NCBI GenBank assembly: GCA_000004985.1
Contig: GG738885.1
Source of the DNA: Naegleria gruberi
Taxonomy: Eukaryota
Length of the DNA: 64,000 bases
Strand: one strand, 5' to 3'
The position numbers and the translations under genes were made by a program. Positions 1 to 64,000 of the stretch are shown here, one piece after another. Numbering within the stretch: the stretch's first letter is position 1; every line of letters starts with the position of its first letter. Under the pieces are notes generated by a model. The model saw only the letters and a list, made by a program, of their open reading frames with translations. It was not told where the DNA came from and searched no databases.

Positions 1-1274
1 TTGTTTTAGTACTCCATTTTCAATCTTTACAATTCTGTGATTATAGGCATCAGAGAAGAATACTTCATTCTTTGAATTGGTGGCCACTCCATAGGTATAT
101 TTAAGTTTGGCAATTGTTGGCTCTACGTTATCTATTGGAGAGGTTGATTCTTCAACATTCGAATAACCTGCAACCAAAGTAACTATTCCATTAGAATATT
201 TCAATAACCTGTGGTGATTCGTATCAGAAATAAATAATTCGTTTTGATTATTCAACAAAATTTGAGTTGGATTATTGAGTTGAGCAGAAGTTCCTGATAT
301 ACCATATCCTGTATTGAATCCTCCTCCAACAATTGTTTCAATCAATCCAGTAGTAGCAGATACTTTCCTTATCCTATGATTTCCTTTATCCACAATATAG
401 AGATCTCCACTATCCGAAACTGTAATACCTGTTGGAAAATTTAGTTTTGATTCAGTTGCATTTATCGAGTCTTGATTGTATCCACATTGCCCTCCTACAC
501 CAGCAACTGTTCCAATAATTCCCAAATTCGAAACCTTTCTAATCACACAATTAAACGTGTCAGCAATATAAATTTCACCTGAATTGCTCACATAAACACT
601 GGAAGGATATCTCAATGAAGCAGAAGTTGCTTCTCCACCATCTCCACTATATCCCGCTACAACATTTCCTGCAACATTCGAAACAGTTCCATTTGCAATC
701 ACCAACTTTCGAATCAATGAGTTGGATTCGTCTGCAAAATATAATTCTCCCTGGCTAGAGAATATTTCAGTGTAGAATAAACCAATAGGACGATTCAATG
801 CTGTTAGAGTTCCTTTCAGATTATTTCCATTGTACAAACCAGTTATACTGGTCCCTACTACCTTGTTCGAAACTCCATTTTGAAATTTGTGAATTGCATT
901 TAAATATTCATCAGAATAATAGATAATATTGTTGGGGGTTACGGCAATACCTGCCCATTGAACACCAATATCCGAATAAACAACTTCATAAAAATTAGTG
1001 TTCATCGAAACCTTTCCGATAGTTTTTACATCATGAATAAAGTACATGAAACTTGAATCATTTGATAGAGCCATTTGAAGTGGGTATTCCAGAAGGATAT
1101 CCACTGCCTTTGTTGTGGTAGATTCCTCTTCCACCAGAACTGAAATCTCATAACTTGCAGATTTCGTCTCCACACTTGTATTATTCGAAACTAACTGACC
1201 CACACATAAACCAACCATAAAACACCACAACAATACCGCCAACAACATAACAACCCTCGACTTGAAATTCATCT
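1..1274 (-). CDS. Secreted NHL-repeat protein, 3' end beyond the window start. ATG is at 1272-1274 and an N-terminal signal peptide is present.
   Basis: Minus-strand translation from ATG at 1274 gives MNFKSRVVMLLAVLLWCFMVGLCVG (signal peptide). Repeated NHL-type units follow, with motifs ...AGYSGDGG..., ...YIADTFNCVIRKV..., ...GNHRIRKV.... The frame stays open to position 1. It is a paralog of the NHL region of the gene at 32061-34535. Confidence 0.6.
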
Positions 1275-1600
1275 TTTGTTTTGTGCTGATTTTTTGTGTT
1301 TAGTTTATTACCGAGGCGTTGGGCTCTTTTGAGTTCATGATGCACAACAACTAAAAATCAAGATCCAAGTTTGTGTCGTGAAAGATGCACTTACTATGTG
1401 GACAAAAGGATAATTGTGTTTGGTAGGTGGTAACATTTTGAATTGGGATGTCTTTCACTTTATTTTTTGGCGGGAATTTAATTTGGTCTTGGCATTGCGT
1501 TTTGGTTATCATGATATTGTAATCGATTTATCCATTTCATCTTGAAAATTCAACATGATGAATGAGAGAACTCTAGTTTGTTATTTTTTTATCTAATTCC

Positions 1601-2224
1601 TTATTTGGAACTTTCAATTATTAACATTTCTACAAATTTTTCATAATTAATCTTTCCACTCGAGTAGGGATCGAGAATGGTTAACAATTTGGTGTATTCC
1701 TCGTGTGAAATAATTGATTTCGAATAGGCGAAATGGGTGGAATGTTCTGAGTTTTCTGAAGGTTTGGTGAGTGGACTGAATTCGAATAAATATCTTTCTA
1801 AATCTTGAATGTAGATGAACCCTCTCTGAACTGGTTTGCCATTAGATGGTTTTTCCGAAAGTATTCTAAAGGATTCCAATAATTGTTCTCTTCCAAAATC
1901 TAGTTCTGGTTCATCATGAATCAAGTGGAGAAACTGTTTGAAATTTATAGAATCTACTGGCCCATCCATCCTTCCCAAACCAAGAGAAGAGAAACTTTCG
2001 TGAATGTTTCGAATAATTGCTTTCAATTCCTCATTCGAAATCTTGTATCCTATTCTTCTAAATAAACTTTTTAAATCCTTCATGGTCATCCTCTGTTGAT
2101 TTATTGGTTTCACTGGTTTCTTCTCATTGTCCGTGTTTCGAACAAGTAAATGAAACAAGGCAATCGAGTCATTCATTTCACTTTCAGATAATGTCATTGC
2201 ATCAATTATTCTTGTTGGAGCCAT
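1601..2224 (-). CDS. Small EF-hand-like (calmodulin/myosin light-chain-like) protein, 207 aa
   Basis: Intact ORF with ATG at 2222-2224. Helix-loop-helix segments resemble degenerate EF hands (SINFKQFLHLI; GFIYIQDLERYL). No canonical Ca-binding loop is visible. Confidence 0.35.
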   Translation of the reverse strand: MAPTRIIDAMTLSESEMNDSIALFHLLVRNTDNEKKPVKPINQQRMTMKDLKSLFRRIGYKISNEELKAIIRNIHESFSSLGLGRMDGPVDSINFKQFLHLIHDEPELDFGREQLLESFRILSEKPSNGKPVQRGFIYIQDLERYLFEFSPLTKPSENSEHSTHFAYSKSIISHEEYTKLLTILDPYSSGKINYEKFVEMLIIESSK

Positions 2225-2700
2225 TTTTTATAATACTATTAATTTTAAAGTATTCAATTCGAGATCTCTTTCAATGCCTTTAAATATATTAAATTTGGAT
2301 TTTTTTCACAATTCCATCAGAAACTGTCAACCCTCAAAAGAGATAACTGATTATTTAAGTTATGCACATTCCCTTGTTCATTCTCCTAAATATGTGTTAT
2401 TACTCAATAGTTTACAAAAGTTGTGTTGAAAAATGAAAATTAATTGAAGACTGCAAGAATCCTCTACAGTACAATGATCACAATGGACTTTGTAAACAGA
2501 TGCACAAATATGAGAAGTTTCAAAAGGGTATGAGAGGACAAAAGGATTAAAAATCGATCAACCAATAGGAATTTTTCTCTGGTCAACCTTACTCATCCAA
2601 AAGGAGTTTTTTTAACCCTCACACCAACCATATACGATTCTTTAAAACTCCTTTTGGCTCCACAGCAATTTGTTGCTACAGATAAAAAAACACTTTACTC

Positions 2701-3027
2701 ATGGCCATTCTAACTAGCAGAGTTTTTCAACTCTCAATGTCAATACTGTCAAGTGTCTTTGCGTTGTTTGTTGGCAGTTTGATAGCTGTGGTTGTTATTG
2801 TAACTTTAAAGTCAACTAATCAGTATGGAATACCTTCTTCGATTGCTTTAGGATTATTTTCCTTGTTGTTAATATCCATAGGTTTCTCTTGTCTGGTAAT
2901 TGGTATTCGAAACTATTTGAAAAACAAGGAATTAAACTCTGAAAATCAGGATAATTCGAAAGTCATTGTCATTAACGATTCCTGTCTAATTGCTCCAATT
3001 AATTATATGGCACATGCTAAAATTTAA
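2701..3027 (+). CDS. Hypothetical small two-TM membrane protein, 108 aa
   Basis: ORF with two hydrophobic stretches, no recognisable family, and an AT-rich context. It may be spurious. Confidence 0.2.
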   Translation: MAILTSRVFQLSMSILSSVFALFVGSLIAVVVIVTLKSTNQYGIPSSIALGLFSLLLISIGFSCLVIGIRNYLKNKELNSENQDNSKVIVINDSCLIAPINYMAHAKI

Positions 3028-4081
3028 CTCTTCCTAACACAAATAAACTAACCTGAACAATTTCTTAAATAATCCAATACATGCATGTTAAATAAACCCA
3101 AAAATCAATTAAACTCAAAAACACAAAAGCGAAGGTGTTATCACCCACTGGTAACAGAACCTACAGAAATCGAACCAGATGAATGACACTTTCCCCCGCC
3201 CTTTAAGAGTAGTGGTATTTCATTAACGCCATAAGCTCCCACCTATTCTACACCTCTATAATAAGCAAGATGTTTGCTGTGTGATATCTATGCGGTTCTG
3301 TCAAATTTTAATAGAGTATTGTGGTATGAGAACTGATCCTCAAAGGAGAGAATGTGTTGGTTGTGGTTTTGAAAATATGAAGCAATATTATTTCATTTCA
3401 GTTCTGAAATTGATCTTCTAATAGATTTTAACTAAATTATGATTTTTAAAAAAATGAAGAGAGTGAGTATTGACTGAATTTGGATGTGTATGTGGCTATT
3501 TATCAACATAAACTCATAATTCAAATTTATGGTATTGATTATTGAATATTGGGTGGAATGGATTAAGTCTTGTTAGATACCAAAACTCTTTGGATACATT
3601 GTACTTTTTGGAACTAATCTTGAGAAACAAATTGTTAACAAGAAAATTCATATCAAGCTAAGAAGTATCAACACTAATCTCCACAGATAAAGCACTCAAT
3701 TGCATCGAAGTGTTCCCATTAGACAAAAGGATAACGTTATCCAAAAAATACTTTACAATAATCGAGAAGCAACTCCTCTCAACAAAAACCAATAACAAAT
3801 CCTAGTAATATTGTATAAACAGTAAGATTCCCTATCCAACCATCTGTTAAAAGCTTCTCAAATGATAATGACAACCCTTTTAACAATGAAAGATCTTAAA
3901 CTATTCGTAAGCCACGTGGAGTTGAATTTTTATTTTAAAAAATCAGAAGAAAAAAATTTGCTAATCTTCTCTCCGCACGGACAACAACTTTGGTTCTTCT
4001 CCACAACCCGACCAAAGAAAACAAATAGATTGTTTTGATCATCAAAAAAGTTTCTTTTAGTTTTTTATAAACAAGTGTGTA

Positions 4082-5908
4082 ATGAGAGCAAATTCTAGAT
4101 TCGTGTTTGCCTTGTTGCTTGTTTTGTTTCTTGTTCCTTTTATTTTGGAATCAATAGACCAAACAGCATCGAGCCTTTTAACAAAATCAAATAGTAATAT
4201 TAATCGTTATGAATCAACCTCGATTTCTTCATCATCAATTTTTGTAGAGGCCCAAAGAAGAAGACGAAGACTCAACAAGATTTTAAAGAAGAAGAAGAGA
4301 TATGAAGAAGAAGAAGACGATGATGATGACGAAGATGACGACAATCAACAACAACAACAACAACCACCTCAACAAGTCGACCAAGATGATGAAAGTTCTG
4401 GCGACAATGATAGTAGTAATGATAAAGTTGTAATGGAAAAACACACTTTCAGACCACCTTTCCTCTTTGGTGGACAACAATCTGTTCCTCATTGGGAATA
4501 TGGTGGAAGTTCTATTGCTACTGAATCTTACATTAGAGTTGTTCCAAACATCAAGTCTAGAACTGGTTATTTGTGGAATCTTGAACCTGTTCACATGAAG
4601 AGTTGGCAAGTTGAATTTGATATTCACATTCACAATAATCATAATCCTGGTGCGGATGGTATGGCTTTCTGGTATGCCAAAGAGCCATTCAAGACTGGTA
4701 CTTTAATGGGTTATACTGATAGTTTTGAAGGATTGGGTATTTTGTTTGATACCTATGACAATAACATGGATGGTGATAATCCAGCTGTTATTGCTATTTC
4801 CGGAAATGGTCAACATGTTAACTATGATGTAGATCATGATTTCAAGGCTAATCAATTGGACCGTTGTCGTGCTGATATTAGAAATCCAAGTGCTGGAAAG
4901 ACTTCAGTTCGTGTTACTTATCAAAATTCCATGTTAGGAGTTTATTTGGATACAGCAAACTCTGGTAGCTTTGTTAAATGTTTTGAACTTAACAATATTC
5001 ATTTGAAGGAAGGATTCTACTTTGGTCTTACTGCTGCTACTGGTGGTTTGGCTGATAATCATGATGCTTTGAACTTTATTACTTATGATCTTAATCCTGC
5101 CCCAGTTTCAAATGAAGGAATTCAACCACCATCTCATCATCACAGAGGTTGGTACGATCCATATGAGGAATTCCAAAAGTATCTCGATAAGCAAAAGCAA
5201 GACGAAGAAGCCATGAATCATGGTAAGCCAGCCGAACATCATCAACAACAACAACAAGTCAACTTGCAACACGAAGTTCATAGTGAAATTGAAAGAAAGA
5301 AGAAGGAAACTGAACAAGCTTGGGAGGAAGAACAAAAGATCTTTAATCAACTCAAGGAAAAGATGAAACATGTAGATGAAAGCCAAGATGCAAGCTCAAA
5401 GGATCAACCACCAGTTCAACATCATGAAGGTGGTCATGTTACCTTTAATATGCAAACTGGTTTACTTATTTTGGAAGCTCTCGAGGAAGTTACCAGAACT
5501 ATTAAGAAGTCATCTACTAAGAGCGATATTATTAATATTTTGGAATTTGTTAATGAAGTTTCAAAGAAGCAAGAAGAAGTACAAGCCAAATTTACTGAAT
5601 TCAGTGAAAATACCAAGAGAGATGTTAGTGGAACCCTTCAAGAATTGAAGAGAGATACTGATACATTGAATGTTCAATTACGTAAATTGGATTCTCTCAT
5701 TACAAACATCTATAATGATGTCAACAATATTCAACGTTCTCATGGTGAAATCCACTCTGGTATTTCCAAGCAAACAGAATCATTAGGAGAAATGCAAAGA
5801 TTTGGCAATGGATGGCTGTTGGTCATTTTCATCTTATTCCAAGTTGTTTTTACTGTTGGTTTCATCTATTATAGAAAGTTCCAAGAAAGTAAGAGCAAGT
5901 TCTACTAA
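4082..5908 (+). CDS. L-type (legume-like) lectin cargo receptor of the ERGIC-53/VIP36/LMAN family, type I membrane protein
   Basis: ATG at 4082 followed by a signal peptide (FVFALLLVLFLVPFILES). The lectin domain carries hallmark motifs (GADGMAFWY..., GLGILFDTYDN, FGLTAATGGLADNHD). A coiled-coil stalk follows, then a C-terminal TM (WLLVIFILFQVVFTVGFIYY) and a short basic tail ending FY. There is an acidic/poly-Q insert near the N-terminus. Confidence 0.8.
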   Translation: MRANSRFVFALLLVLFLVPFILESIDQTASSLLTKSNSNINRYESTSISSSSIFVEAQRRRRRLNKILKKKKRYEEEEDDDDDEDDDNQQQQQQPPQQVDQDDESSGDNDSSNDKVVMEKHTFRPPFLFGGQQSVPHWEYGGSSIATESYIRVVPNIKSRTGYLWNLEPVHMKSWQVEFDIHIHNNHNPGADGMAFWYAKEPFKTGTLMGYTDSFEGLGILFDTYDNNMDGDNPAVIAISGNGQHVNYDVDHDFKANQLDRCRADIRNPSAGKTSVRVTYQNSMLGVYLDTANSGSFVKCFELNNIHLKEGFYFGLTAATGGLADNHDALNFITYDLNPAPVSNEGIQPPSHHHRGWYDPYEEFQKYLDKQKQDEEAMNHGKPAEHHQQQQQVNLQHEVHSEIERKKKETEQAWEEEQKIFNQLKEKMKHVDESQDASSKDQPPVQHHEGGHVTFNMQTGLLILEALEEVTRTIKKSSTKSDIINILEFVNEVSKKQEEVQAKFTEFSENTKRDVSGTLQELKRDTDTLNVQLRKLDSLITNIYNDVNNIQRSHGEIHSGISKQTESLGEMQRFGNGWLLVIFILFQVVFTVGFIYYRKFQESKSKFY

Positions 5909-5935
5909 GGTATTAAATAAATAATTTACTAAAAA

Positions 5936-6721
5936 TTACAATTCTAGCTCATCAAAATCAGTCCATACTGTAATATTTAACCTCCGTAAGAATGAAGAAA
6001 CAAGTCTTACAAATGGTCTAATCACATCATGTAATTCATTACTATAGAGAACAATTGCCAATAATAAGAGAATCAATAAAAGAGCAATATTCAAACTAGG
6101 TATCATGTCAGCTACAACTCCTTTAGTTTCCTCTTCTTTCAATAATAAAGTTGCTCTTCTTAAGCCTCTCTTTCCAGGATCTTGGAGTGGTTCATAACAA
6201 GGAGGCATAGATCTTACAGACATGGTTGTTCTAGTTGTTCTGGTAGTTCTTGTTGTTCGTCCTGAAATAAAGCTGTCACTAGGTGATTGCAATAGATTTG
6301 TTCTATCGGATCTATTAGATGTGAAAGATGTATTAATTGTTGTGCTAGTTTTGTTTGTGGCAAATGATGTGTTAATAGAAGTACGGGTTGTGTTAAAACT
6401 ATTGTGAAGAGGTTGTTGTTGAATCTGGTCATCATCGGCATCCTCCGGATAGTCTTCATAATCCAAAATATCTTCATTTCCATCCCCAAATGGATCTTCT
6501 TCAGTTTCACCGAATGGATCATCAAGAATAACTTGTTCTTCTTCATCATATTCACCCTCCTCTAATTCTTCTTGATAATCTTGTGAGTTGGCATATTCTT
6601 GAGCTGTAATAAATTTAGTTTCTCCCTTTAGATTGTAGAATGGTGATGTTGGGGTTTTCAGTTCTGAATCATCACTTGTAAAACTAATATCTTTTTGTGG
6701 TGTCGAGTTTTGTTGAGACAT
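5936..6721 (-). CDS. Hypothetical acidic protein with a C-terminal TM (tail-anchored-like), 261 aa
   Basis: ATG at 6719-6721. Long D/E-rich region (EEGEYDEEEQVILDDPFGETEEDPFGDGNEDILDYEDYPEDADDD). (TTR)n repeat. Single C-terminal hydrophobic helix (LNIALLLILLLLAIVLY). Confidence 0.35.
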   Translation of the reverse strand: MSQQNSTPQKDISFTSDDSELKTPTSPFYNLKGETKFITAQEYANSQDYQEELEEGEYDEEEQVILDDPFGETEEDPFGDGNEDILDYEDYPEDADDDQIQQQPLHNSFNTTRTSINTSFATNKTSTTINTSFTSNRSDRTNLLQSPSDSFISGRTTRTTRTTRTTMSVRSMPPCYEPLQDPGKRGLRRATLLLKEEETKGVVADMIPSLNIALLLILLLLAIVLYSNELHDVIRPFVRLVSSFLRRLNITVWTDFDELEL

Positions 6722-6809
6722 TTTTTAATTTAATAAATAATAATATTCTGGCGCCAAAGATTTTGATGATTAGAACCTTCTGTAATTATCAATTAAACAA
6801 AAGATAAAA

Positions 6810-7454
6810 ATGAAGAAGCAGATGGTATCTTCAGCCTCTTCATCCAATGTGATTAGTACTCGAAAAGAAACCTCCATTAAATTAAAAACAAATACAAAGC
6901 AATCAGAAATTCGACAATTAATCAAAGATGACAAAATTCGGAAAGATAACCAAAGTTTGTTGGTTCGGAATCATCAACAACAAGCACTAGTTGCTATTGA
7001 TGATCATCGATGTAATGGAGGTCCCCTCATTGTTTCTCATTCATCAAATGAACAATCTGAAATGGCATTGGAAAATAACAAATCAAATTTTCACATGAAT
7101 GCTCTTCAAGGAGTAATTCATAACATTCAATTCAATGGCTTAACTCCCACTTCGCAATCAGTAATGGATGGACAAATGGAAGCAGCCTTATTTTCCATTG
7201 AATCAGGTCTTTACGGTGTATGGAGGTCAAATAGAAAAGATGAAAAATTTGGAACTATTCAAGATTGTTCAAGGATTGGTCCGAATTCTACATGTTTTTG
7301 TGGTCATTCCCTCAAGGAACATTTCAAAAAGGGGCACAACTATAAGGTAGATCAATGTTTATCATGTAAGGAATGTAAACGATTCGAATTTATTCCTACA
7401 ACTCCTGAGGAAATTGGAGAAGTTTGGCTTGTGAGAAGAAGTAACTGTAAGTAA
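6810..7454 (+). CDS. Cys/His-rich protein; first of two adjacent ORFs carrying the same CxC..H..H / CxxCxxC motif
   Basis: ATG at 6810. The C-terminal motif is CFCGHSLKEHFKKGHNYKVDQCLSCKECKRFEFIPTTPEEIGEVW. It is repeated in the next ORF (7484-7789), which is in a different frame. No splice solution joins them (see findings). Confidence 0.4.
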   Translation: MKKQMVSSASSSNVISTRKETSIKLKTNTKQSEIRQLIKDDKIRKDNQSLLVRNHQQQALVAIDDHRCNGGPLIVSHSSNEQSEMALENNKSNFHMNALQGVIHNIQFNGLTPTSQSVMDGQMEAALFSIESGLYGVWRSNRKDEKFGTIQDCSRIGPNSTCFCGHSLKEHFKKGHNYKVDQCLSCKECKRFEFIPTTPEEIGEVWLVRRSNCK

Positions 7455-7483
7455 TTACTGTAAGGTTTAAAGAAATTAATGGA

Positions 7484-7789
7484 ATGAACCAAGTTGATGC
7501 AAGCAAATTCTCCGTAAAATGCAAATGCAAACATACATTTAAGGATCATCAACCAAACGGCTCAAAACGATGCAAGCATGCCTCATGTAAATGCCAAATG
7601 TTTAACAGTGATTTCCTTTGTGTTGTTTGTGATGGTCATTTCGAGGAGCATGAGACTGTCTTTGAGACATCCAAAGAGAGGAAAGAGATGGGACTTCCTG
7701 TTGGACAAGATTACATTCCCTTTGCAGAGGTTAAGGAACTCCAAAATGTTGTTTTTAATTCCGGAACGAATGTACCAACAAATCGGTAG
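7484..7789 (+). CDS. Second Cys/His-rich ORF with the same motif. Either a tandem paralog or the 3' part of the previous gene after a frameshift.
   Basis: KCKCKHTFKDHQPNGSKRCKHASCKCQMFNSDFLCVVCDGHFEEHE..GLPVGQDYIPFAE mirrors the motif of 6810-7454. Confidence 0.35.
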   Translation: MNQVDASKFSVKCKCKHTFKDHQPNGSKRCKHASCKCQMFNSDFLCVVCDGHFEEHETVFETSKERKEMGLPVGQDYIPFAEVKELQNVVFNSGTNVPTNR

Positions 7790-7912
7790 AAGTGCACCTT
7801 ATCTGGAGCAGCTCTCCTATTTACCGGAGCTTGTCTCCGTAAAACTCCTGCTGACAGCTATTTATACCAACTGGATCAACATGTTAATGATATCCAACAA
7901 CAAAAAAACAAA

Positions 7913-9793
7913 ATGATTAAGAATAGCATCTTTATTGCACTCTTTGTGTGTATATATTTAACATGTACAGTCTATTCACAAGGAGCTCCTTGTGTGTTCA
8001 ATACACCATTGCCAATTAATCCAGATTATTATTGGACAAGTCTTGCCTCCTTCCGAGCATGCTTGCCAAATATTCCTGCTGACAAGGATATGATTGCAAA
8101 CACCCTTGATATTGCTGTTGCTACTTCTAATGGTTATTCTTATGAATATATGGTTCAAAATAGCACATACTCTGGATCTGCATATTCTATTTCTGTAAAT
8201 TTGAAGAATAGAATTCAACAAATCAGAAACAAGAATTATGATTTCGACTATCAATTCCACAAAGAATTGATGGGTCTCTTCTTCAGTCTCTATGATGCTC
8301 ACACAATTTACATGCCTCCAAATCCATACAAGAATTCTTACTTGGTATTCCCATTCGATTTGACTAGCTCAATTACTAATGTTGGACAAGTTATTAGTGT
8401 AAAGGCTGACAATCGTCTCTATAGTGCCATTACTGGTTCTAATTCCGGTGCTGCTGGTAAAACTATTAGAACTATCAATGGAGTCAAGCCAAAGGACTTT
8501 TTAGATAGCATTGCTAATACTATTTTCATGTCAAAGGAAGCTGCTTCCAGATTCAATGAAGTTATCAAGATGCAAGAAATGTCTCTTGGTGCTTTGATTA
8601 TGCCAGAATTTGATTCATTGAACTATGTTTTCAGTGATGGTTCCTCTCTCAATCTCCCATTGGTTGTTTTGCTCTCTCAACAAATTAATGGTCCAAAAGA
8701 TTTCAAGAATTTAATGGCTGCTCAACCTTCCAAGTCAAGAATTGAAGTCAGAGTTAACAATAATCAAAAACGTGCACCAACTATGGCTGTTGATCCAAGA
8801 ATGGTCATTCCAGAATTGTCAATTCCAAAGATTGTTTACAAGAAAACTGGTTTTGAAAGCAAGCTTAGAGGAATGGCTGCTGGTAATCTCAAACTCCTTT
8901 ACTCTGCTTCTGATAAGTCTATCGCATACTTGTACCACACAACTCGTAAGATTTCAGTTTTCAAGATTGAATCATTTGCTCCAAATTATCCATACAGTCA
9001 ATATCCATGGGATGAATTCAAGAGTATTGTTGAAAGAGGAGTTGCTCATGCTCAATCTGTTGGTGTCAAGTCACTCGTTCTTGATTTACAAGGAAATGGT
9101 GGTGGATATGTTTGCTTATCGATTGCTTTGGCCAGACTTTTGATTGCCGAATATTCTGATCTGTCAAAACTCTATCAACCTTTTGAATTCAAGAAAAATC
9201 CACTTGTTGATTCTGCTCGTCCATTCTTCATTCAACCAAACTCAATGCTTAATGCTACAAATCTTCAACTATTGCCAAATGCTGATTTCTATGAGAGAGG
9301 TGTAACAAAGAAACTTGGTGGAGTTATTGCTAGTTACTCTCAACAATTCTATCTTGATTGTGCCAGTGAAGGTAACTTCTTCTTCAAGCCAGCCACTCAT
9401 TACTTTAACAAGTTTATTATCTTGACTGATGGTTTGTGCGGATCTAGTTGTTCTCAATTTGCTTCCAAATTGATTTATAATAAGAAGGCATTGGCTGCTA
9501 ATGTTGGTGGTTATGATTCTACTTTTGAAACAACTGCATTCAATGGTGGTGCTGTTCTTCACTATGATGACCTTGTCAAAAGAGGAGCTCCAATTCCAAG
9601 ATTAACCAAATCCAATGCTGTATTTACTTTCAATGAATTCCACATGTACTTGAATGCACAACAACCAATTCCAAGAGAATTCCAAATATTGAGAGGTGAT
9701 ATCAAGATTAACTCTTGGGACTTTGATGATTTGGAAGGATTGGTTGATACTGTTGCTCCTCAATTCGACAAGATGACTCCACTCAATCAATAA
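7913..9793 (+). CDS. Secreted peptidase S41 family (C-terminal processing / tail-specific protease-like) protein, 626 aa
   Basis: ATG at 7913 with a signal peptide. S41 signature SLVLDLQGNGGGYV (compare LxxDLRxNxGG). Catalytic-serine region ILTDGLCGSSCSQFASKL. Single exon. Confidence 0.6.
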   Translation: MIKNSIFIALFVCIYLTCTVYSQGAPCVFNTPLPINPDYYWTSLASFRACLPNIPADKDMIANTLDIAVATSNGYSYEYMVQNSTYSGSAYSISVNLKNRIQQIRNKNYDFDYQFHKELMGLFFSLYDAHTIYMPPNPYKNSYLVFPFDLTSSITNVGQVISVKADNRLYSAITGSNSGAAGKTIRTINGVKPKDFLDSIANTIFMSKEAASRFNEVIKMQEMSLGALIMPEFDSLNYVFSDGSSLNLPLVVLLSQQINGPKDFKNLMAAQPSKSRIEVRVNNNQKRAPTMAVDPRMVIPELSIPKIVYKKTGFESKLRGMAAGNLKLLYSASDKSIAYLYHTTRKISVFKIESFAPNYPYSQYPWDEFKSIVERGVAHAQSVGVKSLVLDLQGNGGGYVCLSIALARLLIAEYSDLSKLYQPFEFKKNPLVDSARPFFIQPNSMLNATNLQLLPNADFYERGVTKKLGGVIASYSQQFYLDCASEGNFFFKPATHYFNKFIILTDGLCGSSCSQFASKLIYNKKALAANVGGYDSTFETTAFNGGAVLHYDDLVKRGAPIPRLTKSNAVFTFNEFHMYLNAQQPIPREFQILRGDIKINSWDFDDLEGLVDTVAPQFDKMTPLNQ

Positions 9794-10029
9794 TTTTCTT
9801 CCTGAACCATAAAATTTTGTAAATATCCGAGTTTTGTAAATAAAAAAGTTTTGGTTGATTAATGAAATTTTCAAATCATTTTTATTAAAAAAGATCAGCA
9901 ACAAAAGATATTCAAAACCAGAGTGAATTCACTTACAATTTCACTACGCCATCAATTTACCATACTCAAAATAACCTAAAATTATCAAAACAAAAAAAAT
10001 AGAATCACATCTAATAATTATTAGAAGAA

Positions 10030-10425
10030 ATGTCCAACTTTAGAGGCCTTCCAGGATTTCCATCGTCATCAAGAGGAATCACAAGAGACGTTATTCGATC
10101 ACATATGCAAACAATGTTCTCTGTGACGTATCCATTGGATTCTACCTCTCCAACTTCTCCTTTGGATTTACCAATTTTTTCATCTATTGGTGCTGCTGGT
10201 AACAGTTTGAGTAATGCCTATCATGCCTACAATGGTAGACATAGCAAGGATTCTGATTGTATTCCGAGGGATATTATTTCTTTGAAACAAGTAACTGATT
10301 GTCCATTAGATCCAATCTTTGATATGCTCGGAGAAAGAGAATTTTTGATCAAGAAATTACATTTAAAACGAACACCACACAGAGTTGGACGTGCAAGACG
10401 TAACTTGCTAAGTCAAATTAGATAA
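10030..10425 (+). CDS. Hypothetical protein, 131 aa
   Basis: ATG-initiated ORF with coding-like composition and no recognisable domain. Confidence 0.25.
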   Translation: MSNFRGLPGFPSSSRGITRDVIRSHMQTMFSVTYPLDSTSPTSPLDLPIFSSIGAAGNSLSNAYHAYNGRHSKDSDCIPRDIISLKQVTDCPLDPIFDMLGEREFLIKKLHLKRTPHRVGRARRNLLSQIR

Positions 10426-10616
10426 TGTAAATAATATTATAATTGTAAAATATTAAATCAAAATGTTTCAATATAAAATAGTTAATAAAACAACTAACTT
10501 GTTCCACAACAAAACATTTTGGAATTCTTTGCTTGGTATTTCCAATATTTTCTGGACTTGTTTTGGCGCTAAAAAGCCACAAATTATTTTTATCATTTTT
10601 GAATTTTTTAAAAAAA

Positions 10617-11642
10617 ATGTCGCTTCTCCTTATCCTTCTTATCACCCTTTGCATTCTCTTATTTACCACTTTATATATTAGATTTAGAAACTCTGTGCCC
10701 AGGTCTAATAGGAAAGTTTGGAATAGGAAAGATACATCTTCATTGGAAAATACTCTTCAAAAAATTATTGGAAAGAATATGACATCATACATTGTAGATA
10801 CATCGTCATCACAGAGGAAAAAGTCTTGGTCTCCGTATATTCCTCCTTCTTATAAGTTTAATAATAATTCATCAAATGTTGTTTTACAACAAAATGAAGT
10901 GACTCAACAACAAGAAGGAATGGCCAATAATAATAATATCAATGTTGAATATTCAAATAATAACAATAATATTTCAACATTTAATATTCAACAAAATAAT
11001 CAACAGAACTTGAATGTTAGCACCATTCCAATAGCATCACAATCTACAATTCTTTCAATTCACCCAAATACTTTAAATTCCGAGACCGACCTGACAAGCA
11101 CAATTTATAGAAAACCTACAGTAGACCGTTTGGACAAGAAACCAATTTATAAGAGCCCACAATTAAAGAAAAAACTATCTACTCCAAACAGCTCTGCCTC
11201 TAAGAAGAAAGTTATTTATTTCAATAATTCAAAATTTTTGGAGGGGGTGGGAGTTTCTCCAATTCTTCCAGATAAGAAAATTAGAGAAGAACCTATTCAC
11301 TTACCAAACTCGAGTTTTATGAACCAATCTACAATTGTATTGGAACCTATTACAGAAATGGAAAATAAGCCACAAGAACCTATTCAAGTTGTTAACACTA
11401 GTGAGGGAGAAACTACAGGAATGTTAGCAGATGCATCCATGATATCTGTCGGTGATAATAAGAAGTCGCCAAAAGGTATTTTAAGAAAGAGAGATCCCCT
11501 AGGAAATTTTGCAAATCAATCTATGAATTTGTCTACTCAGTTAAATGAGAGTGACATTCTAAATTCTAGCATTTTGAAGAAGAAAAAGGTGGAATTTGAT
11601 CAAGCAGTGAAAAATCAAAATTTAAAGAGGTCAGACCATTAG
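10617..11642 (+). CDS. N/S/Q-rich low-complexity protein with an N-terminal signal anchor
   Basis: The track ORF starts at a TTG at 10533. The first ATG is at 10617 (MSLLLILLITLCILLFTTLY, TM). Long poly-N/Q tracts follow. The next ORF, in another frame, is open from ~11600. Confidence 0.35.
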   Translation: MSLLLILLITLCILLFTTLYIRFRNSVPRSNRKVWNRKDTSSLENTLQKIIGKNMTSYIVDTSSSQRKKSWSPYIPPSYKFNNNSSNVVLQQNEVTQQQEGMANNNNINVEYSNNNNNISTFNIQQNNQQNLNVSTIPIASQSTILSIHPNTLNSETDLTSTIYRKPTVDRLDKKPIYKSPQLKKKLSTPNSSASKKKVIYFNNSKFLEGVGVSPILPDKKIREEPIHLPNSSFMNQSTIVLEPITEMENKPQEPIQVVNTSEGETTGMLADASMISVGDNKKSPKGILRKRDPLGNFANQSMNLSTQLNESDILNSSILKKKKVEFDQAVKNQNLKRSDH

Positions 11643-11725
11643 GATTTGAAAGGGCTGCTCCTCCACCTTCTGAAACTAGCTTTTCTAGAGAGGCTCAAAA
11701 AAGAACCAAAACAAGTGATATTGTC

Positions 11726-12853
11726 ATGTCCAATACTACACCTACTTTAGTATCTCCTAAGCCTAAACCATTAATATTACCAACCACTCCTCCTTCTTCT
11801 AATATTGATGACTCTTTAATGATGGACAATTCAATGATTAGAGAATCAGAGCTGGATAAGAATGATAGTATCATTTTGGATTGTATAATTTCTGAAAAGA
11901 AACCTAAGAAAAAGTTTGGTAGAGTTGGTTTCTCCACACCAAGTACATTTAGAAATCAAAAGATTTTGAGATACAGTGAGGATATTGCACAAAGAAAAGA
12001 GTTGGCTTTCTATTTATTAAAGGGTGAACCATCTCCAGAAAAAAAGGTTTCCACACAAAATGCCAACAAGGCTGATGATAGCAATTTGGGATCTTCCTTT
12101 AACTTGTCAAGTTTGGCAAAGAGAAGCACAGATACTATTTCAGAAGGGCAACCACCAAAACCTACAACCTCTTCCTCAGAAACTTCTTCTACTACTGCTG
12201 GTTTTACTTTCACTGCAGGAGCAGTTTCTTCTTCCACTGAAAATAAGACTGAAGAAAAATCTAATCCTCCAACATTTGTACTTCCAACAACCAACACTTC
12301 CAAAAGAGAGGAAAGACCATCCCAAAAACCAGCCACAATCGAAACCCCAGTAATAGCACCTGACACAAACAAACAGACCCCACAATTGGATCTTTCTGCT
12401 TTCAAACAACCGGAACCTAAACCAATTGACAATGCTCAACCAACAGTAAAGCTAGGAACAGAAACCAAATCAACAGGTCCTACTGCTACGTTAAACATTC
12501 CAAGTGTTGGATCACATCAAGATAATGTAAATAAGGAAAATGAATCAGATTCCAATCCGTTTGCATCTATCATAATTCCTTCCAGTTCATCATCATCCAC
12601 AGATAATCCACCTGCTACTGAGACAACCAATCCATTTGCAAATCTCAAAGTTGCAACTCCAACAGAACAGAAAAAGAATGTCTTTAATCCATTTGCTAAT
12701 ACAACCAGCTCAAGCATGTTTGGAACACCATCTTCAAGAAATACCTTCAACAAAACAACACCATCAAAACCTGCTGATTCAGTTTCAGATTTTGCAAAGA
12801 TGGATCCCTCAATCTTCCAACGAGAAGCTCTTTCATTTGGATATCAAAAATAA
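11726..12853 (+). CDS. S/T/P-rich protein with FG and NPF motifs (FG-nucleoporin-like or EH-domain-ligand-like), 375 aa
   Basis: Three NPFA motifs (NPFASI, NPFANL, NPFANT). FG dipeptides (SMFGTP, SFGYQK). It may be contiguous with 10617-11642 through a frameshift. Confidence 0.35.
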   Translation: MSNTTPTLVSPKPKPLILPTTPPSSNIDDSLMMDNSMIRESELDKNDSIILDCIISEKKPKKKFGRVGFSTPSTFRNQKILRYSEDIAQRKELAFYLLKGEPSPEKKVSTQNANKADDSNLGSSFNLSSLAKRSTDTISEGQPPKPTTSSSETSSTTAGFTFTAGAVSSSTENKTEEKSNPPTFVLPTTNTSKREERPSQKPATIETPVIAPDTNKQTPQLDLSAFKQPEPKPIDNAQPTVKLGTETKSTGPTATLNIPSVGSHQDNVNKENESDSNPFASIIIPSSSSSSTDNPPATETTNPFANLKVATPTEQKKNVFNPFANTTSSSMFGTPSSRNTFNKTTPSKPADSVSDFAKMDPSIFQREALSFGYQK

Positions 12854-13049
12854 ACTTTCATCCAAAAGCTTTCCCTTCTAGCTGGGGTTAATCAAAATAA
12901 AAGACAGATCTGATGAACTGGAACTTTCTACTTTGTGATGTTGCTAAATCGGGTTACCTATGATCTTCGAATATGGAACACCTCTAACTTAATAGACAAC
13001 AGGCCAAATCACAACCCACACATCTCTTTTCTCAAAAGAAGAAAACAAA

Positions 13050-13751
13050 ATGACAATTCTGTTGCTGCAACTTGCTGTTACATTGATGACATTGGCTTTT
13101 GTGAAGGGAATTAGTATTCTCAAGCTTGTTTCCTTCTTGATCTGTTGGAATGTGACTGGTCTCAATATGCTCAAGTTCTCAAACACTGAGTGGGTCTTCT
13201 GTGTGCTTGTATGTGCTTGCTTCACTGTGTTAAATTACAACTCTTTAAGTATTGGCATATTCAAGTTTGCCAAAGAAGATATTTTACTGCAACCCTATTG
13301 GGAATTTATCATGTGGCCATTCTACACTTTACACACTCTTCGAGTGATAAAAGCCATTCTCCCATCAAAGGATGAAGAAGCTGATAAGCCTTCCATATTT
13401 TCAGAAACCAATCGTTCAGACTTGCTTTTCAACCTTGTTGCTGCTTTGCTCATGTCTTGTCTGTTTGGTGTAATCAGAGATTCATCTACTCTTTTCATTA
13501 CCTCATCGTTGTTGCTCTCACTTATCTTGATCAAGTTCCACTCTGTACATGATGTGGCACATGTTGTTTACATGCAATTATTAGGTTACCTCATCGAAAT
13601 CACTGGTGTATTGAGTGGAGAGTGGCATTATCCATCGAACCCAATTGGAAGAATTCCTCTCTGGTTTTTGACAATGTGGGGAAGTGTTGGATTCTTCTCT
13701 TATAAATTGGTTTATCCAATTATTGCAGAATTAACAAAACCAAAGAAGTGA
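13050..13751 (+). CDS. Hypothetical polytopic membrane protein (about 6 TM), 233 aa
   Basis: ATG at 13050. Multiple hydrophobic helices and no recognisable family. Confidence 0.4.
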   Translation: MTILLLQLAVTLMTLAFVKGISILKLVSFLICWNVTGLNMLKFSNTEWVFCVLVCACFTVLNYNSLSIGIFKFAKEDILLQPYWEFIMWPFYTLHTLRVIKAILPSKDEEADKPSIFSETNRSDLLFNLVAALLMSCLFGVIRDSSTLFITSSLLLSLILIKFHSVHDVAHVVYMQLLGYLIEITGVLSGEWHYPSNPIGRIPLWFLTMWGSVGFFSYKLVYPIIAELTKPKK

Positions 13752-14432
13752 TTAAAATCTTAGCTTCCTTTATCCTTTGAACAACTTGTCCACTTTGTTG
13801 AAGACACTTTGATTTGGGTAAGGTTAAATAAGTGAATTTCTGGTCTTGTGGAAGAAAATAGAAAACAGAATAGTGATCAATTACCTTATACTTACTTGAA
13901 AAGTAAATCAGAAAAGGAAATTCTCAAGATGGAAAATGGGTTGGAAAAAAGAGTTATGGAAAGGGAAGAGAAGAAACTTGAAAGAATCAAAGATGTTAAA
14001 AACCAATTGCAAAATCAATAAATTCAACAATAATAGACATTCATTGCTCATGCCTTTCAAATGTAGAATGCTACCTTTCTAATAGCAAGGTCCTTGATGA
14101 CAATTTCCACCTATTTGCTCTTTGCAAAATGTGAGAGGTTCCATTTAATAATGTTTATTTGGTTGCTAGTGGTGATATGGAAGTTGTGACTTTCTCAGTT
14201 GGGAACCAACATCTTTTAAGGAGAAGCAAAGTACCTTACCTATTTAAGGTACTTTGCTTTTATTTCCATTCCCTAACAATCCAATGTTTCCTTATTTTTT
14301 AGAGCACCATCTCAAAACATTCACATATGGAAGGGTAAACAGATGCTGATAGAAATAAATATTTATTATATTACAATTTAAACCTCAATCTCTTGGTAAC
14401 AACAATTTGGTCCAGTATCATGTGACAGGCAT

Positions 14433-16193
14433 CTAGTCTGATTTTTTGATAGGTAGTTGCAGATATGAGGCGTGTGATTTGCCTGTGTGAATAATGTGCT
14501 TTCCTTTGTTTTCTGGAATATAAGCAGGTGTTCCTGGCATAATTGCTCCCAAATCGTTTTTAGAGCTAACCACCAATCGCAACTGTTCGCCAGGATAGAA
14601 GACCATACCAATTGGGAAAAGATCAATTTCGATTTCTGCAATCTCTCCCGCTTGAAGTTTCTCTACACGATCAAAGCTGTGGGCTGGAACAATATTGGTT
14701 GATAGTTTTTCGTCCAAATGACGTGCCGAAACACGCAGACGTCCATTTGATCCCTTGTATCTTAATACAGACCCACCGTGCTCAGTGAGATCTTGCATCA
14801 TAGCACCTTGATTAGGCACGATAAATTGTTGCAGATGATTGCCATGAACGTCCAGTTTTTGAACGAGAATAAACAAATCCATATCGTCTGCTCCCTCAGC
14901 TTCAACCCAAAGATGCACTTTAGGATAGCCGACCATAACAGTTTCTGTGTCGAAACGTACAATGAAAGAAGCAAGTCCCGGATCAGATTCAGTGTCATAG
15001 ATAACCTTTGCTTCTTGTGGAGGAATCTCAGTGGTAAGCTTACGGAATCTGCCATCAAGGTAATACTTTTGATTTGTAACATCATTCGGTGGAAATTCGC
15101 TTGCTGGTTGATTAATAAGGTCGCCACCTTCAAAGTCGTGTATTGCATAACGAACACGAGGTGTTTGTTCCCAACCATTGTTCTCTCCTTTGAGATAGTG
15201 ATTGAAAAAACGGCGTAAGTCTTCCATATTCTCATCTGTGTAATAATCGGGCCACTCCTGGGTATTATGGATACGAAGCCATTTTTCTGTAGATGCCATT
15301 CCTCGCCAAGCTCTGAATGTACCAGCTGTATGTAGAGTGTTGGAATAACTTGCAACAACGTAGGCGGGTACAGTAATTTTGTCTAAGCGTGCAGTCTTAT
15401 CTTCCCAAATAGCATTATTAGCCAAAGGATAACTAATTGCCTCTTCATAAACATCTTCACGCATCGTGTTTTTAGCACTGACGTGATTGACTTGTAGACG
15501 TTTTGTAAAGTTAAGATCTGGCATCCCACCACGCATAGATAGATCACGATAAGCATCGCTTAAACCTTCCCATGGGTTGATTGCAGCCAGATGAGGTGGT
15601 TGCTCGGCAGCAGTAAACCACTGTGAGATGGCTAGATAAGATGTTCCACTCATCGCTACTTTGCTGTTGCACCATTCCTGAATGGCTAGCCATTCGATTA
15701 AATCGGCACAGTCTCTTCCTTCCTGAGTTCCAATCATATTAATGTCGCCTTCTGAATGTGCAATTCCTCGTGCATCAGGATTGCAGACGGCATAGCCCTG
15801 AGCACACCAATGGGCAGGATCTGGTCCCTCGAACTTGGCTAATCCAGAGAGCATACCGTTATTAAGACCCAACATATTGAAAAGGTTTGTAGTTCTTGGG
15901 GCCGATCCTCCACTTTTGCCATAGGGACTCCATGCAATGATAACTGGGACTTTTTCTGTGACAACTGGTCGAAAAACATCGACATAAATTGTTTTCCCGT
16001 CACGCAAAGTTACTGCAACATCCTTTTCTAAAACTATATCTACTGGTAGAGTACGAAACATTGGGGCAAGCTGATAGCCTTTTGGCAATACCCGTGTGCC
16101 TGGTTCAAATTTACTCAATAGCCCATGTTCTTTTCCGTCATCAATGTAGTTGTAAGCAGGTTCGAAAATTTGAATTTCTTTCAGAGTTGTCAT
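14433..16193 (-). CDS. CocE/NonD-family alpha/beta hydrolase (peptidase S15 / Xaa-Pro dipeptidyl-peptidase-like). Intronless, GC-rich, bacterial-like. Candidate horizontally acquired gene.
   Basis: ATG at 16191-16193 and stop at 14433-14435; 586 aa. Nucleophile motif GTSYLA (GxSYxG of the CocE family). Clearly higher GC (~45%) than the flanks, with frequent CTG/CCG/GCC/CGT codons. AT-rich eukaryotic-type sequence lies immediately on both sides. Confidence 0.8.
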   Translation of the reverse strand: MTTLKEIQIFEPAYNYIDDGKEHGLLSKFEPGTRVLPKGYQLAPMFRTLPVDIVLEKDVAVTLRDGKTIYVDVFRPVVTEKVPVIIAWSPYGKSGGSAPRTTNLFNMLGLNNGMLSGLAKFEGPDPAHWCAQGYAVCNPDARGIAHSEGDINMIGTQEGRDCADLIEWLAIQEWCNSKVAMSGTSYLAISQWFTAAEQPPHLAAINPWEGLSDAYRDLSMRGGMPDLNFTKRLQVNHVSAKNTMREDVYEEAISYPLANNAIWEDKTARLDKITVPAYVVASYSNTLHTAGTFRAWRGMASTEKWLRIHNTQEWPDYYTDENMEDLRRFFNHYLKGENNGWEQTPRVRYAIHDFEGGDLINQPASEFPPNDVTNQKYYLDGRFRKLTTEIPPQEAKVIYDTESDPGLASFIVRFDTETVMVGYPKVHLWVEAEGADDMDLFILVQKLDVHGNHLQQFIVPNQGAMMQDLTEHGGSVLRYKGSNGRLRVSARHLDEKLSTNIVPAHSFDRVEKLQAGEIAEIEIDLFPIGMVFYPGEQLRLVVSSKNDLGAIMPGTPAYIPENKGKHIIHTGKSHASYLQLPIKKSD

Positions 16194-16912
16194 ATTGTCT
16201 CAATTTAATTTTTTTGCTTAAAGTTTCAAACTCTCAAATACAATCAAATCTTTTAAAGGTACTGGCAAACGAAAGTTCACGTCGCTTAACAAAATAGCCG
16301 CCATATGGCGGAGGTGTTGTTTAAACATTCTCAAGTGCGTTAGTGGGTCGCATGTTTAGAGAGACAAGAGATTCACATCAGTACACTTAGTAATTGAATG
16401 ATTGAAGTGAAATCTCTTTTCTAAACATGAAGTGTTTCTTTTAAAGTCAGATAACAGAACTAATTTTTGGATTATCTTCCTGCCAAATAATGCTCCATCA
16501 AACACTGACTGAGTCCAACAATGTTTGATATTTGGAATTCTGTTCATGCAAACATTTAAGAAAAACATTTAAGAAAGCTGGATCTGTGTTCTTGTTTCGA
16601 ACACTTGCGGTATTATTGAAATGTGTTCGAAATCTTGTCTTTGGTTTTAGAAGTCTTGTTTTACCTTCATTCACCTGAATTTCTGATTTGTTGATTCATT
16701 CTTGCCAATGTTCTCCTCTTATTTAATCGAATCGAAGCATGGAGGCAATAAGAGTATTCAATAGTAATAGAATAAATACGGCAGGCTTTTAATTTATTTT
16801 TAGCAGCAATAGTTAAGAACAAATTTTTTCGTTGAGGATTGGCTAACAATTATGGCGCCCTTGTCTACCTAAAAAAGCTGTCCAAAAATAACTTTAAAAA
16901 AATATCATCGCC

Positions 16913-17554
16913 ATGATTAGAGGAGACAATTTGGTGCCTACCTCTTGGAGTGATGAAGAACGGTTTGTTGATGATCTGTTGAACACTTCTTCTTCATCAT
17001 CAATTTGTACACAAGCAGCAACGACATCAACAGTTGCTAATTCATCTTCTTCTAATAGCTTTTCATCATCCGAAATTATAGTCATCAGTGACGATGAAGA
17101 TTTACAAGAAGTGGATCGTTTTCCAACCGATTATCATGTGCAGACTCGATCTTCTAAGAAAAAGTCAACTCCCAAAGGTATAAAAAAGAACAAGAGGGAG
17201 ACTAGAAAGTCATCTAAAATTCAAAATGCTGAAAATATGAAGCATCCAGAAGATATAATTCCTCTGGATGTATTCAGACAATTTGTTAATTCTTCCAAGG
17301 ATGATTTACTTCACCAAGTACTTGGTGAACAGTTGGAAAGTCTCGAATCATCATTTAATAATAGTGAGAAGAAGCTTAAAAAGAAGGCCAGGAAGAAGTT
17401 CAACCCTCCAACCACAGTGGAATTTGATGAGGAGGCAATTCGAGTATTGAGAGATGGAGTTTCCTATTTACTAATTGAAAAATTGAAAAAAACAAAAGAA
17501 ATTGCAAATGCCAAAAATTTATCCCAAGCTCTTTCCCTAGCTATGGATTTGTAG
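16913..17554 (+). CDS. Hypothetical Ser-rich/basic protein, 213 aa
   Basis: ATG at 16913. S-rich N-terminus, K/R-rich middle (possible NLS KKKSTPKGIKKNKRETRK), no domain recognised. Confidence 0.3.
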   Translation: MIRGDNLVPTSWSDEERFVDDLLNTSSSSSICTQAATTSTVANSSSSNSFSSSEIIVISDDEDLQEVDRFPTDYHVQTRSSKKKSTPKGIKKNKRETRKSSKIQNAENMKHPEDIIPLDVFRQFVNSSKDDLLHQVLGEQLESLESSFNNSEKKLKKKARKKFNPPTTVEFDEEAIRVLRDGVSYLLIEKLKKTKEIANAKNLSQALSLAMDL

Positions 17555-18048
17555 CGCCAACAATTGATCATTCAACTCTCAAACTTCTCAATTTAATGTA
17601 TTTGTTCATTGATGAAGAATAAAAATTTCAAATATTTTTAAAAAAACAAAAATCCCACAACAATCAGCAAATCACACCTACAAATTTTTGGAGAAGAGAA
17701 AAACCAAAACTCTGAAGACTAAGATAGGACGCCATTCTCGAAGGTCAGACTCTAACGACAAGCCTGTCCTATTAGAGTTCGATTCAAAAGAAGGGAGCAA
17801 TAGCATAGAGTGCTTCTTAAGTGGCAAGTGCAACACGGAATGTTGCATTAATGTCAATCCAGATTCACACACTTATTTTTCAATCAAAATGTTGATGAAT
17901 CATTTTGATTGTAGAGCTATTTTAAACCGACTACAATGATGATAAACACGTGTGCTAATTGGAAGGGAAGATAACTCACCCGTAACACTTTGTGATGACC
18001 ATTTTAACTTGAAAACCTTCAATCTTTATTTTTGAAAATTCAAAAAAA

Positions 18049-18489
18049 ATGTCTCAATCAATGAAAGGATTCAACCTGACCAAACTCTCGGAAGGAAATG
18101 CTCATTTTGGAGAGCAAGTTGGCAATCAGCTCTATGAAGATTATCTCCCATCGTTGATGGCTACCCAACTTAATTGTGCTAAATATTTTGATCTTAAAGT
18201 TGATGATGAAAAGACAAAGAATGATCCAGAAAGAACACACATTTCCGAAAGTGAATATATGAAATCAGTTACAGGATGTATTGCTGAAAGTTTATGTCCA
18301 AAGACATTCAGTGAACAAAATAAGAGTAACAAGGATTGTGTATCAAAGCTGATTCAAATGAATGCTGATTGGAAAGCAAACGTTCCTCAAGATAAAGAAG
18401 TACAATTCAAAAAGGATCTCAAAGATTGCATGACAGAGGTAAAGAAATGTGCAGCAGAATTTATTTTGCACGGAAGCTCTGGAAACTAA
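18049..18489 (+). CDS. Hypothetical protein, 146 aa
   Basis: ATG at 18049. Several Cys residues and no family match. Confidence 0.25.
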   Translation: MSQSMKGFNLTKLSEGNAHFGEQVGNQLYEDYLPSLMATQLNCAKYFDLKVDDEKTKNDPERTHISESEYMKSVTGCIAESLCPKTFSEQNKSNKDCVSKLIQMNADWKANVPQDKEVQFKKDLKDCMTEVKKCAAEFILHGSSGN

Positions 18490-18546
18490 GCATAATGTAC
18501 ATTATATTTGTAAATATAAAAATCATCCACGTGTATGATGTGGCTA

Positions 18547-19384
18547 TCATTTAACTTGATAACTAAGGAAACCTCTTCTTTCCAAAAGACAAAACCTCAA
18601 TGGCTTCTCACTCCAATCATCAGCATAATCAATATTAATTCTGGGACAGGCCGCTAATGTAAAGTTTCCAAATTTGAACGATTTTACATCAGTCCTAGTG
18701 TAGGGAATTAGTTCAGGCTCAAAATCTTCTAAAAATACTGTTTCCGAACTCTTTAGATCAACTCCATCAAATTCCTCCCTAGTTAAATTCAAAGCATGAG
18801 AAATTCTAGCTGGTCCAGAACAAACATTATGAATGATGATATTATTTGGATTGATTTGAGATTTGGGCGATAACAATTGATTCATTGTAATTCTATTTTG
18901 TTTCATTTCCTCAAATCCTTCAATTGGTTCAATTGCCCTAATCAATACTGCAGCTCCACTCTCATTACTAGTTATATTGAAACAATCATTGTGTCCCTTA
19001 AATGATTTATAGATATAGGAATGACCATATGGCAAGTACATGTTCCTATTCTTTTCTGTTTGTTTACCTTCATAGGTATGAGAAGCCTTGTCCAATACTC
19101 CTAGATAGGCCTCTTTGGTTCATGAACAATAATTCAAAACAAATAATTATAATTTGTTTTCATTCCAATATAAACTCACCAACCTCTACAATCATGCCAG
19201 ACAATCGTTTATCTCCATCAATTCTAACCAACAACTTTCCGATGAGTTGTTTTGCCAATTCCTCACATCCTCTATTGTAAAATTCAGCATCCACTCGTTT
19301 TGATCCATCACAACTACTATCCTGCATGATTTGTTCGATTAAATTATTACTACTATTATCAAATGATTCGTTTGTACTGGCCAT
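18547..19384 (-). CDS. DNA-3-methyladenine glycosylase (MPG/AAG family), two exons
   Basis: Exon 1 is approximately 19180..19384; its ATG is one codon inside the track's GTG at 19387. Exon 2 is approximately 18547..19112. The 67-nt intron, approximately 19113..19179, runs GTGAGT..AAAG. The spliced product ...LAKQLIGKLLVRIDGDKRLSGMIVEVEAYLG...ASHTYEGKQTEKNRNMYLPYGHSYIY... matches human MPG (GRIVETEAYLG...AHSRGGRQTPRNRGMF...). Confidence 0.75.
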
Positions 19385-19490
19385 CACACTGAGGTAGTAG
19401 TACCTTCTTGTTGTCTTTCTATTTTTTAATATATTTAATAATAGATTGATGAATCATCTCTTACGTATGAATTATTGGAATTTACAATGA

Positions 19491-20975
19491 ATGTTCTTCT
19501 CCTTGACAAAGAAAATTCCAATCTTGAAAAAAATGTCTTCACACCACACAATTCATCATCTTCACTCGGATGTAATTCATGGGATTTTGAGCTTTTTGGA
19601 TGGAAGATCTATCATTCTCACTCGCTCAAGTTGTAAAATATTTAACGAATGCTATATGAATCATAGAGAAAGAATATGGAAAGAGTTGTGGAGAAGGGAA
19701 TTTCCATCACTTTCCGAAAAGATTAATTATTTTATTGAAAATAGAGGAGACGGTGAATTTACAAATATAATAGAGAAGAAAGTTGCTAATTGGTCGGATT
19801 ACTTTGATCTTTTTTTTAATGCCAAATTACATCATGAGAGAAAGGGACAATATAAATTGAATATTCTCAAGTCAGACAAATTGGAAGATAAACAAGAGAG
19901 TAATCCGAATGACATATTGACACAGACTCTCCCTGTTTCATTCTGTTGTTTCATGAAAAAGTATAGAAATTTAGAAGGATATCTACCAAATGAAAATGTG
20001 CTTTCAAGACTTACCAACGAAGAAAGAGGTGTATTGAATATCATGACCGATAAGAATAGGTATTTATTCTTTTCGAGATTTAATGATCCAGTATTTTCTC
20101 TAGTGGATGTTAAAAATAATAGAATTGCTAAGAAATTCGTAGGTCACAAAGGAACTGTTCTGGACATTAAATGTCTCTTTACTGACCCATTCAATTTAAA
20201 GTCGACCAATGTAGGAGCAGGCACTTTCTACCTCAATACTACAAGTACATCCTTCAATAATAGAGTTGTTAGTGCTTCAAGTGATAAAACTATCAAAATT
20301 TGGAACTTTACAACTGGAAGTTGCATTGAAAGCTTGACAGAACACAAAGGAAGTGTTGTCTCCATTGAAATGATCAATGAGAATGTTCTCTGTAGCGCCT
20401 CTCATGATTTATCCATTAAGCTGTGGGACTTGAATCATGGAGCATCTCTTTCAACATTGGACAATGTACATGAAAAGTTGATTTACAAAATTCAATATAA
20501 TTCATGGAATAATTTCCTTGCATCATGTGGAAAGGATGGTACCACTAATCTATTTGACATGAGAACTATTAGTAATGCTTCTAAACCTTTCAAAACCTTG
20601 GATCATATCAAGGATGGAGACACTGAAAAATTGTCAGTCTATTCAATTGCTATGAATTCACACACTCTGTGTTGCGGAGGAAAGGATGGCTTATTTACCA
20701 TGTATGATTTGAGAAATCTCGAAAAGCCACTCTTAAAGAAGAATTTCACATCTTCCATTGACAGAATTTATTCGGATGAGTTTAAGGCAGTACTTTTTGA
20801 AGGATTCACTTGTAAAGTTCTCGATTTAAATACAATGCAAGAAGAAACCATCACCGAGTTGGAAAATAGACAAGCTACCTATTGTGTTGCCCTAGGAAAT
20901 GAACCATTCATTGATTATAACACAATGGTCACTCAGATTGATAATCAAAATCTATGCCTCGTCGACATGTTGTAA
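19491..20975 (+). CDS. F-box / WD40-repeat protein, 494 aa
   Basis: F-box-like N-terminus (HLHSDVIHGILSFLDGRSIILTRSSCKIFNECY). WD repeats (SASSDKTIKIWNF; SASHDLSIKLWDL; SCGKDGTTNLFDM). Confidence 0.65.
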   Translation: MFFSLTKKIPILKKMSSHHTIHHLHSDVIHGILSFLDGRSIILTRSSCKIFNECYMNHRERIWKELWRREFPSLSEKINYFIENRGDGEFTNIIEKKVANWSDYFDLFFNAKLHHERKGQYKLNILKSDKLEDKQESNPNDILTQTLPVSFCCFMKKYRNLEGYLPNENVLSRLTNEERGVLNIMTDKNRYLFFSRFNDPVFSLVDVKNNRIAKKFVGHKGTVLDIKCLFTDPFNLKSTNVGAGTFYLNTTSTSFNNRVVSASSDKTIKIWNFTTGSCIESLTEHKGSVVSIEMINENVLCSASHDLSIKLWDLNHGASLSTLDNVHEKLIYKIQYNSWNNFLASCGKDGTTNLFDMRTISNASKPFKTLDHIKDGDTEKLSVYSIAMNSHTLCCGGKDGLFTMYDLRNLEKPLLKKNFTSSIDRIYSDEFKAVLFEGFTCKVLDLNTMQEETITELENRQATYCVALGNEPFIDYNTMVTQIDNQNLCLVDML

Positions 20976-21011
20976 TTTTATAAAGCAAGCAAATATTAGA
21001 ACCTTAAAAAA

Positions 21012-22859
21012 ATGATTAAAAAGCTCGACCAAGCAACAGAGTTTCATTTGAGAAGTGGTGTTCAGTTGCCGGATATTCAGACAATTTTAGGGAAATTGAT
21101 CGATAATGGTGAGTTTGGTTATTTAATATATTCCTTCTGAATTATGTTTGTAAAGCAATTGAGGCTAAAAGTACTTTTATTCGTATTAATATCAAATCGA
21201 AGCCTTCTTTTTCCATTGAGGTTAAAGATGATGGAGTAGGAATTGATTTCTCTGGATTGAAAACAATCGGAGAGTGTAGAAATGGTAAGTAATTAAGAGT
21301 ATTACAATATATAAAACCAATGAAATATAGTTTCTTCTAAAACTGATTTGAAAGGAGAGTCTCTTCATTCAATAATTACAGCCTGCTCTACTGTCAAGAT
21401 TACCTCCAAAGGGAATAATTATCCTCTCTGTTTCTCTTCAATATTTGTAAATGGTCAAAGGAAAAGCCTTGAACAAGCTCCCATCACAACTTTCCAAAGA
21501 GGAGGAACCTCTGTAATGGTTGAAGGAATTTTCAGTAATTATCCAGTGAGGAAGAAACAATTAGAAGAGCATCCTGATCAATACTTGAGATCAATTGTAG
21601 ACTTTATAGAGGTAGAAAGCTTCAAATTGGTTGATATTCAAATTGCATTGGTTTGTGATGGAATGTCAATCTTTGATTTGTCCAACTCGGAAAAGGAACA
21701 AGCCTTACATCAAAGAATAAGGAAACGATATGAAGAGTTGACGAGAAGGAGAAACTTATTTCCAATAGAAGACATCAAGTTTGGAGAATTGCAAGTCAGT
21801 GGCATTGTTGATAAGAATGACATAACTTCAAAGATCAAGATTGTAATTGTAAACAATAGGGTTTATCCAATAGAAACATTAATTAAGAAAGGAGAAGAGT
21901 TTGGAAGTTTTGTACTCTGTGCTTCTATATTGAAAGCTCCACCACATAACTCTGAAATGATTAACTCTGAGCTTCGCAATGCTCTGTTCTATAGTAAGCT
22001 ACATAATGAATCAAGCACTATTCAAATATACAATGAAGAATCAGAACAGAGAAAAGAGTTTGCACCACTATCTTCTTCCCTTTATGATAAGATGTACAAT
22101 AGAAAACCAAGTGAAAACAAAATTAAGGGTGACCGTTTAAATATTAACCAACTAATTAACAAATCGAAAGAGATTAATGGCATCAAAACCATTCCAAAAC
22201 CTCAACCCAAGTTTATGAGCTCTCCAAAAAAGAAGAAGCTGTTGAATATTTCTCTTGACAAGAACCAAATGAAACAATTGAAATTTATCAATCAATGGGA
22301 GAAGAAGTTTATTCTCACATCCTTAAAGACAGAGAACAGTCTCCTACTTATTGCTATTGATCAACATGCAGCAGATGAGAGAGTTCGCATGGAGATGATT
22401 CAACAAAATATATTAGATTATGCGCAGCAGTCTCCTGGCCCATGGGTACAACCACTCTCGAAGCAAACACTAAACTCCACCAAGGTTGAGGGATCGAAAA
22501 CCATATCCTTATTGAAACAGAACAAAGACAAATTATCCAAATGGTATTGGAATTTTATTATCATTCATGAAGAGTCAACAAACGCATTTTTAAAACTCAA
22601 TACTATACCTTGTTTATTCGTCGAGAAAGACTCTATTGAGCTTGGTTTTGAATCTATGATGTCATTTTTATCTGAACTGGAATTTGATTCAACCTGTTGG
22701 TATCCAAAACGAGTTTTAGAACTCATTCAATCCAAAGCATGCCGTGGAGCCATTATGTTTGGAGATGTGCTATCCACTGAGAAATGTAATCAACTGTTAC
22801 AACAATTATCAAATTGTCAACTGCCTTTCCAGTGTGCTCATGGAAGACCTAGTAAGTAG
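21012..22859 (+). CDS. MutL homolog, MLH3-like mismatch-repair protein, three exons
   Basis: Exons are approximately 21012..21108, 21156..21284 and 21331..22859. The splice restores the GHKL ATPase motif LIDN|AIEAKST. C-terminal motifs DQHAADERVRME and FQCAHGRPS are present. Confidence 0.75.
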
Positions 22860-23006
22860 TTCCAACTTTGCAATTTTTTAAACAACCATTTCAAAATAGC
22901 AACTGGAATCCTGACTTCGATCAATTAGGTAGTAATATTGAGATTAACAATAATGAAGAAATAAAATGCCATTTTGAACAGTTCAATTGACTAATAAATT
23001 ATTTAT

Positions 23007-24470
23007 TTAATATTCTTCAGTCTTAATATCATTCAAACCAAGATCTTCATTTTGTTCGAAAGTTCTCTCATATTGTTCAACAGTAAGGAATGGATCAACA
23101 TCTGGAGCAAACAAGTTTTGAATATAACTGTTTGACACTGGATCATCAATAATCAAAGTCCAAGGCATACGACCACCAGTTTGCATTTCATCAATACCAG
23201 TCAAGAATTTTTGGAATGATTCCTTTTCCTCAGCTGAGTCACCAACTCTAAATTGGTTGACTTCGGTCAGCTTGTCCTTAATATTCATTAATAAACCTTC
23301 AACAGTTGTAAATTTACCACCAAGAGAACCAGTAGCAACCTGGAGGTCGAGTTCTGGAATTTCCAATGAAGCAGTTTCACTCTTCAAAACATCTCTACTC
23401 AAATCTTCTGGGTTAGTGACACGAAGAGTTAATTTAGTGGCGTATGGAGATATTTGACCACCAGCTCTAACTTCAGTAGTCTTGTAACCACACTTGTCAC
23501 AAGTGAATGACATTAAAATAATATCTTTAAAGAATGGAACAACCAACGGCATCATCTTCAAGTTACCTGAAACACCACAACCGTAACATGGTTCATTAAA
23601 TGTGAAAACTTCCTCTGGTGCAGACATCTTTTCTTGCAATAATTCAATTTCTCTCTCGTTAGAAATAATTGATGTTGGAATATTAGCAGCAAGTCTACTC
23701 TTTGGTTTTTCTTGACCTCCTTCAGTGTAATTTTGAGCACCTAGTGAGAGACCAAGTCTTTCAGTTTGTTCATCAGATCTTTGATAATATCTAGTGAAAA
23801 CTTGAGGATCATTTGGTACTGTTAATTTTTCAACATTTGAATTTCCAGAATAATCATCAATAACAATAGTGAATGGGAATCCTTCTCCACTAATTAATTT
23901 TTGTGCCTTTTCAATAAAGTTATCAATAGCAGAAGCAAGAGAAGGGTCCAAAACTCTTCTAGCTGCTTGTCCATCCAATAAATTATCAATTGCTCTATTA
24001 ATAACACCCTCAACAGTTGTAAGTGTACCCTTTTGAGTATTTTCTGGAATTTCAAAATCAATTTCTGGAATACTCAAAGTAGCAAAGTCAGACTTGACAA
24101 TTTGTCTATCCAAATCTTCCTTCTTTTCAACCTTTAAAGTGTAACAAACACCAAAATCACCATAAGAACCACCAAATTGAATTTCTTGATTTCTCATTCC
24201 ACAATGTGGGCAGCTGAAACTAGTAATAATAACTTCTCTAAAGTGAGGAATTTTAGTGAACAACATTCTAGTAACACCATTCTTCTCACAATTTACACAA
24301 AAGCTTTCCAATTCCAAAGGAGCAGAATCATTCAAGCCAATAGTATGGAAAATAGGTTCCGATGAAGTAGAAAATTGTTGTTGCTTTGGTTCTTCAGTGG
24401 TGGCGGTTGTACTATTAGTTTCTTCAGTACTAGTATTTTCGTGGTTATCAACGTCGTTGAGGGTAATCAT
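23007..24470 (-). CDS. zpr1: ZPR1-type zinc-finger protein, 487 aa, single exon
   Basis: Two ZPR1 zinc-finger modules (CVNCEKNG...CPHCGMRN and CYGCGVSG...CDKCGYKT), each followed by a ZPR1 beta-domain. Full-length ORF. Confidence 0.85.
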   Translation of the reverse strand: MITLNDVDNHENTSTEETNSTTATTEEPKQQQFSTSSEPIFHTIGLNDSAPLELESFCVNCEKNGVTRMLFTKIPHFREVIITSFSCPHCGMRNQEIQFGGSYGDFGVCYTLKVEKKEDLDRQIVKSDFATLSIPEIDFEIPENTQKGTLTTVEGVINRAIDNLLDGQAARRVLDPSLASAIDNFIEKAQKLISGEGFPFTIVIDDYSGNSNVEKLTVPNDPQVFTRYYQRSDEQTERLGLSLGAQNYTEGGQEKPKSRLAANIPTSIISNEREIELLQEKMSAPEEVFTFNEPCYGCGVSGNLKMMPLVVPFFKDIILMSFTCDKCGYKTTEVRAGGQISPYATKLTLRVTNPEDLSRDVLKSETASLEIPELDLQVATGSLGGKFTTVEGLLMNIKDKLTEVNQFRVGDSAEEKESFQKFLTGIDEMQTGGRMPWTLIIDDPVSNSYIQNLFAPDVDPFLTVEQYERTFEQNEDLGLNDIKTEEY

Positions 24471-24896
24471 TTTTTTTCAAACAATTTTTGAATTGATGAT
24501 TTTTATGCTTGAAGATTAAGATAAATTATGCTGAAGGAATGCTCAAGGAAAATTCCGAAATTGCACTTTAATATTATTTACTATCATGATGATTAATTCT
24601 TTAATTTATTGTACAAATATTAATACTTGAAGCTAATTAAAATTCAACATTTCGGAATCAATATTATTTTATAAACCATATGATGATTTGCCTCTCAACC
24701 TATGAAATACATAATAGGATATTATAATAAGGATCCAAACAATCAGTAATCAGTGTCTCTAAATCAATATTAATCTAGGAGTATTAACATGATGAACTAT
24801 CAAAATGCTATAATTCTTCCGAAATAGCATGATGATGCTCCAGAAACACCTAAGAACTCAAAACTTCTCCGTCAGCCAAATCTCTCAAAAGAAAAA

Positions 24897-26084
24897 ATGT
24901 TCACCATTGCTGCTTCACTGGTGTTGGCCTATGTGGGTGTCTGTTTCATTTGGGATCAAATTCCGTATGTTTCTTCAAATTTCTAATTGTTGACTGTTGA
25001 TTTTTGTGTGATTGTTGCTAATTTGTTGATGATGAACTGTTTAATGAACATTCCTTTGATATGAAATTTGTTACCGATCACAATGATGATGACTATGATT
25101 TGATAATGATGATTCTACTATTATATTAACTATTACATAGTCCTAGAATGAGTGCTAGAAGAAAGATTTCAATGAGTGGATGGGGAGCCCCTTCAGAGCC
25201 AGCCACTTATGGATGTGTCACTATTGATCTAGAGAAAATTGAAGATTTATTGACCAAGGTTTCCGAAAAAATTGGTCAAAAGATTACAATTACTCATTTC
25301 ATGAGTAGAGCTGCTGGTTTGGCAATTGAGGCATGTCCTGAAATTAACTGTAGAATGGTTTTGGGTAAATTGCTTCCAAACAAGACTATTGATGTCAGTT
25401 TGCTTGTTGCTTGTGAAGATCCAAAAACTAAGAAGAATGATTTATCCAATGTCACAATTAGATCAATTAACAAAAAGACTTTGAAAGACATTTCCGATGA
25501 AGTTGTTAAAGGAGCTGAAAAATTGAGAAGTGGAAAAAACGAAAATCACAAAAAGACAAATCAACCAATGTCTTTCTTGCCAACCCTTATTGCTGGTCCA
25601 ATTATTAGCTTTATGGCTTGGTTGGCTTGTGCTTTGCAAATGAATATTCCTGCATTGGGACTTCAAGCCCATCCATTTGGTACTTGTATCATTACATCGT
25701 AAGTATTGATTGTGTTGACATGGTTTGGATGAACTAATATTTCATAGAGTTGCTGGTTTTGGAATTGAGGAAGGATTTGTTCCATTAGCTCCATTCACAA
25801 GATGTCCATTCTTCATTTGTATTGGGTAAGTTTTTTCTCCACCTCAAATGAATTTTAATTTCATTTCGGATAGTTTGGCCAAGAGTCAACCAGCTGTCAA
25901 TGAACAAACTGGACAAATTGAAGCTAGAAGACAAGTTAAAGTTACTGCCACCACTGACCATCGTTTCGTAGATGGTAAGGAAGTTGGAAAATTAGTTAAG
26001 AAATTTGTGGACGTCTGTACTAATGTTGAAAAGTACTTTACTGTTGATGAGGAATCTAAAAACTTTGTTGAAAAGAAGCACTAA
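24897..26084 (+). CDS. Membrane-anchored protein with a 2-oxoacid dehydrogenase E2 acyltransferase catalytic (CAT-like) domain only, four exons
   Basis: Exons are approximately 24897..24964 (MFTIAASLVLAYVGVCFIWDQI, TM), 25141..25698, 25748..25825 and 25874..26084. Introns are 176, 49 and 48 nt (GTATGT/GTAAGT..AG). The catalytic-domain motifs ITITHFMSRAAGLAIEACPEIN and TTDHRFVDGKEVGKLVKKF (DHRxxDG) are present. There are no lipoyl or E3-binding domains. Confidence 0.55.
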
Positions 26085-26150
26085 TTTAGTTATAATTTAT
26101 TATAAACATAAAAATATTAATCTAGTTAGATGATTTAATCTGTTGTAATC

Positions 26151-27374
26151 CTAGTTGAATTTGAAAAATTGTTGAAAGTGATCCTTAAGTAACTCTTCAC
26201 ACTTTTCTCTGCTTAATTCCTCCTCTATGGTCGCACCTATTTCGGATAGAAATGATTTTACAATCAATAAATTGTCATTCATGCTCTCTATTGATTGGAA
26301 ATCAACAATTGGTCTTGCATCCAATTCCAATTCGTCATCAATTAATTGGAAGGTAAATGTTGTAGACCACACAAATTTGCACACCTCCTCAATACCAGAT
26401 GATACTCTAGGTGTGCTGGTACTGCTGATTTCTTGACCAATTTTACTGCCACTACTGCATAACTTTTCTGTTCTGTAGTGAACTACCTCTATTGAGGAAT
26501 TATTAAAGTACAATTCTACAACCCACATTCTTCCATCAAATAATCGAACCTTTCCTCCAAACTCTGATTTGAATTTAGATTTGACATCCATCACTGATTG
26601 TGAGATTGATTCTTGTTGCATGCAACTCAATATCTTTAAAATGTTTTTAAAAGTATTCAATCTGTGGGGTTTTAATTCCAATTCCTTCCAAACATTCTCC
26701 ATTGTTGAAATCATATCATTCTTAATAGTTTCAACAGATAGTTCCTCACCCTCATCCTGACTATTAGTATTGAATAAATCTGCTCGGCAACACTCTACTA
26801 AACCTAGATTTTGAAATAATTGACCAAAAAGTCTCAGAATTGCCTCTTCAATTTCATAATTTGATGGAGAAGATGATTCAACAAGTTCAATTCCATCAAC
26901 TTTCATTTTTGGAATTAATCTCACAATATCTGATGCTATTAATTTAAAAGTATCACCAGTCATGGATACATCACTCGCATTATCAATCAGATCAAATCTT
27001 GATGATATTATTGCATTCTCAATTTTGCTATTTTTCGAAATGGTAACATTATCCTCTGGTTGATCCTCTACTTTCTGATATTGAAGTGAATTTGATAGTG
27101 TTCTAACTGATTTTCGTATAGTTTCCGATTGATTAGCAATCATTTTGGCATTCGAATCAGAGACATCATCCACCACTACAAGACTTTGTTTTAAATCAAT
27201 TGTAATAATTGATGAATCGTTAGAATTAGAATGAGAGTGAGTTCCTGTTGATGATGATGAAGATTTATCAACGTGTGATTGTTGTTGTTGTTCCTCACCT
27301 TGATCTAATTCATCCTCCTCCTCTTGATCTTCCTTTCGGTTAGAAGAACAAACAACCATAGCTTTGAGAAACAT
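26151..27374 (-). CDS. Hypothetical acidic protein, 407 aa, single exon
   Basis: ATG at 27374. Acidic/poly-Q N-terminus and no confident domain assignment. Confidence 0.35.
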   Translation of the reverse strand: MFLKAMVVCSSNRKEDQEEEDELDQGEEQQQQSHVDKSSSSSTGTHSHSNSNDSSIITIDLKQSLVVVDDVSDSNAKMIANQSETIRKSVRTLSNSLQYQKVEDQPEDNVTISKNSKIENAIISSRFDLIDNASDVSMTGDTFKLIASDIVRLIPKMKVDGIELVESSSPSNYEIEEAILRLFGQLFQNLGLVECCRADLFNTNSQDEGEELSVETIKNDMISTMENVWKELELKPHRLNTFKNILKILSCMQQESISQSVMDVKSKFKSEFGGKVRLFDGRMWVVELYFNNSSIEVVHYRTEKLCSSGSKIGQEISSTSTPRVSSGIEEVCKFVWSTTFTFQLIDDELELDARPIVDFQSIESMNDNLLIVKSFLSEIGATIEEELSREKCEELLKDHFQQFFKFN

Positions 27375-28024
27375 TTTTTTTATCGGAAAGAGAAGTTTGA
27401 TGACTTTTGGATTAATATGAATGTGTTATTGTCATCTGTTTTGCTGACTTAGTATTCTTGGTTATGATCATGCCAATTGTTTAGAATCATTATTGGTTGT
27501 GTTTTGTTACTGGTGTAATATCTTTACCCTCTTGCTTTTGGTACCAATCAATGATGAACGGTATTATGATTTATAAAGAGTGGAATTATGTGGTTTAACA
27601 CTTTCTTGTGTAGAAGATTATTGGTAGCAATACCATTGAGCAATTATTATATCATCCATTATTGCAAAGTCTTCTTTGTCTAATAATTTTTTTAATTATT
27701 GTTAAATGGTGATGATGAAATTTCTTGTTATTGTTTCTAAAGCAAATGATGAAGTTTTTGTTGTTGCTAACTCAGCTTCAAGGAATGACATCATATACAA
27801 ATCGGTATGAGATCGGCGAGTAGAATGTTATTATTCTTTTGTTGTGTTGTGTGTTGAATGCAATTTTGAAAGCAGGCAAGAAGGTCAAAAAATATTCATT
27901 GTAAAATTCACTAATGTGGTTGCCAACCAGAAATTTGCATAAAATTTGTTGAAAAAAAAATCATTAATTCGTAAGTATCACTCACGTTAATGGAGATTGC
28001 TAAACCACCTCATCTTACTAGAAA

Positions 28025-28453
28025 ATGGGTAAAGTCAGAACCAAGACTGTCAAGAAGGCATCAAAGATCATCGTCGAAAAGTATTACAATTCTCTTACTA
28101 CCGACTTCGATACCAACAAGAAGGTCTGTCAAGAAATCGCCACCATTCCAACTAAGAGAATGAGAAACAAGATTGCCGGTTTCACTACTCACTTGATGGC
28201 CAGAATCAAGAAGGGTACCGTCAGAGGTATCTCCTTGAAGTTGCAAGAAGAAGAAAGAGAAAGAAGAATGGACTACGTTCCAGAAGTTTCTTATGTCGAT
28301 GAAATTATCAACAGAGGTATTGAAGTTTCTGATGAAGTCTCTGACATGTTGAAGACTATTGGTTTCGGTGATTTGAAGAGCGTCACTAAGGTCTCTCACT
28401 CAACAGGCCACCACCAACACCACAATAAGAGAAGAGGTAACAAGTCTTATTAA
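28025..28453 (+). CDS. rps17: 40S ribosomal protein S17 (eS17)
   Basis: [21 protein letters not shown]...[34 protein letters not shown] is near-identical to eukaryotic eS17. Intronless, 142 aa. Confidence 0.95.
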
Positions 28454-28486
28454 ATAAATCCAATATAAAACTATTTAAAATTACCT

Positions 28487-30104
28487 TTAATTCTTTTTTA
28501 AAATTATTATTTGTCTTCCTATTCTAGAATCATGAGTTAAGTGCATATGGAAGAATCGTTGATGTAGAGTAAAGTTGTGTTGTTGGATGAGAAATTCGGC
28601 AACAGATTGAACACTGTGATGATCATACATTACTACATAATGTGCTTCTTTGTGTGTCTTGGATACTTTCTGTACAAACTCTAGAGGATTATTGTAGAAT
28701 CTATCAGCTTGTGAATCATCTCCATCAAAAGGAGAGCAGTCCAAGTGGAATAGCTTAATATGTCTCGTGGATTGTCTTCCTTCAAATAAGAATGCATGAC
28801 CAGGCAAATGGTGACAAGGCATTAATAAATGAACTACCATATCCTTTTCTTGCCCAGTAACAGGCAATTGTTGTTTGAAGAATTGTTGACTCTCACTTCT
28901 CAAATGATTGACCACCTTAATTGGAGCACTTTGATGAATTCTTCCAAGATAAAATACAGCACCCAGTTGAACAATGGTCATAATTACAAGTAAGAGTCTG
29001 TATCCTCTATCAGTGATATGAACCTTATTGTGAATAAAATCTCCAATTGAAATAAAACAGAGTGGTAAAATTGGATAGATAAATCTAAACTCCTTATGAG
29101 CTTGTAATGAATAGACCAATACTGGTAAGAGAATGACACAATTAAGTTTCCAATATTTTCTACTATATTCCCTATTCACAAAATTAATCCACACATAGAG
29201 AGGGAAATGTGTTAATAACATGACAGGAAATCCCTGAGTAAAATACCAATGCCATGGTTGAGTTCCATATACTAATAAAATCAAGAACAGTAATTATTTA
29301 AAAGAAATGATGAGAAAACATACAATGGGCAAGATTTTCAACAATGTTAAATTTCAAAAAGTTCAAAATTACAATGGTGAATTGTCCATACATATTTGAG
29401 TCAATCTGGATTGAAATTGCAAGCCAAATTATACTATTCAATTAAATATTCCGTTTCCAATAATTATTTTAAGCTCTTAATTATATAATTTCACTTACAC
29501 ATATCCAATGAATGTTAATAAATATTTGAAAATATTCTTCTCCTTAAATAATTGAAACAAAAACAATGGAATATAAATAATGGTACTTGTTGGTCTCACA
29601 ACACATCCAAATCCTGCAAAAAACATCCAGTAATGCCTAAATTTCTTTGAATGATCATGATTATGATGATGGGAGTGACATTTATCATCGTGACATTCAT
29701 CTTGTTGAATTAGATCAACAGGGAATAAATAAATAGCAATTAACACAATATTCATTTCCATAGTATTTGAAAAAGTCCTCACTCCACAATATAAATTAAA
29801 CCAATTAGTCAATGAAATCAATAACTACAAATTCCACAATTGCAATTAAATTAACACATACAGTCAAATAGGCAGTCATTTTCGATTTTAAATACTTGGC
29901 AACAATTAAAAAGAGAAAATAATCTGACAATGCTGTGCACACTGACTGAACAGCAATTGGCATCCAATACGATAAGAAACCCATCAATGATTCATCATTT
30001 CCATATAATTTCTCCACAAAATCCATCACATAATATCCACTAGATAGAATCATTGGATGAAGATATCCTCGGAGAGAGTGTTTAGCATCCCATTCCCATG
30101 GTAT
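28487..30104 (-). CDS. GPI mannosyltransferase 3 (PIG-B / Gpi10 family, GT22); at least 4 exons, 5' exon not found
   Basis: Exons are approximately 29862..30104 (IPWEWDAKHSLRGYLHP, matching the conserved TWEW..LRSY..P), 29499..29824, 29324..29433 and 28487..29271. Introns are 37, 65 and 52 nt. Motifs QPWHWYFTQGFPV and LLMPCHHLPGHAF match PIG-B (HPWHWYFSQGFPV; MPCHSTPYYSH). The first in-frame ATG is at 30053, but the conserved coding sequence runs up to the TAA at 30105-30107. Confidence 0.7.
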
Positions 30105-31382
30105 TTATGTGGATGATCGGGAAAGTTCTCTAGCTGCCAAATATTTTGGATGGCTTCTATTGATATTTGTCACAAAGAAAGTTCCCTTAACATCCTTCAT
30201 CTTGACAAGATTTTCCTTTTGCATTTGTTTGAGGAATTTACTCCACTTCTTGTATGTTGATTTCTTAATATCCAAAACTATGTCCTCGCTAAATTCAAAC
30301 ATTTTAGTATAGAATCCACTTCCTTCCATTGGTAATTGATCATCCTCAACACTACTCTTTAAAGCAGTGAGGAAGTATGATTCCAAGAGAGAGTCCATCT
30401 CTTCTGGCTTGATATCAGAAGAACCTTCACCACTTGGCTCTGCTTCATCATCACTACCTTCTACAGTTGACTTTCCTTCTGTAGCCAATGGCGTCACTTC
30501 AACCTTTTCAGTGGTTGGCTGTTCACCATCTTCATCTTCTTCCACAGATAAGATTTCAATAATTTGTGATGTAAATCCAACTGGTTGAGAGTATGTCGAA
30601 GGGGCATGATTCACGCCAAATTGCCACATAAAGTCATTGAAAATATGAACTGTTTCAAAACATTTCCCCTTATCTGCTTTTGAAAATTCATCAAAATCCA
30701 TAATCATGTCACCGATGGCAAATGGGATGGGATTTCCTCTCACTTGAATGCTTCTAATGTCACCCTTCTTGAATGGACCAATTCCTCCATGACTTCCCTT
30801 ATTATTCAATCTTTCTCCTCCAATTAAATTCATATTTTGATTCTTTTGATTTTTACTCACACCAGGTTTCATTAAATCAGCACCTTGCAAAAGATAATGA
30901 GAAACTGGTTGAGCAATATAAATAGTATCCACTAAATTAGGTGCAATTTGAAGAGCAAATATTGTTGGATAGTAAATTTCCTCTTTTTCAATCGAAAAGA
31001 ACATTGGAACATTATCTACAGTAATTACATTAAAAGTTTGAACATCTGATGCTGCTCTCAATTGTTGTTTTTGCAATTGTTGTTGTTTCTTTTTCTTATT
31101 AGGAACATTCTTTCCGACCTGAATTTCCTCTAAAATTGCCTCCGAAGCAGCAGTTTGATGATAAATAACAAACTTTGATAATTCCACATTTTGATTCTTT
31201 GTTGGTACGAGTAATCTCCATGGATTTATTTCATCACTACTAGCACTACCACCCTCTTCATCATCAGCATTAGAAGGTGCTGGAATATTTCGATATTGTT
31301 CTTGTAATTGTTTTAATAATTTTCTACGATCCGAAGATTTTAAATTGTGTGATTGAGTTTGCTTGAGTGTCTTTTTAAACAT
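30105..31382 (-). CDS. eIF2D / ligatin homolog, N-terminal ~420 aa only (no SWIB/SUI1 region in the ORF)
   Basis: MFKKTLKQTQSHNLKSSDRRKLLKQL... matches the eIF2D N-terminus (MFAKAFRVKSNTAIKGSDRRKLRADV). The central region FLTALKSSVEDDQLP...DIKKSTYKKWSKFLKQMQKENLVKMK matches human FLHALKCRVKKADLP...DIKKSSYKKLSKFLQQMQQEQIIQVK. The ORF ends about 230 residues short of the human protein. Confidence 0.7.
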   Translation of the reverse strand: MFKKTLKQTQSHNLKSSDRRKLLKQLQEQYRNIPAPSNADDEEGGSASSDEINPWRLLVPTKNQNVELSKFVIYHQTAASEAILEEIQVGKNVPNKKKKQQQLQKQQLRAASDVQTFNVITVDNVPMFFSIEKEEIYYPTIFALQIAPNLVDTIYIAQPVSHYLLQGADLMKPGVSKNQKNQNMNLIGGERLNNKGSHGGIGPFKKGDIRSIQVRGNPIPFAIGDMIMDFDEFSKADKGKCFETVHIFNDFMWQFGVNHAPSTYSQPVGFTSQIIEILSVEEDEDGEQPTTEKVEVTPLATEGKSTVEGSDDEAEPSGEGSSDIKPEEMDSLLESYFLTALKSSVEDDQLPMEGSGFYTKMFEFSEDIVLDIKKSTYKKWSKFLKQMQKENLVKMKDVKGTFFVTNINRSHPKYLAARELSRSST

Positions 31383-32060
31383 TTTTTTACTTTCTTTTAT
31401 TAGTATATTAATATTAGAATAAGTTCAATTTTACATTTGTACAACTACTTCAAAACAATTTTGTAAGTTGGTGTTAAACAATTCACCTTAACATCAACAA
31501 TATCTATTTGAATCATCATTTTGTATTCATCTTCCAAAAGGTTTGAAAGCCTTCAAAAAAAATATTAAAAAATATTATTGTATAAAAAATTACCCATAAC
31601 ATTTAGTAGAATAAAATGTTCGGTCTGGGGGCAATTAATAAGCGAGGAAGTGCTTCTTGTTTTTAAACAGTTGTCTTACCATTCTTATAAGCAGACAATG
31701 TCTTTCGCCTTTTACTAAAGACATCCGTGTGAGAATGGACAAATAGATAACGCTAATTTTTTCTGCCTCTTCTCAAGAGGTCTGTTCTTAATAGAAATTC
31801 AACCTTTTTTCTTTCGGCCTGATTGGCTTGATTTCATATATATTTGAGCTAATGTTCAATTGCTATTTCTCCACAAATTCAGGAATTACAATTTCTTGCG
31901 TAATAAGAAATATTTTTAATGATTGACAGTTGCCAAAAAGCGCATATTTTAGGAGTTTAAATTGCATCACTAACGAAATCTTTTTGAATGGGCAGCTAGT
32001 AACAGGTCAATCAATGGAGTGTCAGTGACGCCTCATGTTTATACTAACTGCATCAAAAAA

Positions 32061-34535
32061 ATGAAAATATCGAAACAGCTGCTACAGCTTACATGCTTAC
32101 TTGCTTTATTTCTTGGTGCAATATGTCTTCACTCAGTTTGTCAAATCTCCATCTTCACAACAGCCCAAACAACACAGTACACACGCTCCACACTACTCGT
32201 GGATACTTCAATACACGATGTAGCCGTAAGTTCCACAACAGATGAAGTGTACTTTACTTCGTATTTAAAAGTTCAAAGATTATCAAAAAGCGGTCAATTC
32301 ACAACTATAGCAATACATTACATGCATGCAGATGGCCTCGCTCTTTATTCGAATAGTATTGATGATGTTGAAGTTTTTTTCACTGATACCAACCTAATAC
32401 GAAGAACGAAGAATGGTACTAACACAGATATTGCAGGAAGTTTGACAAGTGGTTATAGTGGTGATGGAGGATTGGCAATTAATGCACTGTTGGCTACCTC
32501 AATGGGAGTTACCATCTCTCCTAATCGTGAAATTTACATTGCAGATACTGGCAATAGCGTTATTAGAAAGATAAATAGTACTGGCTACATTCATACTATT
32601 GCAGGAACGGGAACATCTGGACACAGTGGTGATGGAGGGTTAGCAGTAAATGCCAAACTCTTTCACCCTAGGACAGTTACAGTCACCTCAGAAGGTGAAA
32701 TTTTAATTGCAGATACAAGTAACCATGTTATTCGAAAGATTACAAAAGATGGGTATATTTTTACAATAGCAGGTAAACCTAGCACTTCTGGTTATGGTGG
32801 CGATGGTGGATTGGCAAAGGATGCCTTATTATCGTCTCCCCAGTGTGTTAGAATAAGCCCAAGTGGTGACATTTTTATTGTTGAGTATGGGGGTGCTAGA
32901 ATTCGTAAAATTAATTCTAAAGGAATAATCTCTACATTTCTAGGTACAGGACAACAGAAGTTAAGTGGTGATGGGTTAATAACAAACCAAACAACATTGA
33001 ATTACCCAGTTGCTATTGCTTTTGGATTGAATGGAATTATTTATTTTGCAGAATCTGGAGGACTTAGAAAACTAACACCGATTTGTGTGGAAGGAAGTAT
33101 TCTAATGGAGAATGGATTGTGTGAATATCAGTGTTTTGGATATACTAATCTTAATTCGAGCATTGTTTGTTCAGGTAAAGGTGAATGCATTTCATTTAAT
33201 GTATGTGAATGTAAGGAGAATTATTATGGTAGTAGTTGTGAGAAGTTCAAATGTTTTAATGTTGAAAACAATAGCTCGAATGTTTGTTCATCTCATGGAA
33301 TGTGTGTATCTCATAATAATTGCTCTTGTATTGAAGGATATCATGGTTTGAATTGTGATTTATTTGAATGTAATGGAATACCTTCAAATGATTCAAAAGT
33401 TTGTTCAGGAAAAGGAAATTGTACTTTATTTAATCAATGTTTATGTGAATTGGGTTATTTGGGAAATGACTGTCAACAATTCTATTGTAATTCCATTCTT
33501 AATGATAATTCAAGTGTTTGCTCTTCAAAGGGACTTTGTCTTTCACCAAATAATTGTTCATGTTTTGACAATTTTAGAGGAGATAATTGTGAAATGTATG
33601 ATTGTTATGGTGTTGCAAGAAATGATTCGAGTGTCTGCTCCTCTCATGGTATATGTACTTCTTTTAATAATTGTTCATGTCAAGTAGGATATTATGGAAA
33701 TAATTGTGAATTAACATCATGTTTTGGTGTTGAGAAAGTAAGCTCACATGTTTGTAATGGAAATGGAACTTGTGCATCATTTGACATGTGCAATTGCTTT
33801 GACAATAGCAGATGGTTTGGAAAAAATTGTAATTTGACTTATTGCTTTGGTAACTCATCTGATGATGTCAATGTTTGTAATTCGCATGGAGATTGTTTAA
33901 ATTATGACATTTGTCACTGTAGACCTCACTATATTGGTAATCAGTGTCAATTCAGATTCAATTCTCAACAAATGAATTTTACATTCAATAGTTCAATTGA
34001 TTATTTGGAAGATATCACGACAATTTTACTTCTCTCCATTCAAGATTTACAATTTATTGATTATTATTCAAGAAAGAAGATTGATTTCAATGTCACTTTC
34101 TTTCTTAATAACCAATTTTTATGGAATCAAGTTACACAAGAAGAATTGCGTTCACCTTTAAGTTTCTCGCTTCCATCTTCTCTTTCTAATGGTTCTCTAT
34201 TGGCTTCAATTACTTTGAGTTTTAATTCAACTTTAATTTCATTAGAAACTGTCACATTATCTCCTCTATTAATAATCCGAAAAGAGAAAGCATCAGTATC
34301 AAATTCAATTCCTTTACCAAAGACATCCATTTCACAACCGAAAAAGGATAACGAAGCAATTTCTTCCACATCTGAAAACACTACTGGAATAATTGTTGTT
34401 GCTGTTGTTGTACCAGTGGTCACTTTAGGTGCTTTAGGCGTGGGAATCGCTGTTATTGTGTTAGTTGTTATTTTAATGAAGAAGAAAGCAGCCACAAGCA
34501 TGGTCGCAAATACTAATAATTTTGAAATGAAGTGA
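32061..34535 (+). CDS. Type I membrane protein with NHL repeats followed by a long run of EGF-like cysteine repeats (teneurin/tenascin-like), then one TM
   Basis: The track ORF begins at a GTG; the first ATG at 32061 gives signal peptide MKISKQLLQLTCLLALFLGAICLHSVC. NHL units (SGYSGDGGLA..., ADTGNSVIRKI..., ADTSNHVIRKI...). About 8 CxxxxC..C EGF-like repeats. TM VVAVVVPVVTLGALGVGIAVIVLVVIL. Confidence 0.6.
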   Translation: MKISKQLLQLTCLLALFLGAICLHSVCQISIFTTAQTTQYTRSTLLVDTSIHDVAVSSTTDEVYFTSYLKVQRLSKSGQFTTIAIHYMHADGLALYSNSIDDVEVFFTDTNLIRRTKNGTNTDIAGSLTSGYSGDGGLAINALLATSMGVTISPNREIYIADTGNSVIRKINSTGYIHTIAGTGTSGHSGDGGLAVNAKLFHPRTVTVTSEGEILIADTSNHVIRKITKDGYIFTIAGKPSTSGYGGDGGLAKDALLSSPQCVRISPSGDIFIVEYGGARIRKINSKGIISTFLGTGQQKLSGDGLITNQTTLNYPVAIAFGLNGIIYFAESGGLRKLTPICVEGSILMENGLCEYQCFGYTNLNSSIVCSGKGECISFNVCECKENYYGSSCEKFKCFNVENNSSNVCSSHGMCVSHNNCSCIEGYHGLNCDLFECNGIPSNDSKVCSGKGNCTLFNQCLCELGYLGNDCQQFYCNSILNDNSSVCSSKGLCLSPNNCSCFDNFRGDNCEMYDCYGVARNDSSVCSSHGICTSFNNCSCQVGYYGNNCELTSCFGVEKVSSHVCNGNGTCASFDMCNCFDNSRWFGKNCNLTYCFGNSSDDVNVCNSHGDCLNYDICHCRPHYIGNQCQFRFNSQQMNFTFNSSIDYLEDITTILLLSIQDLQFIDYYSRKKIDFNVTFFLNNQFLWNQVTQEELRSPLSFSLPSSLSNGSLLASITLSFNSTLISLETVTLSPLLIIRKEKASVSNSIPLPKTSISQPKKDNEAISSTSENTTGIIVVAVVVPVVTLGALGVGIAVIVLVVILMKKKAATSMVANTNNFEMK

Positions 34536-34700
34536 TGTCAGAAATAAAGTTTAGAATATATTTAATCACTCGTACACCAATTGATGATCCCATTTATTGA
34601 CATTGAGTTAGAGAGACCTTCGAATATACATGGAATATCTTCTAGAAGGTAGGAACAGATTTATGTTAATTTGGCTATTTTATTTTGTTATGATACAATA

Positions 34701-36383
34701 TTAATTCTTTGATTTGAATGCAGAAGATCCGAGAGCCTTATCTCCTCTCTTAATTCCAGTATTGGCAACAATAATGTCAGAAAGAGTAACTCTCTCAATG
34801 GACTTTCTGAGTTGTTTAACCCAAGATTCCTTTCTGTGAGTGTAGAAACATGGATCACCCTTAATCAACTTTAAGAATTGATCCTTAACAATCTTGGTTC
34901 CTAATTTACCCAACATTGAATCTCTGGATTTTGGTTCCATCAAAATACCGAGCCAAGGATCCAAATCGCTCAATTCTTCACCATAGTATTGAACTAGTTT
35001 TTGCTTGAGTTCAGAATTGGAATTGGAAATTTCAGTGGCTGTCAATTTCTTGAGTCCAAGTTGACTTCTCAAATCATTGAATGAGGCAATACCACAATCA
35101 CGAGATCTTTGCAAATTGAAGGCAGCCAAATCAAATCTGACATTAGGTCCAAACAAGAAATCTCTTAAACCATCAGCAACCTTTTCATCAAGATTTTGTT
35201 GAGCATGTTTACACAAACCTCTCAAAATAAGATCCAATTCTTCCTTACTATTCTTGAAACGATTGAAACCATTAAAAGCATCCTTAAATTCAACTCTTTC
35301 TTTCTCAATACCATTTTCGTCAATTCTCTTCAAGAAACATGAAACAAGAGAGTGACCAAAACGATAGGCAACAGTAGCGAATTCTGTACTTGGTGTCACT
35401 TGAACATCTGGATTGAATTTGACCTTTTTTGGATTAAAAGAATGAGATTTACCAATCAATGCTGGAACATATTCCTTATAAGTGATGGATTGAATTTGTG
35501 CACAATTGATGGCTCTAGCTGTTTGATATAACCATTCATCATATTTTGGACTCTTTGCATCAGATTTACAGACATTGAATCTCTTTGCAAGAAGTCTGGC
35601 CAATCTGTTGTGCTCTCTCAAGAATAAGGTTTGAATTGAGGTGATAGGCAATGCCTCAGTTACTCTATCATCACCTGCTACGATACTTTGGTTTCTGCCA
35701 CCAGAGAAGAATAATCCATTAGTATGAGGGAATGCAGAAGGAAGGAACTCTAAACCAAACTTTTCATCATATTTTAAAAGACCTCCTTTGAGTAATCTCA
35801 ATGCTCTTCCCTTAATTGGATCACTTCCGTAAATTTGTGAACAATCCAAGTAACCAGTAATTTGATTGACTTGATTCAATGGTTGACCAATGAAAATTTG
35901 TTTCTCACTTGCAAAATTGGCTCTAGTGAATGGCATAGTTGGAGTGGTAAATCTATCTCCAGGTGGAATTGGAATTGGGAATGATTCAGTATTGATACCA
36001 GTTCCAATTGAATCAATATCGTGATCAATGAATTGGGCAAAGGCATAAAACATTGAACTCAAACCATACTTGTTAGAATCGTCACACTTTTCTTGTTTAC
36101 AGAATACATTACTGATTTCTCTGGCAGAGTACTTTTGTCTTGGTGGGACTTTAATACCATCAGTGTAAGCAGCTTTGGTAAGTCTTGGGAATGGCTCGCC
36201 AGTTGAACCCCAAGTTGGGTGCTTCTTATTCACTCCAACTCCATCATAGGTATAACAAGATTGTTTTACTGGCTTGGTCAACTTTTTGAGATCTTTGAGT
36301 GAAATTTCTCTTGACAAAACGTAGACCATGCACTGAAGTAGCAACAGGACAACAAAAAGAGAAAGGGTCAACTTGTTGTTCAT
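34701..36383 (-). CDS. Secreted animal-type haem peroxidase (peroxinectin-like)
   Basis: Probable start MNNKLTLSLFVVLLLLQCMVYVLS (signal peptide) inside the track ORF. Distal-His motif region MFYAFAQFIDHDID and proximal region FRFGHSLV are typical of the animal haem peroxidase family. Single exon. Confidence 0.75.
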   Translation of the reverse strand: MNNKLTLSLFVVLLLLQCMVYVLSREISLKDLKKLTKPVKQSCYTYDGVGVNKKHPTWGSTGEPFPRLTKAAYTDGIKVPPRQKYSAREISNVFCKQEKCDDSNKYGLSSMFYAFAQFIDHDIDSIGTGINTESFPIPIPPGDRFTTPTMPFTRANFASEKQIFIGQPLNQVNQITGYLDCSQIYGSDPIKGRALRLLKGGLLKYDEKFGLEFLPSAFPHTNGLFFSGGRNQSIVAGDDRVTEALPITSIQTLFLREHNRLARLLAKRFNVCKSDAKSPKYDEWLYQTARAINCAQIQSITYKEYVPALIGKSHSFNPKKVKFNPDVQVTPSTEFATVAYRFGHSLVSCFLKRIDENGIEKERVEFKDAFNGFNRFKNSKEELDLILRGLCKHAQQNLDEKVADGLRDFLFGPNVRFDLAAFNLQRSRDCGIASFNDLRSQLGLKKLTATEISNSNSELKQKLVQYYGEELSDLDPWLGILMEPKSRDSMLGKLGTKIVKDQFLKLIKGDPCFYTHRKESWVKQLRKSIERVTLSDIIVANTGIKRGDKALGSSAFKSKN

Positions 36384-36702
36384 TTTGTTTTTTTGTTTTG
36401 ATTGTCTAAATGAGTGGAGTTGTAACTTGAATTTTAAATGGCATTGGAAAAGATTTGGGTGCTCATCACATCTATTAACTGTCTCTCCAAATTTCAAACT
36501 TGGAAACAAATGGAGAATTTGATGAAGTTATCAATTTATTGTGATGTTAGACATAAAACAAGGCCTAATTTGATCTATTGAGAAAATTTGTTGATTGTAT
36601 TCAAAAGAAACCAAAATTGAATGTATCACTCTCACCAAATCAGAATGTCTGTAATCTACTGTAGATCAAATGGTTAAACAAGTCATGATTCACTAAATTT
36701 AC

Positions 36703-38256
36703 TCATTGACTATGTTGATGCTCACTTGTATCTTCAGTATCATCAATATCGACCACAAGTTCCTCTTCAAAGACATGATCATCTCTCTCGTCCACCAATT
36801 TAGTGTGTGGATGAGTTTTTCTCCAAACACAATAACCAAAAACGGTTAAAATAATAATGACTCCAGCCAATCCAATGCACAGGACAACGACCAAGATGTT
36901 AACCCAGAGTGACTCATTCTCCACAATAGAAACTGTCTTACTCACCACAATGTAATTGTCCATCATGATTACAATTTGAGCTCCAGAGCTTGGTGAAGAA
37001 GCAACACAGAGTACAGTTCCAGATCCATAACTATCTTTAGGAGAAGTGCAGTTGAGATCAGTGTCAGGACTCACGAATGACAACTTTTTCAAATCGAGTA
37101 CTGGGGTAATAGTTCCATCATTATCATAGATGGTGTACTTGATCTTGAATTCAGAATTTACAATTACTGTAGCTGGTACAATTTCAAAAGATCCTCTGGA
37201 TGCCATTTTAACAACGAGTGCAGAAGGTGCTGTAATGTCAGCAATAGCATTTCCATGCATGGCTGTGCTTGGAACAAATTTTAACACAAGTGTCACAACT
37301 CCAGAACCAACAGGAGTGAATTTGACAACACCAATTCCATCAACAACTGGTACTTCAGGTTGATTTCTGTAATTTGTAACAGAAAGAGATCCCTGAATCC
37401 AAGTATCAACCAATGAAAATCTATTCTTGAATGCAACTGTGAATGTAATGGGATTTCCAGCATAGAATTTACTCCAATCACCAAACTTTGAAGCAGAAAC
37501 CTCAATTGAAGAGAATGGAGGAATGACACACGACATCTGAATATTAAACCTCACATCAGTAGTATTGACAACACTCTTTGCAATAAGATATACTCTTCCT
37601 CCATCTCTTGGAAATCTCACTGGTGGCTTTGAATCGGAGACACAATTATGAGCTTCACTTCCACCACTCTTCAGAGTGCTATAATCAAAACCTTGTCCTC
37701 TAATTGCCTTCTTCTTATTATCCTCATCCACCAGATAGTACTTGAATGGAGGTAAATCATCATCAATTGTTTCAATATTTATGAGTCCTACACTTGCAAC
37801 CTGACTGTATTTTCCACACGTTTCCAACGAGGCAAGAATAACAATTTCATCACTCTTCAATTGTCTTGGACACATACTTAGTTGGTTATTGCAGACACAA
37901 TTAGGGCATGAGCATTGTTCATCAGTGTAGATATTTCTATTCTCCACCCTGTCTATTGAGGATGATATTTCGGAGGACCAATAATGACTATGAGAAACCA
38001 CCGTTACATAATTCGATGAAGGAGTCGCTAGGGATAGTATTGTTCTTGTTTGAATTAAGAGAATTATTAGTAATATTGTAAATAATGGCCATTTCTTAGA
38101 TTGAGATTGGTTGATTCCTAGTTGTTGTTGTTCATGATGATTGTTATTCTGATGAATATTACTCCTCATATTCGTGTTATTAACGTAACTGCTGCAGTTG
38201 ATGCTACAGTATTCAACCTGTCTAGTACTTGTTGAAGAAAACCTCAAAACCATCAT
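36703..38256 (-). CDS. Hypothetical type I membrane glycoprotein, 517 aa
   Basis: N-terminal signal anchor (WPLFTILLIILLIQTRTILSLA). Large extracellular region with many N-glycosylation sequons. C-terminal TM (VNILVVVLCIGLAGVIIILTVFGYCVW) and an acidic tail. Confidence 0.35.
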   Translation of the reverse strand: MMVLRFSSTSTRQVEYCSINCSSYVNNTNMRSNIHQNNNHHEQQQLGINQSQSKKWPLFTILLIILLIQTRTILSLATPSSNYVTVVSHSHYWSSEISSSIDRVENRNIYTDEQCSCPNCVCNNQLSMCPRQLKSDEIVILASLETCGKYSQVASVGLINIETIDDDLPPFKYYLVDEDNKKKAIRGQGFDYSTLKSGGSEAHNCVSDSKPPVRFPRDGGRVYLIAKSVVNTTDVRFNIQMSCVIPPFSSIEVSASKFGDWSKFYAGNPITFTVAFKNRFSLVDTWIQGSLSVTNYRNQPEVPVVDGIGVVKFTPVGSGVVTLVLKFVPSTAMHGNAIADITAPSALVVKMASRGSFEIVPATVIVNSEFKIKYTIYDNDGTITPVLDLKKLSFVSPDTDLNCTSPKDSYGSGTVLCVASSPSSGAQIVIMMDNYIVVSKTVSIVENESLWVNILVVVLCIGLAGVIIILTVFGYCVWRKTHPHTKLVDERDDHVFEEELVVDIDDTEDTSEHQHSQ

Positions 38257-38952
38257 TAAGGTTCAAATAAGGATTTCTTAAGGTTGTTTTTGTGTGAATT
38301 TTTTGTAATTTGTTTCACTAAAGCCAAACAGGAAAGATTCCCAATTAGTGTGTGGACTCTAAAAAATCGTTGTGAAAGAATGGAGCCGTTACGTTATTGG
38401 TTGAGATTAAGCGAGCCCATAAGAAGATTCTAAAAAGTATCTGAAGAATATTTGTGGCTGATTGAAAAGGAAGGTTGTATGTTTGTGTTTGGAGGTTCCC
38501 TGCATTGGATGTGTTGGAAAAGAAGGATCTTTTCTGAATGGTGTTGTTTGTGTAGTAAGGTGCAAAGTATTGTACAGATATTCAATAAATTGGTTGTAAA
38601 ATATGACGCTTATACGTAAGCAGACTGGCGAAGAATCGAATAGAAGTATGGATTTTAGATGCTAAGAAGGGAGGGATTGAAAAGACTTGATGCCAGATTG
38701 AATCCTTAGCAGAGAGGACTTCCAAGAATTTTTAACTTACCTCATCCATGGAAACTGCACTTTCCACCACCCAATGAATGGTCAACAAGAACTTACCCAT
38801 TGAAATTCTTGAAACATTCTCAACAAGAATAAATACTTGCGGTCGCAAGAATGTACAATCCAAAAGTGCGACTCCACTTCGCAACCATCATTTCCAAATA
38901 AATAGTAGAGACTAACCAAAGCAAGACACAAAAACAAATTCAAGCAAAAAAA

Positions 38953-40008
38953 ATGTCTACTCCAACAATTCCTTCCACTCAAAAAGCTTACAAATGGTCG
39001 CAATTCACTGGAATTGAGAATCTTGTCTTGCATTCCAATGAAAAAATCGAAAAGCCACAAAGAAAACAAGTTCTCGTTCGTTTACATGCAGCCAGTTTGA
39101 ATTATAGAGATTATTTGGTAGCTACTGGTACTTATCTTGCTCCATGTAGTGCTGGATTGATTCCACTCTCAGATGGTGCTGGTGAAATTGTCCAAGTTGG
39201 TCAAGATGTTACTCAATTCAAAGTTGGTGATCGTGTTGCTGGAACCTTCTTTGAAAATTGGCAAGATGGTGAAGTTAACGATCATGCAATTTCTCGTTCT
39301 TTAGGTGGTGGTTCTGTTCCAGGAGTTTTACAACAATACAGAGTATTTGAAGAGGATGGTTTAGTCAAGATTCCAAACTATTTAACTTATGAACAAGCTT
39401 CAACACTTCCATGTGCTGCATTGACTGCATGGGTTGCTCTAGTTGAAAATGGACTTGATAAGGTTGGTCCTAACAGTACAGTCTTGATTATTGGAACAGG
39501 TGGTGTTTCATTGTTTGGTTTACAATTTGCAATTTCTGCTGGAGCCAAGACAATTGTTTTATCTTCAAGTGATGAGAAATTGGAGAAGGCCAAAGCTTTG
39601 GGAGCAACTCATTTGGTCAACTATAGAAAACATCCAGATTGGCATGTTCAAGTTAAAGAACTCACTAATGGAAGAGGTGTTGATCATGTTGTTGAAGTTG
39701 GTGGTGATGGAACCTTGTTTAGATCTTTGAATTCAGTTAGAAAGGGGGGTCATGTTCATATGATTGGTGTTCTTTCAAAGGCTCAAGATCATAATAATCT
39801 TGCTGGAGTATTACTTTCTAATTTGATTAATTTGAAAGGAATATTTGTTGGTTCTCGCGGATCATTCGAAAGAATGAACAGAGCTTTCGAACAACATGCT
39901 ATTCAACCTGTTATTGATAGTGTGTTTGAGTTTGAAAAGGCTAAGGAAGCTTTGGAATATTTGGCAAGTGGAAAACATTTCGGCAAGATTGTTATCAAGA
40001 TTGATTAA
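38953..40008 (+). CDS. Medium-chain (Zn-dependent-type) alcohol dehydrogenase / NADPH:quinone oxidoreductase family protein
   Basis: MDR-family fold with Rossmann motif IIGTGGVSLFGLQFAISAGAKTIV. 351 aa, single exon. Confidence 0.8.
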   Translation: MSTPTIPSTQKAYKWSQFTGIENLVLHSNEKIEKPQRKQVLVRLHAASLNYRDYLVATGTYLAPCSAGLIPLSDGAGEIVQVGQDVTQFKVGDRVAGTFFENWQDGEVNDHAISRSLGGGSVPGVLQQYRVFEEDGLVKIPNYLTYEQASTLPCAALTAWVALVENGLDKVGPNSTVLIIGTGGVSLFGLQFAISAGAKTIVLSSSDEKLEKAKALGATHLVNYRKHPDWHVQVKELTNGRGVDHVVEVGGDGTLFRSLNSVRKGGHVHMIGVLSKAQDHNNLAGVLLSNLINLKGIFVGSRGSFERMNRAFEQHAIQPVIDSVFEFEKAKEALEYLASGKHFGKIVIKID

Positions 40009-40089
40009 TTGTAAATAAATTGTAAGATTGTTAAATGTAGGCTAGTTCAATAGAATTGAAATGAATTGGTAGTATCTTTAATAATTCGA

Positions 40090-43000
40090 CTAGTTGGCCT
40101 GTTTATCTAAAATCATTTTGTGGAAAATATCTTTCTTTGTTTTTCCACTTGTTGGTAAGAGCCAAGAGAGATCATAATGTTTTTCATCATTCAAGGATTT
40201 GCTCTCCAAAATAGTTAGCATGGCAATTTCGTATGCTGTGAGGCCATAAGCATTGATCAGGTCCTTGTCAGCCCCATATTTTTCGACTAACACCTTTCCC
40301 ACGGTGAATAAGGAAGGGAATGGTAAATAGGCAATCACATGTAGCACAGTATTGAGATCATTATTAAGAACATTGACAATCTTTGGTTGCTTTTCAATAA
40401 TTTTTTCGTAAAGTTCGATATTTGTAATTGTTTGCTCGCTAATAATATGTAAACAAGTATTTCCCCAACTATCTTGATACAATAATTGTGATGATGTCAT
40501 TACATCAATAGCATACAGTACTAAAATCTCAGATCCAACACAAGAACACAGTAGATCCAAAATATTTGTAGTTTGGTCTCTTAATTTGTCTTCAATACAA
40601 TTTTCATCAAGGATGGATGAATCAATTTTGGTTTCTAAGTCTGTAATCCCTTTGTGATAAATGATTTTCAATAGTTCTTTTCTTCTTTCGATCTTTGTTT
40701 CATATTCAAACATAGTACCATAAGAATCCTCAATCACTGCTGCCATGTTGTTAACCCGACTGACTTTAGATTTCAAATTACTTGTAGAGAATGGTTTGAT
40801 AAATAGTTCATTGAAGTTACTGAAGCAGTGTTGGGCTAAGGTAAGGCAAGCCTCTACCAAACTAAACTCTTTTGCACATACCAACAAAGCGATATAAGAG
40901 GAGATCTTATCCAAATTAAATGTAGATTTTTGGTGTTGGTAATATGTATGCTGTTTTGGTTTTGAGATATATGTAAAGAAGAGCTGGAGAGTTCTTCTTG
41001 TTCTTTCATGTGAGAGATTAGATACTGTATCACAAGCCCATCTTTCTGCTTCTTCAATAATGTCCTTTTCGGTGCAAATATTTAAATGGTGATCTAGATA
41101 ATAGATGAATAAGTCCATGTCTGCATTTTCATAAAACAATTTTGCCAAGAACAATTTGGTAAAAACTGAACTATGAGAAGATACTGGAATGTGAGTTCTT
41201 ACACATTTGTGTGCAATTGCAGCGAAACATGCTTTTTCAAATTCTTGAGGATTTGAAATTAAATCAAGACCTAAATAAATATCACAAAAAAGTTTCTCAT
41301 GAGTTAAAGGGGTACTATAAGCTCTTGCGTTTTTGAGTATTGGATTCTTTGAGTGTTTCCTTCTAAATATTAAGTATTCTTCAAGTGCTCTTGTATCTTC
41401 AGAATAGGAATTAAAAGAGTCAATAAAGTATGATTCTTTAAATCCCCTTTCAAGAAAATAATCTATGATTTCTTTTTTTTCTTGAAGTTGAGATTTAGAT
41501 TCGAAAATAGCAATGACAAAGGTTGGATAGTGAAGTAAGTCAATTTCCAACTCTTTCTCTAAAGACTCAATATTATGAGATTCAAATTCTCTAATTGAGG
41601 AAAAGCAAATACTCAAACAACCTTCCCCTAAAGTTGTATTTTCAAATAAAGGATTAGTATCGACAGTTTCTGCATCAACTACTTCTTCATTATACCCCAT
41701 TGTTGTCAAAGGGCAACTTTGTGCCTTGAAAATAATCTTCTCCAAGTCATATGATAATGATTGTCTAATGTCTTTGAATTGAATTGAAGAAGTAGTATTT
41801 TGGAATGTATTCATTGGAGTATAATGTATATTTGGGCACAAGATAGATGCTCTTATTTCTTTTACATTTGGGAAATGTGTACAGATCAATTCAATTTCAT
41901 CCATTATCCCGTAAGCATCACGATGAAGATGAACATCAATCTTTTGTACATTATTTTCAAGTGAGGAAATAACTGCTGTTTTGACACTTTCTCTAAAATC
42001 AACTTGTTTCTTTGTAAACAAAGCCAAATTATCATGATCATTTACGCCTACTCTTCGTACATGTCTAGAGTTTTTTATACATTCAAAAAGTGAACTGAGG
42101 CCAAAATTAACAAATGTTATTTCCTCTAAGCCATTCTTTTTGAAATTCTTGGAGAGTAATAAATCTTCATCCAAATTTTGGGGAATTTCTTTTCCATTTT
42201 CAAGCAGCAAGTGTAAAATAAGATTGTTATATATATTTCCTTCAGACGAAATTGTCAAAGATTTAAAAAGTGTGATATTATCATCATAAATTGAACTAAA
42301 CAGTTCAGGCAGTGCTTTTTTCAATTTTCTACGAATCAAAATACTGTAATATCTCTCCTTTCCAGCAGCCGGTGAAAGAGGTTTAATGGAGGGGATAATT
42401 TCTGGAAGCTTTCCATTTGGAAACAAAGTTTCTAATTGCCTAAAGGTTGTTTTTTCAAGTGAATCATTTATCATCTCAAGGGACATGTCTCCATGTGGAA
42501 TGCCTTTCACTGTGTCAGTACATGTTACAGCATGGAACTTACCTTTGAAATCTAACGATTTGTTTTGTAATGCTATTTTTTTGTATTCTTTCTTCTGATT
42601 CTCTCTATCTGATCTAGAGATTATATAGTCAAAATTATGTCTTCCATAGTTAAGATCTTGGAGTTCAAAATATTTTACAATATCCTCCTCAGTTTGAGGT
42701 GCTATTTCAGTATCTTTTGGTATATACTCTGGCTCAACGAATATACCACCAAACTCTTCTGTATCTTCATTCTGAACTATTTGTTTTTCTTCCTGTTTGT
42801 CCTTGTCTTGATCTTCAAGTTCGAGATCAGTTTTATCAGAATGAAAGAAAGCTATGCTAGAATTAAAATAGAGTGTCCCTCCTACAAAGTAATGAGTGAC
42901 CAAATTATTCATCTCTGCACAACAGGAACGTAAACATGAATGAATTTTTGAAAAGTCTTGGTAAATATTGATATTCTCAACATCTTTGGTCCTACCCAAA

Positions 43001-43811
43001 ACATACTTTCTTTTGGAATTGATAAATGAAAGTAAATAAGCTGTTTTAACCAAATTTTCAAGCTGTTTTGGTGTTTGGCCCATACTAAATACCTTTGCCA
43101 AGTTGAGTGAATCTAATTCCATCAACTTTTTTTGCATTCTATTATTAAACTCTTTGGAGATAATTCTGTACTTGTGATATGAAACAAATGCAGAGTCTTT
43201 CACATTACAATCAATTGAAAAATCATCAGGAAACAATTCACTCCACTGCTGATTTTCATATTGTCTCACAATTCTGGAAGTTGAAGGAATCATTGAAATA
43301 ATTCTAAACTTTAAATCGAATGATAATTTCCCTCTAATTAATTCAAGCAAGGATGGATCAGCTATTGTTTCCTCCACCGATTCCTCATCTTGCTTGTTCT
43401 GAGAAGATTGCTCTTTTCTTTGATATTGGTTGATCCAAATTCTACCCAAAGGACTCAATTTTCCTCCTTCTTCAGCATGGAAATCATAGGTTGATCGGTA
43501 GGAATCTTTGGACTATGAATTGTTAAAATCACTAGTACACCATATAATATTATTTACCTTTTCCGAAACTTTTGGAAACTTTCCATTGCCATTCATAACA
43601 AAATTATTCAAAAAGGTATTATATTCTTGTCTGGTTGTTCTTGGTTTTGGTACTGATCACAATTTAATCATTCAAATATTTAAATAATTAAAAACCTACC
43701 ATGATCTGGCACTTGATAGAGTTGATCATCACCAATCCTATCATGAATAAAATCCATCCACTTGTGAGCATTCACAAGATCCAACTCAAACGGAGGAAAA
43801 GCATCCGACAT
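40090..43811 (-). CDS. Large (~1.2 kaa) protein with C-terminal ankyrin repeats and an uncharacterised N-terminal ~900-aa region, three exons
   Basis: Exons are approximately 43700..43811 (MSDAFPPFELDLVNAHKWMDFIHDRIGDDQLYQVPDH), 43558..43652 and 40090..43512. Introns are 47 and 45 nt (GTAGGT..CAG; GTAAAT..TAG). C-terminal ANK repeats (GNTCLHIISEQ...; NTVLHVIAYLP...GADKDLINAYGLTAYEIAM). Confidence 0.55.
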
Positions 43812-45004
43812 TTTTTCTTATTGTTTCCCATCAAATACTACTCAACTCGAACATCCAATGAACACACCATGTGTCAATCTTTCATCTAAGGAATGTACGC
43901 GGACTGGCAAGTGTATTAAAACAAGCAAACATAACAAACATGAATATTTTTTAATAATTTCCAAGGCGGGAAAAGATATCACTTCGCTTAACACGTACAC
44001 TGTTTGATTGAAATAATCTCTTTCCCAATTCATAAGACGAAGAATAAATATATTCTTGGATGAATTTCAAAAATTTGTTCTTTTCCCTTTCGCTGCCCCT
44101 TGTTCCTGCTTGATTCAGAGAAGACACTATGGGGTTGCTTGAATTTTAATAAAAACAATACTGTTATCCTCAATAATTGATTCTTTATATCATCAGAAGA
44201 TAAAGGGAAAGGGGAGTTTACATTAGAGAGATGAATTCAGGTTGTTTTTGGTGCCAGTGAGTTTGGATAAACAATTTACTGAAACATTATTATACAATTA
44301 CAATCAGGGAAAGTGTACTAATTTAAATTAGATTCTCTTATCTCTTATTTTTCGAATTTCTTTTGATTTCTCCTTGCCATATCAATTTGTTTCTTTTCAG
44401 AAGTTGAATTGAACGTTCTCTTATCAAGACGAGATACAACATCATTGTATCCTTTTCCTGAATTTCTCATTTCTCTCATAATATGAGTGGTTGCTGAACT
44501 GCTCTGTTGCTTTTTGAGTTTTCCAAGAGCTGTTTTAAAACTCACATCCAACAAATACAAAGTTTTAACGATGGAACACTTCTTCTTCTTGATAGTGGGT
44601 GTCTGACTGTTGTTGTTCTTTTTCTTCAGTTTCGGTTGTACGTACACGTGGTTTCAGAAATGGGATATCATTGACCTGCTTAGAAGCGAATAGAGGCATT
44701 TTTCTAGGAATAAATACCATACTTACAGAGAAGTTATTATTTCTTTGCTGGAGAACCCACTTAATCAAGATTTTAGCATCAACCCCATAAACAGCTTATT
44801 ATTCTTCTGAGTTATTTCATGATTTGTCGTCAAATTTACTACACATTGTGTAAAGAAATTAGTGGAACTAATGATTATTTCATAACTCCATATTTCTTTG
44901 ATATTAAGATTGTAGATAAAATTAATCACAACATGAAAAATGCCTAAATGATCACTAAATTAAATTATCATTTTCCATACTTAAATTATGTAACATTTCA
45001 CTAA

Positions 45005-45457
45005 ATGATTTCTCGGCTGTTCAGAACCTCTAATAACAACATTTTTTCAATAAAAATGAGTAATGAAGAAGTAAAAGATAAATTGGATGAATTGGATCAT
45101 GATTTGTTATCAAATCTTTTACACTTAATAACAGGTTCAAATATGAGTAAAAGTATTCAAGAAACTTTATTTTCAACTCTTTCATATCTTAACGGCAATA
45201 CCAAATTAGATCCTTATTTAAATTATACTAATTTTCATAATTATTTTAATAATAGTGAAATGGATGAAAATATTGAAGTGCTTACTCTAGAGGCCATTGT
45301 GAAAAAGTTCCGAGATGGTAAACAAGCGGATTTTAAAGTAGTAGAATTAAAGTCAATATTAGGTAGATTTGGATTGCCAAAGAGTGGAAAGAAAAGTGAT
45401 CTATTAGATAGACTAAGAGATCATTTAGAACAGAAAGGGCATTTGAATAAACAATAA
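45005..45457 (+). CDS. SAP-domain protein, ~130-150 aa
   Basis: C-terminal SAP motif FKVVELKSILGRFGLPKSGKKSDLLDRLRDHLE. The likely true start is MSNEEVKDKL at ~45056. Confidence 0.5.
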   Translation: MISRLFRTSNNNIFSIKMSNEEVKDKLDELDHDLLSNLLHLITGSNMSKSIQETLFSTLSYLNGNTKLDPYLNYTNFHNYFNNSEMDENIEVLTLEAIVKKFRDGKQADFKVVELKSILGRFGLPKSGKKSDLLDRLRDHLEQKGHLNKQ

Positions 45458-45503
45458 TATTGAATTCTTCCTTTATACATAGTTTTTGAAATAATTATCG
45501 GAA

Positions 45504-47070
45504 ATGGCACCTGATTCTGTTGTATTATATTTGGATTTAATATCCTTTGAATCAGAATTATTAAGTAGTAAAATCAGAGATGTGCCAATGAAGGATAAAT
45601 TTAAATTGATATGGAATCCGATTTATTATTCCTTTGCTTATATAGATGAAGAAGATGTTGCGGAGGATGAACAATTAGAGAGAGAAAAGTTTGACTATCT
45701 CCTGAAGAATATTTACTCGGGTGAATATATGTTTAATTTAATGACCAATGCAGATATTTGGAAGATTGATTTAATTAGAGATCAAACATTTATTATAAAA
45801 CAGCTTACGCAAATATCTTGGGAAAAGTTTGCTGAAATTTCTACTAGATTGAATCTTTGGAAATTGAAATCATTTGCTGAGAAGTTTGTGGAATGTTTAG
45901 GAAGATATGTACTCGTATACATACCTATTGAATTAAGAAGTAATAGAAAGTTTATGTTACATGCTATTAAGCTGGATAGACATGCTCTTGGATTTGCTTC
46001 TGAAGAAATCAGAAATGATAGGGAAATTGTAATGGAATCTGTTAAACAAACTGGATGGGTTCTCAAGCATGCATCTGATGAATTGAAAAGAGACAAAACA
46101 ATTGTTCTTCATGCTGTTAAGCAAAATGGGCATGCACTTCAATTTGCTTCTGAAGAATTGAGAAATGATAGAGAGATTGATGGAGGCGGTTAAGCAGAAT
46201 GGCGGTGCAATAGAATTTACGTCTGATGAGCTAAAGAGAGACAGAGAAATAATAAGTGAGGCTGTTAGAAAAGAGGGAAACGCACTTTTGCTTGCATCTG
46301 AAGAGTTTAGAAAAGACAGAGAATTGCTTATTGAAGCCGTTAAGCAATATGGAAGGGCATTACAATGGGCGCCTAAAGAATTTAAAAATGATAGAGAAAT
46401 TGACTTGTTTGCAGTCAAGGAATATGGATCAGCAATTGACTATACTTCTAGTGAATTGAAATGTGATAGGGAATTTGTTTTACAAGCTGTTAAACTAAAT
46501 GGAATGGCACTTCAATATGTATCTTTTGGATTGAGAAATGATAGAGAAATAGTAATGGAAGCTGTCAAACAAAATGGATGGGCGCTTGAATGTGTATCAA
46601 GAGAATTAAGGAAAGACAGAGAAATTGTTGTCGAGGCTGTTAAACAAAATGGAACTGCTCTTGAATATGCACCAGAAGAATTGAGAAATGACAGGGAAAT
46701 TGTGTTACTAGCTATCAACCAAAATATTTCTTCATTCAAATATGTATCAGATGAATTGAGAAATGACAGAGAAATTGCAATGCTAGCAGTTAAAAAAGAC
46801 GGATATGCCATTGAAAAAACTTCTAGTGAATTGAGAAATGACAGAGAAATTGTCACAGAGGCAGTTAAACAAAACGGACTATTGCTTAGTGAGGCATCAG
46901 AAGAATTGCGAAATGATTGTGAAATTGTATTGCTTGCTTTTAAAAATAATGAGAGTTCACTGGTATATGCATCTGAAGAATTGAAAGCAGATGGAAAATT
47001 CATTCAACTTCTTCGAAGTTATTTATTTGAAAAGCAGCCTTATGAACTTCCAGGTAGATCAAGAAAATAG
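45504..47070 (+). CDS. Tandem-repeat protein of ~14 x 26-aa units (consensus ELRNDREIVLEAVKQNGWALEYASEE; DUF4116-like), interrupted by a frameshift near 46165-46195
   Basis: Two overlapping track ORFs (45504..46193 and 46165..47070) carry the same 78-bp-period repeat in frames offset by 1 nt. ORF 1 ends NDREIDGGG* where the consensus NDREIVMEAVKQNG is expected, and ORF 2 resumes with MEAVKQNGG. The antisense ORFs reported in this interval are artefacts of the repeats. Confidence 0.5.
45930..47010 (+). repeat. Coding tandem repeat array, 78-bp period (26 aa), ~14 copies
   Basis: Repeated ...gaattgagaaatgatagagaaattgt...gctgttaaacaaaatgg... units throughout the interval. Confidence 0.6.
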
Positions 47071-47134
47071 CTTTCCTGATGCAGTTTATCATGATTACAA
47101 TAATTCAAATCTTGGTTGATCAAGAAGAAAAAAA

Positions 47135-48619
47135 ATGACTTCAGAAATCCCACACCCATTCTCACACTATAATTCAGCACCGGATCTTTTTTTGTCTTCC
47201 TCATCAGGTTATGCTGCTCCATCAACATTGATAAAATTCTCCACAGGAAAACAATATAGGAACATGATGGAAAATTCCTTCCGAGATGTTGTTTGTAAAT
47301 TTAGGGAGTATTCGTTCTTGATCAGAGAAAAATCTTTTTATGATTATTTAAAGCCTGAATTTATGCAACAATATAAAATTGAGAGAAATTTGAGTTTATT
47401 TGTGAGTGAGATTTGGAGCGGAACATCGGCTACGTGTGTTAGGGGAGGATCTGGTTTAAATCCGTATGTTCTTGTTGTGCCAAGATTGGAGTTGGTGGAA
47501 CAGGTGATTAGAGATTATTTGGAATGGTGGAGATCGAATGATTTGTTTAACTCTGTAAAATATTGGAATGATTTTGATATATTTAGAATAGCAGATTCGA
47601 ATACAGATGGAAGAGGTGAATTGAAAAGTGTTTTTGAAATGACGTGTTTTACTTTGGAGGAAGGGGAGTATGTTAAAAACATTTCAGATAAGGGTTATTT
47701 TGAAATGACATTCTTGACTAATTTAGGACATTTTTATCACATTATTCAAGATAGAAATGGTGGGAAGAATATAATTACAAAATCAGCTGAATTATTTACT
47801 GGACTAGCAGTTGGTGGATCATTTTGGATTGGGTGGACAAGTACTAACCTTTTTCTATTTGGACATAATTTTTACATTCATATGCAAAACAGGAAAGCAA
47901 GCATACCTAGTGAAATTCTATCAATTGATGATGTTAGTTGCGGATGGGATAATATATTTATTGTGGCCAATTCTAGGAAAGATGTATTTGGATTTGGCAG
48001 AAATTTTGGGTCTTTTTTCACTCCAAACCACAAACAAACACCAAATATAGTTCAAATTCCACTCGACAAATTAAAACTCCCAGAAGAAACCATTCAAAAG
48101 GTCTCCGCAGCAGATGAAGCAGCTGTAATTTTATTGGATTCTGGAAATTTAATCATTAATAATTATGCACTGAATCGAACTTCTTTTAGTATTTTTTCTA
48201 GTAAATTATGGACTAGAATTGATGCTGCCAAAACTTTGAACAAATTTCAAGACTCGAGAATTATTGATGTTGGAGTTGGAAGATCCAAAATTTCTGTACT
48301 TACTTTCAATCATTGCATTTCAGTGTACTCATTGGATTTTACATTGGAATTTGAAACCAAATTACACATATCCTGTTCCTTAGATTATCCTCTATTTGTT
48401 ATGAATAAGACAAAGATTGTGGATGAAAGCAAGAAAAGAATAGTTCAAGAATCATTTAATCCCTCCCTCATTTTCAACCCAACAATCATACAGGCAGAAG
48501 AGAGTGTTCAAGTATGGTATCATGCTCATAATCCAATCGATTTATTTCAATCAGATTATAGACGAAATATGATTTCCTCTTCACTCCACTTTTCAGATTT
48601 ACAATTCAACTTTGTTTAA
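47135..48619 (+). CDS. Hypothetical protein, 494 aa (possibly a beta-propeller-like fold)
   Basis: ATG at 47135. Long ORF with coding composition. Scattered G[WF]xxxF motifs and no confident family. Confidence 0.35.
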   Translation: MTSEIPHPFSHYNSAPDLFLSSSSGYAAPSTLIKFSTGKQYRNMMENSFRDVVCKFREYSFLIREKSFYDYLKPEFMQQYKIERNLSLFVSEIWSGTSATCVRGGSGLNPYVLVVPRLELVEQVIRDYLEWWRSNDLFNSVKYWNDFDIFRIADSNTDGRGELKSVFEMTCFTLEEGEYVKNISDKGYFEMTFLTNLGHFYHIIQDRNGGKNIITKSAELFTGLAVGGSFWIGWTSTNLFLFGHNFYIHMQNRKASIPSEILSIDDVSCGWDNIFIVANSRKDVFGFGRNFGSFFTPNHKQTPNIVQIPLDKLKLPEETIQKVSAADEAAVILLDSGNLIINNYALNRTSFSIFSSKLWTRIDAAKTLNKFQDSRIIDVGVGRSKISVLTFNHCISVYSLDFTLEFETKLHISCSLDYPLFVMNKTKIVDESKKRIVQESFNPSLIFNPTIIQAEESVQVWYHAHNPIDLFQSDYRRNMISSSLHFSDLQFNFV

Positions 48620-48670
48620 ATTAAAATTATTATTTAAATACTAATGCAAGTTTTATCTATGGTTTATTTT

Positions 48671-49540
48671 CTAAAGTAAAAGAGAACAGACAAGAACAGT
48701 GAGAGTTACACCTAAAAGATCCATTACAACTGAAGACATTGGACCAGAGGATATGCCAGCATCGAATTTCAAAACAAAATGAATGAATAGTGGAATGAGT
48801 GCACACACAAATACACTCACAATGACAATCATTATAACACTCAAGGTAAGAGCTATTAATTCTTTCAATAGAGTTGGATTATAAAAGATGGCAATGAATG
48901 GTGACATTCCCATTGCTTCTTGTGGAGTGAGACTGAAAACTCTGTAAATATAAACTCTCAGAAAAGCAATTAATCCAATAGCCAAGCTCAATAGAATACC
49001 AATTCTAAATTCCCTCCACACAACTTGAAAAATATTTGATTTTTTAAATTCACCTGTTGTAATTCTTCTCACAATTTCAATAACTGTTTGTGATCCTGAA
49101 TTGCCTCCTGTTCCTATTAACATGGTTAAAAAAAGGGAAATAATAATATGTTTTTCTATCAGAGATTCAAACTTGGCCAAAATAAAACTAGAAAATGATT
49201 GCAAAATTAATAATAATATCAGCCATATGCCTCTTTTGTATACAATTTTAAATATCGATTGGTCAAAATATTTAACATCCACTTCGGAATTAGTTGAACT
49301 ATTTACATCTGTCTCGGAATTATTTTCATCATTATTTCCAATCAAAGGCTGATTTGATGAATAAATTTCATCATCCTCAAATACTTGAGATTCTAAATCA
49401 ACTTCGCTTTGAACTAACTGACTTTTTTCCTCTCCTATTTGTTCTTCTATTGTAGTGGTAGAGGTAGTGGCTGGAGTAGTACTGTTTGTGTTTTCCGATA
49501 TTGCTGATGATGGAAGATCTTTCAATTCCTTTTCACTCAT
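48671..49540 (-). CDS. MgtE/SLC41-like divalent-cation transporter domain protein (single MgtE TM module) with an acidic N-terminal extension
   Basis: MgtE signature LFLTMLIGTGGNSGSQTVIEIVRRITTGE (GNxGxQ), followed by about 5 TM helices. 289 aa. Confidence 0.55.
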   Translation of the reverse strand: MSEKELKDLPSSAISENTNSTTPATTSTTTIEEQIGEEKSQLVQSEVDLESQVFEDDEIYSSNQPLIGNNDENNSETDVNSSTNSEVDVKYFDQSIFKIVYKRGIWLILLLILQSFSSFILAKFESLIEKHIIISLFLTMLIGTGGNSGSQTVIEIVRRITTGEFKKSNIFQVVWREFRIGILLSLAIGLIAFLRVYIYRVFSLTPQEAMGMSPFIAIFYNPTLLKELIALTLSVIMIVIVSVFVCALIPLFIHFVLKFDAGISSGPMSSVVMDLLGVTLTVLVCSLLL

Positions 49541-49638
49541 TTTTTATTTGATTATTAATATTTTATGATATTTTTAGATGTTTAGAATTATTTTAATATG
49601 AAAATTGGGTCAATTAAGACCAAATGTTTTGTAAGGGT

Positions 49639-52600
49639 TTATTTCCTGTTCTTGCTACTCTTAGCTGGCTTACGATACTCTTCATCATCACTGATTTCTT
49701 CATCTCTCTTTCGTTTTTGATTATCTTCTTCCATGGCTTCATTTTCTAATTCTTCCCATGTTGGAGCATCTTCTTCCTCTTCTTCCTCGAAATCATCATC
49801 GTCTTCATCATCATCTGAATCAATGTACATTTCTTCATCATCGTCATCAACGTCTTCTTCTTCACCTGATGATGGTTCATATTCTTCGGCTCCTTCTTCT
49901 TCTAAATCTTCTTCAACTTGTTCACCACTCATAACGAGGAAAGAGGTCCAACCATTTTCACTGTATGGATCCCAGTTGTCTTCTTCACGAATAGTCTTAA
50001 GAATTGGACCCCACTTCAAAGATTGAGCACCTTCAAAGTATAATACATTGCTGTTTGTTAACCAATCCTTAATCTTATCCAAATGTTCAACTGGTATAGA
50101 TGTTATGGAGTGGTAAGTAGTAAGGTCTTTCAAAATAAATACAATATCAAAGTTCTTCAATCCAAATTTCATTCTTTCAAAGTGAGCAATTTCAACTTCA
50201 TCCATTGTCAACACAAAGAAAGGAGCTTCAGAGAGGGAAACAAGGCAATTTAGAGTTGGTACTAAATTTACATTTGATTTACCAGTAGATGGGACACCAG
50301 TAAATTCTAAATCACGGAATGGAATTTCAAAATCAACGCCTGACTTTTCTTCAACTTTCTTTACAAATGAAGCAAATTCCTTATTCAATTTAATCTTCAA
50401 AAGTTGTTCTCTTTCTTCTTCTTCAATAGCTTCTCTTTCAGAAACAGCTTGTCTTCTGTGTCTACCGACCAAGTGATCAAATTCTTCAATAACTTCAGTA
50501 AAGAATTGAATATCATGGAAGGCCTTCTTACCAATCATAACTGGATTCTTAAGATGGAAGTGAATAAGAACAATAATATCATTCTTGGCTTCTTGGAAGA
50601 AGGCATGTTTGATATTAGAGTACATAATTTCAATCTTAGCACCCTTGTTACTGGAGAATCTCAAACCATTTTCATGAGCTTCAATTACACCAACTTGTTT
50701 CTTACCAGGTCTCATGAAGATATCAGCAAGTCTTGGAGCCTTTTGACCCTTACTAACTAATTTAAGTTTTGGTTGATCAACTTCCTTATTATTTTCATTG
50801 AATTCTCTGTCTCTTTCTTCTTGACCAATTTGTTTCTTCAATTCAAGGATTTCTCTTCTAGCACTTTCCAAACGTTTGGAATCCTTTGCTCTGTATGAAA
50901 TTTCCTTGACAAAGACAAGGTGCTTATACAACTTGGCTGGTTCGTAAACCTTACCAAAGTTGAGTTTAGTATTGTTAAAGTTGATTCTGAGATGTACATA
51001 TTCACCTTCGTCAGTTGTGTTTACGTTCTTAATAGCGGCAATGTGGAATGGAACGTGAGAACCATTAATTGGCAACAAGACAGATCCATGTCTCTTATCG
51101 ACAATGATTTGGTTGGCAACCAATTGAAGATTCTTTGGAATAGGTCCAGTATAACTAACAACTTCACCTTTAGCGAATTTTTCATCAGCTGACAACTTTT
51201 TCTTTCTTGATGAAGTGCTTGAAGATTCATCCTTTCCTTCGTATTCTTCTCTCTTTCTTTGGAGAAGAGATAATTGTCTCTTTCTTCTTTCTTCATCATT
51301 GAGAGTAGAGTCAGATGATTCAACACCTCTAACCAAACCTGAAGCAATAGCAGCACTACGCTTTTGTCTTTGTCCGAATTCTTGATCAATCACTTCTGGT
51401 TCAACCTCTTCAGCTGCTTCTTCATCTTCAATTGAGTAAGATATTTGATTATAGTCAATCTTAATACGAGTCAAAACTTGACATTCTTCACGAACCTCAA
51501 CTTGATCATTTGATCTTGGCATACCATAATCTTCAGTTGAAACTACAACTGTATCAGCAATGAACATAGAATATGGAGCACGACCTGGTTCTGGAACATT
51601 TTCAAATCCTAATTGAACAACAAATGTCATATTATTTGCAATTTCCATCATATTGCCTTCAGCCATTTGCATGATTGGAGAGGAAGGTTGCCATCCTATA
51701 CAGAAACCAACCTTCGTTGTGAAATGTGGAACCAACTCTGGTTTCTTCTTTCTTAAAAATTCCCTAGCAGCAGCATAAATACTATCCATTGTTTGACCAA
51801 CTCTAATCTTCTTTTTGACAAGGAATTGGTAGACATTGTACAAAATTTCGTAATCCATTTCCTTTTCCACACTAGCATTAATGAAATAAGTTCTTGCAAC
51901 CATTGAACAGAATGATTTGTATCTGATACCAAACATTAAAATGATGTTATCAAATTTAAGGATTTTGTCATCTGATTTAACTGATTCGTCATTGAAATCT
52001 AAGTTAAGATTATATCCACCTCCAGATTGAATAATAGGATTAAAAGCTAATGTTAAATCAATTTCTGCAGCAGCTTTTGTCACCATATTTTCAATATTTA
52101 CGGCAAATTGACTGTGTTTGATTTCCTTTCCTTCATCGATAACACCTTCCATATCGGTGACAATTTTCTTGACGAACTTAGTGGTGTATTGTGAAGAAGC
52201 TTTAGCAAGTTGTACTTCTTCTGGCTCTCTTGTACAGAGCAAATCTTGAAGGGCAATCTTGACATCTACAACTTTTTGCTTCTTGAGAGTATCAATATAT
52301 TCCTTGTGTAATGGTCCTGTGTGTTTTTCTCCTTCAATTACACCAATAACAGTATTTGATGAAAGTGAAAGAGTAGCAAAGAAATCGGAAGTTGTTCTCT
52401 TCTTATCCTTTTCAAAGAGTTTGATCTTTCCTGATGTATTTGGAATGTCTTGCAACATTTTAATTTTGTTAGCACTAAAGTTTGATCGTATTCGAATTTT
52501 GTCATGATCTGTTACTTACCTAGTGAAGAAGTGCACAGATTTTGTATGAGGTTCAAAGGAAATAATAGTATCAGTGAATTCGTATCCAATCAGCCACAAG

Positions 52601-52776
52601 AGCATTAATTTGTGTACATCGTAATCGTTCTTTTCTTCTTGATTTACCTTGCCCATAAAAACTTGGAAAATTGTGCAATTATCATATAGAGTATCTTTGT
52701 ATTTGTCAAAGTGGTCAAACAGACGAGCAAGTCGCTTGTTGAATATTTCCCCATCAATTTTATTCTCGTCTGCCAT
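49639..52776 (-). CDS. spt16: FACT complex subunit SPT16, two exons
   Basis: Exon 1 is approximately 52520..52776 (MADENKIDGEIFNKRLARLFDHFDKY...LWLIGYEFTDTIISF, matching the SPT16 N-terminus). A 45-nt intron (GTAAGT..TTTAG) follows. Exon 2 is approximately 49639..52474. The M24-like N-domain, middle domain and acidic C-tail (DDDDEEMYIDSDDDEDDDD) are all present. Confidence 0.85.
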
Positions 52777-53040
52777 TTTTTTTTAATTTTATTTTGTGTC
52801 AAATTTTTGGAAGGCGGGAAACATTCAAGAACCAATAATTTAGCATCCATCTAGATGCCCCAACTTGATTGAACCTTTTCTTTTTCTTATAGAATTATAA
52901 TATATTATATCTAAAACTAAATTGTTAATTAATACTTGACATTTTTCACATGAATGTTAAATATGATGAAATTAATAACACTAAGCAACTTTGGATCGGA
53001 CAGAGATGCGCGCCAATTCACAAAACTTCAAACAAAAAAA

Positions 53041-53602
53041 ATGGCAGTACCAAGCATCTTCTCCAGACCATTGCATTTGATTTTCTTCATCTACTTTTTG
53101 AGTCACATTCCAATCACTATCATGATTGACTCTCAAGTAAGTTTATCACATATGTTGTATCATTATAGTTTAAATAATTATAAAGCCTCTCTTGGTTGAT
53201 AAGATCCCACAACTCTATCCACCAATCATTAAACAAATTTTGAATGATCACTGGTTAGAACCATTCCAAGACAAGTTGATGGTTGTCTTCCCAGTTTGGT
53301 TTGCTAGTTTTACAGTTTGTGAAGTCTTTTTGCAATTCCCATTCTTCTTCTTTGCTTGTTATGCCTTCATTGCTGGTAAGAACTGGATCCGTATTCCATC
53401 AATTATTTATGCCACACACGTTATGACTACACTCGTTCCAATTATGAGTGCCTTCATATTTGATCCTGCTTTCCTTAATCACAATCCAGTCTTGTTGGCT
53501 ACCTATTCTGTCTACTTTATCATTCCACTCTTGTTATTGTTGAATATGGTTCTCTACACTAATCCATTCAATTATGAGGAAAAGAAGATCAAGAAGCAAT
53601 AA
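53041..53602 (+). CDS. TMEM97 / sigma-2 receptor (EXPERA domain) homolog, two exons
   Basis: Exon 1 is 53041..53136 (MAVPSIFSRPLHLIFFIYFLSHIPITIMIDSQ). A 49-nt intron (GTAAGT..AAAG) follows. Exon 2 is 53186..53602. FLSHIPIT, CEVFLQFPFFFFACYAF, WIRIPSIIYATHVMTTLVPI and the C-terminal YEEKKIKKQ parallel human TMEM97 (FLSHIPIT..CELVFQLPFF..WIRTPAIIYSVHTMTTLIPI..YEEKRKKK). Confidence 0.75.
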
Positions 53603-53673
53603 TTAGTTGCTTATCCGAATCTTTCAATTTTTAAATCAACACTTTAAATTATTAAAATCAATATTATTAAAAA

Positions 53674-54594
53674 ATGTCTTTCAACAAACCAATAACCATT
53701 CCTTCCAACAATGATTCATCACCACCAATACTAAATCATCAAGTACACAATTATTTTAATAATAATATTAGTGAATCACCGTCACCCACACTATCCGATA
53801 ATAGTTCTTCAAATATTAATACGAGTAATAGTCAATTTATTCTCAATATACGATTTCCACACTCTTCGGAAACTCATCAGTGTATTTTAAAATCAGGATC
53901 TAACACTATAGTGAGTGAATTATTACAAGCCATCAGAGAACAATGTTTGGAAAAGGATAAAACTTTACGATCTAATGAAAATTACTCTCCATCAAAGAGT
54001 ATTCTCAAATTAATTCATCATGGAAGACTACTAACGCCTCCTACATTTCCGATTTCGAGATTTAATATTCAACCTGAAAACTTTATACATTGCACATTTT
54101 CACCCATTCAACAACCTAGTAATAATTCACAACAACATAATACTAGCTCTTCATCAACTGATATTCGACAAGGATTTGACATGTTATTGAATGCTGGTCT
54201 TGCCAGAGAGGAAGTTAATGAAGTGAGGAGACAATTCTATGCAAGTCATTCAAATTTATTGGAATTGCACAGAAGAGGTCAACTCACTCAAAGGGATTTA
54301 TTTGAAATTGAGCAACAGTGGATGCAAAATGATCATGTTCAAACAGAAAACGATCAAAGCAGCTCAATAAGACCAACCAATACAATCATAGATACGAATA
54401 ATGTGGGAAATATTTATCATTTCTTCTGTGGAGTTTTCTTGGGATTCTTCTTGGGATTTGTTGCACTGATAGCTCTTTTGGAAAACTCACTCTCTCGAAG
54501 ATTTCAATTCGGTATAAGATGTGGTGTAACAACAATGGTTCTCTTGTCGATATTCAAGTATTACTTCCCGACACTTCTACCATACATGATGTAA
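53674..54594 (+). CDS. Ubiquitin-like-domain membrane protein (TMUB/Dsc3-like), 306 aa
   Basis: Central UBL-like segment (FILNIRFPHSSETHQCILKSGSNTIVSELLQAIREQCL...LKLIHHGRLL). Two C-terminal TM helices. N-rich N-terminus. Confidence 0.35.
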   Translation: MSFNKPITIPSNNDSSPPILNHQVHNYFNNNISESPSPTLSDNSSSNINTSNSQFILNIRFPHSSETHQCILKSGSNTIVSELLQAIREQCLEKDKTLRSNENYSPSKSILKLIHHGRLLTPPTFPISRFNIQPENFIHCTFSPIQQPSNNSQQHNTSSSSTDIRQGFDMLLNAGLAREEVNEVRRQFYASHSNLLELHRRGQLTQRDLFEIEQQWMQNDHVQTENDQSSSIRPTNTIIDTNNVGNIYHFFCGVFLGFFLGFVALIALLENSLSRRFQFGIRCGVTTMVLLSIFKYYFPTLLPYMM

Positions 54595-54876
54595 ATAATG
54601 TACAGTTCAGTCCTCTAAATTAAATAGTTGTCTAATCCAATAAATTCCACCATCGTACTATCATCACAATAATACAAATAAATAATAATAATTATTATAA
54701 TTTATTTAGAGCAGGAAGGAAAAGACGGAGGTTAAAAAGGGATGAGTTAATGATGTTGTAGATTATTATCCAATTAGTTTTTGTACAAATAAATCCGCGT
54801 CAACTTGTTGTTGTGGTCAACATCATCAAAAATCTAGGTGAATTAATATTCACAATATAAATTATGTAAGAATAAT

Positions 54877-55160
54877 TTAAGCGTTGTATGTTGCTTGATC
54901 TTCTTGTTCTTCATCCTTATCAGTAGTATTATATAACAATAATTTTTCAATAAGTTCGACGTGGGTAAGCAACATTCTTCTACAACAATATCTCTTCAAG
55001 CCTAATGTATTTAAAGCATCACTAACAACAAATCCATCTATTAAATCATCAGTATTTACACTTACTTTTCAGGATATTCGGAATTCAAAAGTTGGAGGTA
55101 CTTGTCCCATTTATTACCAATAACTTTACCACAAGTAAAACAACGAACAGGGATGATCAT
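54877..55160 (-). CDS. rpb10: DNA-directed RNA polymerases I/II/III subunit RPABC5 (RPB10), two exons
   Basis: Exon 1 is approximately 55066..55160 ([31 protein letters not shown]). A 44-nt intron (GTAAGT..GTTAG) follows. Exon 2 is approximately 54877..55021 ([29 protein letters not shown]...). It is near-identical to RPB10 ([31 protein letters not shown]). Confidence 0.85.
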
Positions 55161-55558
55161 TTTTTTTGAATGCAAAATTATCCAACGTTTTTTTTTTAAA
55201 TTTAAAAAACAACTTGAAGATTGTGTGAAGAATGTGAAGTTAAATGTTATTTAAAACATTGACTATTACATATTCTGAGCTTATCATAGGCAGTTGATTC
55301 ATTGTATCTCAACTTTCTGTTCACTAATCCATAATCCAAAATGCAGCAACATGAACCATTTGCTCACACCTCAATCAACCCAAGTAAATGTGCTTTGCAA
55401 ATTAATCTTAATAAGTCTTTTAACCTTCACAACATACCTTTCATATTACCCGCCATAACAACTCTCACCTTTTCAAAAAGTAAACTCCTCAAATAATTCA
55501 TCCTCAATATCGAGCGCCAAAAAAACCCTTTAAAAACACGCGACTGAGCATTAAAAAA

Positions 55559-57867
55559 ATGTCAAACACGATTGCAACCAAGATGAGCTGCAAGAGTGCT
55601 ATGGTTCTTGTTGTCCTGATGATGGTAATGATGTTGATGGCGATTGGATTGTTGGCCAAGAGTGTACAAATAGATAGTGAAGATTATGTTGTACCACCAG
55701 TGCCTTTACAAAAGGCTCCGTATGCAGAGTGGGCTCATCATCATTGGGTGTGGTAAGTGATCAGTGTGTTGATAGTTTTATTCAATTAGTGATGATGATT
55801 TTGTGTTATTGATGATTTTGTGGATGTCAAATGAAATTGTAGGATTGATCACGGTAGAGAAAATCAACAAACATTGATGAATCTTGTAAATAGTTATCTT
55901 TCTTATGATATTCCAGTTGGAGCTATTGATATTGACTCTGAATGGAGTACTGGCATTAACAACTTTATTATTGACAAGTAGGTTATTCTTTGAATTATTC
56001 ATCATCAAACGAAAATTTCATCATGCATGATGGCTTGTAATTGTGATAGGAACAAATTCCCAAACATGTATCAATTTGTGAAAACACTTCACTCTATGAA
56101 TATCAGAGTTATTTGTTGGGTGACTAGTGTTGTTAATGTGGATTCATCAAATTACAACGAAGGAAAAGAGAAAGGATATTATTTGAATTCTGGATCCACT
56201 GTTAAATGGTGGCATGGACACGGAAGTTTTATTGATTATTCCAATCCTGATGCATTGAATTGGTGGCATAATCAATTGAATAATTTATTAATTTTGAATG
56301 AAACTGACAAGTCTGTTGGTATTGATGGATGGGTAAGTGGAAAAATCAATGTGGTTGACCTCAATCCTTTCTTAGAAATGTGATGGAACTGATCCATATG
56401 TCTTTGAATTTATTTACATTCATGGCCATAAAGGACATATTTCAGAACGTGAATATGCTAACATGTATTATAGAGATTTCTTCTATTATACTAGACAAAT
56501 TAGAGGAGATGATGCTTTAATTATGGCTCGTCCAGTTGACTCGTTCTTAGGATATGTGTACCTTGATTTTGCTCCAAGAGATGTTGTAAGTTTTTTGAAA
56601 GTATTATGTTATTTAAAGTTGTTTGATTTAAAAAAAGGTTTTCAGTGGTTGGGTTGGTGATCAAGATCCAACATTTGAGGGTTTGCAAAATGCCATTAAG
56701 AACATGTTCCACTCAGCTTGGAATAAGTATGTTTCCTTTGGTATGTTGTTTTTTTAAGACATGTTTTAATAAGTCTTCCTAAAACCAGGTACTGATATTG
56801 CTGGTTATCGTGGAGGTGGAAAGAGAGATCTTTCTTTATACATTAGATGGTTCCAAATGGGAACATTCAATGGATTGATGGAAAATGGTGGTAATGGTGT
56901 TCATGAACGTAAGTATTAAATGGAAAATGGTAAAAATTACAATAATGAACTAGCATGGGGATATGATACTCCTAGTTTGAATGTCACAAATATTTACAGA
57001 AGATACGTTCATATTCACTATGAATTGAATCCTTACTTGTACTCTGCTGGTATTAATGCTTATGCCAACGACAAGAGTATCATGACACCACAATGGTAAG
57101 TTATCTTTATACTGTTTTCTATAATGTGATATTTCAGTTCTTACACCATGTTCACACCTGAATTTTGGACCTACACCCTTGGAGACAATATTCTCGTTAC
57201 TCCAATGGTTGATTCTTCTTCTAATGTTGTGGTGTTCTTCCCTAAGGGTAAATGGGTTGACTATTTCAATCATGATCGTATTATTGAAGGAGGTCAAACT
57301 ATGACTCTCAATTACACTTCATATGATCAATTCCCAGTTTTCTATAAGGCAGGAAGCATCTTGCCATTCAATATTACCTCAGATCATGTCAATTTGTTTG
57401 GTAATTCCAGAACTAACAGAGGTTATTTGACTATTGCAATTCACTATCCACATGATAATACTGAACAAGTTCAAGATATTGAATCACATGGAATCCAAGT
57501 TAGATATATTAAGAATACTGCTGACAATACTCTTTCTGTTTCAATTTCTGCTCCAAACTCTTTCAGAAAAGATTTCAAGAATTTGAAATTCTTGCTGGAT
57601 ATTCGTGGAATGGTTCCTTCATCACCATCAGGATATAAGATTTCTCAATATTCATTCTACGAAAAGGAGTATGTCAACTTGCAAAGGGTTGATAATGTTG
57701 AATCATTCAATCGTAACATTCCATCATTTGGTTCCTATGTTCACATGCCAATCTCCAAGTATTCTGTTTTCAATTCAAAGAATCAAATTGTTGATTCTCA
57801 AAAGCACCAACCAGTCTTGATTAAATTGCATGATATCATCAGAGGCGTCAAATTGGTCATTCAATAA
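55559..57867 (+). CDS. Glycoside hydrolase family 31 (alpha-xylosidase/alpha-glucosidase-like), 8 exons, ~638 aa, N-terminal signal anchor
   Basis: Exons are approximately 55559..55752, 55843..55977, 56050..56332, 56376..56585, 56638..56740, 56789..56908, 56954..57095 and 57138..57867. All introns are GT..AG at 42-90 nt, and phases close to a 639-codon ORF. GH31 motifs: GIDGW|KCDGTD (nucleophile region, split by an intron), FSGWVGDQD, TDIAGYRGG, IRWFQMGTF, HEPWGYD, and a C-terminal beta-sandwich. Confidence 0.75.
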
Positions 57868-57917
57868 AATTTCAAAATTGTTTTTACTAATTTCTCAATC
57901 ATACTTTACAAATTATT

Positions 57918-58871
57918 TTACAAAATTGTGAACAAGCTCATTAAAATTACAATCATGAATCCAATAATCACCCTTGATGGTGATGATTGACTTTCTCCAT
58001 CACTCGAACGATTTGTCTTGGCAGTAAAAACTCCATAATATGAACCACTTCCAAATGTTCTCACATAACATTTCGTACACTGATTTGCATTATTACTTTT
58101 CCACCTATTTAAATCAAAAGCATCAGCAACCAATGCATGAACTTTCTTATTTCCAACAAGATTGAATTGTTCATCATAACTAGTTGGTACTCTTTCAGCA
58201 TATTTAAATGTCTGGTTGACTATATCTTCATAAATTGATCCAATATAGTAACCAATCTTGAAATTTGGTTTATCCATTTCAGATAATGAAGTAACATTAG
58301 GATAAATATCAATATCTAAATCACTTCTCAAGAATGCATCAAGTGAATATCCATATGGACAAGTGGCAAAGTTAACATCGGCAACTCTGTCAGCTGTAAT
58401 GGTTGTATCGGAAACTACCACATCACACCTTCCATCATTCACATAACTTTTCATAGTTTCGAAAAATCCCATTTCTGTTGTATTGACCAACACAAATTGT
58501 GTCTTTAATGAAAGTCTGAAATTCGAATTAATATTCGAAACAATGCTTTCACCCACCAATTGATACAAACCAATCCAAGCCTGTTCAATATCTTGTGCAT
58601 CTTCGTAACACATCTTGAGTGAGGAGACAGATGATGGAATTGGGTTTCGTGAAGGAAAGGAAGGAGAAACTGAACATGTAGGAGGACTCAGAGGTAAATT
58701 CTTATTCACATAATCGATAAATGTTGAGGAGGCGACCATTCTAGAAGTAGCAGCTTCTACTGCTTGGTTGAATTCAATACTCGAAACTATAGATTGTGAG
58801 ATGGAAACTTGACTAAAGAATAGAATAAACAATGAAAGACAAAGAGTAATACAGGAATGATATCTAGTCAT
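57918..58871 (-). CDS. Membrane-anchored extracellular solute-binding-protein-like (SBP family 3 / iGluR ligand-binding-domain-like) protein, 317 aa
   Basis: Signal peptide (MTRYHSCITLCLSLFILFFSQVSIS). Periplasmic-binding-protein-like body (...CDVVVSDTTITADRVADVNFATCPYGYSLDAFL...). C-terminal hydrophobic TM/GPI-signal-like tail. The domain assignment is tentative. Confidence 0.4.
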   Translation of the reverse strand: MTRYHSCITLCLSLFILFFSQVSISQSIVSSIEFNQAVEAATSRMVASSTFIDYVNKNLPLSPPTCSVSPSFPSRNPIPSSVSSLKMCYEDAQDIEQAWIGLYQLVGESIVSNINSNFRLSLKTQFVLVNTTEMGFFETMKSYVNDGRCDVVVSDTTITADRVADVNFATCPYGYSLDAFLRSDLDIDIYPNVTSLSEMDKPNFKIGYYIGSIYEDIVNQTFKYAERVPTSYDEQFNLVGNKKVHALVADAFDLNRWKSNNANQCTKCYVRTFGSGSYYGVFTAKTNRSSDGESQSSPSRVIIGFMIVILMSLFTIL

Positions 58872-59631
58872 TTTTTAGAATAATGATAACAGTATTTTCA
58901 CAAGCCATAGTTGAAAGATTCGTCAATAAAATGCGAAAGAAACCAGACGAAAACTAAATGCTACCAAAACAGTTCAATATTTCCTACTTTCATCACTACC
59001 ATTTTAGGAAGGATCATAGAAATTCGGCAAGAGATTGTTTGAATTGGTCACTTGTCATTTCGCATAACATTATATTCATGTTAGAATAGTATTGATGTTG
59101 GGGATTTGTTTTAGATGGAAAGTTGTCCGTTGTTGTATTTACATAAATATGAAGATTCGAATGAGATTCATATTCAAGTAGTACAGATTCAGAATCACCA
59201 TGTTTCGTTGGAGTTTCCTCTATTTTTCTTTGGGTTGTTAGTTACTTTCTTTCCTCACTTGTAGAGTTTCAAATTTCATTGCTTTACTTGCTTACTGCCT
59301 CACACATTTATTCGAAAAAGAAGAATTGAGATTTAATACGTAAATTGTTCTTTTTCAGCATGTTTTTGTGCGGATTTTTGACTTGACTATAATTAGTGGA
59401 GGTTGTTGAAGCGTATTCTATTGAGATTTTCACTTTCGTTGTATCTTCAATTCATAAATTTCAATTTTCTTTTTATTAAAATGAATATTCAATATTGGGG
59501 CCATCAATTTGTGAATTTGTTGGATTTTTCTCATATTTTGTAAAACTCGTCAACTAATCAGCAATCAAAGGAATGAGTCAAATTGTCGACATTTTAAAAG
59601 AAATGGATGATTTTTTCAAAAAGAAAACAAC

Positions 59632-59871
59632 ATGCCACCTAAACCTCTCCCAGTTTTCAATAACACTGCTACAGGTCACGGAGAGCCATACAAAGGCAAC
59701 ATAAACGCTCCTCATATCGTTCACTATGGTGTAAATCAGACCACTGGTCAAGTACTTCCAATGACAAGAGCTCCAAATCGTGGTGAGAAAGCTCCAGGCA
59801 ATGGTCAAACCTTACATGGTGGAGTAGTTGGTGAAAGAGATAAAGGAGGAAAAAGAGTTGTTTGGCACTGA
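59632..59871 (+). CDS. Small hypothetical G/P/K-rich protein (79 aa)
   Basis: ATG ORF with locally elevated GC, lying between the SBP-like gene and the ABCA gene. No family recognised; it may be spurious. Confidence 0.2.
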   Translation: MPPKPLPVFNNTATGHGEPYKGNINAPHIVHYGVNQTTGQVLPMTRAPNRGEKAPGNGQTLHGGVVGERDKGGKRVVWH

Positions 59872-60005
59872 AGTCTTTTCTGTAATTTGGTCTCTACAAT
59901 GTTTTAAGATATCAGTGGTTATGTTAATCATCAATTTCTATGTCATTTCTCAATACGAATTGTATGAAAAATCCAGATCTGTGAATGAAATTTTCTTTTA
60001 TTATT

Positions 60006-62881
60006 TTACCACAAACATTGTTTCAACATGACCAAAATTCGTTTCCATTTTTCATTCTCTTTAGTGTCAGTATTTCTATTCGAATGCATGCCAATAATGT
60101 TTAAGAAAACTTGTTCTAACGAATCTTGATTCAAGGCAAATTCCTCAATTCCATTTCCAACCTTTCCTTCTTCCATGTGTTTGAATAAACCTGAGAGAGA
60201 TTTGATTTCTTCTTCCTCCTCTTCAATGTAAATGTTATTAGAAAGTGATATTGGAAAGTGTGGAATTTTGAAAATTGACATTGTTTCTGATAGAATTAAA
60301 TCCTTTCTTGCTTGTGGAACATACTTGAGCACATATTGTTCAGCCAAACTTTCGAATTGTTTCGGATAACTTATACTCAATACATAACCATCTCCAAACT
60401 TATTTTTCAATCTCAATCCAGATCCCAAACATTTAAATTCACCATTTGACATGATTGTCATCCTATCACACAAAACGTCAGCTTCTTCCATTGAGTGAGT
60501 TGTCAAAATGACAGTTCGATTCTTCTTTTGTTCTAAAATAATGTCCCATAAATGTCTTTTAGAAAGTGGATCTAATCCAGTGGTTGGTTCATCTAAGAGA
60601 ATTACCTTAGGATCTCCTATTAAGGAAATGGCAATTGACAGGCGACGTTTCATGCCTCCTGAGAGTGATTTTGAAGGTGGAGAATTCTTCATCTTGAGAG
60701 TTTCATTATCTAAACCAACTTGTTTCAATAAAGATTGAATGTGTTGTTTTTCATGTTTGATTTTGACAGCTTTCAATCTTGCATAAAATAATAAATGATC
60801 TTCACATGTCAAGTCTGGATATAAAATATCGAACTGAGAGGTCAGACCCATAATCTTGTGAATGGAATCCATTTCTGTACGAATATCTTTACCATATACG
60901 AAAGCAGTTCCAGAGCTAGGTCCAAACATTCCTGACAACATTGAAATAGTTGTTGATTTACCAGCTCCATTCAATCCCAATAAACCAAAGCATTCGGATT
61001 TACCAATTCTTAGACAAATATTGTTGACTGCTGTTTTTGAGTTGAATTTCTTTTCTAGATTAAAGAGAACAACACCAAAATCATTCTTCAACTTTCGAAT
61101 ATGTTCTTCCTGTTGATCTCGAGTAAGATTGGGTGGAGTTACTCGATTATTCTCCTCGGCAACATCTGAATCTATTGTTGCTATTTGATTTTCTTCATCT
61201 ATTGTTGGTTTTACTCTCTTTCCAGAGATTCGTTTCTTTAGAATATTTCTAAAAGGTTTCCATAACCAATTCATAAAGAAAAGTGGACTCTTTGACACGC
61301 CAAATGGTTGGGGAATGACAGCATCTAAATACAATCCAAGAATCATGTATACTAAACTCATTCCCAACATGTAAATCAACGAATAGAATACTGAGCTATT
61401 GTTGTAAATATCGACAAAGTTGGTGATGCAACCATTGCCAGAATTACACGCAGCTGTGGTAGCATATACGAAATGAGTGATTTGGAATGGAAAGATTGTC
61501 AAGATACCATATTTGGACTCTGGAACATTCGTATAAAGTGACGAATCTAGAATTACGCCAACCATTGGTCCAATAAGAACAATCAGATAGGAAACTATTG
61601 TGGCTACAATAGTAGTCCCAATACATGAAGATAATAAGAATGAGAAACTAATCAGCAAATTTCCCCACAATAAGAAAAATATAACTATTAGAAAGTTAGG
61701 AAACAAACATCTTTCCAACAACAATACTTACTCAAAATTATTGGGTTCGTCTTGGTAACAAAGCTGAAATTAAAGAGTGCAGAGAATATTATAAACATTA
61801 CAACTGAAATTGCATACATTCCATAAAAGAACATATACGAAACAAGAAAGTAATATCTCATCTTCATTCCCATAAGTTTCATCATTTCACGCAACTTGAA
61901 CTGCTTTTCCATGACAATTGTAAACGTAAAAGAAGGCAACAGCAAACATAATATCATTGGGAAAAACAATGAACCCAACAAATCCGAAATGTTAGCCGAA
62001 GGAAAACTAATGGTATAACTCATTTGAGATGTATAGGTTCTGATATTGTATCTACCAGTAATATTCTTCAAAAAGGCGTCATTCATCCAATGTTGCATGG
62101 AAACTCCCATTACATTTCTGCAACTTGTGATTACAAAGCTGATTGGAATGGTTTTGGACAAGTAGTCACAGAAAAGTGACTTTTCATTGGAATCGTATTG
62201 GATTGTGTAGTTTAAAATAGCTCTGGTTGATGTTGTCAATTGATTAATGATATAACCACCGACAGCATCAAGAGCATGTTTGGATTTTCCATCAGATGCC
62301 AATTTTTCATAAATGACATTTTCCATTTCTGTGCTATTGTTGAATGATGAGACAGAGTATGGAATTGATATCATACCAGTTGTTTCAAAAGTACCATTCA
62401 CTTGCATGGATGGAATTTTTCTTGAAAACGGACTGAAATCTTTCAAGAATCCATTCGAAACTCCAAACTTTGAAGAAAGTTGCCCAAAATTAATATTGTC
62501 CAGATAGTCCCTTCTATTGGAAGAAAAATAAATTGATTCTGGAGGATTGAAAGTCAAGTTTTGTGAATTCTTCACTTGAACCATCAGTTGAGATAGCTCA
62601 ACTGAGGTTGAGTTGACTTTCGTATTTGCCAAACCTTGTTCAGAAAGAAAATTATTGGTCAAATCTTTAGTAACCACTTGTAACAAGAATATAAACACCA
62701 AACAAATGACTGGAAAGAACAATAGACAGCAGTTGGACCTTCGTATTGATAATTCGAAACAATTCGAAAGAAACACTTACTTTTTCTGTTTCATTTGCAA
62801 TGAGAATGACTTGAAGAGTAAACCCCTAACTTGACTCAAATCTTTGGACAAGTTAGTGTCCATTATCAAGTCACTGTTCAT
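60006..62881 (-). CDS. ABC transporter, ABCA subfamily half-transporter (TMD with large extracellular loop + one NBD), three exons
   Basis: Exon 1 is approximately 62781..62881 (MNSDLIMDTNLSKDLSQVRGLLFKSFSLQMKQK-). A 42-nt intron follows. Exon 2 is approximately 61732..62738 (SNCCLLFFPVICLVFIFLLQV..., TM1 + ECD). A 47-nt intron follows. Exon 3 is approximately 60006..61684 (TMs, then Walker A GLNGAGKST, signature LSGGMKRRLS, Walker B ILLDEPTTGLD). The gene ends after NBD1. Confidence 0.75.
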
Positions 62882-63133
62882 TATTAAATATTTTAATTTT
62901 TTTGGATTCTTTACTTTTGAACTGTTTAGTCCATACTATTATATTAGTTAGTCATGATTCTAATGTAAATGTTGTTGGAAGCAAAAAGGAGGTGGAAAAG
63001 GAGTTTGGGGCTGCGGCGAATCCTAAATAGGTCAACTATAAGTCGAAAAGATATACTCGAAAGTAGTTTAAACTTGATAGATGATGAAAGCAACAAGAAA
63101 ATTGTCTCATATTTGAAAACTCCATAAAAAAGA
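62882..63133. promoter_or_regulatory. Putative shared (bidirectional) promoter region between divergently transcribed ABCA paralogs
   Basis: About 250 bp lie between the two ATGs (62881 on minus, 63134 on plus). The region is AT-rich with a GC-richer core (ggaggtggaaaaggagtttggggctgcggcgaatcc at ~62985-63020). Confidence 0.3.
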
Positions 63134-64000
63134 ATGAAATATCTTGTTGAGGTGTTGAAACAAACACTTGTATTACTCAAGAAGAATGCCTTGCTATATG
63201 TAAGTGTTTCTTTATAGTTTCGTCTGACATGTAATTATTCCAAAGACAAGAAGATGGAAGTCCACATGTTTACAACTCGCTTCGCCAATCATTATTCTTG
63301 CCATCTTACTCATCATGTCTCTAATCATGGAAGTAAACTTTGACAAATCAATTCTTACTCAACCAACAAGAAATATTCATGAAATTGAAATTCCAAGAGA
63401 AGGAAATTCTAAAAAGTTACAATTCTATGAATGTAAAGCAGCACCTAATGTTCCATGCTACAAGATAGTCTACACATCTGATGGAATTTCATTTGGAGAA
63501 ACTGTCATGAGTCAACTTGTGTCAGATTATCAATTAAAACTTGACAAGGACTTTAAGAATTTCACATCTGTAAAAGAAATGGAAGCATGGATGTTTAGCC
63601 ACCAGAATGAAACAATGTTTGGTCTTGCGTTCATACCAAACTCCATTTTGGATACAGTTGATACTTTATCTTACACACTTTACTATAATAGGTCAAGAGA
63701 GGAATTACATTTTCCATTGTTGAGTTTACAAAACATAATTGATAACAATATAATCTATTTAAGAATGAAAGAGTTGAATAGAACTCAAGATTTGATGGAT
63801 TCTAGATACTCTGTCCAAGTTGACTATAAGAGTTTTCCTCAACCATTGACAACCAAAGATGGACAAACTTTAGTTTTCAAAATTTCAGGCCCAACCTTCT
63901 TCAGCATATCCGCAATGTTTATTTTAATTGTTTCTTTGAATAATTTGGTGGTTGAAAAAGAGTTTCGTCTCAGATTTTCAATGATCATGATGGGAATGAA
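63134..64000 (+). CDS. Second ABCA-subfamily transporter, paralog of the previous gene; 5' end only, continues past the window end
   Basis: Exon 1 is 63134..63199 (MKYLVEVLKQTLVLLKKNALLY; ABCA N-terminal LLWKN-like motif). A 46-nt intron GTAAGTGTTTCTTT...CAAAG follows. Exon 2 runs from 63246 onward (TRRWKSTCLQLASPIIILAILLIMSLIMEV...EKEFRLRFSMIMMGM), matching ABCA1 [23 protein letters not shown] and the ECD1/TM2 region. Confidence 0.7.

Follow-up and report, generated by a model that had tools for sequence, protein, structure and literature searches.

A bacterial-type CocE/NonD-family serine hydrolase gene of Naegleria gruberi, most likely acquired by horizontal transfer from Bacteroidota

Here, we describe a gene for a CocE/NonD-family serine hydrolase (hereafter the esterase) in a 64-kb stretch of DNA (64,000 nucleotides, referred to as the window) that forms part of a 362,555-bp scaffold of Naegleria gruberi NEG-M (Heterolobosea). 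The window is gap-free, with zero Ns, and the gene lies mid-window as a single-exon coding sequence of 586 aa on the minus strand (14433..16193). The predicted product is identical to N. gruberi NAEGRDRAFT_58783 (XP_002674303.1; UniProt D2VNV6), and the public annotation already contains the gene; a search under four identifiers returned no mention of it in the searchable literature. An earlier sequence-only reading of this DNA had reported the 586-aa minus-strand hydrolase frame, which is indeed present, within a span of 14380-16350, which covers the frame and adds flanking sequence to it; its label "amoebozoan" is wrong for a heterolobosean. Downstream, an AT-rich, fast-evolving 3' intergenic region (13752..14432, -) separates the esterase from a convergent gene for a 233-aa membrane protein (13050-13751). 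Upstream, a divergent intergenic region of about 720 bp (16194..16912, -) is common to the esterase and a 213-aa gene (16913-17554, +); the esterase 5' UTR and its host promoter presumably lie within it. Both adjacent genes are uninterrupted, like the esterase: they and three further frames tested reproduce annotated N. gruberi proteins exactly and without a break, so the proposed contrast between an intronless gene and its neighbours does not hold.

The protein contains the Pfam domains Peptidase_S15 (PF02129; 133.5 bits, cut-off 23, E 1.4e-38) and PepX_C (PF08530; 125.6 bits, cut-off 22.5, E 3.4e-36), arranged as an N-terminal alpha/beta-hydrolase domain followed by a beta-sandwich, and scores 224.3 bits against the NCBIfam CocE_NonD model TIGR00976 (cut-off 66.3). 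These scores exceed the curated cut-offs and thus uphold the proposed CocE/NonD (peptidase S15-type) identity. Xaa-Pro dipeptidyl-peptidase PepX (S15 proper) was rejected as an identity, with NCBIfam scores of 45 bits for NF003780 (cut-off 642), 32 for NF003782 (711) and 26 for NF003781 (881), and the UniProt-style name [quoted passage not shown] is a domain label and not an activity. The GTSYLA nucleophile motif noticed earlier was located at 15630..15647 (-) as G183-T-S185-Y-L-A188 by translation and alignment. Ser185 is the predicted catalytic serine: it aligns with the nucleophile motifs GVSYLG of cocaine esterase chains and GVSYLA of PDB 3ib3 (the last Gly of the motif being Ala here as in 3ib3), and S182-L187 are invariant in a family alignment of 16 sequences. 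His288 and His309 are invariant in the same alignment and conserved with 3ib3, and residues 277-292 include no acidic residue. Assignment of the catalytic Asp and His by alignment to CocE, AEH or PepX was rejected, as this segment aligns to 3ib3 only.

Among solved structures, 3ib3 and 3iii ("CocE/NonD family hydrolase"; presumably of Staphylococcus origin) align with residues 52-582 at E 2e-90 (9e-114 with the family profile) and share the GxSYLA motif and both histidines, but are distant, paralog-level relatives; as structural-genomics entries without an assigned substrate or known function, they give the fold and not the substrate. Rhodococcus cocaine esterase CocE (PDB 1ju3 and others) belongs to the same family, but the similarity is local only, covering the nucleophile elbow (query 130-216 to CocE 63-148, E about 3e-18) with a weak alignment of the C-terminal jelly-roll, and the segment with the CocE catalytic Asp and His is unaligned. 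A cocaine or benzoate-ester specificity for the Naegleria esterase is an assumption without basis, and a literature search found no characterised close relative or study of its subfamily. The protein is most likely a serine hydrolase with the alpha/beta-hydrolase fold, soluble and probably cytosolic, within the CocE/NonD family (MEROPS S15-like).

The best protein matches are bacterial, with Bacteroidota on top. Among the best 120, all at least 69% identical, every named match is bacterial except one Gregarina protein; the top Bacteroidota matches are 80-83% identical over 99-100% of the length, and the top named ones (Bacteroides reticulotermitis, Fibrivirga, Mucilaginibacter and Tannerella) fall at 78-83%. 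Across named genomes, Sphingobacteriales, Bacteroides, Tannerella and Chryseolinea reach 75-80% compared to 62-73% in other phyla. The vertically inherited ZPR1, 7 kb away, is 70% identical to its N. fowleri and N. lovaniensis counterparts and about 50% to those of other eukaryotes. A neighbor-joining tree of 134 sequences places the Naegleria protein inside a Bacteroidota-dominated clade (96% bootstrap) that leaves out Actinobacteria, Proteobacteria, Chloroflexi, Myxococcota and Acidobacteria; no single bacterial sister has bootstrap support in this tree. The same clade includes a Sedimentisphaerales (Planctomycetota) MAG and Lactobacillaceae sequences. The family spans at least six bacterial phyla and moves between them, and for this reason the donor phylum is not certain; judged from these sequences, a member of the Bacteroidota is the most likely donor.

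Bacteroidota CocE/NonD hydrolases (from Fibrivirga algicola, Mucilaginibacter gilvus, B. reticulotermitis and P0002, the closest full-length relative, a metagenomic sequence at 83% whose gene sits amid SusC/SusD and T9SS genes) have the same length, start, end and two Pfam domains as the Naegleria protein, share all family-invariant residues with it in the 96% clade, and are 78-83% identical to it over 99-100%. Bacterial orthologs are single genes adjoining AraC- or TetR-type regulators, often near genes for small-molecule catabolism. The Naegleria gene differs in lying between eukaryotic genes on a eukaryotic chromosome, in having GC3 and part of its codon usage moved to host values, and in lacking the Bacteroidota AraC-type regulator gene, the GTTTGAAWTTTATAC boxes and the TAnnTTTG promoter element. 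At the protein level no sampled bacterium exceeds 83% identity to NAEGRDRAFT_58783, and synonymous changes are almost saturated; where residues are identical, the Naegleria gene shares codons with bacterial genes (z 3.8-4.5) no more often than different Bacteroidota lineages do with one another (z 4.4-4.9), so no near-donor is known. One candidate near-donor (L003, Logan SRR23883189) is a bacterial contig whose 185-aa partial product matches the Naegleria C-terminus at 90% identity, and was ruled out on a nucleotide identity of 78% and on the finding that the last 163 residues reach 87-89% identity in many full-length matches. JGI metagenomes held no nearer relatives or further Naegleria copies above about 81-86%, and the sequences at that level are fragments.

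The esterase frame is the GC maximum of the 64 kb, at 0.429 compared to an average of 0.340 (sd 0.020) for equally long segments; the sequence-only reading was right that it is the richest, with somewhat exaggerated figures (~45% against 25-35%). By codon position, GC1/GC2/GC3 are 0.56/0.39/0.33 for the esterase and 0.42/0.35/0.275 for pooled host frames, and positions 1 and 2 hold about 76% of the excess. Orthologs have high GC1 (0.50-0.67) and GC2 (0.36-0.44) irrespective of genome GC, and the excess at these positions therefore reflects amino-acid composition. GC3 (0.334) lies inside the host range (0.21-0.41), and low-GC Bacteroidota orthologs have GC3 of 0.31-0.38. Synonymous usage is nevertheless the least host-like among 32 frames (z = -2.4), with CGT at 16/28 for Arg (53% vs 9% in the host), GGC at 25% vs 7%, CTG at 13% vs 4% and GCC at 27% vs 17%, and its codons are described slightly better by a low-GC Bacteroidota ortholog than by the host model (-1.10 vs -1.14 per codon). 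Some bacterial preferences persist (CGT, GGC and CTG), as the sequence-only reading noticed in part; of the codons it named as foreign, CCG and GCG occur just twice each, and GC3 is host-like. The step from unameliorated composition to a recent acquisition fails, since the GC excess is mostly a family-wide amino-acid effect and a low-GC Bacteroidota donor would have needed little amelioration; recency is not readable from composition, which cannot tell a recent transfer from a low-GC donor. As a methodological point, the raised GC of a transferred gene can be nearly all an amino-acid effect, and GC alone is therefore a poor amelioration clock; more can be learned from particular choices among synonymous codons (for Arg, CGT vs AGA).

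Linkage of the esterase to host DNA is repeated in a second strain. A 4,496-bp contig from an independent metagenome (ENA ERZ929261) follows window 16380-11907 colinearly with about 95-96% identity, crossing both ends of the esterase and two host genes, and a Logan assembly of the same run has the same two junctions and two adjoining host genes; this strain is about 4-5% diverged from NEG-M, and its sample accessions gave no match in the literature. The esterase is carried by two strains of the N. gruberi complex and so predates their split. From about 1.4-1.5 kb off the esterase, the host sequence keeps synteny with N. fowleri and N. lovaniensis. Between the two strains, the coding sequence has 1.0% mismatches and 0 indels and the 3' intergenic region 6.7% mismatches and 165 gap columns; in the coding sequence, dN/dS is 0.20 (10 synonymous and 7 nonsynonymous changes, Fisher p = 0.001, a test resting on 17 substitutions only). 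The Naegleria protein keeps 115/115 family-invariant positions and 229/231 positions at >=95% conservation, and its distance to the outgroup (0.375 vs 0.35-0.41 for bacterial members) shows no rate acceleration. The esterase is under selective constraint in Naegleria. Gene identifiers gave no match in one N. gruberi proteomic supplement (PMC9035749), which is uninformative.

The flanks of the esterase bear no recognisable bacterial DNA. In tblastn, AraC regulators from eight Bacteroidota gave only E > 0.1 against the Naegleria upstream region, and the 200-nt flanks align with bacterial intergenic regions at chance level (p = 0.31 and 0.12), with host controls scoring equally high; co-transferred bacterial flanks were rejected on both results. 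The esterase-proximal 187 bp of the 5' flank has 2 differences between strains compared to 39/583 in the 3' intergenic region (Fisher p = 0.0013). A consensus scan and an inverted-repeat finder located in this flank, 105-118 nt upstream of the ATG, a perfect GC-rich palindrome (16298..16311, -; CCGCCATATGGCGG, then CTATTTTGTT) of terminator-like form, which is identical in the second strain and has no counterpart in eight Bacteroidota intergenic regions. AATAAA-type strings lie about 60-70 nt past the esterase stop. A 17-bp hairpin with a T-run (14222-14261) was dismissed as a relic bacterial terminator, as the second strain is without one arm, and the direct and inverted repeats flanking the esterase are just short two-copy chance matches, not an insertion signature.

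A broader foreign island was also rejected, the other genes at 1-17.6 kb being ordinary eukaryotic families or orphans. The adjacent 233-aa membrane protein has detectable homologs in bacteria only, the named ones in Planctomycetota at 32-42% identity. That the site is a small hot spot of repeated foreign integration, or that the esterase and the 233-aa gene came from one donor, is rather improbable. Locus comparison does not support co-transfer: none of 36 bacterial loci collected for the esterase family holds a homolog of the 233-aa gene, and three bacterial loci that do carry one, two of which are named Planctomycetota, show no esterase gene within 10 kb of it. Two side observations bear on a shared donor: the Sedimentisphaerales MAG that holds one close esterase relative is itself planctomycetotal, and the 233-aa membrane family is fast-evolving, such that 32-42% identity is compatible with an age similar to that of the esterase.

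Colinearity with N. lovaniensis (PYSW02000005.1) and N. fowleri (VFQX01000029.1) extends over window 17729-31133 and ends at an approximate synteny breakpoint (17554..17729), and the esterase lies about 1.4 kb past this breakpoint, on the non-syntenic side. A 149-bp conserved element at the edge of the colinear block (17729-17871) has no Rfam match. Beyond the breakpoint, N. lovaniensis has an unrelated 855-aa gene. No proteins of N. fowleri, N. lovaniensis or Willaertia, whose proteomes are in the database, are among the best 120 esterase matches, and no esterase homolog was found in three 21-kb syntenic loci, which end about 0.4 kb past the breakpoint. Because the gene was not seen in these relatives and adjoins a synteny breakpoint, its distribution suggests acquisition in the gruberi lineage, after the split from N. 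fowleri and N. lovaniensis.

The bacterial-only close relatives, the nesting in a Bacteroidota-dominated clade and the junctions repeated in an independent strain strongly support the core claim of the sequence-only reading, that a bacterial-type CocE/NonD hydrolase was acquired horizontally from bacteria. We consider it very probable that NAEGRDRAFT_58783 is a genuine nuclear gene that reached the lineage horizontally as a lone bacterial gene, with Bacteroidota the most likely donor group. Contamination or chimerism, in which the frame of a co-sequenced bacterium was wrongly joined to Naegleria DNA, could draw on the listing of the N. gruberi assembly among genomes containing some contaminant proteins (PMC10831095) and on a frame that is bacterial in sequence, intronless and the GC maximum of the window. 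It is effectively refuted, as the earlier remark that this does not look like a contaminating contig anticipated: the diverged strain joins the same gene to the same host neighbours in an independent metagenome, which excludes misassembly, and the frame sits in gap-free Naegleria sequence, has no bacterial genes or flanks beside it, and has shifted to host values in GC3 and in some of its codon usage. Vertical inheritance, either of an ancient eukaryotic CocE/NonD gene widely lost or with transfer from eukaryotes to bacteria, is disfavoured and highly improbable. A second eukaryote, Gregarina niphandrodes, does have a homolog on a 156-kb scaffold, but it is placed apart from Naegleria in a Bacteroidales subclade (68-78% support); moreover, the 83% identity to Bacteroidota exceeds that of conserved vertical genes such as ZPR1 between Naegleria species, and the nesting, the spread over bacterial phyla and the fact that the gene was not seen in N. 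fowleri, N. lovaniensis or Willaertia all count against it.

Given a transferred gene, its age and its present state can each be read in another way. A very recent acquisition, still unameliorated and retaining donor base composition and codon usage, is unlikely: the least host-like synonymous usage (above all Arg CGT and GGC), the slightly better fit of the Bacteroidota codon model, the lack of introns or an N-terminal extension and the failure to find the gene in other Naegleria species speak for it, but GC3 is host-range, the GC excess is mostly family-intrinsic, the nearest sampled bacterial protein stands at 83% with no near-donor in codon sharing, the gene is common to two strains whose flanking intergenic DNA is 6.7% different with many indels, and a surviving bacterial flank was not found. 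A functionless, unexpressed frame drifting to a pseudogene is less probable still. No expression data were found, codon usage is poorly host-adapted and eukaryotic-type gene features are not demonstrable; against this, 586 codons are intact in both strains with no indels beside 165 gap columns in adjoining intergenic DNA, dN/dS is low, every invariant residue is present on a branch not accelerated relative to bacterial members, and the 5' flank is unusually conserved.

Under horizontal transfer, a single bacterial gene would have entered the N. gruberi lineage, of which only the coding sequence is still recognisably bacterial; its start and end match those of bacterial orthologs, and it carries neither an added targeting peptide nor introns. 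It is seated between two host genes, and its transcription presumably starts in the 720-bp divergent intergenic region. The product is predicted to use Ser185 as nucleophile in hydrolysing a small molecule or short peptide at an ester or amide bond. The regulators and catabolic neighbours of bacterial orthologs point to an inducible catabolic or detoxifying role, and the gene was probably kept in this bacterivorous amoeba because it widens the range of compounds hydrolysed from prey or environment.

Bacterivorous protists are a main test case for the "you are what you eat" idea of metabolic gene gain from prey. In heteroloboseans, reported transfers of this kind number hundreds to thousands, and the present one is a solid but ordinary bacteria-to-protist transfer that leaves knowledge of Naegleria or HGT unchanged; as an example it is clean and well controlled, with unusually high bacterial identity, an identifiable donor group, two junctions confirmed in a second strain and measurable post-transfer constraint, and flanks syntenic with related species could permit dating. 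For Acrasis kona, 1,253 phylogenetically supported HGTs are described, enriched in metabolic functions, some of which gained introns and signal peptides after transfer, and the same study counts N. gruberi proteins with non-excavate top matches (PMC11589745). Like these, the esterase is a bacterial metabolic enzyme gene integrated in a bacterivorous heterolobosean; unlike some, it gained neither introns nor a signal peptide, and it is unusually identical (83%) to extant bacterial proteins, partly due to slow evolution of the family (about 70% across phyla). The Gregarina niphandrodes homolog (P0058), a single 596-aa frame on a eukaryotic scaffold, is 73% identical to the Naegleria protein but belongs to the other subclade, with Bacteroidales and Lactobacillaceae, and matches the sequence around it in GC (0.54 vs 0.52); a separate acquisition is the simplest account of it.

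The esterase is encoded by an uninterrupted ORF of 586 aa on the minus strand (14433-16193) that is already annotated as NAEGRDRAFT_58783 (XP_002674303.1, UniProt D2VNV6; exact match) in Naegleria gruberi NEG-M, a heterolobosean (Discoba) and not, as a sequence-only reading of this DNA had it, an amoebozoan. A Pfam search of the protein finds the domains Peptidase_S15 (residues 65-310) and PepX_C (339-579), and the NCBIfam CocE_NonD model gives 224 bits (cut-off 66), with the scores for true Xaa-Pro dipeptidyl-peptidase NCBIfam models far below their cut-offs. The nucleophile motif GTSYLA, which had been read from the DNA, is present in the translation at 15630-15647 (minus strand). Alignment matches its serine (Ser185) to the nucleophile motif GVSYLG in chains of cocaine esterase and to the corresponding motif in PDB 3ib3.

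In line with the bacterial origin proposed earlier, a search of 5.8 billion proteins returned best 120 matches (69-99% identity, 95-100% query coverage) in which all named sequences are bacterial except one Gregarina protein, with Bacteroidota first at 78-83% identity; the 99% match comes from another Naegleria strain. Among the 185,579 genomes of prokaryotic species that were scanned, identities are 75-80% for Sphingobacteriales, Bacteroides, Tannerella and Chryseolinea, and 62-73% for Proteobacteria, Chloroflexi, Actinobacteria, Acidobacteria and Lactobacillaceae. The nearest full-length relative, a metagenomic esterase (P0002, 83%), has SusC/SusD and T9SS-tailed genes as neighbours, both hallmarks of Bacteroidota. 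For comparison, ZPR1, which lies 7 kb away and is vertically inherited, shares 70% identity with its N. lovaniensis and N. fowleri counterparts, 67% with that of Willaertia and ~50% with those of other eukaryotes. Neighbor joining (NJ; 134 sequences, 575 columns, 100 bootstraps) pairs the two Naegleria sequences at 100% bootstrap and places them in a 96% clade with all Bacteroidota sequences, a Sedimentisphaerales MAG, Lactobacillaceae and Gregarina, with no supported specific sister to the Naegleria esterase in this tree. [quoted passage not shown] Transfer of metabolic genes from bacteria to heteroloboseans is well documented; one study puts the supported HGTs of Acrasis kona at 1,253 and also tallies N. 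gruberi proteins with non-excavate top matches (PMC11589745). The esterase adds a clean new case for which the gene model was already public; outside the supplements to the 2010 genome paper, a full-text literature search with four of its identifiers found no paper.

Three relatives were noted in passing. The Gregarina niphandrodes homolog (596 aa; L042, 8001-9791) lies on a 156-kb apicomplexan scaffold (KK211485.1), 6 kb from a V-ATPase G gene, and its GC content equals that of its flanks; since it groups with Bacteroidales and not with Naegleria in the NJ tree, it probably represents an independent transfer into another eukaryote. On a bacterial contig from Logan SRR23883189 (L003, 1684-2241), the esterase is represented only by its C-terminal 163 residues (90% identity to Naegleria), flanked by two unrelated genes, one of the PM0109 family and UxaC; this appears to be a truncated remnant. 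In a metagenomic ortholog (L024, 4001-5746), codon 164 of the matched frame is a stop, which marks either a pseudogene or a fault in the assembly.

The N. gruberi assembly is listed by ContScout as containing some contaminants (PMC10831095). The window contains no Ns and is part of a 362,555-bp scaffold. The 99% match sits on an ENA metagenome contig (ERZ929261, 4,496 bp) and on a Logan assembly of the same run. The former is colinear with window 16380-11907, spanning both gene ends and two host genes. Contig and window mismatch at 1.0% of positions in the CDS and at 0.5-1.7% across the adjacent ORFs; for the 3' intergenic region the figure is 6.7%, with a further 165 gap columns. ERZ929261 is a different strain, independently assembled, with the same junctions. 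The recurrence of both junctions bears out the view that this is not a contaminating contig, and the esterase locus is not among the contaminants of the assembly. The transfer is older than the split of the two strains.

Composition had been taken as the sign of a recent arrival. GC content of the ORF is indeed the window maximum (0.429 vs 0.340 for the window, ~4.5 sd above same-sized windows), but about three quarters of the excess sits in codon positions 1 and 2 (GC1/GC2/GC3 of 0.56/0.39/0.33, vs 0.42/0.35/0.275 in a host pool of 31 other long window ORFs with GC3 spanning 0.21-0.41). High GC1 (0.50-0.67) and GC2 (0.36-0.44) recur in all 16 bacterial orthologs compared, whose genomes span 37-71% GC, and are a trait of the protein family and not a donor signature. 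Synonymous usage scores lowest of the 32 ORFs (z = -2.4, leave-one-out host model), through Arg CGT (16/28 in the esterase; 53% vs 9% in the host pool, where AGA makes up 70%), GGC (25% vs 7%), CTG (13% vs 4%), CTA and GCC; the claim of foreign codons is partly right, and CCG and GCG, which it also named, occur twice each. The ORF departs from host codon usage about as far as the Chryseolinea and Sphingobacteriales orthologs do. Low-GC Bacteroidota orthologs have GC3 of 0.31-0.38, so such a donor would have needed almost no amelioration, and composition cannot date the transfer. Nor do introns set the gene apart: it is intronless, but the genes on either side (13050-13751 and 16913-17554), like three other ORFs, also match annotated N. 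gruberi proteins exactly and without interruption. Overall, the original observation is partly confirmed, with HGT supported and "unameliorated, hence recent" unsupported. At identical residues, Naegleria and its nearest bacterial orthologs use the same codons in slight excess (z = 4.5 and 3.8), which is the level found between different Bacteroidota lineages at equal protein identity (z = 4.4-4.9), so no sampled bacterium is near the donor.

Proteins of N. fowleri, N. lovaniensis and Willaertia, whose proteomes are in the database under their names, are absent from the best 120 esterase matches. Colinearity with N. lovaniensis and N. fowleri extends over window 17729-31133 (genes for eIF2D, GT22, RPS17e, 2-oxoacid dehydrogenase, ZPR1, MutL-like, WD40 and purine DNA glycosylase proteins, and a 149-aa gene). 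Past the break, N. lovaniensis has an unrelated 855-aa gene and N. gruberi a 213-aa orphan gene and then the esterase; three 21-kb syntenic loci, which reach 0.4 kb past the break, contain no esterase homolog. The synteny break, together with the absence of the esterase from these loci and of these species from the best 120 matches, suggests that the gruberi lineage acquired the gene at a rearrangement breakpoint or close to one. The margin of the syntenic block holds a 149-bp DNA element (17729-17871) that is 80.5% identical to N. lovaniensis (L040, 21017-21161), far exceeding the surrounding conservation; it has no Rfam match, is not a tRNA, and could be an unannotated small RNA or regulatory element. 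Within the block, CTP_transf_like and IQ-motif genes (and one or two others) lie between ZPR1 and WD40 in N. fowleri and N. lovaniensis (L039/L040, 11600-17400) without a counterpart in N. gruberi (window 21000-23000), which indicates local gene gain or loss.

As far as sequence comparison can tell, the CDS is the only recognisably bacterial part of the locus. In eight Bacteroidota loci (L004, L005, L006, L008, L010, L023, L024 and L025), the esterase is preceded by a gene for an AraC-type regulator, which ends 107-184 bp upstream. The spacer (about 110-180 bp) holds two GTTTGAAWTTTATAC-like boxes and, after them, a TAnnTTTG element, the Bacteroidota -7 promoter consensus; boxes and element are probably the regulator's operator plus promoter. 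Neither regulator nor spacer of this type is detectable upstream of the Naegleria esterase. A perfect 14-nt, GC-rich palindrome, CCGCCATATGGCGG (16298-16311, 105-118 nt upstream of the ATG), followed by a T-run, is terminator-like in form and unchanged in the second strain, and has no counterpart in Bacteroidota upstream regions. About 170 nt 3' of the stop, a 17-bp perfect hairpin with T-runs on both strands (14222-14261) is whole in NEG-M and strain-specific, as the second strain has one arm only. No flanking repeats hinting at an insertion mechanism were found around the esterase.

The coding sequence has been held under constraint, with 10 synonymous and 7 nonsynonymous differences and no indels between strains (dN/dS 0.20, Fisher p = 0.001). 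All 115 positions invariant in 132 other family members are kept, as are 229 of the 231 with conservation of 95% or more, and the outgroup distance (0.375) lies within that of bacterial clade-mates (0.35-0.41). The 187 bp 5' of the ATG show 2 differences between strains, vs 39/583 downstream (p = 0.0013), in keeping with constraint on a promoter or 5' UTR.

Among solved structures the nearest is 3ib3/3iii (E 2e-90), an uncharacterised "CocE/NonD family hydrolase"; cocaine esterase aligns only at the nucleophile region and C-terminal domain. These alignments pick out neither the catalytic His nor the acid; His288 and His309, invariant in the family, are candidates for the former. Both termini match those of bacterial orthologs and the N-terminus is neither extended nor hydrophobic, from which we infer a cytosolic location. 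Bacterial orthologs adjoin AraC-type (Bacteroidota) or TetR-type regulators (Proteobacteria, Actinobacteria, Lactobacillaceae), with Amidohydro_2, SnoaL-like and acyl-CoA-dehydrogenase-like genes and a second S15 paralog recurring nearby; these regulators and catabolic-type neighbours fit a predicted inducible hydrolase of small-molecule esters or amides. No relative in this subfamily with a known substrate was found in the literature.

Convergent with the esterase, NAEGRDRAFT_70632 (13050-13751, plus strand) encodes a 233-aa multi-pass membrane protein with the highest GC3 of the window (0.41). A full HMMER search gave 173 homologs at E <= 1e-3 (best identity 42%), all bacterial as far as could be told, the named ones being Planctomycetota MAG proteins only; three of three examined contexts are bacterial (two from named Planctomycetota records), and homologs are often fused to, or lie beside, genes for FeeM N-acyl-amino-acid synthase, radical SAM or methyltransferase proteins. 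The family evolves fast, with bacterial members 37-50% identical to one another, and never lies beside the esterase in the bacterial loci examined for either family. The gene may be a second, independent bacterial acquisition. Elsewhere in the window, a 626-aa protein (7913-9793, plus strand) has weak matches to Peptidase_S41, a CPAF-like PDZ domain and a bacterial C-terminal processing peptidase model, and a U5 spliceosomal snRNA gene lies at 31671-31781 (plus strand; Rfam RF00020, 69 bits, full-length model match).

Follow-up and report, generated by a model that had tools for sequence, protein, structure and literature searches.

A stand-alone, membrane-anchored protein with a 2-oxoacid dehydrogenase E2-type catalytic domain in Naegleria gruberi, a candidate acyltransferase for hydrophobic acceptors

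Positions 24897-26084 on the + strand of a 64,000-nucleotide stretch of the Naegleria gruberi genome (the window; about 33% GC as a whole, AT-rich eukaryotic DNA) hold a gene that, judged from its sequence and that of its relatives, is genuine, conserved and spliced, and whose product couples an N-terminal hydrophobic helix to the catalytic core of a 2-oxoacid dehydrogenase E2 subunit. E2 cores belong to very large, soluble dehydrogenase assemblies, where they rely on swinging lipoyl arms of their own; in contrast, this gene encodes the E2 catalytic machine without such arms, bound to a membrane and supplied with an additional hydrophobic insert, and its protist relatives carry fusions to lipid-transfer and acyl-CoA-binding domains. 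The reading that we favor, at a probability of roughly 0.55, is that the protein is a cytosol-facing, probably trimeric acyltransferase that depends on acyl-CoA and whose acceptor is a lipid of the membrane or some other hydrophobic molecule. This functional reading follows fusion (Rosetta-stone) logic from homologues with START, PH and ACBP domains. The architecture is not peculiar to this genome: sequence comparisons place the gene in a large family found widely among protists and among bacteria with a predatory or social way of life. The domain family as such is textbook material, and in the literature searched we found neither a characterised member of this particular family nor a paper on its stand-alone or TM-bearing subfamily or on the START fusions.

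Read and spliced from the sequence, the gene extends from an ATG at 24897 through four exons to a TAA at 26082-26084:

24897-24964, + strand: exon 1, codons 1-22 plus 2 nt; N-terminal hydrophobic anchor MFTIAASLVLAYVGVCFIWDQ, helix 2-21 in the AlphaFold2 model
24965-25140, + strand: intron 1, 176 nt, GTATGT..ATAG, phase 2; lies between the part coding for the anchor and that for the catalytic domain
25141-25698, + strand: exon 2, codons 23-209; RRK..W motif, first half of PF00198, family-specific insert, catalytic Thr208/Ser209
25699-25747, + strand: intron 2, 49 nt, GTAAGT..ATAG; retention leads to an immediate TAA
25748-25825, + strand: exon 3, codons 209-235
25826-25873, + strand: intron 3, 48 nt, GTAAGT..ATAG; retention leads to GGG TAA
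25874-26084, + strand: exon 4, codons 235-304 plus TAA; catalytic motif and C-terminal helices

The spliced exons amount to 915 nt in frame, encoding 304 amino acids and the TAA; the length of about 305 residues given originally was thus close, and the four-exon model proposed with it stands. All three introns run from GT to AG, with a GC content of 27-31% versus 37% in the exons, and intron-less bacterial homologues align without gaps over the second and third splice junctions. The top database matches, N. fowleri FDP41_002317 (297 aa, 74% identity) and Willaertia magna ABK040_004571 (297 aa, 65% identity), follow the model colinearly from Met1 to the end of the domain, exon 1 included, and the C-terminal tail is unconserved. 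When compared by blastn with the syntenic N. fowleri locus, the DNA shows similarity only at the predicted exons (24891-24970, 25137-25695, 25772-25825 and 25889-25983), the introns and flanks being unconserved between the two Naegleria loci. Intron 1 differs in sequence between the two species, although its place in the protein (aa 23/24) is also that of an intron in N. fowleri. Intron 3 is missing in the N. fowleri orthologue, where the HSPs are contiguous, and tblastn and blastn HSPs together indicate an extra intron in that orthologue near aa 45/46. From this combined pattern we strongly infer the splice junctions 24964/25141, 25698/25748 and 25825/25874. A bacterial-style start without the anchor was considered at the internal ATG 25148 (M26, in exon 2), which aligns with a Met 4-5 residues into the bacterial homologues, beside their start Met. 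It is ruled out by the conservation of exon 1, both in DNA with N. fowleri (the first of the blastn segments above) and in protein with N. fowleri and Willaertia (AY..C..WDQ.PP).

Upstream, the gene is separated from its divergently transcribed neighbor by a short region:

24471-24896, no strand: intergenic region, 426 bp, 27% GC, between the ATG of the gene and the divergent ZPR1 (ATG 24470, - strand)

This region, shared with ZPR1, presumably harbors a bidirectional promoter. It holds no upstream coding exon, its longest open + strand frame having 31 codons. An upstream exon encoding a lipoyl domain, which had been raised as the finding that would overturn a stand-alone protein, was not found there and is excluded by this 31-codon maximum in the 426 bp, with the divergent ZPR1 beyond. 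An intronic or upstream snoRNA was also considered, and the Rfam match concerned (Afu_294) is sub-threshold (22 bits versus a gathering cutoff of 43, E=0.47) and was treated as chance. The gene order, ZPR1(-), the gene itself (+), a 407-aa ORF (-), RPS17e (+), a GT22 glycosyltransferase (-) and eIF2D (-), is syntenic with N. fowleri. Bacterial contamination and recent horizontal transfer are ruled out by the introns, by this synteny and by the placement of the protein among TM-bearing (eukaryotic) sequences in the NJ tree described below.

Pfam recovers a sole domain in the 304-aa protein, PF00198 (2-oxoacid_dh; E=3e-19, 69.9 bits versus a cutoff of 23), matched in two blocks on either side of the insert and beginning 6 residues past the TM helix. 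Neither Biotin_lipoyl (PF00364) nor E3_binding (PF02817) is matched, the latter giving nothing at E<=1, and a lipoyl domain is likewise absent from the orthologues and the bacterial homologues. There is no curated NCBIfam model for the subfamily, and the partial matches to E2 equivalogs fall far below their cutoffs. In a sequence search of the PDB, only canonical E2 cores were matched, with a best E-value of 2e-6 for the protein and 8.5e-20 for a family profile built from 121 sequences; these matches always come as two blocks that leave query residues ~160-196 unmatched. A single-chain AlphaFold2 model built on the family alignment (pLDDT 91.5, pTM 0.87) comprises the E2 core with helix 2-21 ahead of it and, as additions to the core, helices 157-168 and 171-187. 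The protein has the fold of a 2-oxoacid dehydrogenase E2 core, and the earlier description of a hydrophobic anchor followed by an E2 catalytic domain with a DHRFVDG motif, lacking lipoyl and E1/E3-binding domains, is borne out, profile searches having assigned no different family. The motif is located as follows:

25956-25976, + strand: DHRFVDG, residues 263-269, with catalytic His264 and Asp268; aligns with DHRVVDG of human E2p

The other element of the active site, Thr208/Ser209, aligns with the TISN serine site of human E2p. In an alignment of 278 family sequences, conservation exceeds 98% at each of these positions (His264 in 262/266, Asp268 in 260/265 and Thr/Ser208 in 274/277). The Thr/Ser site is predicted to stabilise the tetrahedral intermediate; the catalytic apparatus is complete and the domain appears catalytically competent. 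This bears on the view that the product is a non-catalytic, structural pseudoenzyme like E3BP (protein X), or that the gene is mispredicted or a bacterial contaminant, which we regard as very improbable: E3BP does provide a precedent for the loss of catalysis in the E2-core fold, but this protein retains His, Asp and Thr at its catalytic positions, which are nearly invariant in the family, and against an error of prediction or assembly speak the three GT-AG introns, the eukaryotic housekeeping neighbors in synteny with N. fowleri and the confinement of conservation to the exons.

A comparison with the cores of E2p, E2o and E2b (human PDC-E2, 6ct0/3b8k; E. coli AceF, 4n72/7b9k, and SucB, 1c4t; Listeria, 3mae) brings out both what is retained and what has changed. 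Common to both are an R-K-x-I-A-like N-terminal motif, the DHRxxDG His/Asp site and the Ser/Thr site (GTxxI-T-S versus GGTFTISN), and presumably also the CoA-thioester chemistry and the active site at the trimer interface; however, the Naegleria protein is only 16-22% identical to these cores. It lacks the lipoyl domain, the peripheral-subunit-binding domain and the linkers of a canonical E2, with the TM helix in the linker position, and its family has 'TITH' in place of the canonical 'SVND'. Membrane anchors at the N-termini would be difficult to accommodate in the geometry of an E2-type 24- or 60-mer core. A further difference is an insert of ~36 aa, which in this family lies between the helix ending in 'GK' and the catalytic strand:

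25550-25660, + strand: family-specific insert, residues 160-196, KKTNQPMSFLPTLIAGPIISFMAWLACALQMNIPALG; helices 157-168 and 171-187

This hydrophobic, two-helix element is conserved across the family and modeled with a pLDDT of 86-94, and it has no counterpart in human E2p or any E2 in the PDB. Its Pro170 (in an invariant LP) is kept in 274 of the 278 family members. The remaining family motifs in the protein are RRK-x5-W and T-x-T-H, with W37 present in 257, T74 in 251 and H75 in 233 of the same 278 sequences. The conservation of the insert together with the catalytic site across this set indicates that both are hallmarks of the family under selection. Helix 171-187 has a mean hydrophobicity of 0.71 and a moment of 0.16, as compared to 0.61 and 0.08 for the TM helix. 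As it is TM-like in hydrophobicity and yet strongly conserved in sequence, it suggests more than simple anchoring, namely a functional element that binds lipid or dips into the membrane, and the insert as a whole may serve for lipid entry or for dipping into the membrane.

The N-terminus itself, MFTIAASLVLAYVGVCFIW, has a Kyte-Doolittle mean of 2.13. There is no basic residue ahead of the anchor (0 K/R in residues 1-24) and there are four within the 12 residues after it; likewise, TM-bearing homologues have on average 0.46 K/R before the last TM segment versus 2.0 in the 12 aa that follow. Under the positive-inside rule, basic residues flank the cytosolic side of a TM segment, and this pattern thus most likely places the catalytic domain in the cytosol. 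In most of the fusion proteins, two hydrophobic segments lie between the START and E2 domains; such a two-segment hairpin would bring PH, START and ACBP to the same cytosolic side as the catalytic domain. Residues 1-24 form a uniformly hydrophobic helix and contain no classical mitochondrial presequence of the amphipathic, Arg/Lys-rich kind, in line with the earlier statement that an obvious mitochondrial-targeting sequence is missing. Alternatively to an ER anchor, the helix could be an anchor in the mitochondrial outer or inner membrane. Such a location would suit a rival explanation that we consider unlikely, namely that the protein, tethered for instance to a mitochondrial membrane, carries out the canonical E2 reaction (acyl-dihydrolipoamide + CoA <-> acyl-CoA + dihydrolipoamide) in trans on the lipoyl group of another protein, be it a canonical E2, H-protein or an E3BP-like subunit. 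Its nearest relatives in sequence and structure are all genuine E2 cores, none of them CAT or WS/DGAT, the whole catalytic apparatus is kept, and mitochondrial signal-anchor proteins likewise have a moderately hydrophobic N-terminal helix with basic residues behind it. Conversely, there is no peripheral-subunit-binding domain for recruiting E1 or E3, and the want of any basic residue in the first 24 aa argues against a matrix presequence.

The family comprises at least 940 proteins at E<=1e-10 in a profile search, and an exhaustive phmmer search returned 1212 representatives (50%-identity clusters) at E<=1e-3. Most members are bacterial, anchor-less proteins of ~265-300 aa that begin at about the equivalent of M26. 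A scan of GTDB genomes identified 196 loci, mainly in MAGs of Myxococcota and Bdellovibrionota/Oligoflexia; among the Myxococcota, members are found in Chondromyces apiculatus DSM 436, Polyangium, Sandaracinaceae and Bradymonadales. Representatives from Myxococcota and Bdellovibrionota (labeled '2-oxo acid dehydrogenase subunit E2'), N. fowleri, Willaertia and Pythium insidiosum (P43SY_000385) share 36-74% identity with the Naegleria protein over the whole domain, along with the same insert and motifs. The heterolobosean orthologues have an identical TM-plus-domain architecture, and the one in N. fowleri is also syntenic; in contrast, the bacterial members are without the anchor, and some eukaryotic ones have two TM helices or large N-terminal extensions with ACBP, PH and START. 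The orthologues are automatically annotated as '2-oxoacid dehydrogenase acyltransferase catalytic domain-containing protein'. In a crude NJ tree without support values, the TM-bearing sequences, including those of Naegleria and Willaertia, group with bacterial proteins of the Myxococcota type, and a larger bacterial clade, more divergent in sequence, stands separately.

Clustering of all ORFs within 4 kb of the bacterial genes revealed no conserved neighbor or operon among the 81 loci covered, with no E1- or E3-like family and no lipid-pathway signal. The most frequent neighbor cluster (14/81 loci) is likely a low-complexity artefact, and is followed by SerB-like HAD (9/81) and HDAC-like (6/81) proteins. 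The absence of conserved E1, E3 or lipoyl-protein neighbors counts against action on lipoamide in trans. The lack of an operon also fits a stand-alone detoxifying or modifying enzyme, as would be expected if the acceptor were not a lipid at all and the protein acylated a small hydrophobic metabolite or xenobiotic in the manner of CAT, or a membrane protein. We give this second alternative little credence: an anchored enzyme with a conserved helix that is hydrophobic throughout more plausibly finds its substrate in the membrane, and the domain fusions of the eukaryotic members point to lipid chemistry.

In about 48 representatives, one to three hydrophobic 19-mers end 3-14 residues ahead of the domain. 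The TM-bearing sequences with source names are all eukaryotic, and derive from Pharyngomonas (Heterolobosea), Hartaetosiga (a choanoflagellate), Chromosphaera (an ichthyosporean), Lapot (Rhizaria), Pythium insidiosum (an oomycete) and MMETSP transcripts. Nine long representatives, of 579-1180 aa, have the E2 module at the C-terminus: PH and START precede it in seven of the nine, among which P0145 adds an N-terminal ACBP; P0146 has START only, P0157 has two START matches, and in P0138 Pfam found neither PH nor START. Pythium insidiosum encodes a tenth fusion, a PH-START-E2 protein of 1285 aa (ATCC90586_001406), followed by two tandem TM-E2 paralogues and adjoining the gene for an NPC1-like sterol-sensing transporter; the fusions thereby number at least ten. 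This Pythium protein was the only additional fusion that a word-indexed search with the Chromosphaera fusion protein (Nk52_evm32s2039) yielded. The fusion proteins are 30-37% identical to the Naegleria protein, which itself has no START, PH or ACBP domain. Acyl-CoA of medium and long chain length is the ligand of ACBP, and lipids are the ligands of START domains, a pairing that is at odds with a non-lipid acceptor; equally, neither these fusions nor the hydrophobic insert would have a role in a lipoamide reaction. The START of P0157 is closest to STARD6, STARD13, STARD4 and STARD5 (E=4e-7 to 4e-3), which may be a weak hint at sterol-type ligands.

The type of reaction proposed here has parallels within the same superfamily: CAT, WS/DGAT and PapA5 use soluble acyl-CoA donors and hydrophobic acceptors. 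However, their structural similarity to the Naegleria protein is much weaker than that of the E2 cores, and WS/DGAT and PapA5 are two-lobed pseudo-dimers with HHxxxDG, unlike single-domain trimers. Lipid-transfer proteins of the CERT/STARD11 type, with PH and START, and the START-containing acyl-CoA thioesterases ACOT11/12 offer analogies that extend only to the fused homologues, in which PH and START are linked to an acyl-CoA-dependent enzyme domain; the Naegleria protein differs in having neither PH nor START, and its enzyme domain is an E2-type transferase and no hotdog thioesterase.

Under the favored reading of acyl transfer to a hydrophobic acceptor, the N-terminal TM helix would tether the E2-type (CAT-like) domain to the membrane, facing the cytosol, and the domain would probably form a trimer as in E2 and CAT, its active sites lying between neighboring subunits. 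The acyl group would be taken from acyl-CoA, with His264 as the general base, and passed to a hydrophobic molecule residing in the membrane, at one of its hydroxyl, amine or thiol groups; this molecule would replace the lipoyl-lysine arm. Canonical E2 cores, for example that of A. vinelandii E2p, have their N-terminus and lipoamide entrance on the outside, and CoA comes in from the inner side. If this geometry holds, an N-terminally tethered trimer would have its acceptor entrance toward the membrane and its CoA entrance toward the cytosol. Sterol or ceramide as the acceptor are suggested by the START fusions and should be taken as only leads. The repurposing for membrane-associated acyl transfer that had been envisaged from the outset gains indirect support from the insert-marked family, the lack of a bacterial E1/E3 operon, the anchored eukaryotic members and the START fusions.

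Extending this beyond the single protein, we tentatively propose, with less assurance than for the reading above, that the family might represent an unrecognised class of E2-derived lipid acyltransferases of protists and predatory or social bacteria: membrane-tethered, cytosol-facing, probably trimeric and acting on an acceptor of the sterol, ceramide or diacylglycerol type, with the ACBP-PH-START fusions delivering both acyl-CoA and lipid, possibly at membrane contact sites. Should the family instead act on lipoamide in trans, it would represent a new organisation of 2-oxoacid dehydrogenase chemistry. If the lipid acyltransferase reading is true, the lipid metabolism of eukaryotes and bacteria would gain a new class of enzymes, beside MBOAT, DGAT2, LPLAT and WS/DGAT. 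Such a class could account for orphan acylation reactions in myxobacteria and in protists, among them the oomycetes and the pathogenic N. fowleri, and would constitute a clean case of a complex-bound enzyme turned into a stand-alone membrane enzyme.

The neighbors of the E2-like gene in window 18000-32000 are ordinary eukaryotic housekeeping genes, with no genes of lipid or 2-oxoacid metabolism among them:

19491-20975, + strand, WD40 protein
21348-22859, + strand, MutL_C-like ORF, slightly under the Pfam cutoff
23007-24470, - strand, ZPR1
28025-28453, + strand, RPS17e
28487-29284, - strand, ALG9-like GT22 exon
30105-31382, - strand, eIF2D-like protein

The downstream flank can be compared with the syntenic Naegleria fowleri locus (L083), where the E2-like gene and a 407-aa ORF are separated by a gene for a 330 aa DnaJ/DnaJ_C protein (7499-8491, - strand). 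The DnaJ gene is missing at the equivalent position of the window, as the convergent stop codons of the E2-like gene and its own 407-aa ORF are a mere 66 bp apart (26085-26150). The latter ORF is as follows:

26151-27374, - strand, single-exon ORF of 407 aa

It has a Ser-, Gln- and Glu-rich N-terminus and is without a Pfam match; its N. fowleri counterpart is retained at the same position and with the same length, and it therefore appears to be specific to this lineage, with no known function. The E2-like gene itself, as judged from the sequences of the two loci, displays intron turnover between Naegleria species: the N. fowleri gene is interrupted near aa 45/46 by an additional intron, absent from the window gene (window 25141-25211 versus L083 6213-6382), and is devoid of the third intron of the window gene (25826-25873; L083 7055-7071).

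Two non-coding features were recovered around the 5' end of the gene:

24586-25112, + strand, cluster of eight ATGATGA copies, all on the same strand
24785-24863, + strand, sub-threshold Rfam match to the C/D-box snoRNA family Afu_294

The eight heptamers fall inside 527 bp spanning the intergenic region 5' of the gene as well as intron 1, and the whole window contains 64 copies versus an expected 32.5 +/- 5.8. Further clusters sit within ORFs, e.g. 49326-49835 (- strand), and these are probably codon repeats. For the non-coding cluster at the E2-like gene, a regulatory motif and mere low-complexity sequence are both possible. The Afu_294 match, immediately 5' of the ATG and overlapping two of the ATGATGA copies, reaches 22 bits (E=0.47), where the gathering score is 43, and is probably due to chance.

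A further gene context is seen in the oomycete Pythium insidiosum (JAKCXL010000032.1), where a single stretch (4128-15150 of the extracted locus) encodes an NPC1-like protein with Patched, sterol-sensing and NPC1_MLD domains, a divergently transcribed PH-START-E2cat fusion (1285 aa) and, following the latter, two tandem paralogs combining a TM segment with the E2 catalytic domain (352 aa each). The START fusion adjoins a sterol transporter, which offers a lead, albeit a weak one given that it is an adjacency of eukaryotic genes, toward a sterol as the acceptor.

What the first reader, a model, noticed from the sequence alone, without database searches (positions are those of the whole stretch)
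30040..30120. eIF2D ORF lacking its SWIB/SUI1 half runs head-to-tail into a GPI mannosyltransferase lacking its first exon, in the same frame across one TAA
The eIF2D/ligatin homolog (31382->30105, minus) aligns with human eIF2D only through the central winged-helix region (DIKKSTYKKWSKFLKQMQKE) and stops at TAA 30105-30107. That is about 230 residues short of the human protein, and no SWIB or SUI1 domain is encoded anywhere downstream. Immediately after that TAA, in the same reading frame, comes the conserved PIG-B motif IPWEWDAKHSLRGYLHP (human LTWEWTERLRSYTYP). PIG-B coding continues through the downstream exons. No acceptor AG precedes this exon, and the ~50 N-terminal residues expected for PIG-B (TM + PDEYWQSLE motif) are absent. 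Either both genes are truncated by a rearrangement or assembly error, or an undetected non-canonical or trans-splicing arrangement supplies the missing parts.
Basis: partly seen in the sequence, partly recalled or inferred. Interest (0 to 1): 0.55.

Follow-up and report, generated by a model that had tools for sequence, protein, structure and literature searches.

The report
One-kilobase deletion joining two Naegleria genes
In this Naegleria gruberi reference scaffold about 1 kb is missing between two neighbouring genes, removing the end of eIF2D and the start of the GPI mannosyltransferase PIG-B; both missing pieces turn up in other N. gruberi data, so this is a deletion allele or an assembly defect, not a new gene arrangement.

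Summary
The window is Naegleria gruberi. On the minus strand a 425-aa eIF2D ORF (31382-30105) runs straight into a GT22/PIG-B gene that lacks its 5' end.

- **Ancestral layout.** N. fowleri, N. lovaniensis and two metagenomic Naegleria all have a full-length eIF2D (648-682 aa where complete, with SUI1). PIG-B follows 4-116 bp downstream, then RPS17e where the contig reaches that far. The window lacks the equivalent of 840-1000 bp.
- **The missing pieces exist.** The last 131 aa of N. gruberi eIF2D (SUI1 domain, 71-73% identical to the orthologues' C-termini) sit on an unplaced 3,525-bp scaffold of the same assembly. An independent 892-bp metagenome contig is 99.5% identical to window 30126-29511. 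It carries an intact PIG-B first exon with ATG, first transmembrane helix and the ADEYYQ motif.
- **The junction.** Identity stops at 30126, so the breakpoint is 30127/30126, not the TAA. The last 5-6 eIF2D codons are PIG-B exon 1 read out of frame. A further 1-nt deletion (T, between 30106 and 30105) creates the in-frame TAA and the "same frame" appearance.

The intact exon has no intron here, so trans-splicing is not needed. Most likely this is a hemizygous deletion allele; an assembly or cloning artefact is the main rival. Interest is low.

The parts
30127..31382 (-). Native part of the eIF2D gene, codons 1-419 (the last base of codon 419 and the Leu420 codon CTT, 30126-30123, could come from either side of the junction). 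Encodes the Pre-PUA, PUA and eIF2D winged-helix domains.
   Evidence: Pfam hits. 63-67% identity to residues 1-421/451/454 of the Naegleria orthologues. The DNA alignment keeps eIF2D homology up to ...GCAGCTAGAGAACTT.
30123..30127 (-). Deletion junction. Identity to the intact PIG-B exon begins at 30126. ACTT (30126-30123) may be microhomology shared by both parents; this is inferred.
   Evidence: blastn of L006 against the window: the match runs from L006 276 to 892 and window 30126 to 29511, 614/617 identical, with nothing upstream. Alignments A3 and A4.
30105..30126 (-). PIG-B exon-1 sequence (codons 45-52, HFPDHPHI). In the eIF2D frame it reads (L)SRSST plus TAA, so it supplies the foreign tail and stop codon of the 425-aa ORF.
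30105..30106 (-). Site of a 1-nt deletion: a T is missing between these two bases relative to the intact sequence. It breaks the PIG-B frame, creates the TAA in the eIF2D frame, and puts IPWEW in that same frame.
   Evidence: The single gap in the L006-window alignment. The same 1-nt shortfall appears against N. fowleri, N. lovaniensis and the ENA species.
29862..30104 (-). Remainder of PIG-B exon 1, from Ile53 (IPWEW...) to the 5' splice site.
   Evidence: Pfam GT22 profile positions 43-125. Gene model.
29499..29824 (-). PIG-B exon 2, preceded by a 37-nt GT-AG intron (29861-29825).
29324..29433 (-). PIG-B exon 3, preceded by a 65-nt GT-AG intron.
28487..29271 (-). PIG-B exon 4 with stop TAA, preceded by a 52-nt GT-AG intron.
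   Evidence: Joined to the L006 5' exon, the 539-aa protein covers GT22 profile positions 2-413 of 414 at 280 bits.
28025..28453 (+). RPS17e gene, convergent with PIG-B. It serves as a synteny anchor.
   Evidence: ORF. Same position and orientation in N. fowleri and N. lovaniensis.
26151..27374 (-). 407-aa ORF, the next synteny anchor. The N. fowleri and N. lovaniensis genes in the same position are 407 and 410 aa.
   Evidence: The match rests on position and length only; the sequences were not aligned.

Best explanation
The window carries a copy of the ancestral Naegleria eIF2D-PIG-B tandem from which about 1 kb has been deleted.

**What was removed**
- eIF2D codons from about 420 to the stop, roughly 230 codons, which include the SUI1 domain.
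- The intergenic spacer, which is longer than 142 bp in N. gruberi.
- PIG-B codons 1-44 plus 1 nt.

The join lies at 30127/30126, possibly at a 4-nt ACTT microhomology, and a further 1-nt deletion lies 20 nt away.

**Preferred mechanism**
I think this is a real allele-specific (hemizygous) deletion in the sequenced strain. It would have arisen by microhomology-mediated or error-prone end joining. The shotgun assembler took it as the main path, and reads from the intact allele were left in an unplaced 3.5-kb scaffold.

**Consequences for this copy**
- The eIF2D promoter drives a 425-aa protein: 419-420 native residues with the Pre-PUA, PUA and winged-helix domains, then 5-6 residues and a stop read out of frame from PIG-B.
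- The PIG-B remainder has no promoter, no ATG, no first transmembrane helix and no first-loop acidic ADEYYQ motif. It should be a null.
- The organism's working eIF2D and PIG-B would come from the intact copy.

**Shown versus inferred**
- Shown: the deletion relative to the intact sequence, the exact right-hand breakpoint, the 1-nt deletion, and the existence of both missing parts in N. gruberi data.
- Inferred: heterozygosity, the repair mechanism, the microhomology, and the functional consequences.
For: - **Organism.** The ORF is 100% identical to an N. gruberi protein on a 362,555-bp scaffold.
- **Ancestral architecture.** N. fowleri has eIF2D of 680 aa, a 116-bp spacer, GT22 of 577 aa, RPS17e on the opposite strand, then a 407-aa gene. 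N. lovaniensis has the same order. Two ENA Naegleria contigs have the eIF2D 3' end followed by the PIG-B ATG 18 bp and 4 bp later.
- **Size.** The segment absent from the window equals 999, 971 and 841 bp in three relatives.
- **Right breakpoint.** Contig L006 matches window 30126-29511 at 614/617, and its upstream 275 bp has no match in the window. That upstream part holds the ATG at L006 position 143, MKVFGASLFLIIFLITFRLMSSFFITTYFSADEYYQGIEIAHSLH.
- **Complete gene on reconstruction.** The L006 5' exon joined to the window exons gives a full GT22 match, profile 2-413 of 414.
- **eIF2D C-terminus.** P0017 (EFC35459.1, NAEGRDRAFT_60091) is 131 aa with a SUI1 domain and lies on a 3,525-bp scaffold. 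It aligns with the last 119-130 residues of the orthologues at 71-73% identity (N. fowleri 553-680 of 680, reaching the very C-terminus). The N-terminal halves are similarly diverged at 63-67%.
- **No long-term decay.** 487 PIG-B codons and three canonical introns are intact.
- **Real allele rather than artefact (my reasoning, not a tool result).** A consensus built at several-fold Sanger coverage should rarely follow a single aberrant clone. A main path plus an orphan 'bubble' scaffold is the usual outcome of a heterozygous indel.
Against: - I could not retrieve the DNA of the orphan scaffold or any N. gruberi reads. Heterozygosity is therefore untested.
- It is not shown that the orphan scaffold overlaps this locus.
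- The P0017 model starts at an internal Met, so the orphan contig may be short or gapped.
- About 100 eIF2D residues (N. fowleri 452-552) remain unaccounted for.
- A 1-nt error 20 nt from the junction would also fit low-quality sequence.
- L006 comes from a metagenome. It proves the intact exon for an organism 99.5% identical to the reference, not for the sequenced culture itself.
Confidence: 0.5

Rival explanations
1. Assembly or cloning artefact. The strain has only intact copies. The consensus across 30.1 kb follows a chimeric read or a plasmid or fosmid clone that suffered a deletion in E. coli. The correct reads were left in the 3.5-kb orphan scaffold.
For: - The missing eIF2D C-terminus is present but unplaced in the same assembly.
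- The remaining coding sequence of both genes is undamaged.
- A single-base indel lies 20 nt from the junction, as expected for poor-quality sequence.
- Both genes are conserved in every other Naegleria examined.
- From general knowledge: AT-rich inserts (the window is 34% GC) are prone to deletion in E. coli.
Against: - There are no Ns or gaps in the window.
- The junction has at most 4 nt of shared sequence, too little for a spurious read overlap.
- From general knowledge: the consensus would have had to follow one aberrant clone against several-fold coverage of correct reads, which assemblers normally reject.
Confidence: 0.33
2. A fixed rearrangement. The ~1-kb segment was excised from this locus and now lies elsewhere in the genome, on the orphan scaffold. 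eIF2D is then truly split into a PUA/winged-helix protein and a separate SUI1 protein, analogous to the MCT-1/DENR pair, and PIG-B is disrupted.
For: - The assembly annotates two separate proteins: 425 aa with Pre-PUA, PUA and WH, and 131 aa with SUI1.
- From established knowledge: MCT-1 and DENR together resemble a split eIF2D, so a split could in principle work.
Against: - The 425-aa ORF ends in out-of-frame PIG-B sequence with a stop made by a 1-nt deletion. That is a scar, not an evolved terminus.
- The 131-aa model starts at a Met that is internal and conserved in the full-length orthologues.
- About 100 residues between the two pieces are unaccounted for.
- PIG-B would lose its start and its catalytic-loop motif, yet its other 487 codons show no decay.
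- An organism 99.5% identical has the intact PIG-B exon.
Confidence: 0.1
3. The locus is complete as it stands. The missing PIG-B N-terminus and eIF2D C-terminus are supplied by trans-splicing, a non-canonical (for example AT-AC) intron, or stop-codon readthrough.
For: Only the raw appearance: conserved PIG-B coding sequence directly after the TAA with no AG acceptor.
Against: - In the intact N. gruberi-type sequence and in four relatives, PIG-B exon 1 is one uninterrupted ORF from the ATG through IPWEW. There is no exon boundary here.
- PIG-B homology continues 22 nt upstream of the TAA in another frame.
- No U12-type donor (RTATCCTT) lies on the minus strand between 30.1 and 32 kb.
- Readthrough would fuse a cytosolic translation factor to a membrane protein that lacks its first helix.
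- From my own knowledge: spliced-leader trans-splicing has not been reported in Naegleria.
Confidence: 0.02

Closest known systems
Haplotype-specific indel with an orphan 'haplotig' scaffold in a heterozygous whole-genome shotgun assembly
   Same: One path through a structural difference sits in the main scaffold. Sequence unique to the other path sits on a very small unplaced scaffold (3,525 bp). Gene models on both are truncated.
   Different: Not demonstrated here, because the orphan scaffold's DNA and the reads could not be obtained. Allele fractions are unknown.
eIF2D (ligatin) compared with its split counterpart MCT-1 (PUA) plus DENR (SUI1)
   Same: The window ORF keeps the Pre-PUA, PUA and winged-helix portion, and the SUI1 portion is annotated as a separate 131-aa protein. 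On the surface this resembles the MCT-1/DENR division of labour.
   Different: All other Naegleria and Willaertia have one fused 644-728-aa protein. The split point here is a deletion scar inside a neighbouring gene, not an evolved gene boundary.
PIG-B / Gpi10-type GT22 (Alg9-like) mannosyltransferase
   Same: The downstream gene matches Pfam PF03901. Joined to the intact 5' exon, it covers the whole profile. A related hit is named 'phosphatidylinositol glycan class B' by JGI.
   Different: The window copy starts at profile position 43. It lacks the ATG, the first transmembrane helix and the ADEYYQ loop motif. I did not independently test assignment to the PIG-B subfamily as against ALG9, ALG12 or PIG-Z. 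The only PDB relatives found are ALG9 and a protein annotated just as 'mannosyltransferase', both at weak E-values.

Membership tests
eIF2D / ligatin | N-terminal Pre-PUA (DUF1947) and PUA domains | tested here: met
   Pfam Pre-PUA at 41.7 bits, above the cut-off. PF26292 PUA_eIF2D is precomputed for the identical protein P0001.
eIF2D / ligatin | Central eIF2D winged-helix domain | tested here: met
   PF25304 at 88.9 bits, residues 330-416.
eIF2D / ligatin | C-terminal SUI1 domain on the same polypeptide | tested here: not met
   Absent from the ORF and from the whole window. Present in all orthologues. In N. gruberi it is found only on an orphan scaffold (P0017).
eIF2D / ligatin | SWIB/MDM2-like domain between the winged helix and SUI1 | tested here: inconclusive
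   Not in the window ORF. Pfam also fails to detect it in the full-length Naegleria orthologues. N. fowleri residues 452-552 are either too diverged or not SWIB.
GT22 (Alg9-like) mannosyltransferase, PIG-B type | Full-length match to PF03901, including the first transmembrane helix and first-loop acidic motif (profile positions 1-42) | tested here: not met
   The window copy matches from profile position 43. The copy reconstructed with the L006 5' exon matches positions 2-413 of 414.
GT22 (Alg9-like) mannosyltransferase, PIG-B type | Own start codon and upstream intergenic region | tested here: not met
   The ATG lies at L006 position 143, 133 nt upstream of the breakpoint, and is absent from the window.
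GT22 (Alg9-like) mannosyltransferase, PIG-B type | Orthology to PIG-B/Gpi10 rather than ALG9, ALG12 or PIG-Z | not tested
No phylogeny was made.
Trans-spliced or non-canonically spliced gene | An exon boundary at the point where the coding sequence appears to begin | tested here: not met
   The intact N. gruberi-type exon and four relatives are continuous across this point. PIG-B homology extends upstream of the TAA.
Naturally split eIF2D (MCT-1/DENR-like gene pair) | Two genes, each with its own evolved start and stop, conserved in relatives | tested here: not met
   The relatives have a single fused gene. The stop of the N-terminal piece is a deletion scar. The C-terminal model starts at an internal conserved Met.

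The most novel reading that the evidence does not exclude
The deletion is fixed in strain NEG-M and the excised segment survives elsewhere. N. gruberi NEG-M would then express eIF2D as two separate polypeptides, a PUA/winged-helix half and a SUI1 half. That would be a recent natural re-creation of the MCT-1/DENR arrangement. The strain would also grow without a functional GPI mannosyltransferase III.
Probability: 0.05. Interest if true: 0.5.

Novelty: already known. Interest (0 to 1): 0.1.

Why it matters
The value is mainly in annotation hygiene. N. gruberi NEG-M is the reference heterolobosean in comparative genomics.

- Taken at face value, this locus would score the species as having an eIF2D without SUI1 and no usable PIG-B, and hence a defective GPI-anchor pathway.
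- It would also leave an orphan 131-aa 'SUI1 protein' in the proteome.
- The evidence here says all three are products of one ~1-kb deletion or assembly gap.
- A full-length PIG-B of 539 aa can already be reconstructed from the window plus contig L006.
- If the deletion is a real hemizygous allele, it is a small, well-defined structural marker for the strain. It carries no new biology.

Tried and rejected
- **U12/AT-AC intron ending at ATAC|C (30101).** I searched for RTATCCTT donors and found 10 in the window against 5.4 expected. None lies on the minus strand between 30.1 and 32 kb. The intact exon later made the idea moot.
- **Missing halves elsewhere in the window.** tblastn with four orthologues and blastn with L006 found nothing.
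- **DNA of the orphan scaffold or any independent N. gruberi assembly.** The look-up of encoding contigs has no record for P0017, P0001, the 265-aa PIG-B exon-4 ORF or RPS17e.
- **Metagenome scans.** Two JGI metagenome scans, one with P0017 and one with the winged-helix region, found no relatives.
- **Profile search with the eIF2D C-terminal alignment.** It returned only P0017 and not even the query proteins, because K-rich words saturated the candidate list. Absences are therefore weak evidence.
- **N. gruberi protein model containing PIG-B exon 1.** None was found. This says nothing about whether the orphan scaffold contains that exon.
- **Literature.** There were no hits for the two locus tags or for PRJEB11402/ERR1078381. 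I found nothing on a newer N. gruberi assembly. The Naegleria pangenome paper (PMC9928731) describes Naegleria as mainly heterozygous diploid with aneuploidy and loss of heterozygosity, but it gives no data on this locus.
- **PDB search for the GT22 subfamily.** It gave only weak hits: ALG9, plus a protein annotated only as 'mannosyltransferase'.
Full report
**What is in the window**

The window is 34% GC with no Ns. It comes from Naegleria gruberi: ORF 31382-30105 (-) is 100% identical to the NCBI predicted protein EFC41563.1 / NAEGRDRAFT_58788, which lies on a 362,555-bp scaffold.

- The 425-aa product has Pre-PUA and eIF2D winged-helix domains and no SUI1.
- Straight after its TAA (30107-30105), in the same frame, comes IPWEWDAKHSLRGYLHP. 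This matches Pfam Glyco_transf_22 only from profile position 43.
- Downstream I could build an undamaged gene remainder. It has four exons (30104-29862, 29824-29499, 29433-29324, 29271-28487), three GT-AG introns (37, 65 and 52 nt), 487 codons and a TAA stop.

The literal observation is therefore confirmed.

**What relatives look like**

The orthologues in N. fowleri (680 aa), N. lovaniensis (682 aa), an ENA metagenomic Naegleria (648 aa) and Willaertia magna (728 aa) all carry a C-terminal SUI1 domain. Their similarity to the window ORF ends at N. fowleri residue 451, within a few codons of the TAA.

Gene order is conserved.

- In N. fowleri, eIF2D is followed after 116 bp by a 577-aa GT22 gene. 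Then come RPS17e on the opposite strand and a 407-aa gene.
- N. lovaniensis is the same, with a 97-bp spacer.
- In two ENA Naegleria contigs the PIG-B ATG follows the eIF2D stop by 18 and 4 bp.
- The window has the same downstream neighbours: RPS17e at 28025-28453 (+) and a 407-aa ORF at 26151-27374 (-).

Relative to this layout the window lacks the equivalent of 999, 971 and 841 bp in the three relatives with full data. That amounts to about 231-233 eIF2D codons, the spacer, and the first 42-60 PIG-B codons.

**The missing pieces exist in N. gruberi data**

*eIF2D C-terminus.* A profile of the orthologues' C-terminal halves retrieved an N. gruberi protein, P0017 (EFC35459.1 / XP_002668203.1, NAEGRDRAFT_60091). 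It is 131 aa, has a SUI1 domain, and lies on a 3,525-bp scaffold. It aligns with the last 119-130 residues of the Naegleria orthologues at 71-73% identity; in N. fowleri it covers residues 553-680 of 680, and all share the terminal lysine run. That matches the divergence of the N-terminal halves (63-67%), so it is the eIF2D C-terminus and not a DENR or eIF1 paralogue.

*PIG-B 5' end.* A profile of PIG-B first exons retrieved P0019, from the 892-bp ENA metagenome contig L006 (ERZ929261 / ERR1078381).

- L006 is 99.5% identical (614/617) to window 30126-29511.
- Its first 275 bp have no match anywhere in the window.
- Those 275 bp contain 142 bp of non-coding sequence, the PIG-B ATG, the first transmembrane helix and the conserved first-loop motif: MKVFGASLFLIIFLITFRLMSSFFITTYFSADEYYQGIEIAHSLH.
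- The L006 5' exon joined to the window exons gives a 539-aa protein that covers the GT22 profile from 2 to 413 of 414 at 280 bits.

**Anatomy of the junction**

Identity with the intact exon begins at window 30126, the second base of the His45 codon. eIF2D homology runs up to ...GCAGCTAGAGAACTT. The breakpoint is therefore at 30127/30126. The bases ACTT (30126-30123) could belong to either parent, giving a possible 4-nt microhomology. This is an inference, because the intact N. gruberi eIF2D sequence at that point is not available.

The 22 nt from 30126 to 30105 are PIG-B codons 45-52 (HFPDHPHI). In the eIF2D frame they read (L)SRSST and stop. The tail and stop codon of the '425-aa protein' are thus out-of-frame PIG-B sequence.

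The window also lacks one T between 30106 and 30105 (CACATATAATACC in L006, CACATA-AATACC in the window). The same 1-nt shortfall shows against the three other species. That single-base loss creates the in-frame TAA and shifts IPWEW into the eIF2D frame. The striking 'same frame across one TAA' is an accident of two lesions.

**Splicing explanations**

In L006 and in all four relatives, PIG-B exon 1 is one uninterrupted ORF from the ATG through IPWEW. No acceptor site is expected here and none is missing. A search for U12-type donors found nothing relevant. Trans-splicing or a non-canonical intron is unnecessary and unsupported.

**Most likely mechanism**

A ~1-kb deletion removed the 3' third of eIF2D, the spacer and the first 44 codons of PIG-B in the assembled copy. 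The available tools cannot decide between two versions.

- **(a) Real allele-specific deletion.** The deletion is present in the sequenced strain's DNA, and the intact allele's reads were stranded in the orphan scaffold.
- **(b) Artefact.** The consensus follows an aberrant clone or read.

I favour (a), at about 0.5 against 0.33 for (b), for three reasons.

- A consensus built at several-fold coverage should rarely follow a single aberrant clone.
- The junction shares at most 4 nt, too little for a false read overlap.
- A main path plus a small orphan scaffold is the usual signature of a heterozygous indel. The Naegleria pangenome paper describes the genus as mainly heterozygous diploid with aneuploidy and loss of heterozygosity (PMC9928731).

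The nearby 1-nt deletion fits error-prone end joining, but it fits low-quality sequence equally well.

A fixed translocation with a truly split eIF2D (about 0.1) is disfavoured on four counts.

- The N-terminal piece ends in a scar.
- The C-terminal model begins at an internal conserved Met.
- About 100 residues between the two pieces are unaccounted for.
- The PIG-B remainder shows no decay.

**Consequences for this copy (inferred)**

The truncated eIF2D would keep the PUA and winged-helix half and lack the SUI1 half. The PIG-B remainder lacks a promoter, a start codon, the first helix and the first-loop acidic motif typical of GT-C enzymes (established knowledge). It should be non-functional.

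**Limits**

- The orphan scaffold's DNA and N. gruberi reads were unobtainable.
- Two metagenome scans were empty.
- No paper mentions these loci.
- L006 comes from a metagenome, so it proves the intact exon for an organism 99.5% identical to the reference, not for the NEG-M culture itself.
- Assignment of the GT22 gene to PIG-B specifically was not tested phylogenetically.

**Verdict**

This is an ordinary deletion or assembly defect in a reference genome. It is useful to flag for annotation but has low biological interest.

Noticed in passing
L006 (ENA ERZ929261, run ERR1078381, project PRJEB11402), 1-892: A metagenome contig is 99.5% identical to N. gruberi NEG-M over 617 bp: two substitutions (window 29970 G versus C, and 29584 A versus G, which changes Thr to Ala) plus the 1-nt indel. 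Either an N. gruberi-type amoeba was in that sample, or this is the other haplotype of the lab strain. The origin of the sample could not be traced.
   Followed up: partly
window 29825-29861 (-): The first PIG-B intron is only 37 nt (GTATGT...TTTGTAG). Homology of the flanking exons requires an intron whose length is 1 modulo 3 at this point. The sequence is identical in L006. Whether 37 nt is unusually short for Naegleria was not checked.
   Followed up: no
window 28453-28487: The convergent PIG-B (-) and RPS17e (+) genes have stop codons only 33 bp apart, so their 3' UTRs must overlap or be extremely short. N. fowleri and N. lovaniensis have the same tail-to-tail arrangement.
   Followed up: no
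L003 7101-7120 and L007 325-330: In two metagenomic Naegleria species the PIG-B ATG follows the eIF2D stop by only 18 bp and 4 bp. The spacer is 97-116 bp in N. lovaniensis and N. fowleri, and more than 142 bp in N. gruberi. This leaves almost no room for a separate promoter and hints at co-transcription or a promoter inside the eIF2D coding region.
   Followed up: no
window 29640-29700 (-): PIG-B exon 2 encodes a His- and Cys-rich stretch (QQDECHDDKCHSHHHNHDHSKK). In the Pfam alignment the exon's 99 matched residues span 86 profile positions, so part of it looks like a lineage-specific loop insertion. Not compared with the other Naegleria.
   Followed up: no
window 32019-34535 (+): An 838-aa ORF lies divergent from eIF2D. 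By eye it shows repeats resembling NHL or beta-propeller units (…GDGGLA…), then many Cys-rich EGF-like repeats and a C-terminal hydrophobic segment. It looks like a surface protein. Not analysed with any tool.
   Followed up: no
(database behaviour): The profile searches failed to return proteins known to be in the database, namely the query orthologues themselves and the 577-aa N. fowleri PIG-B. Absences from these word-seeded searches are therefore weak evidence.
   Followed up: no
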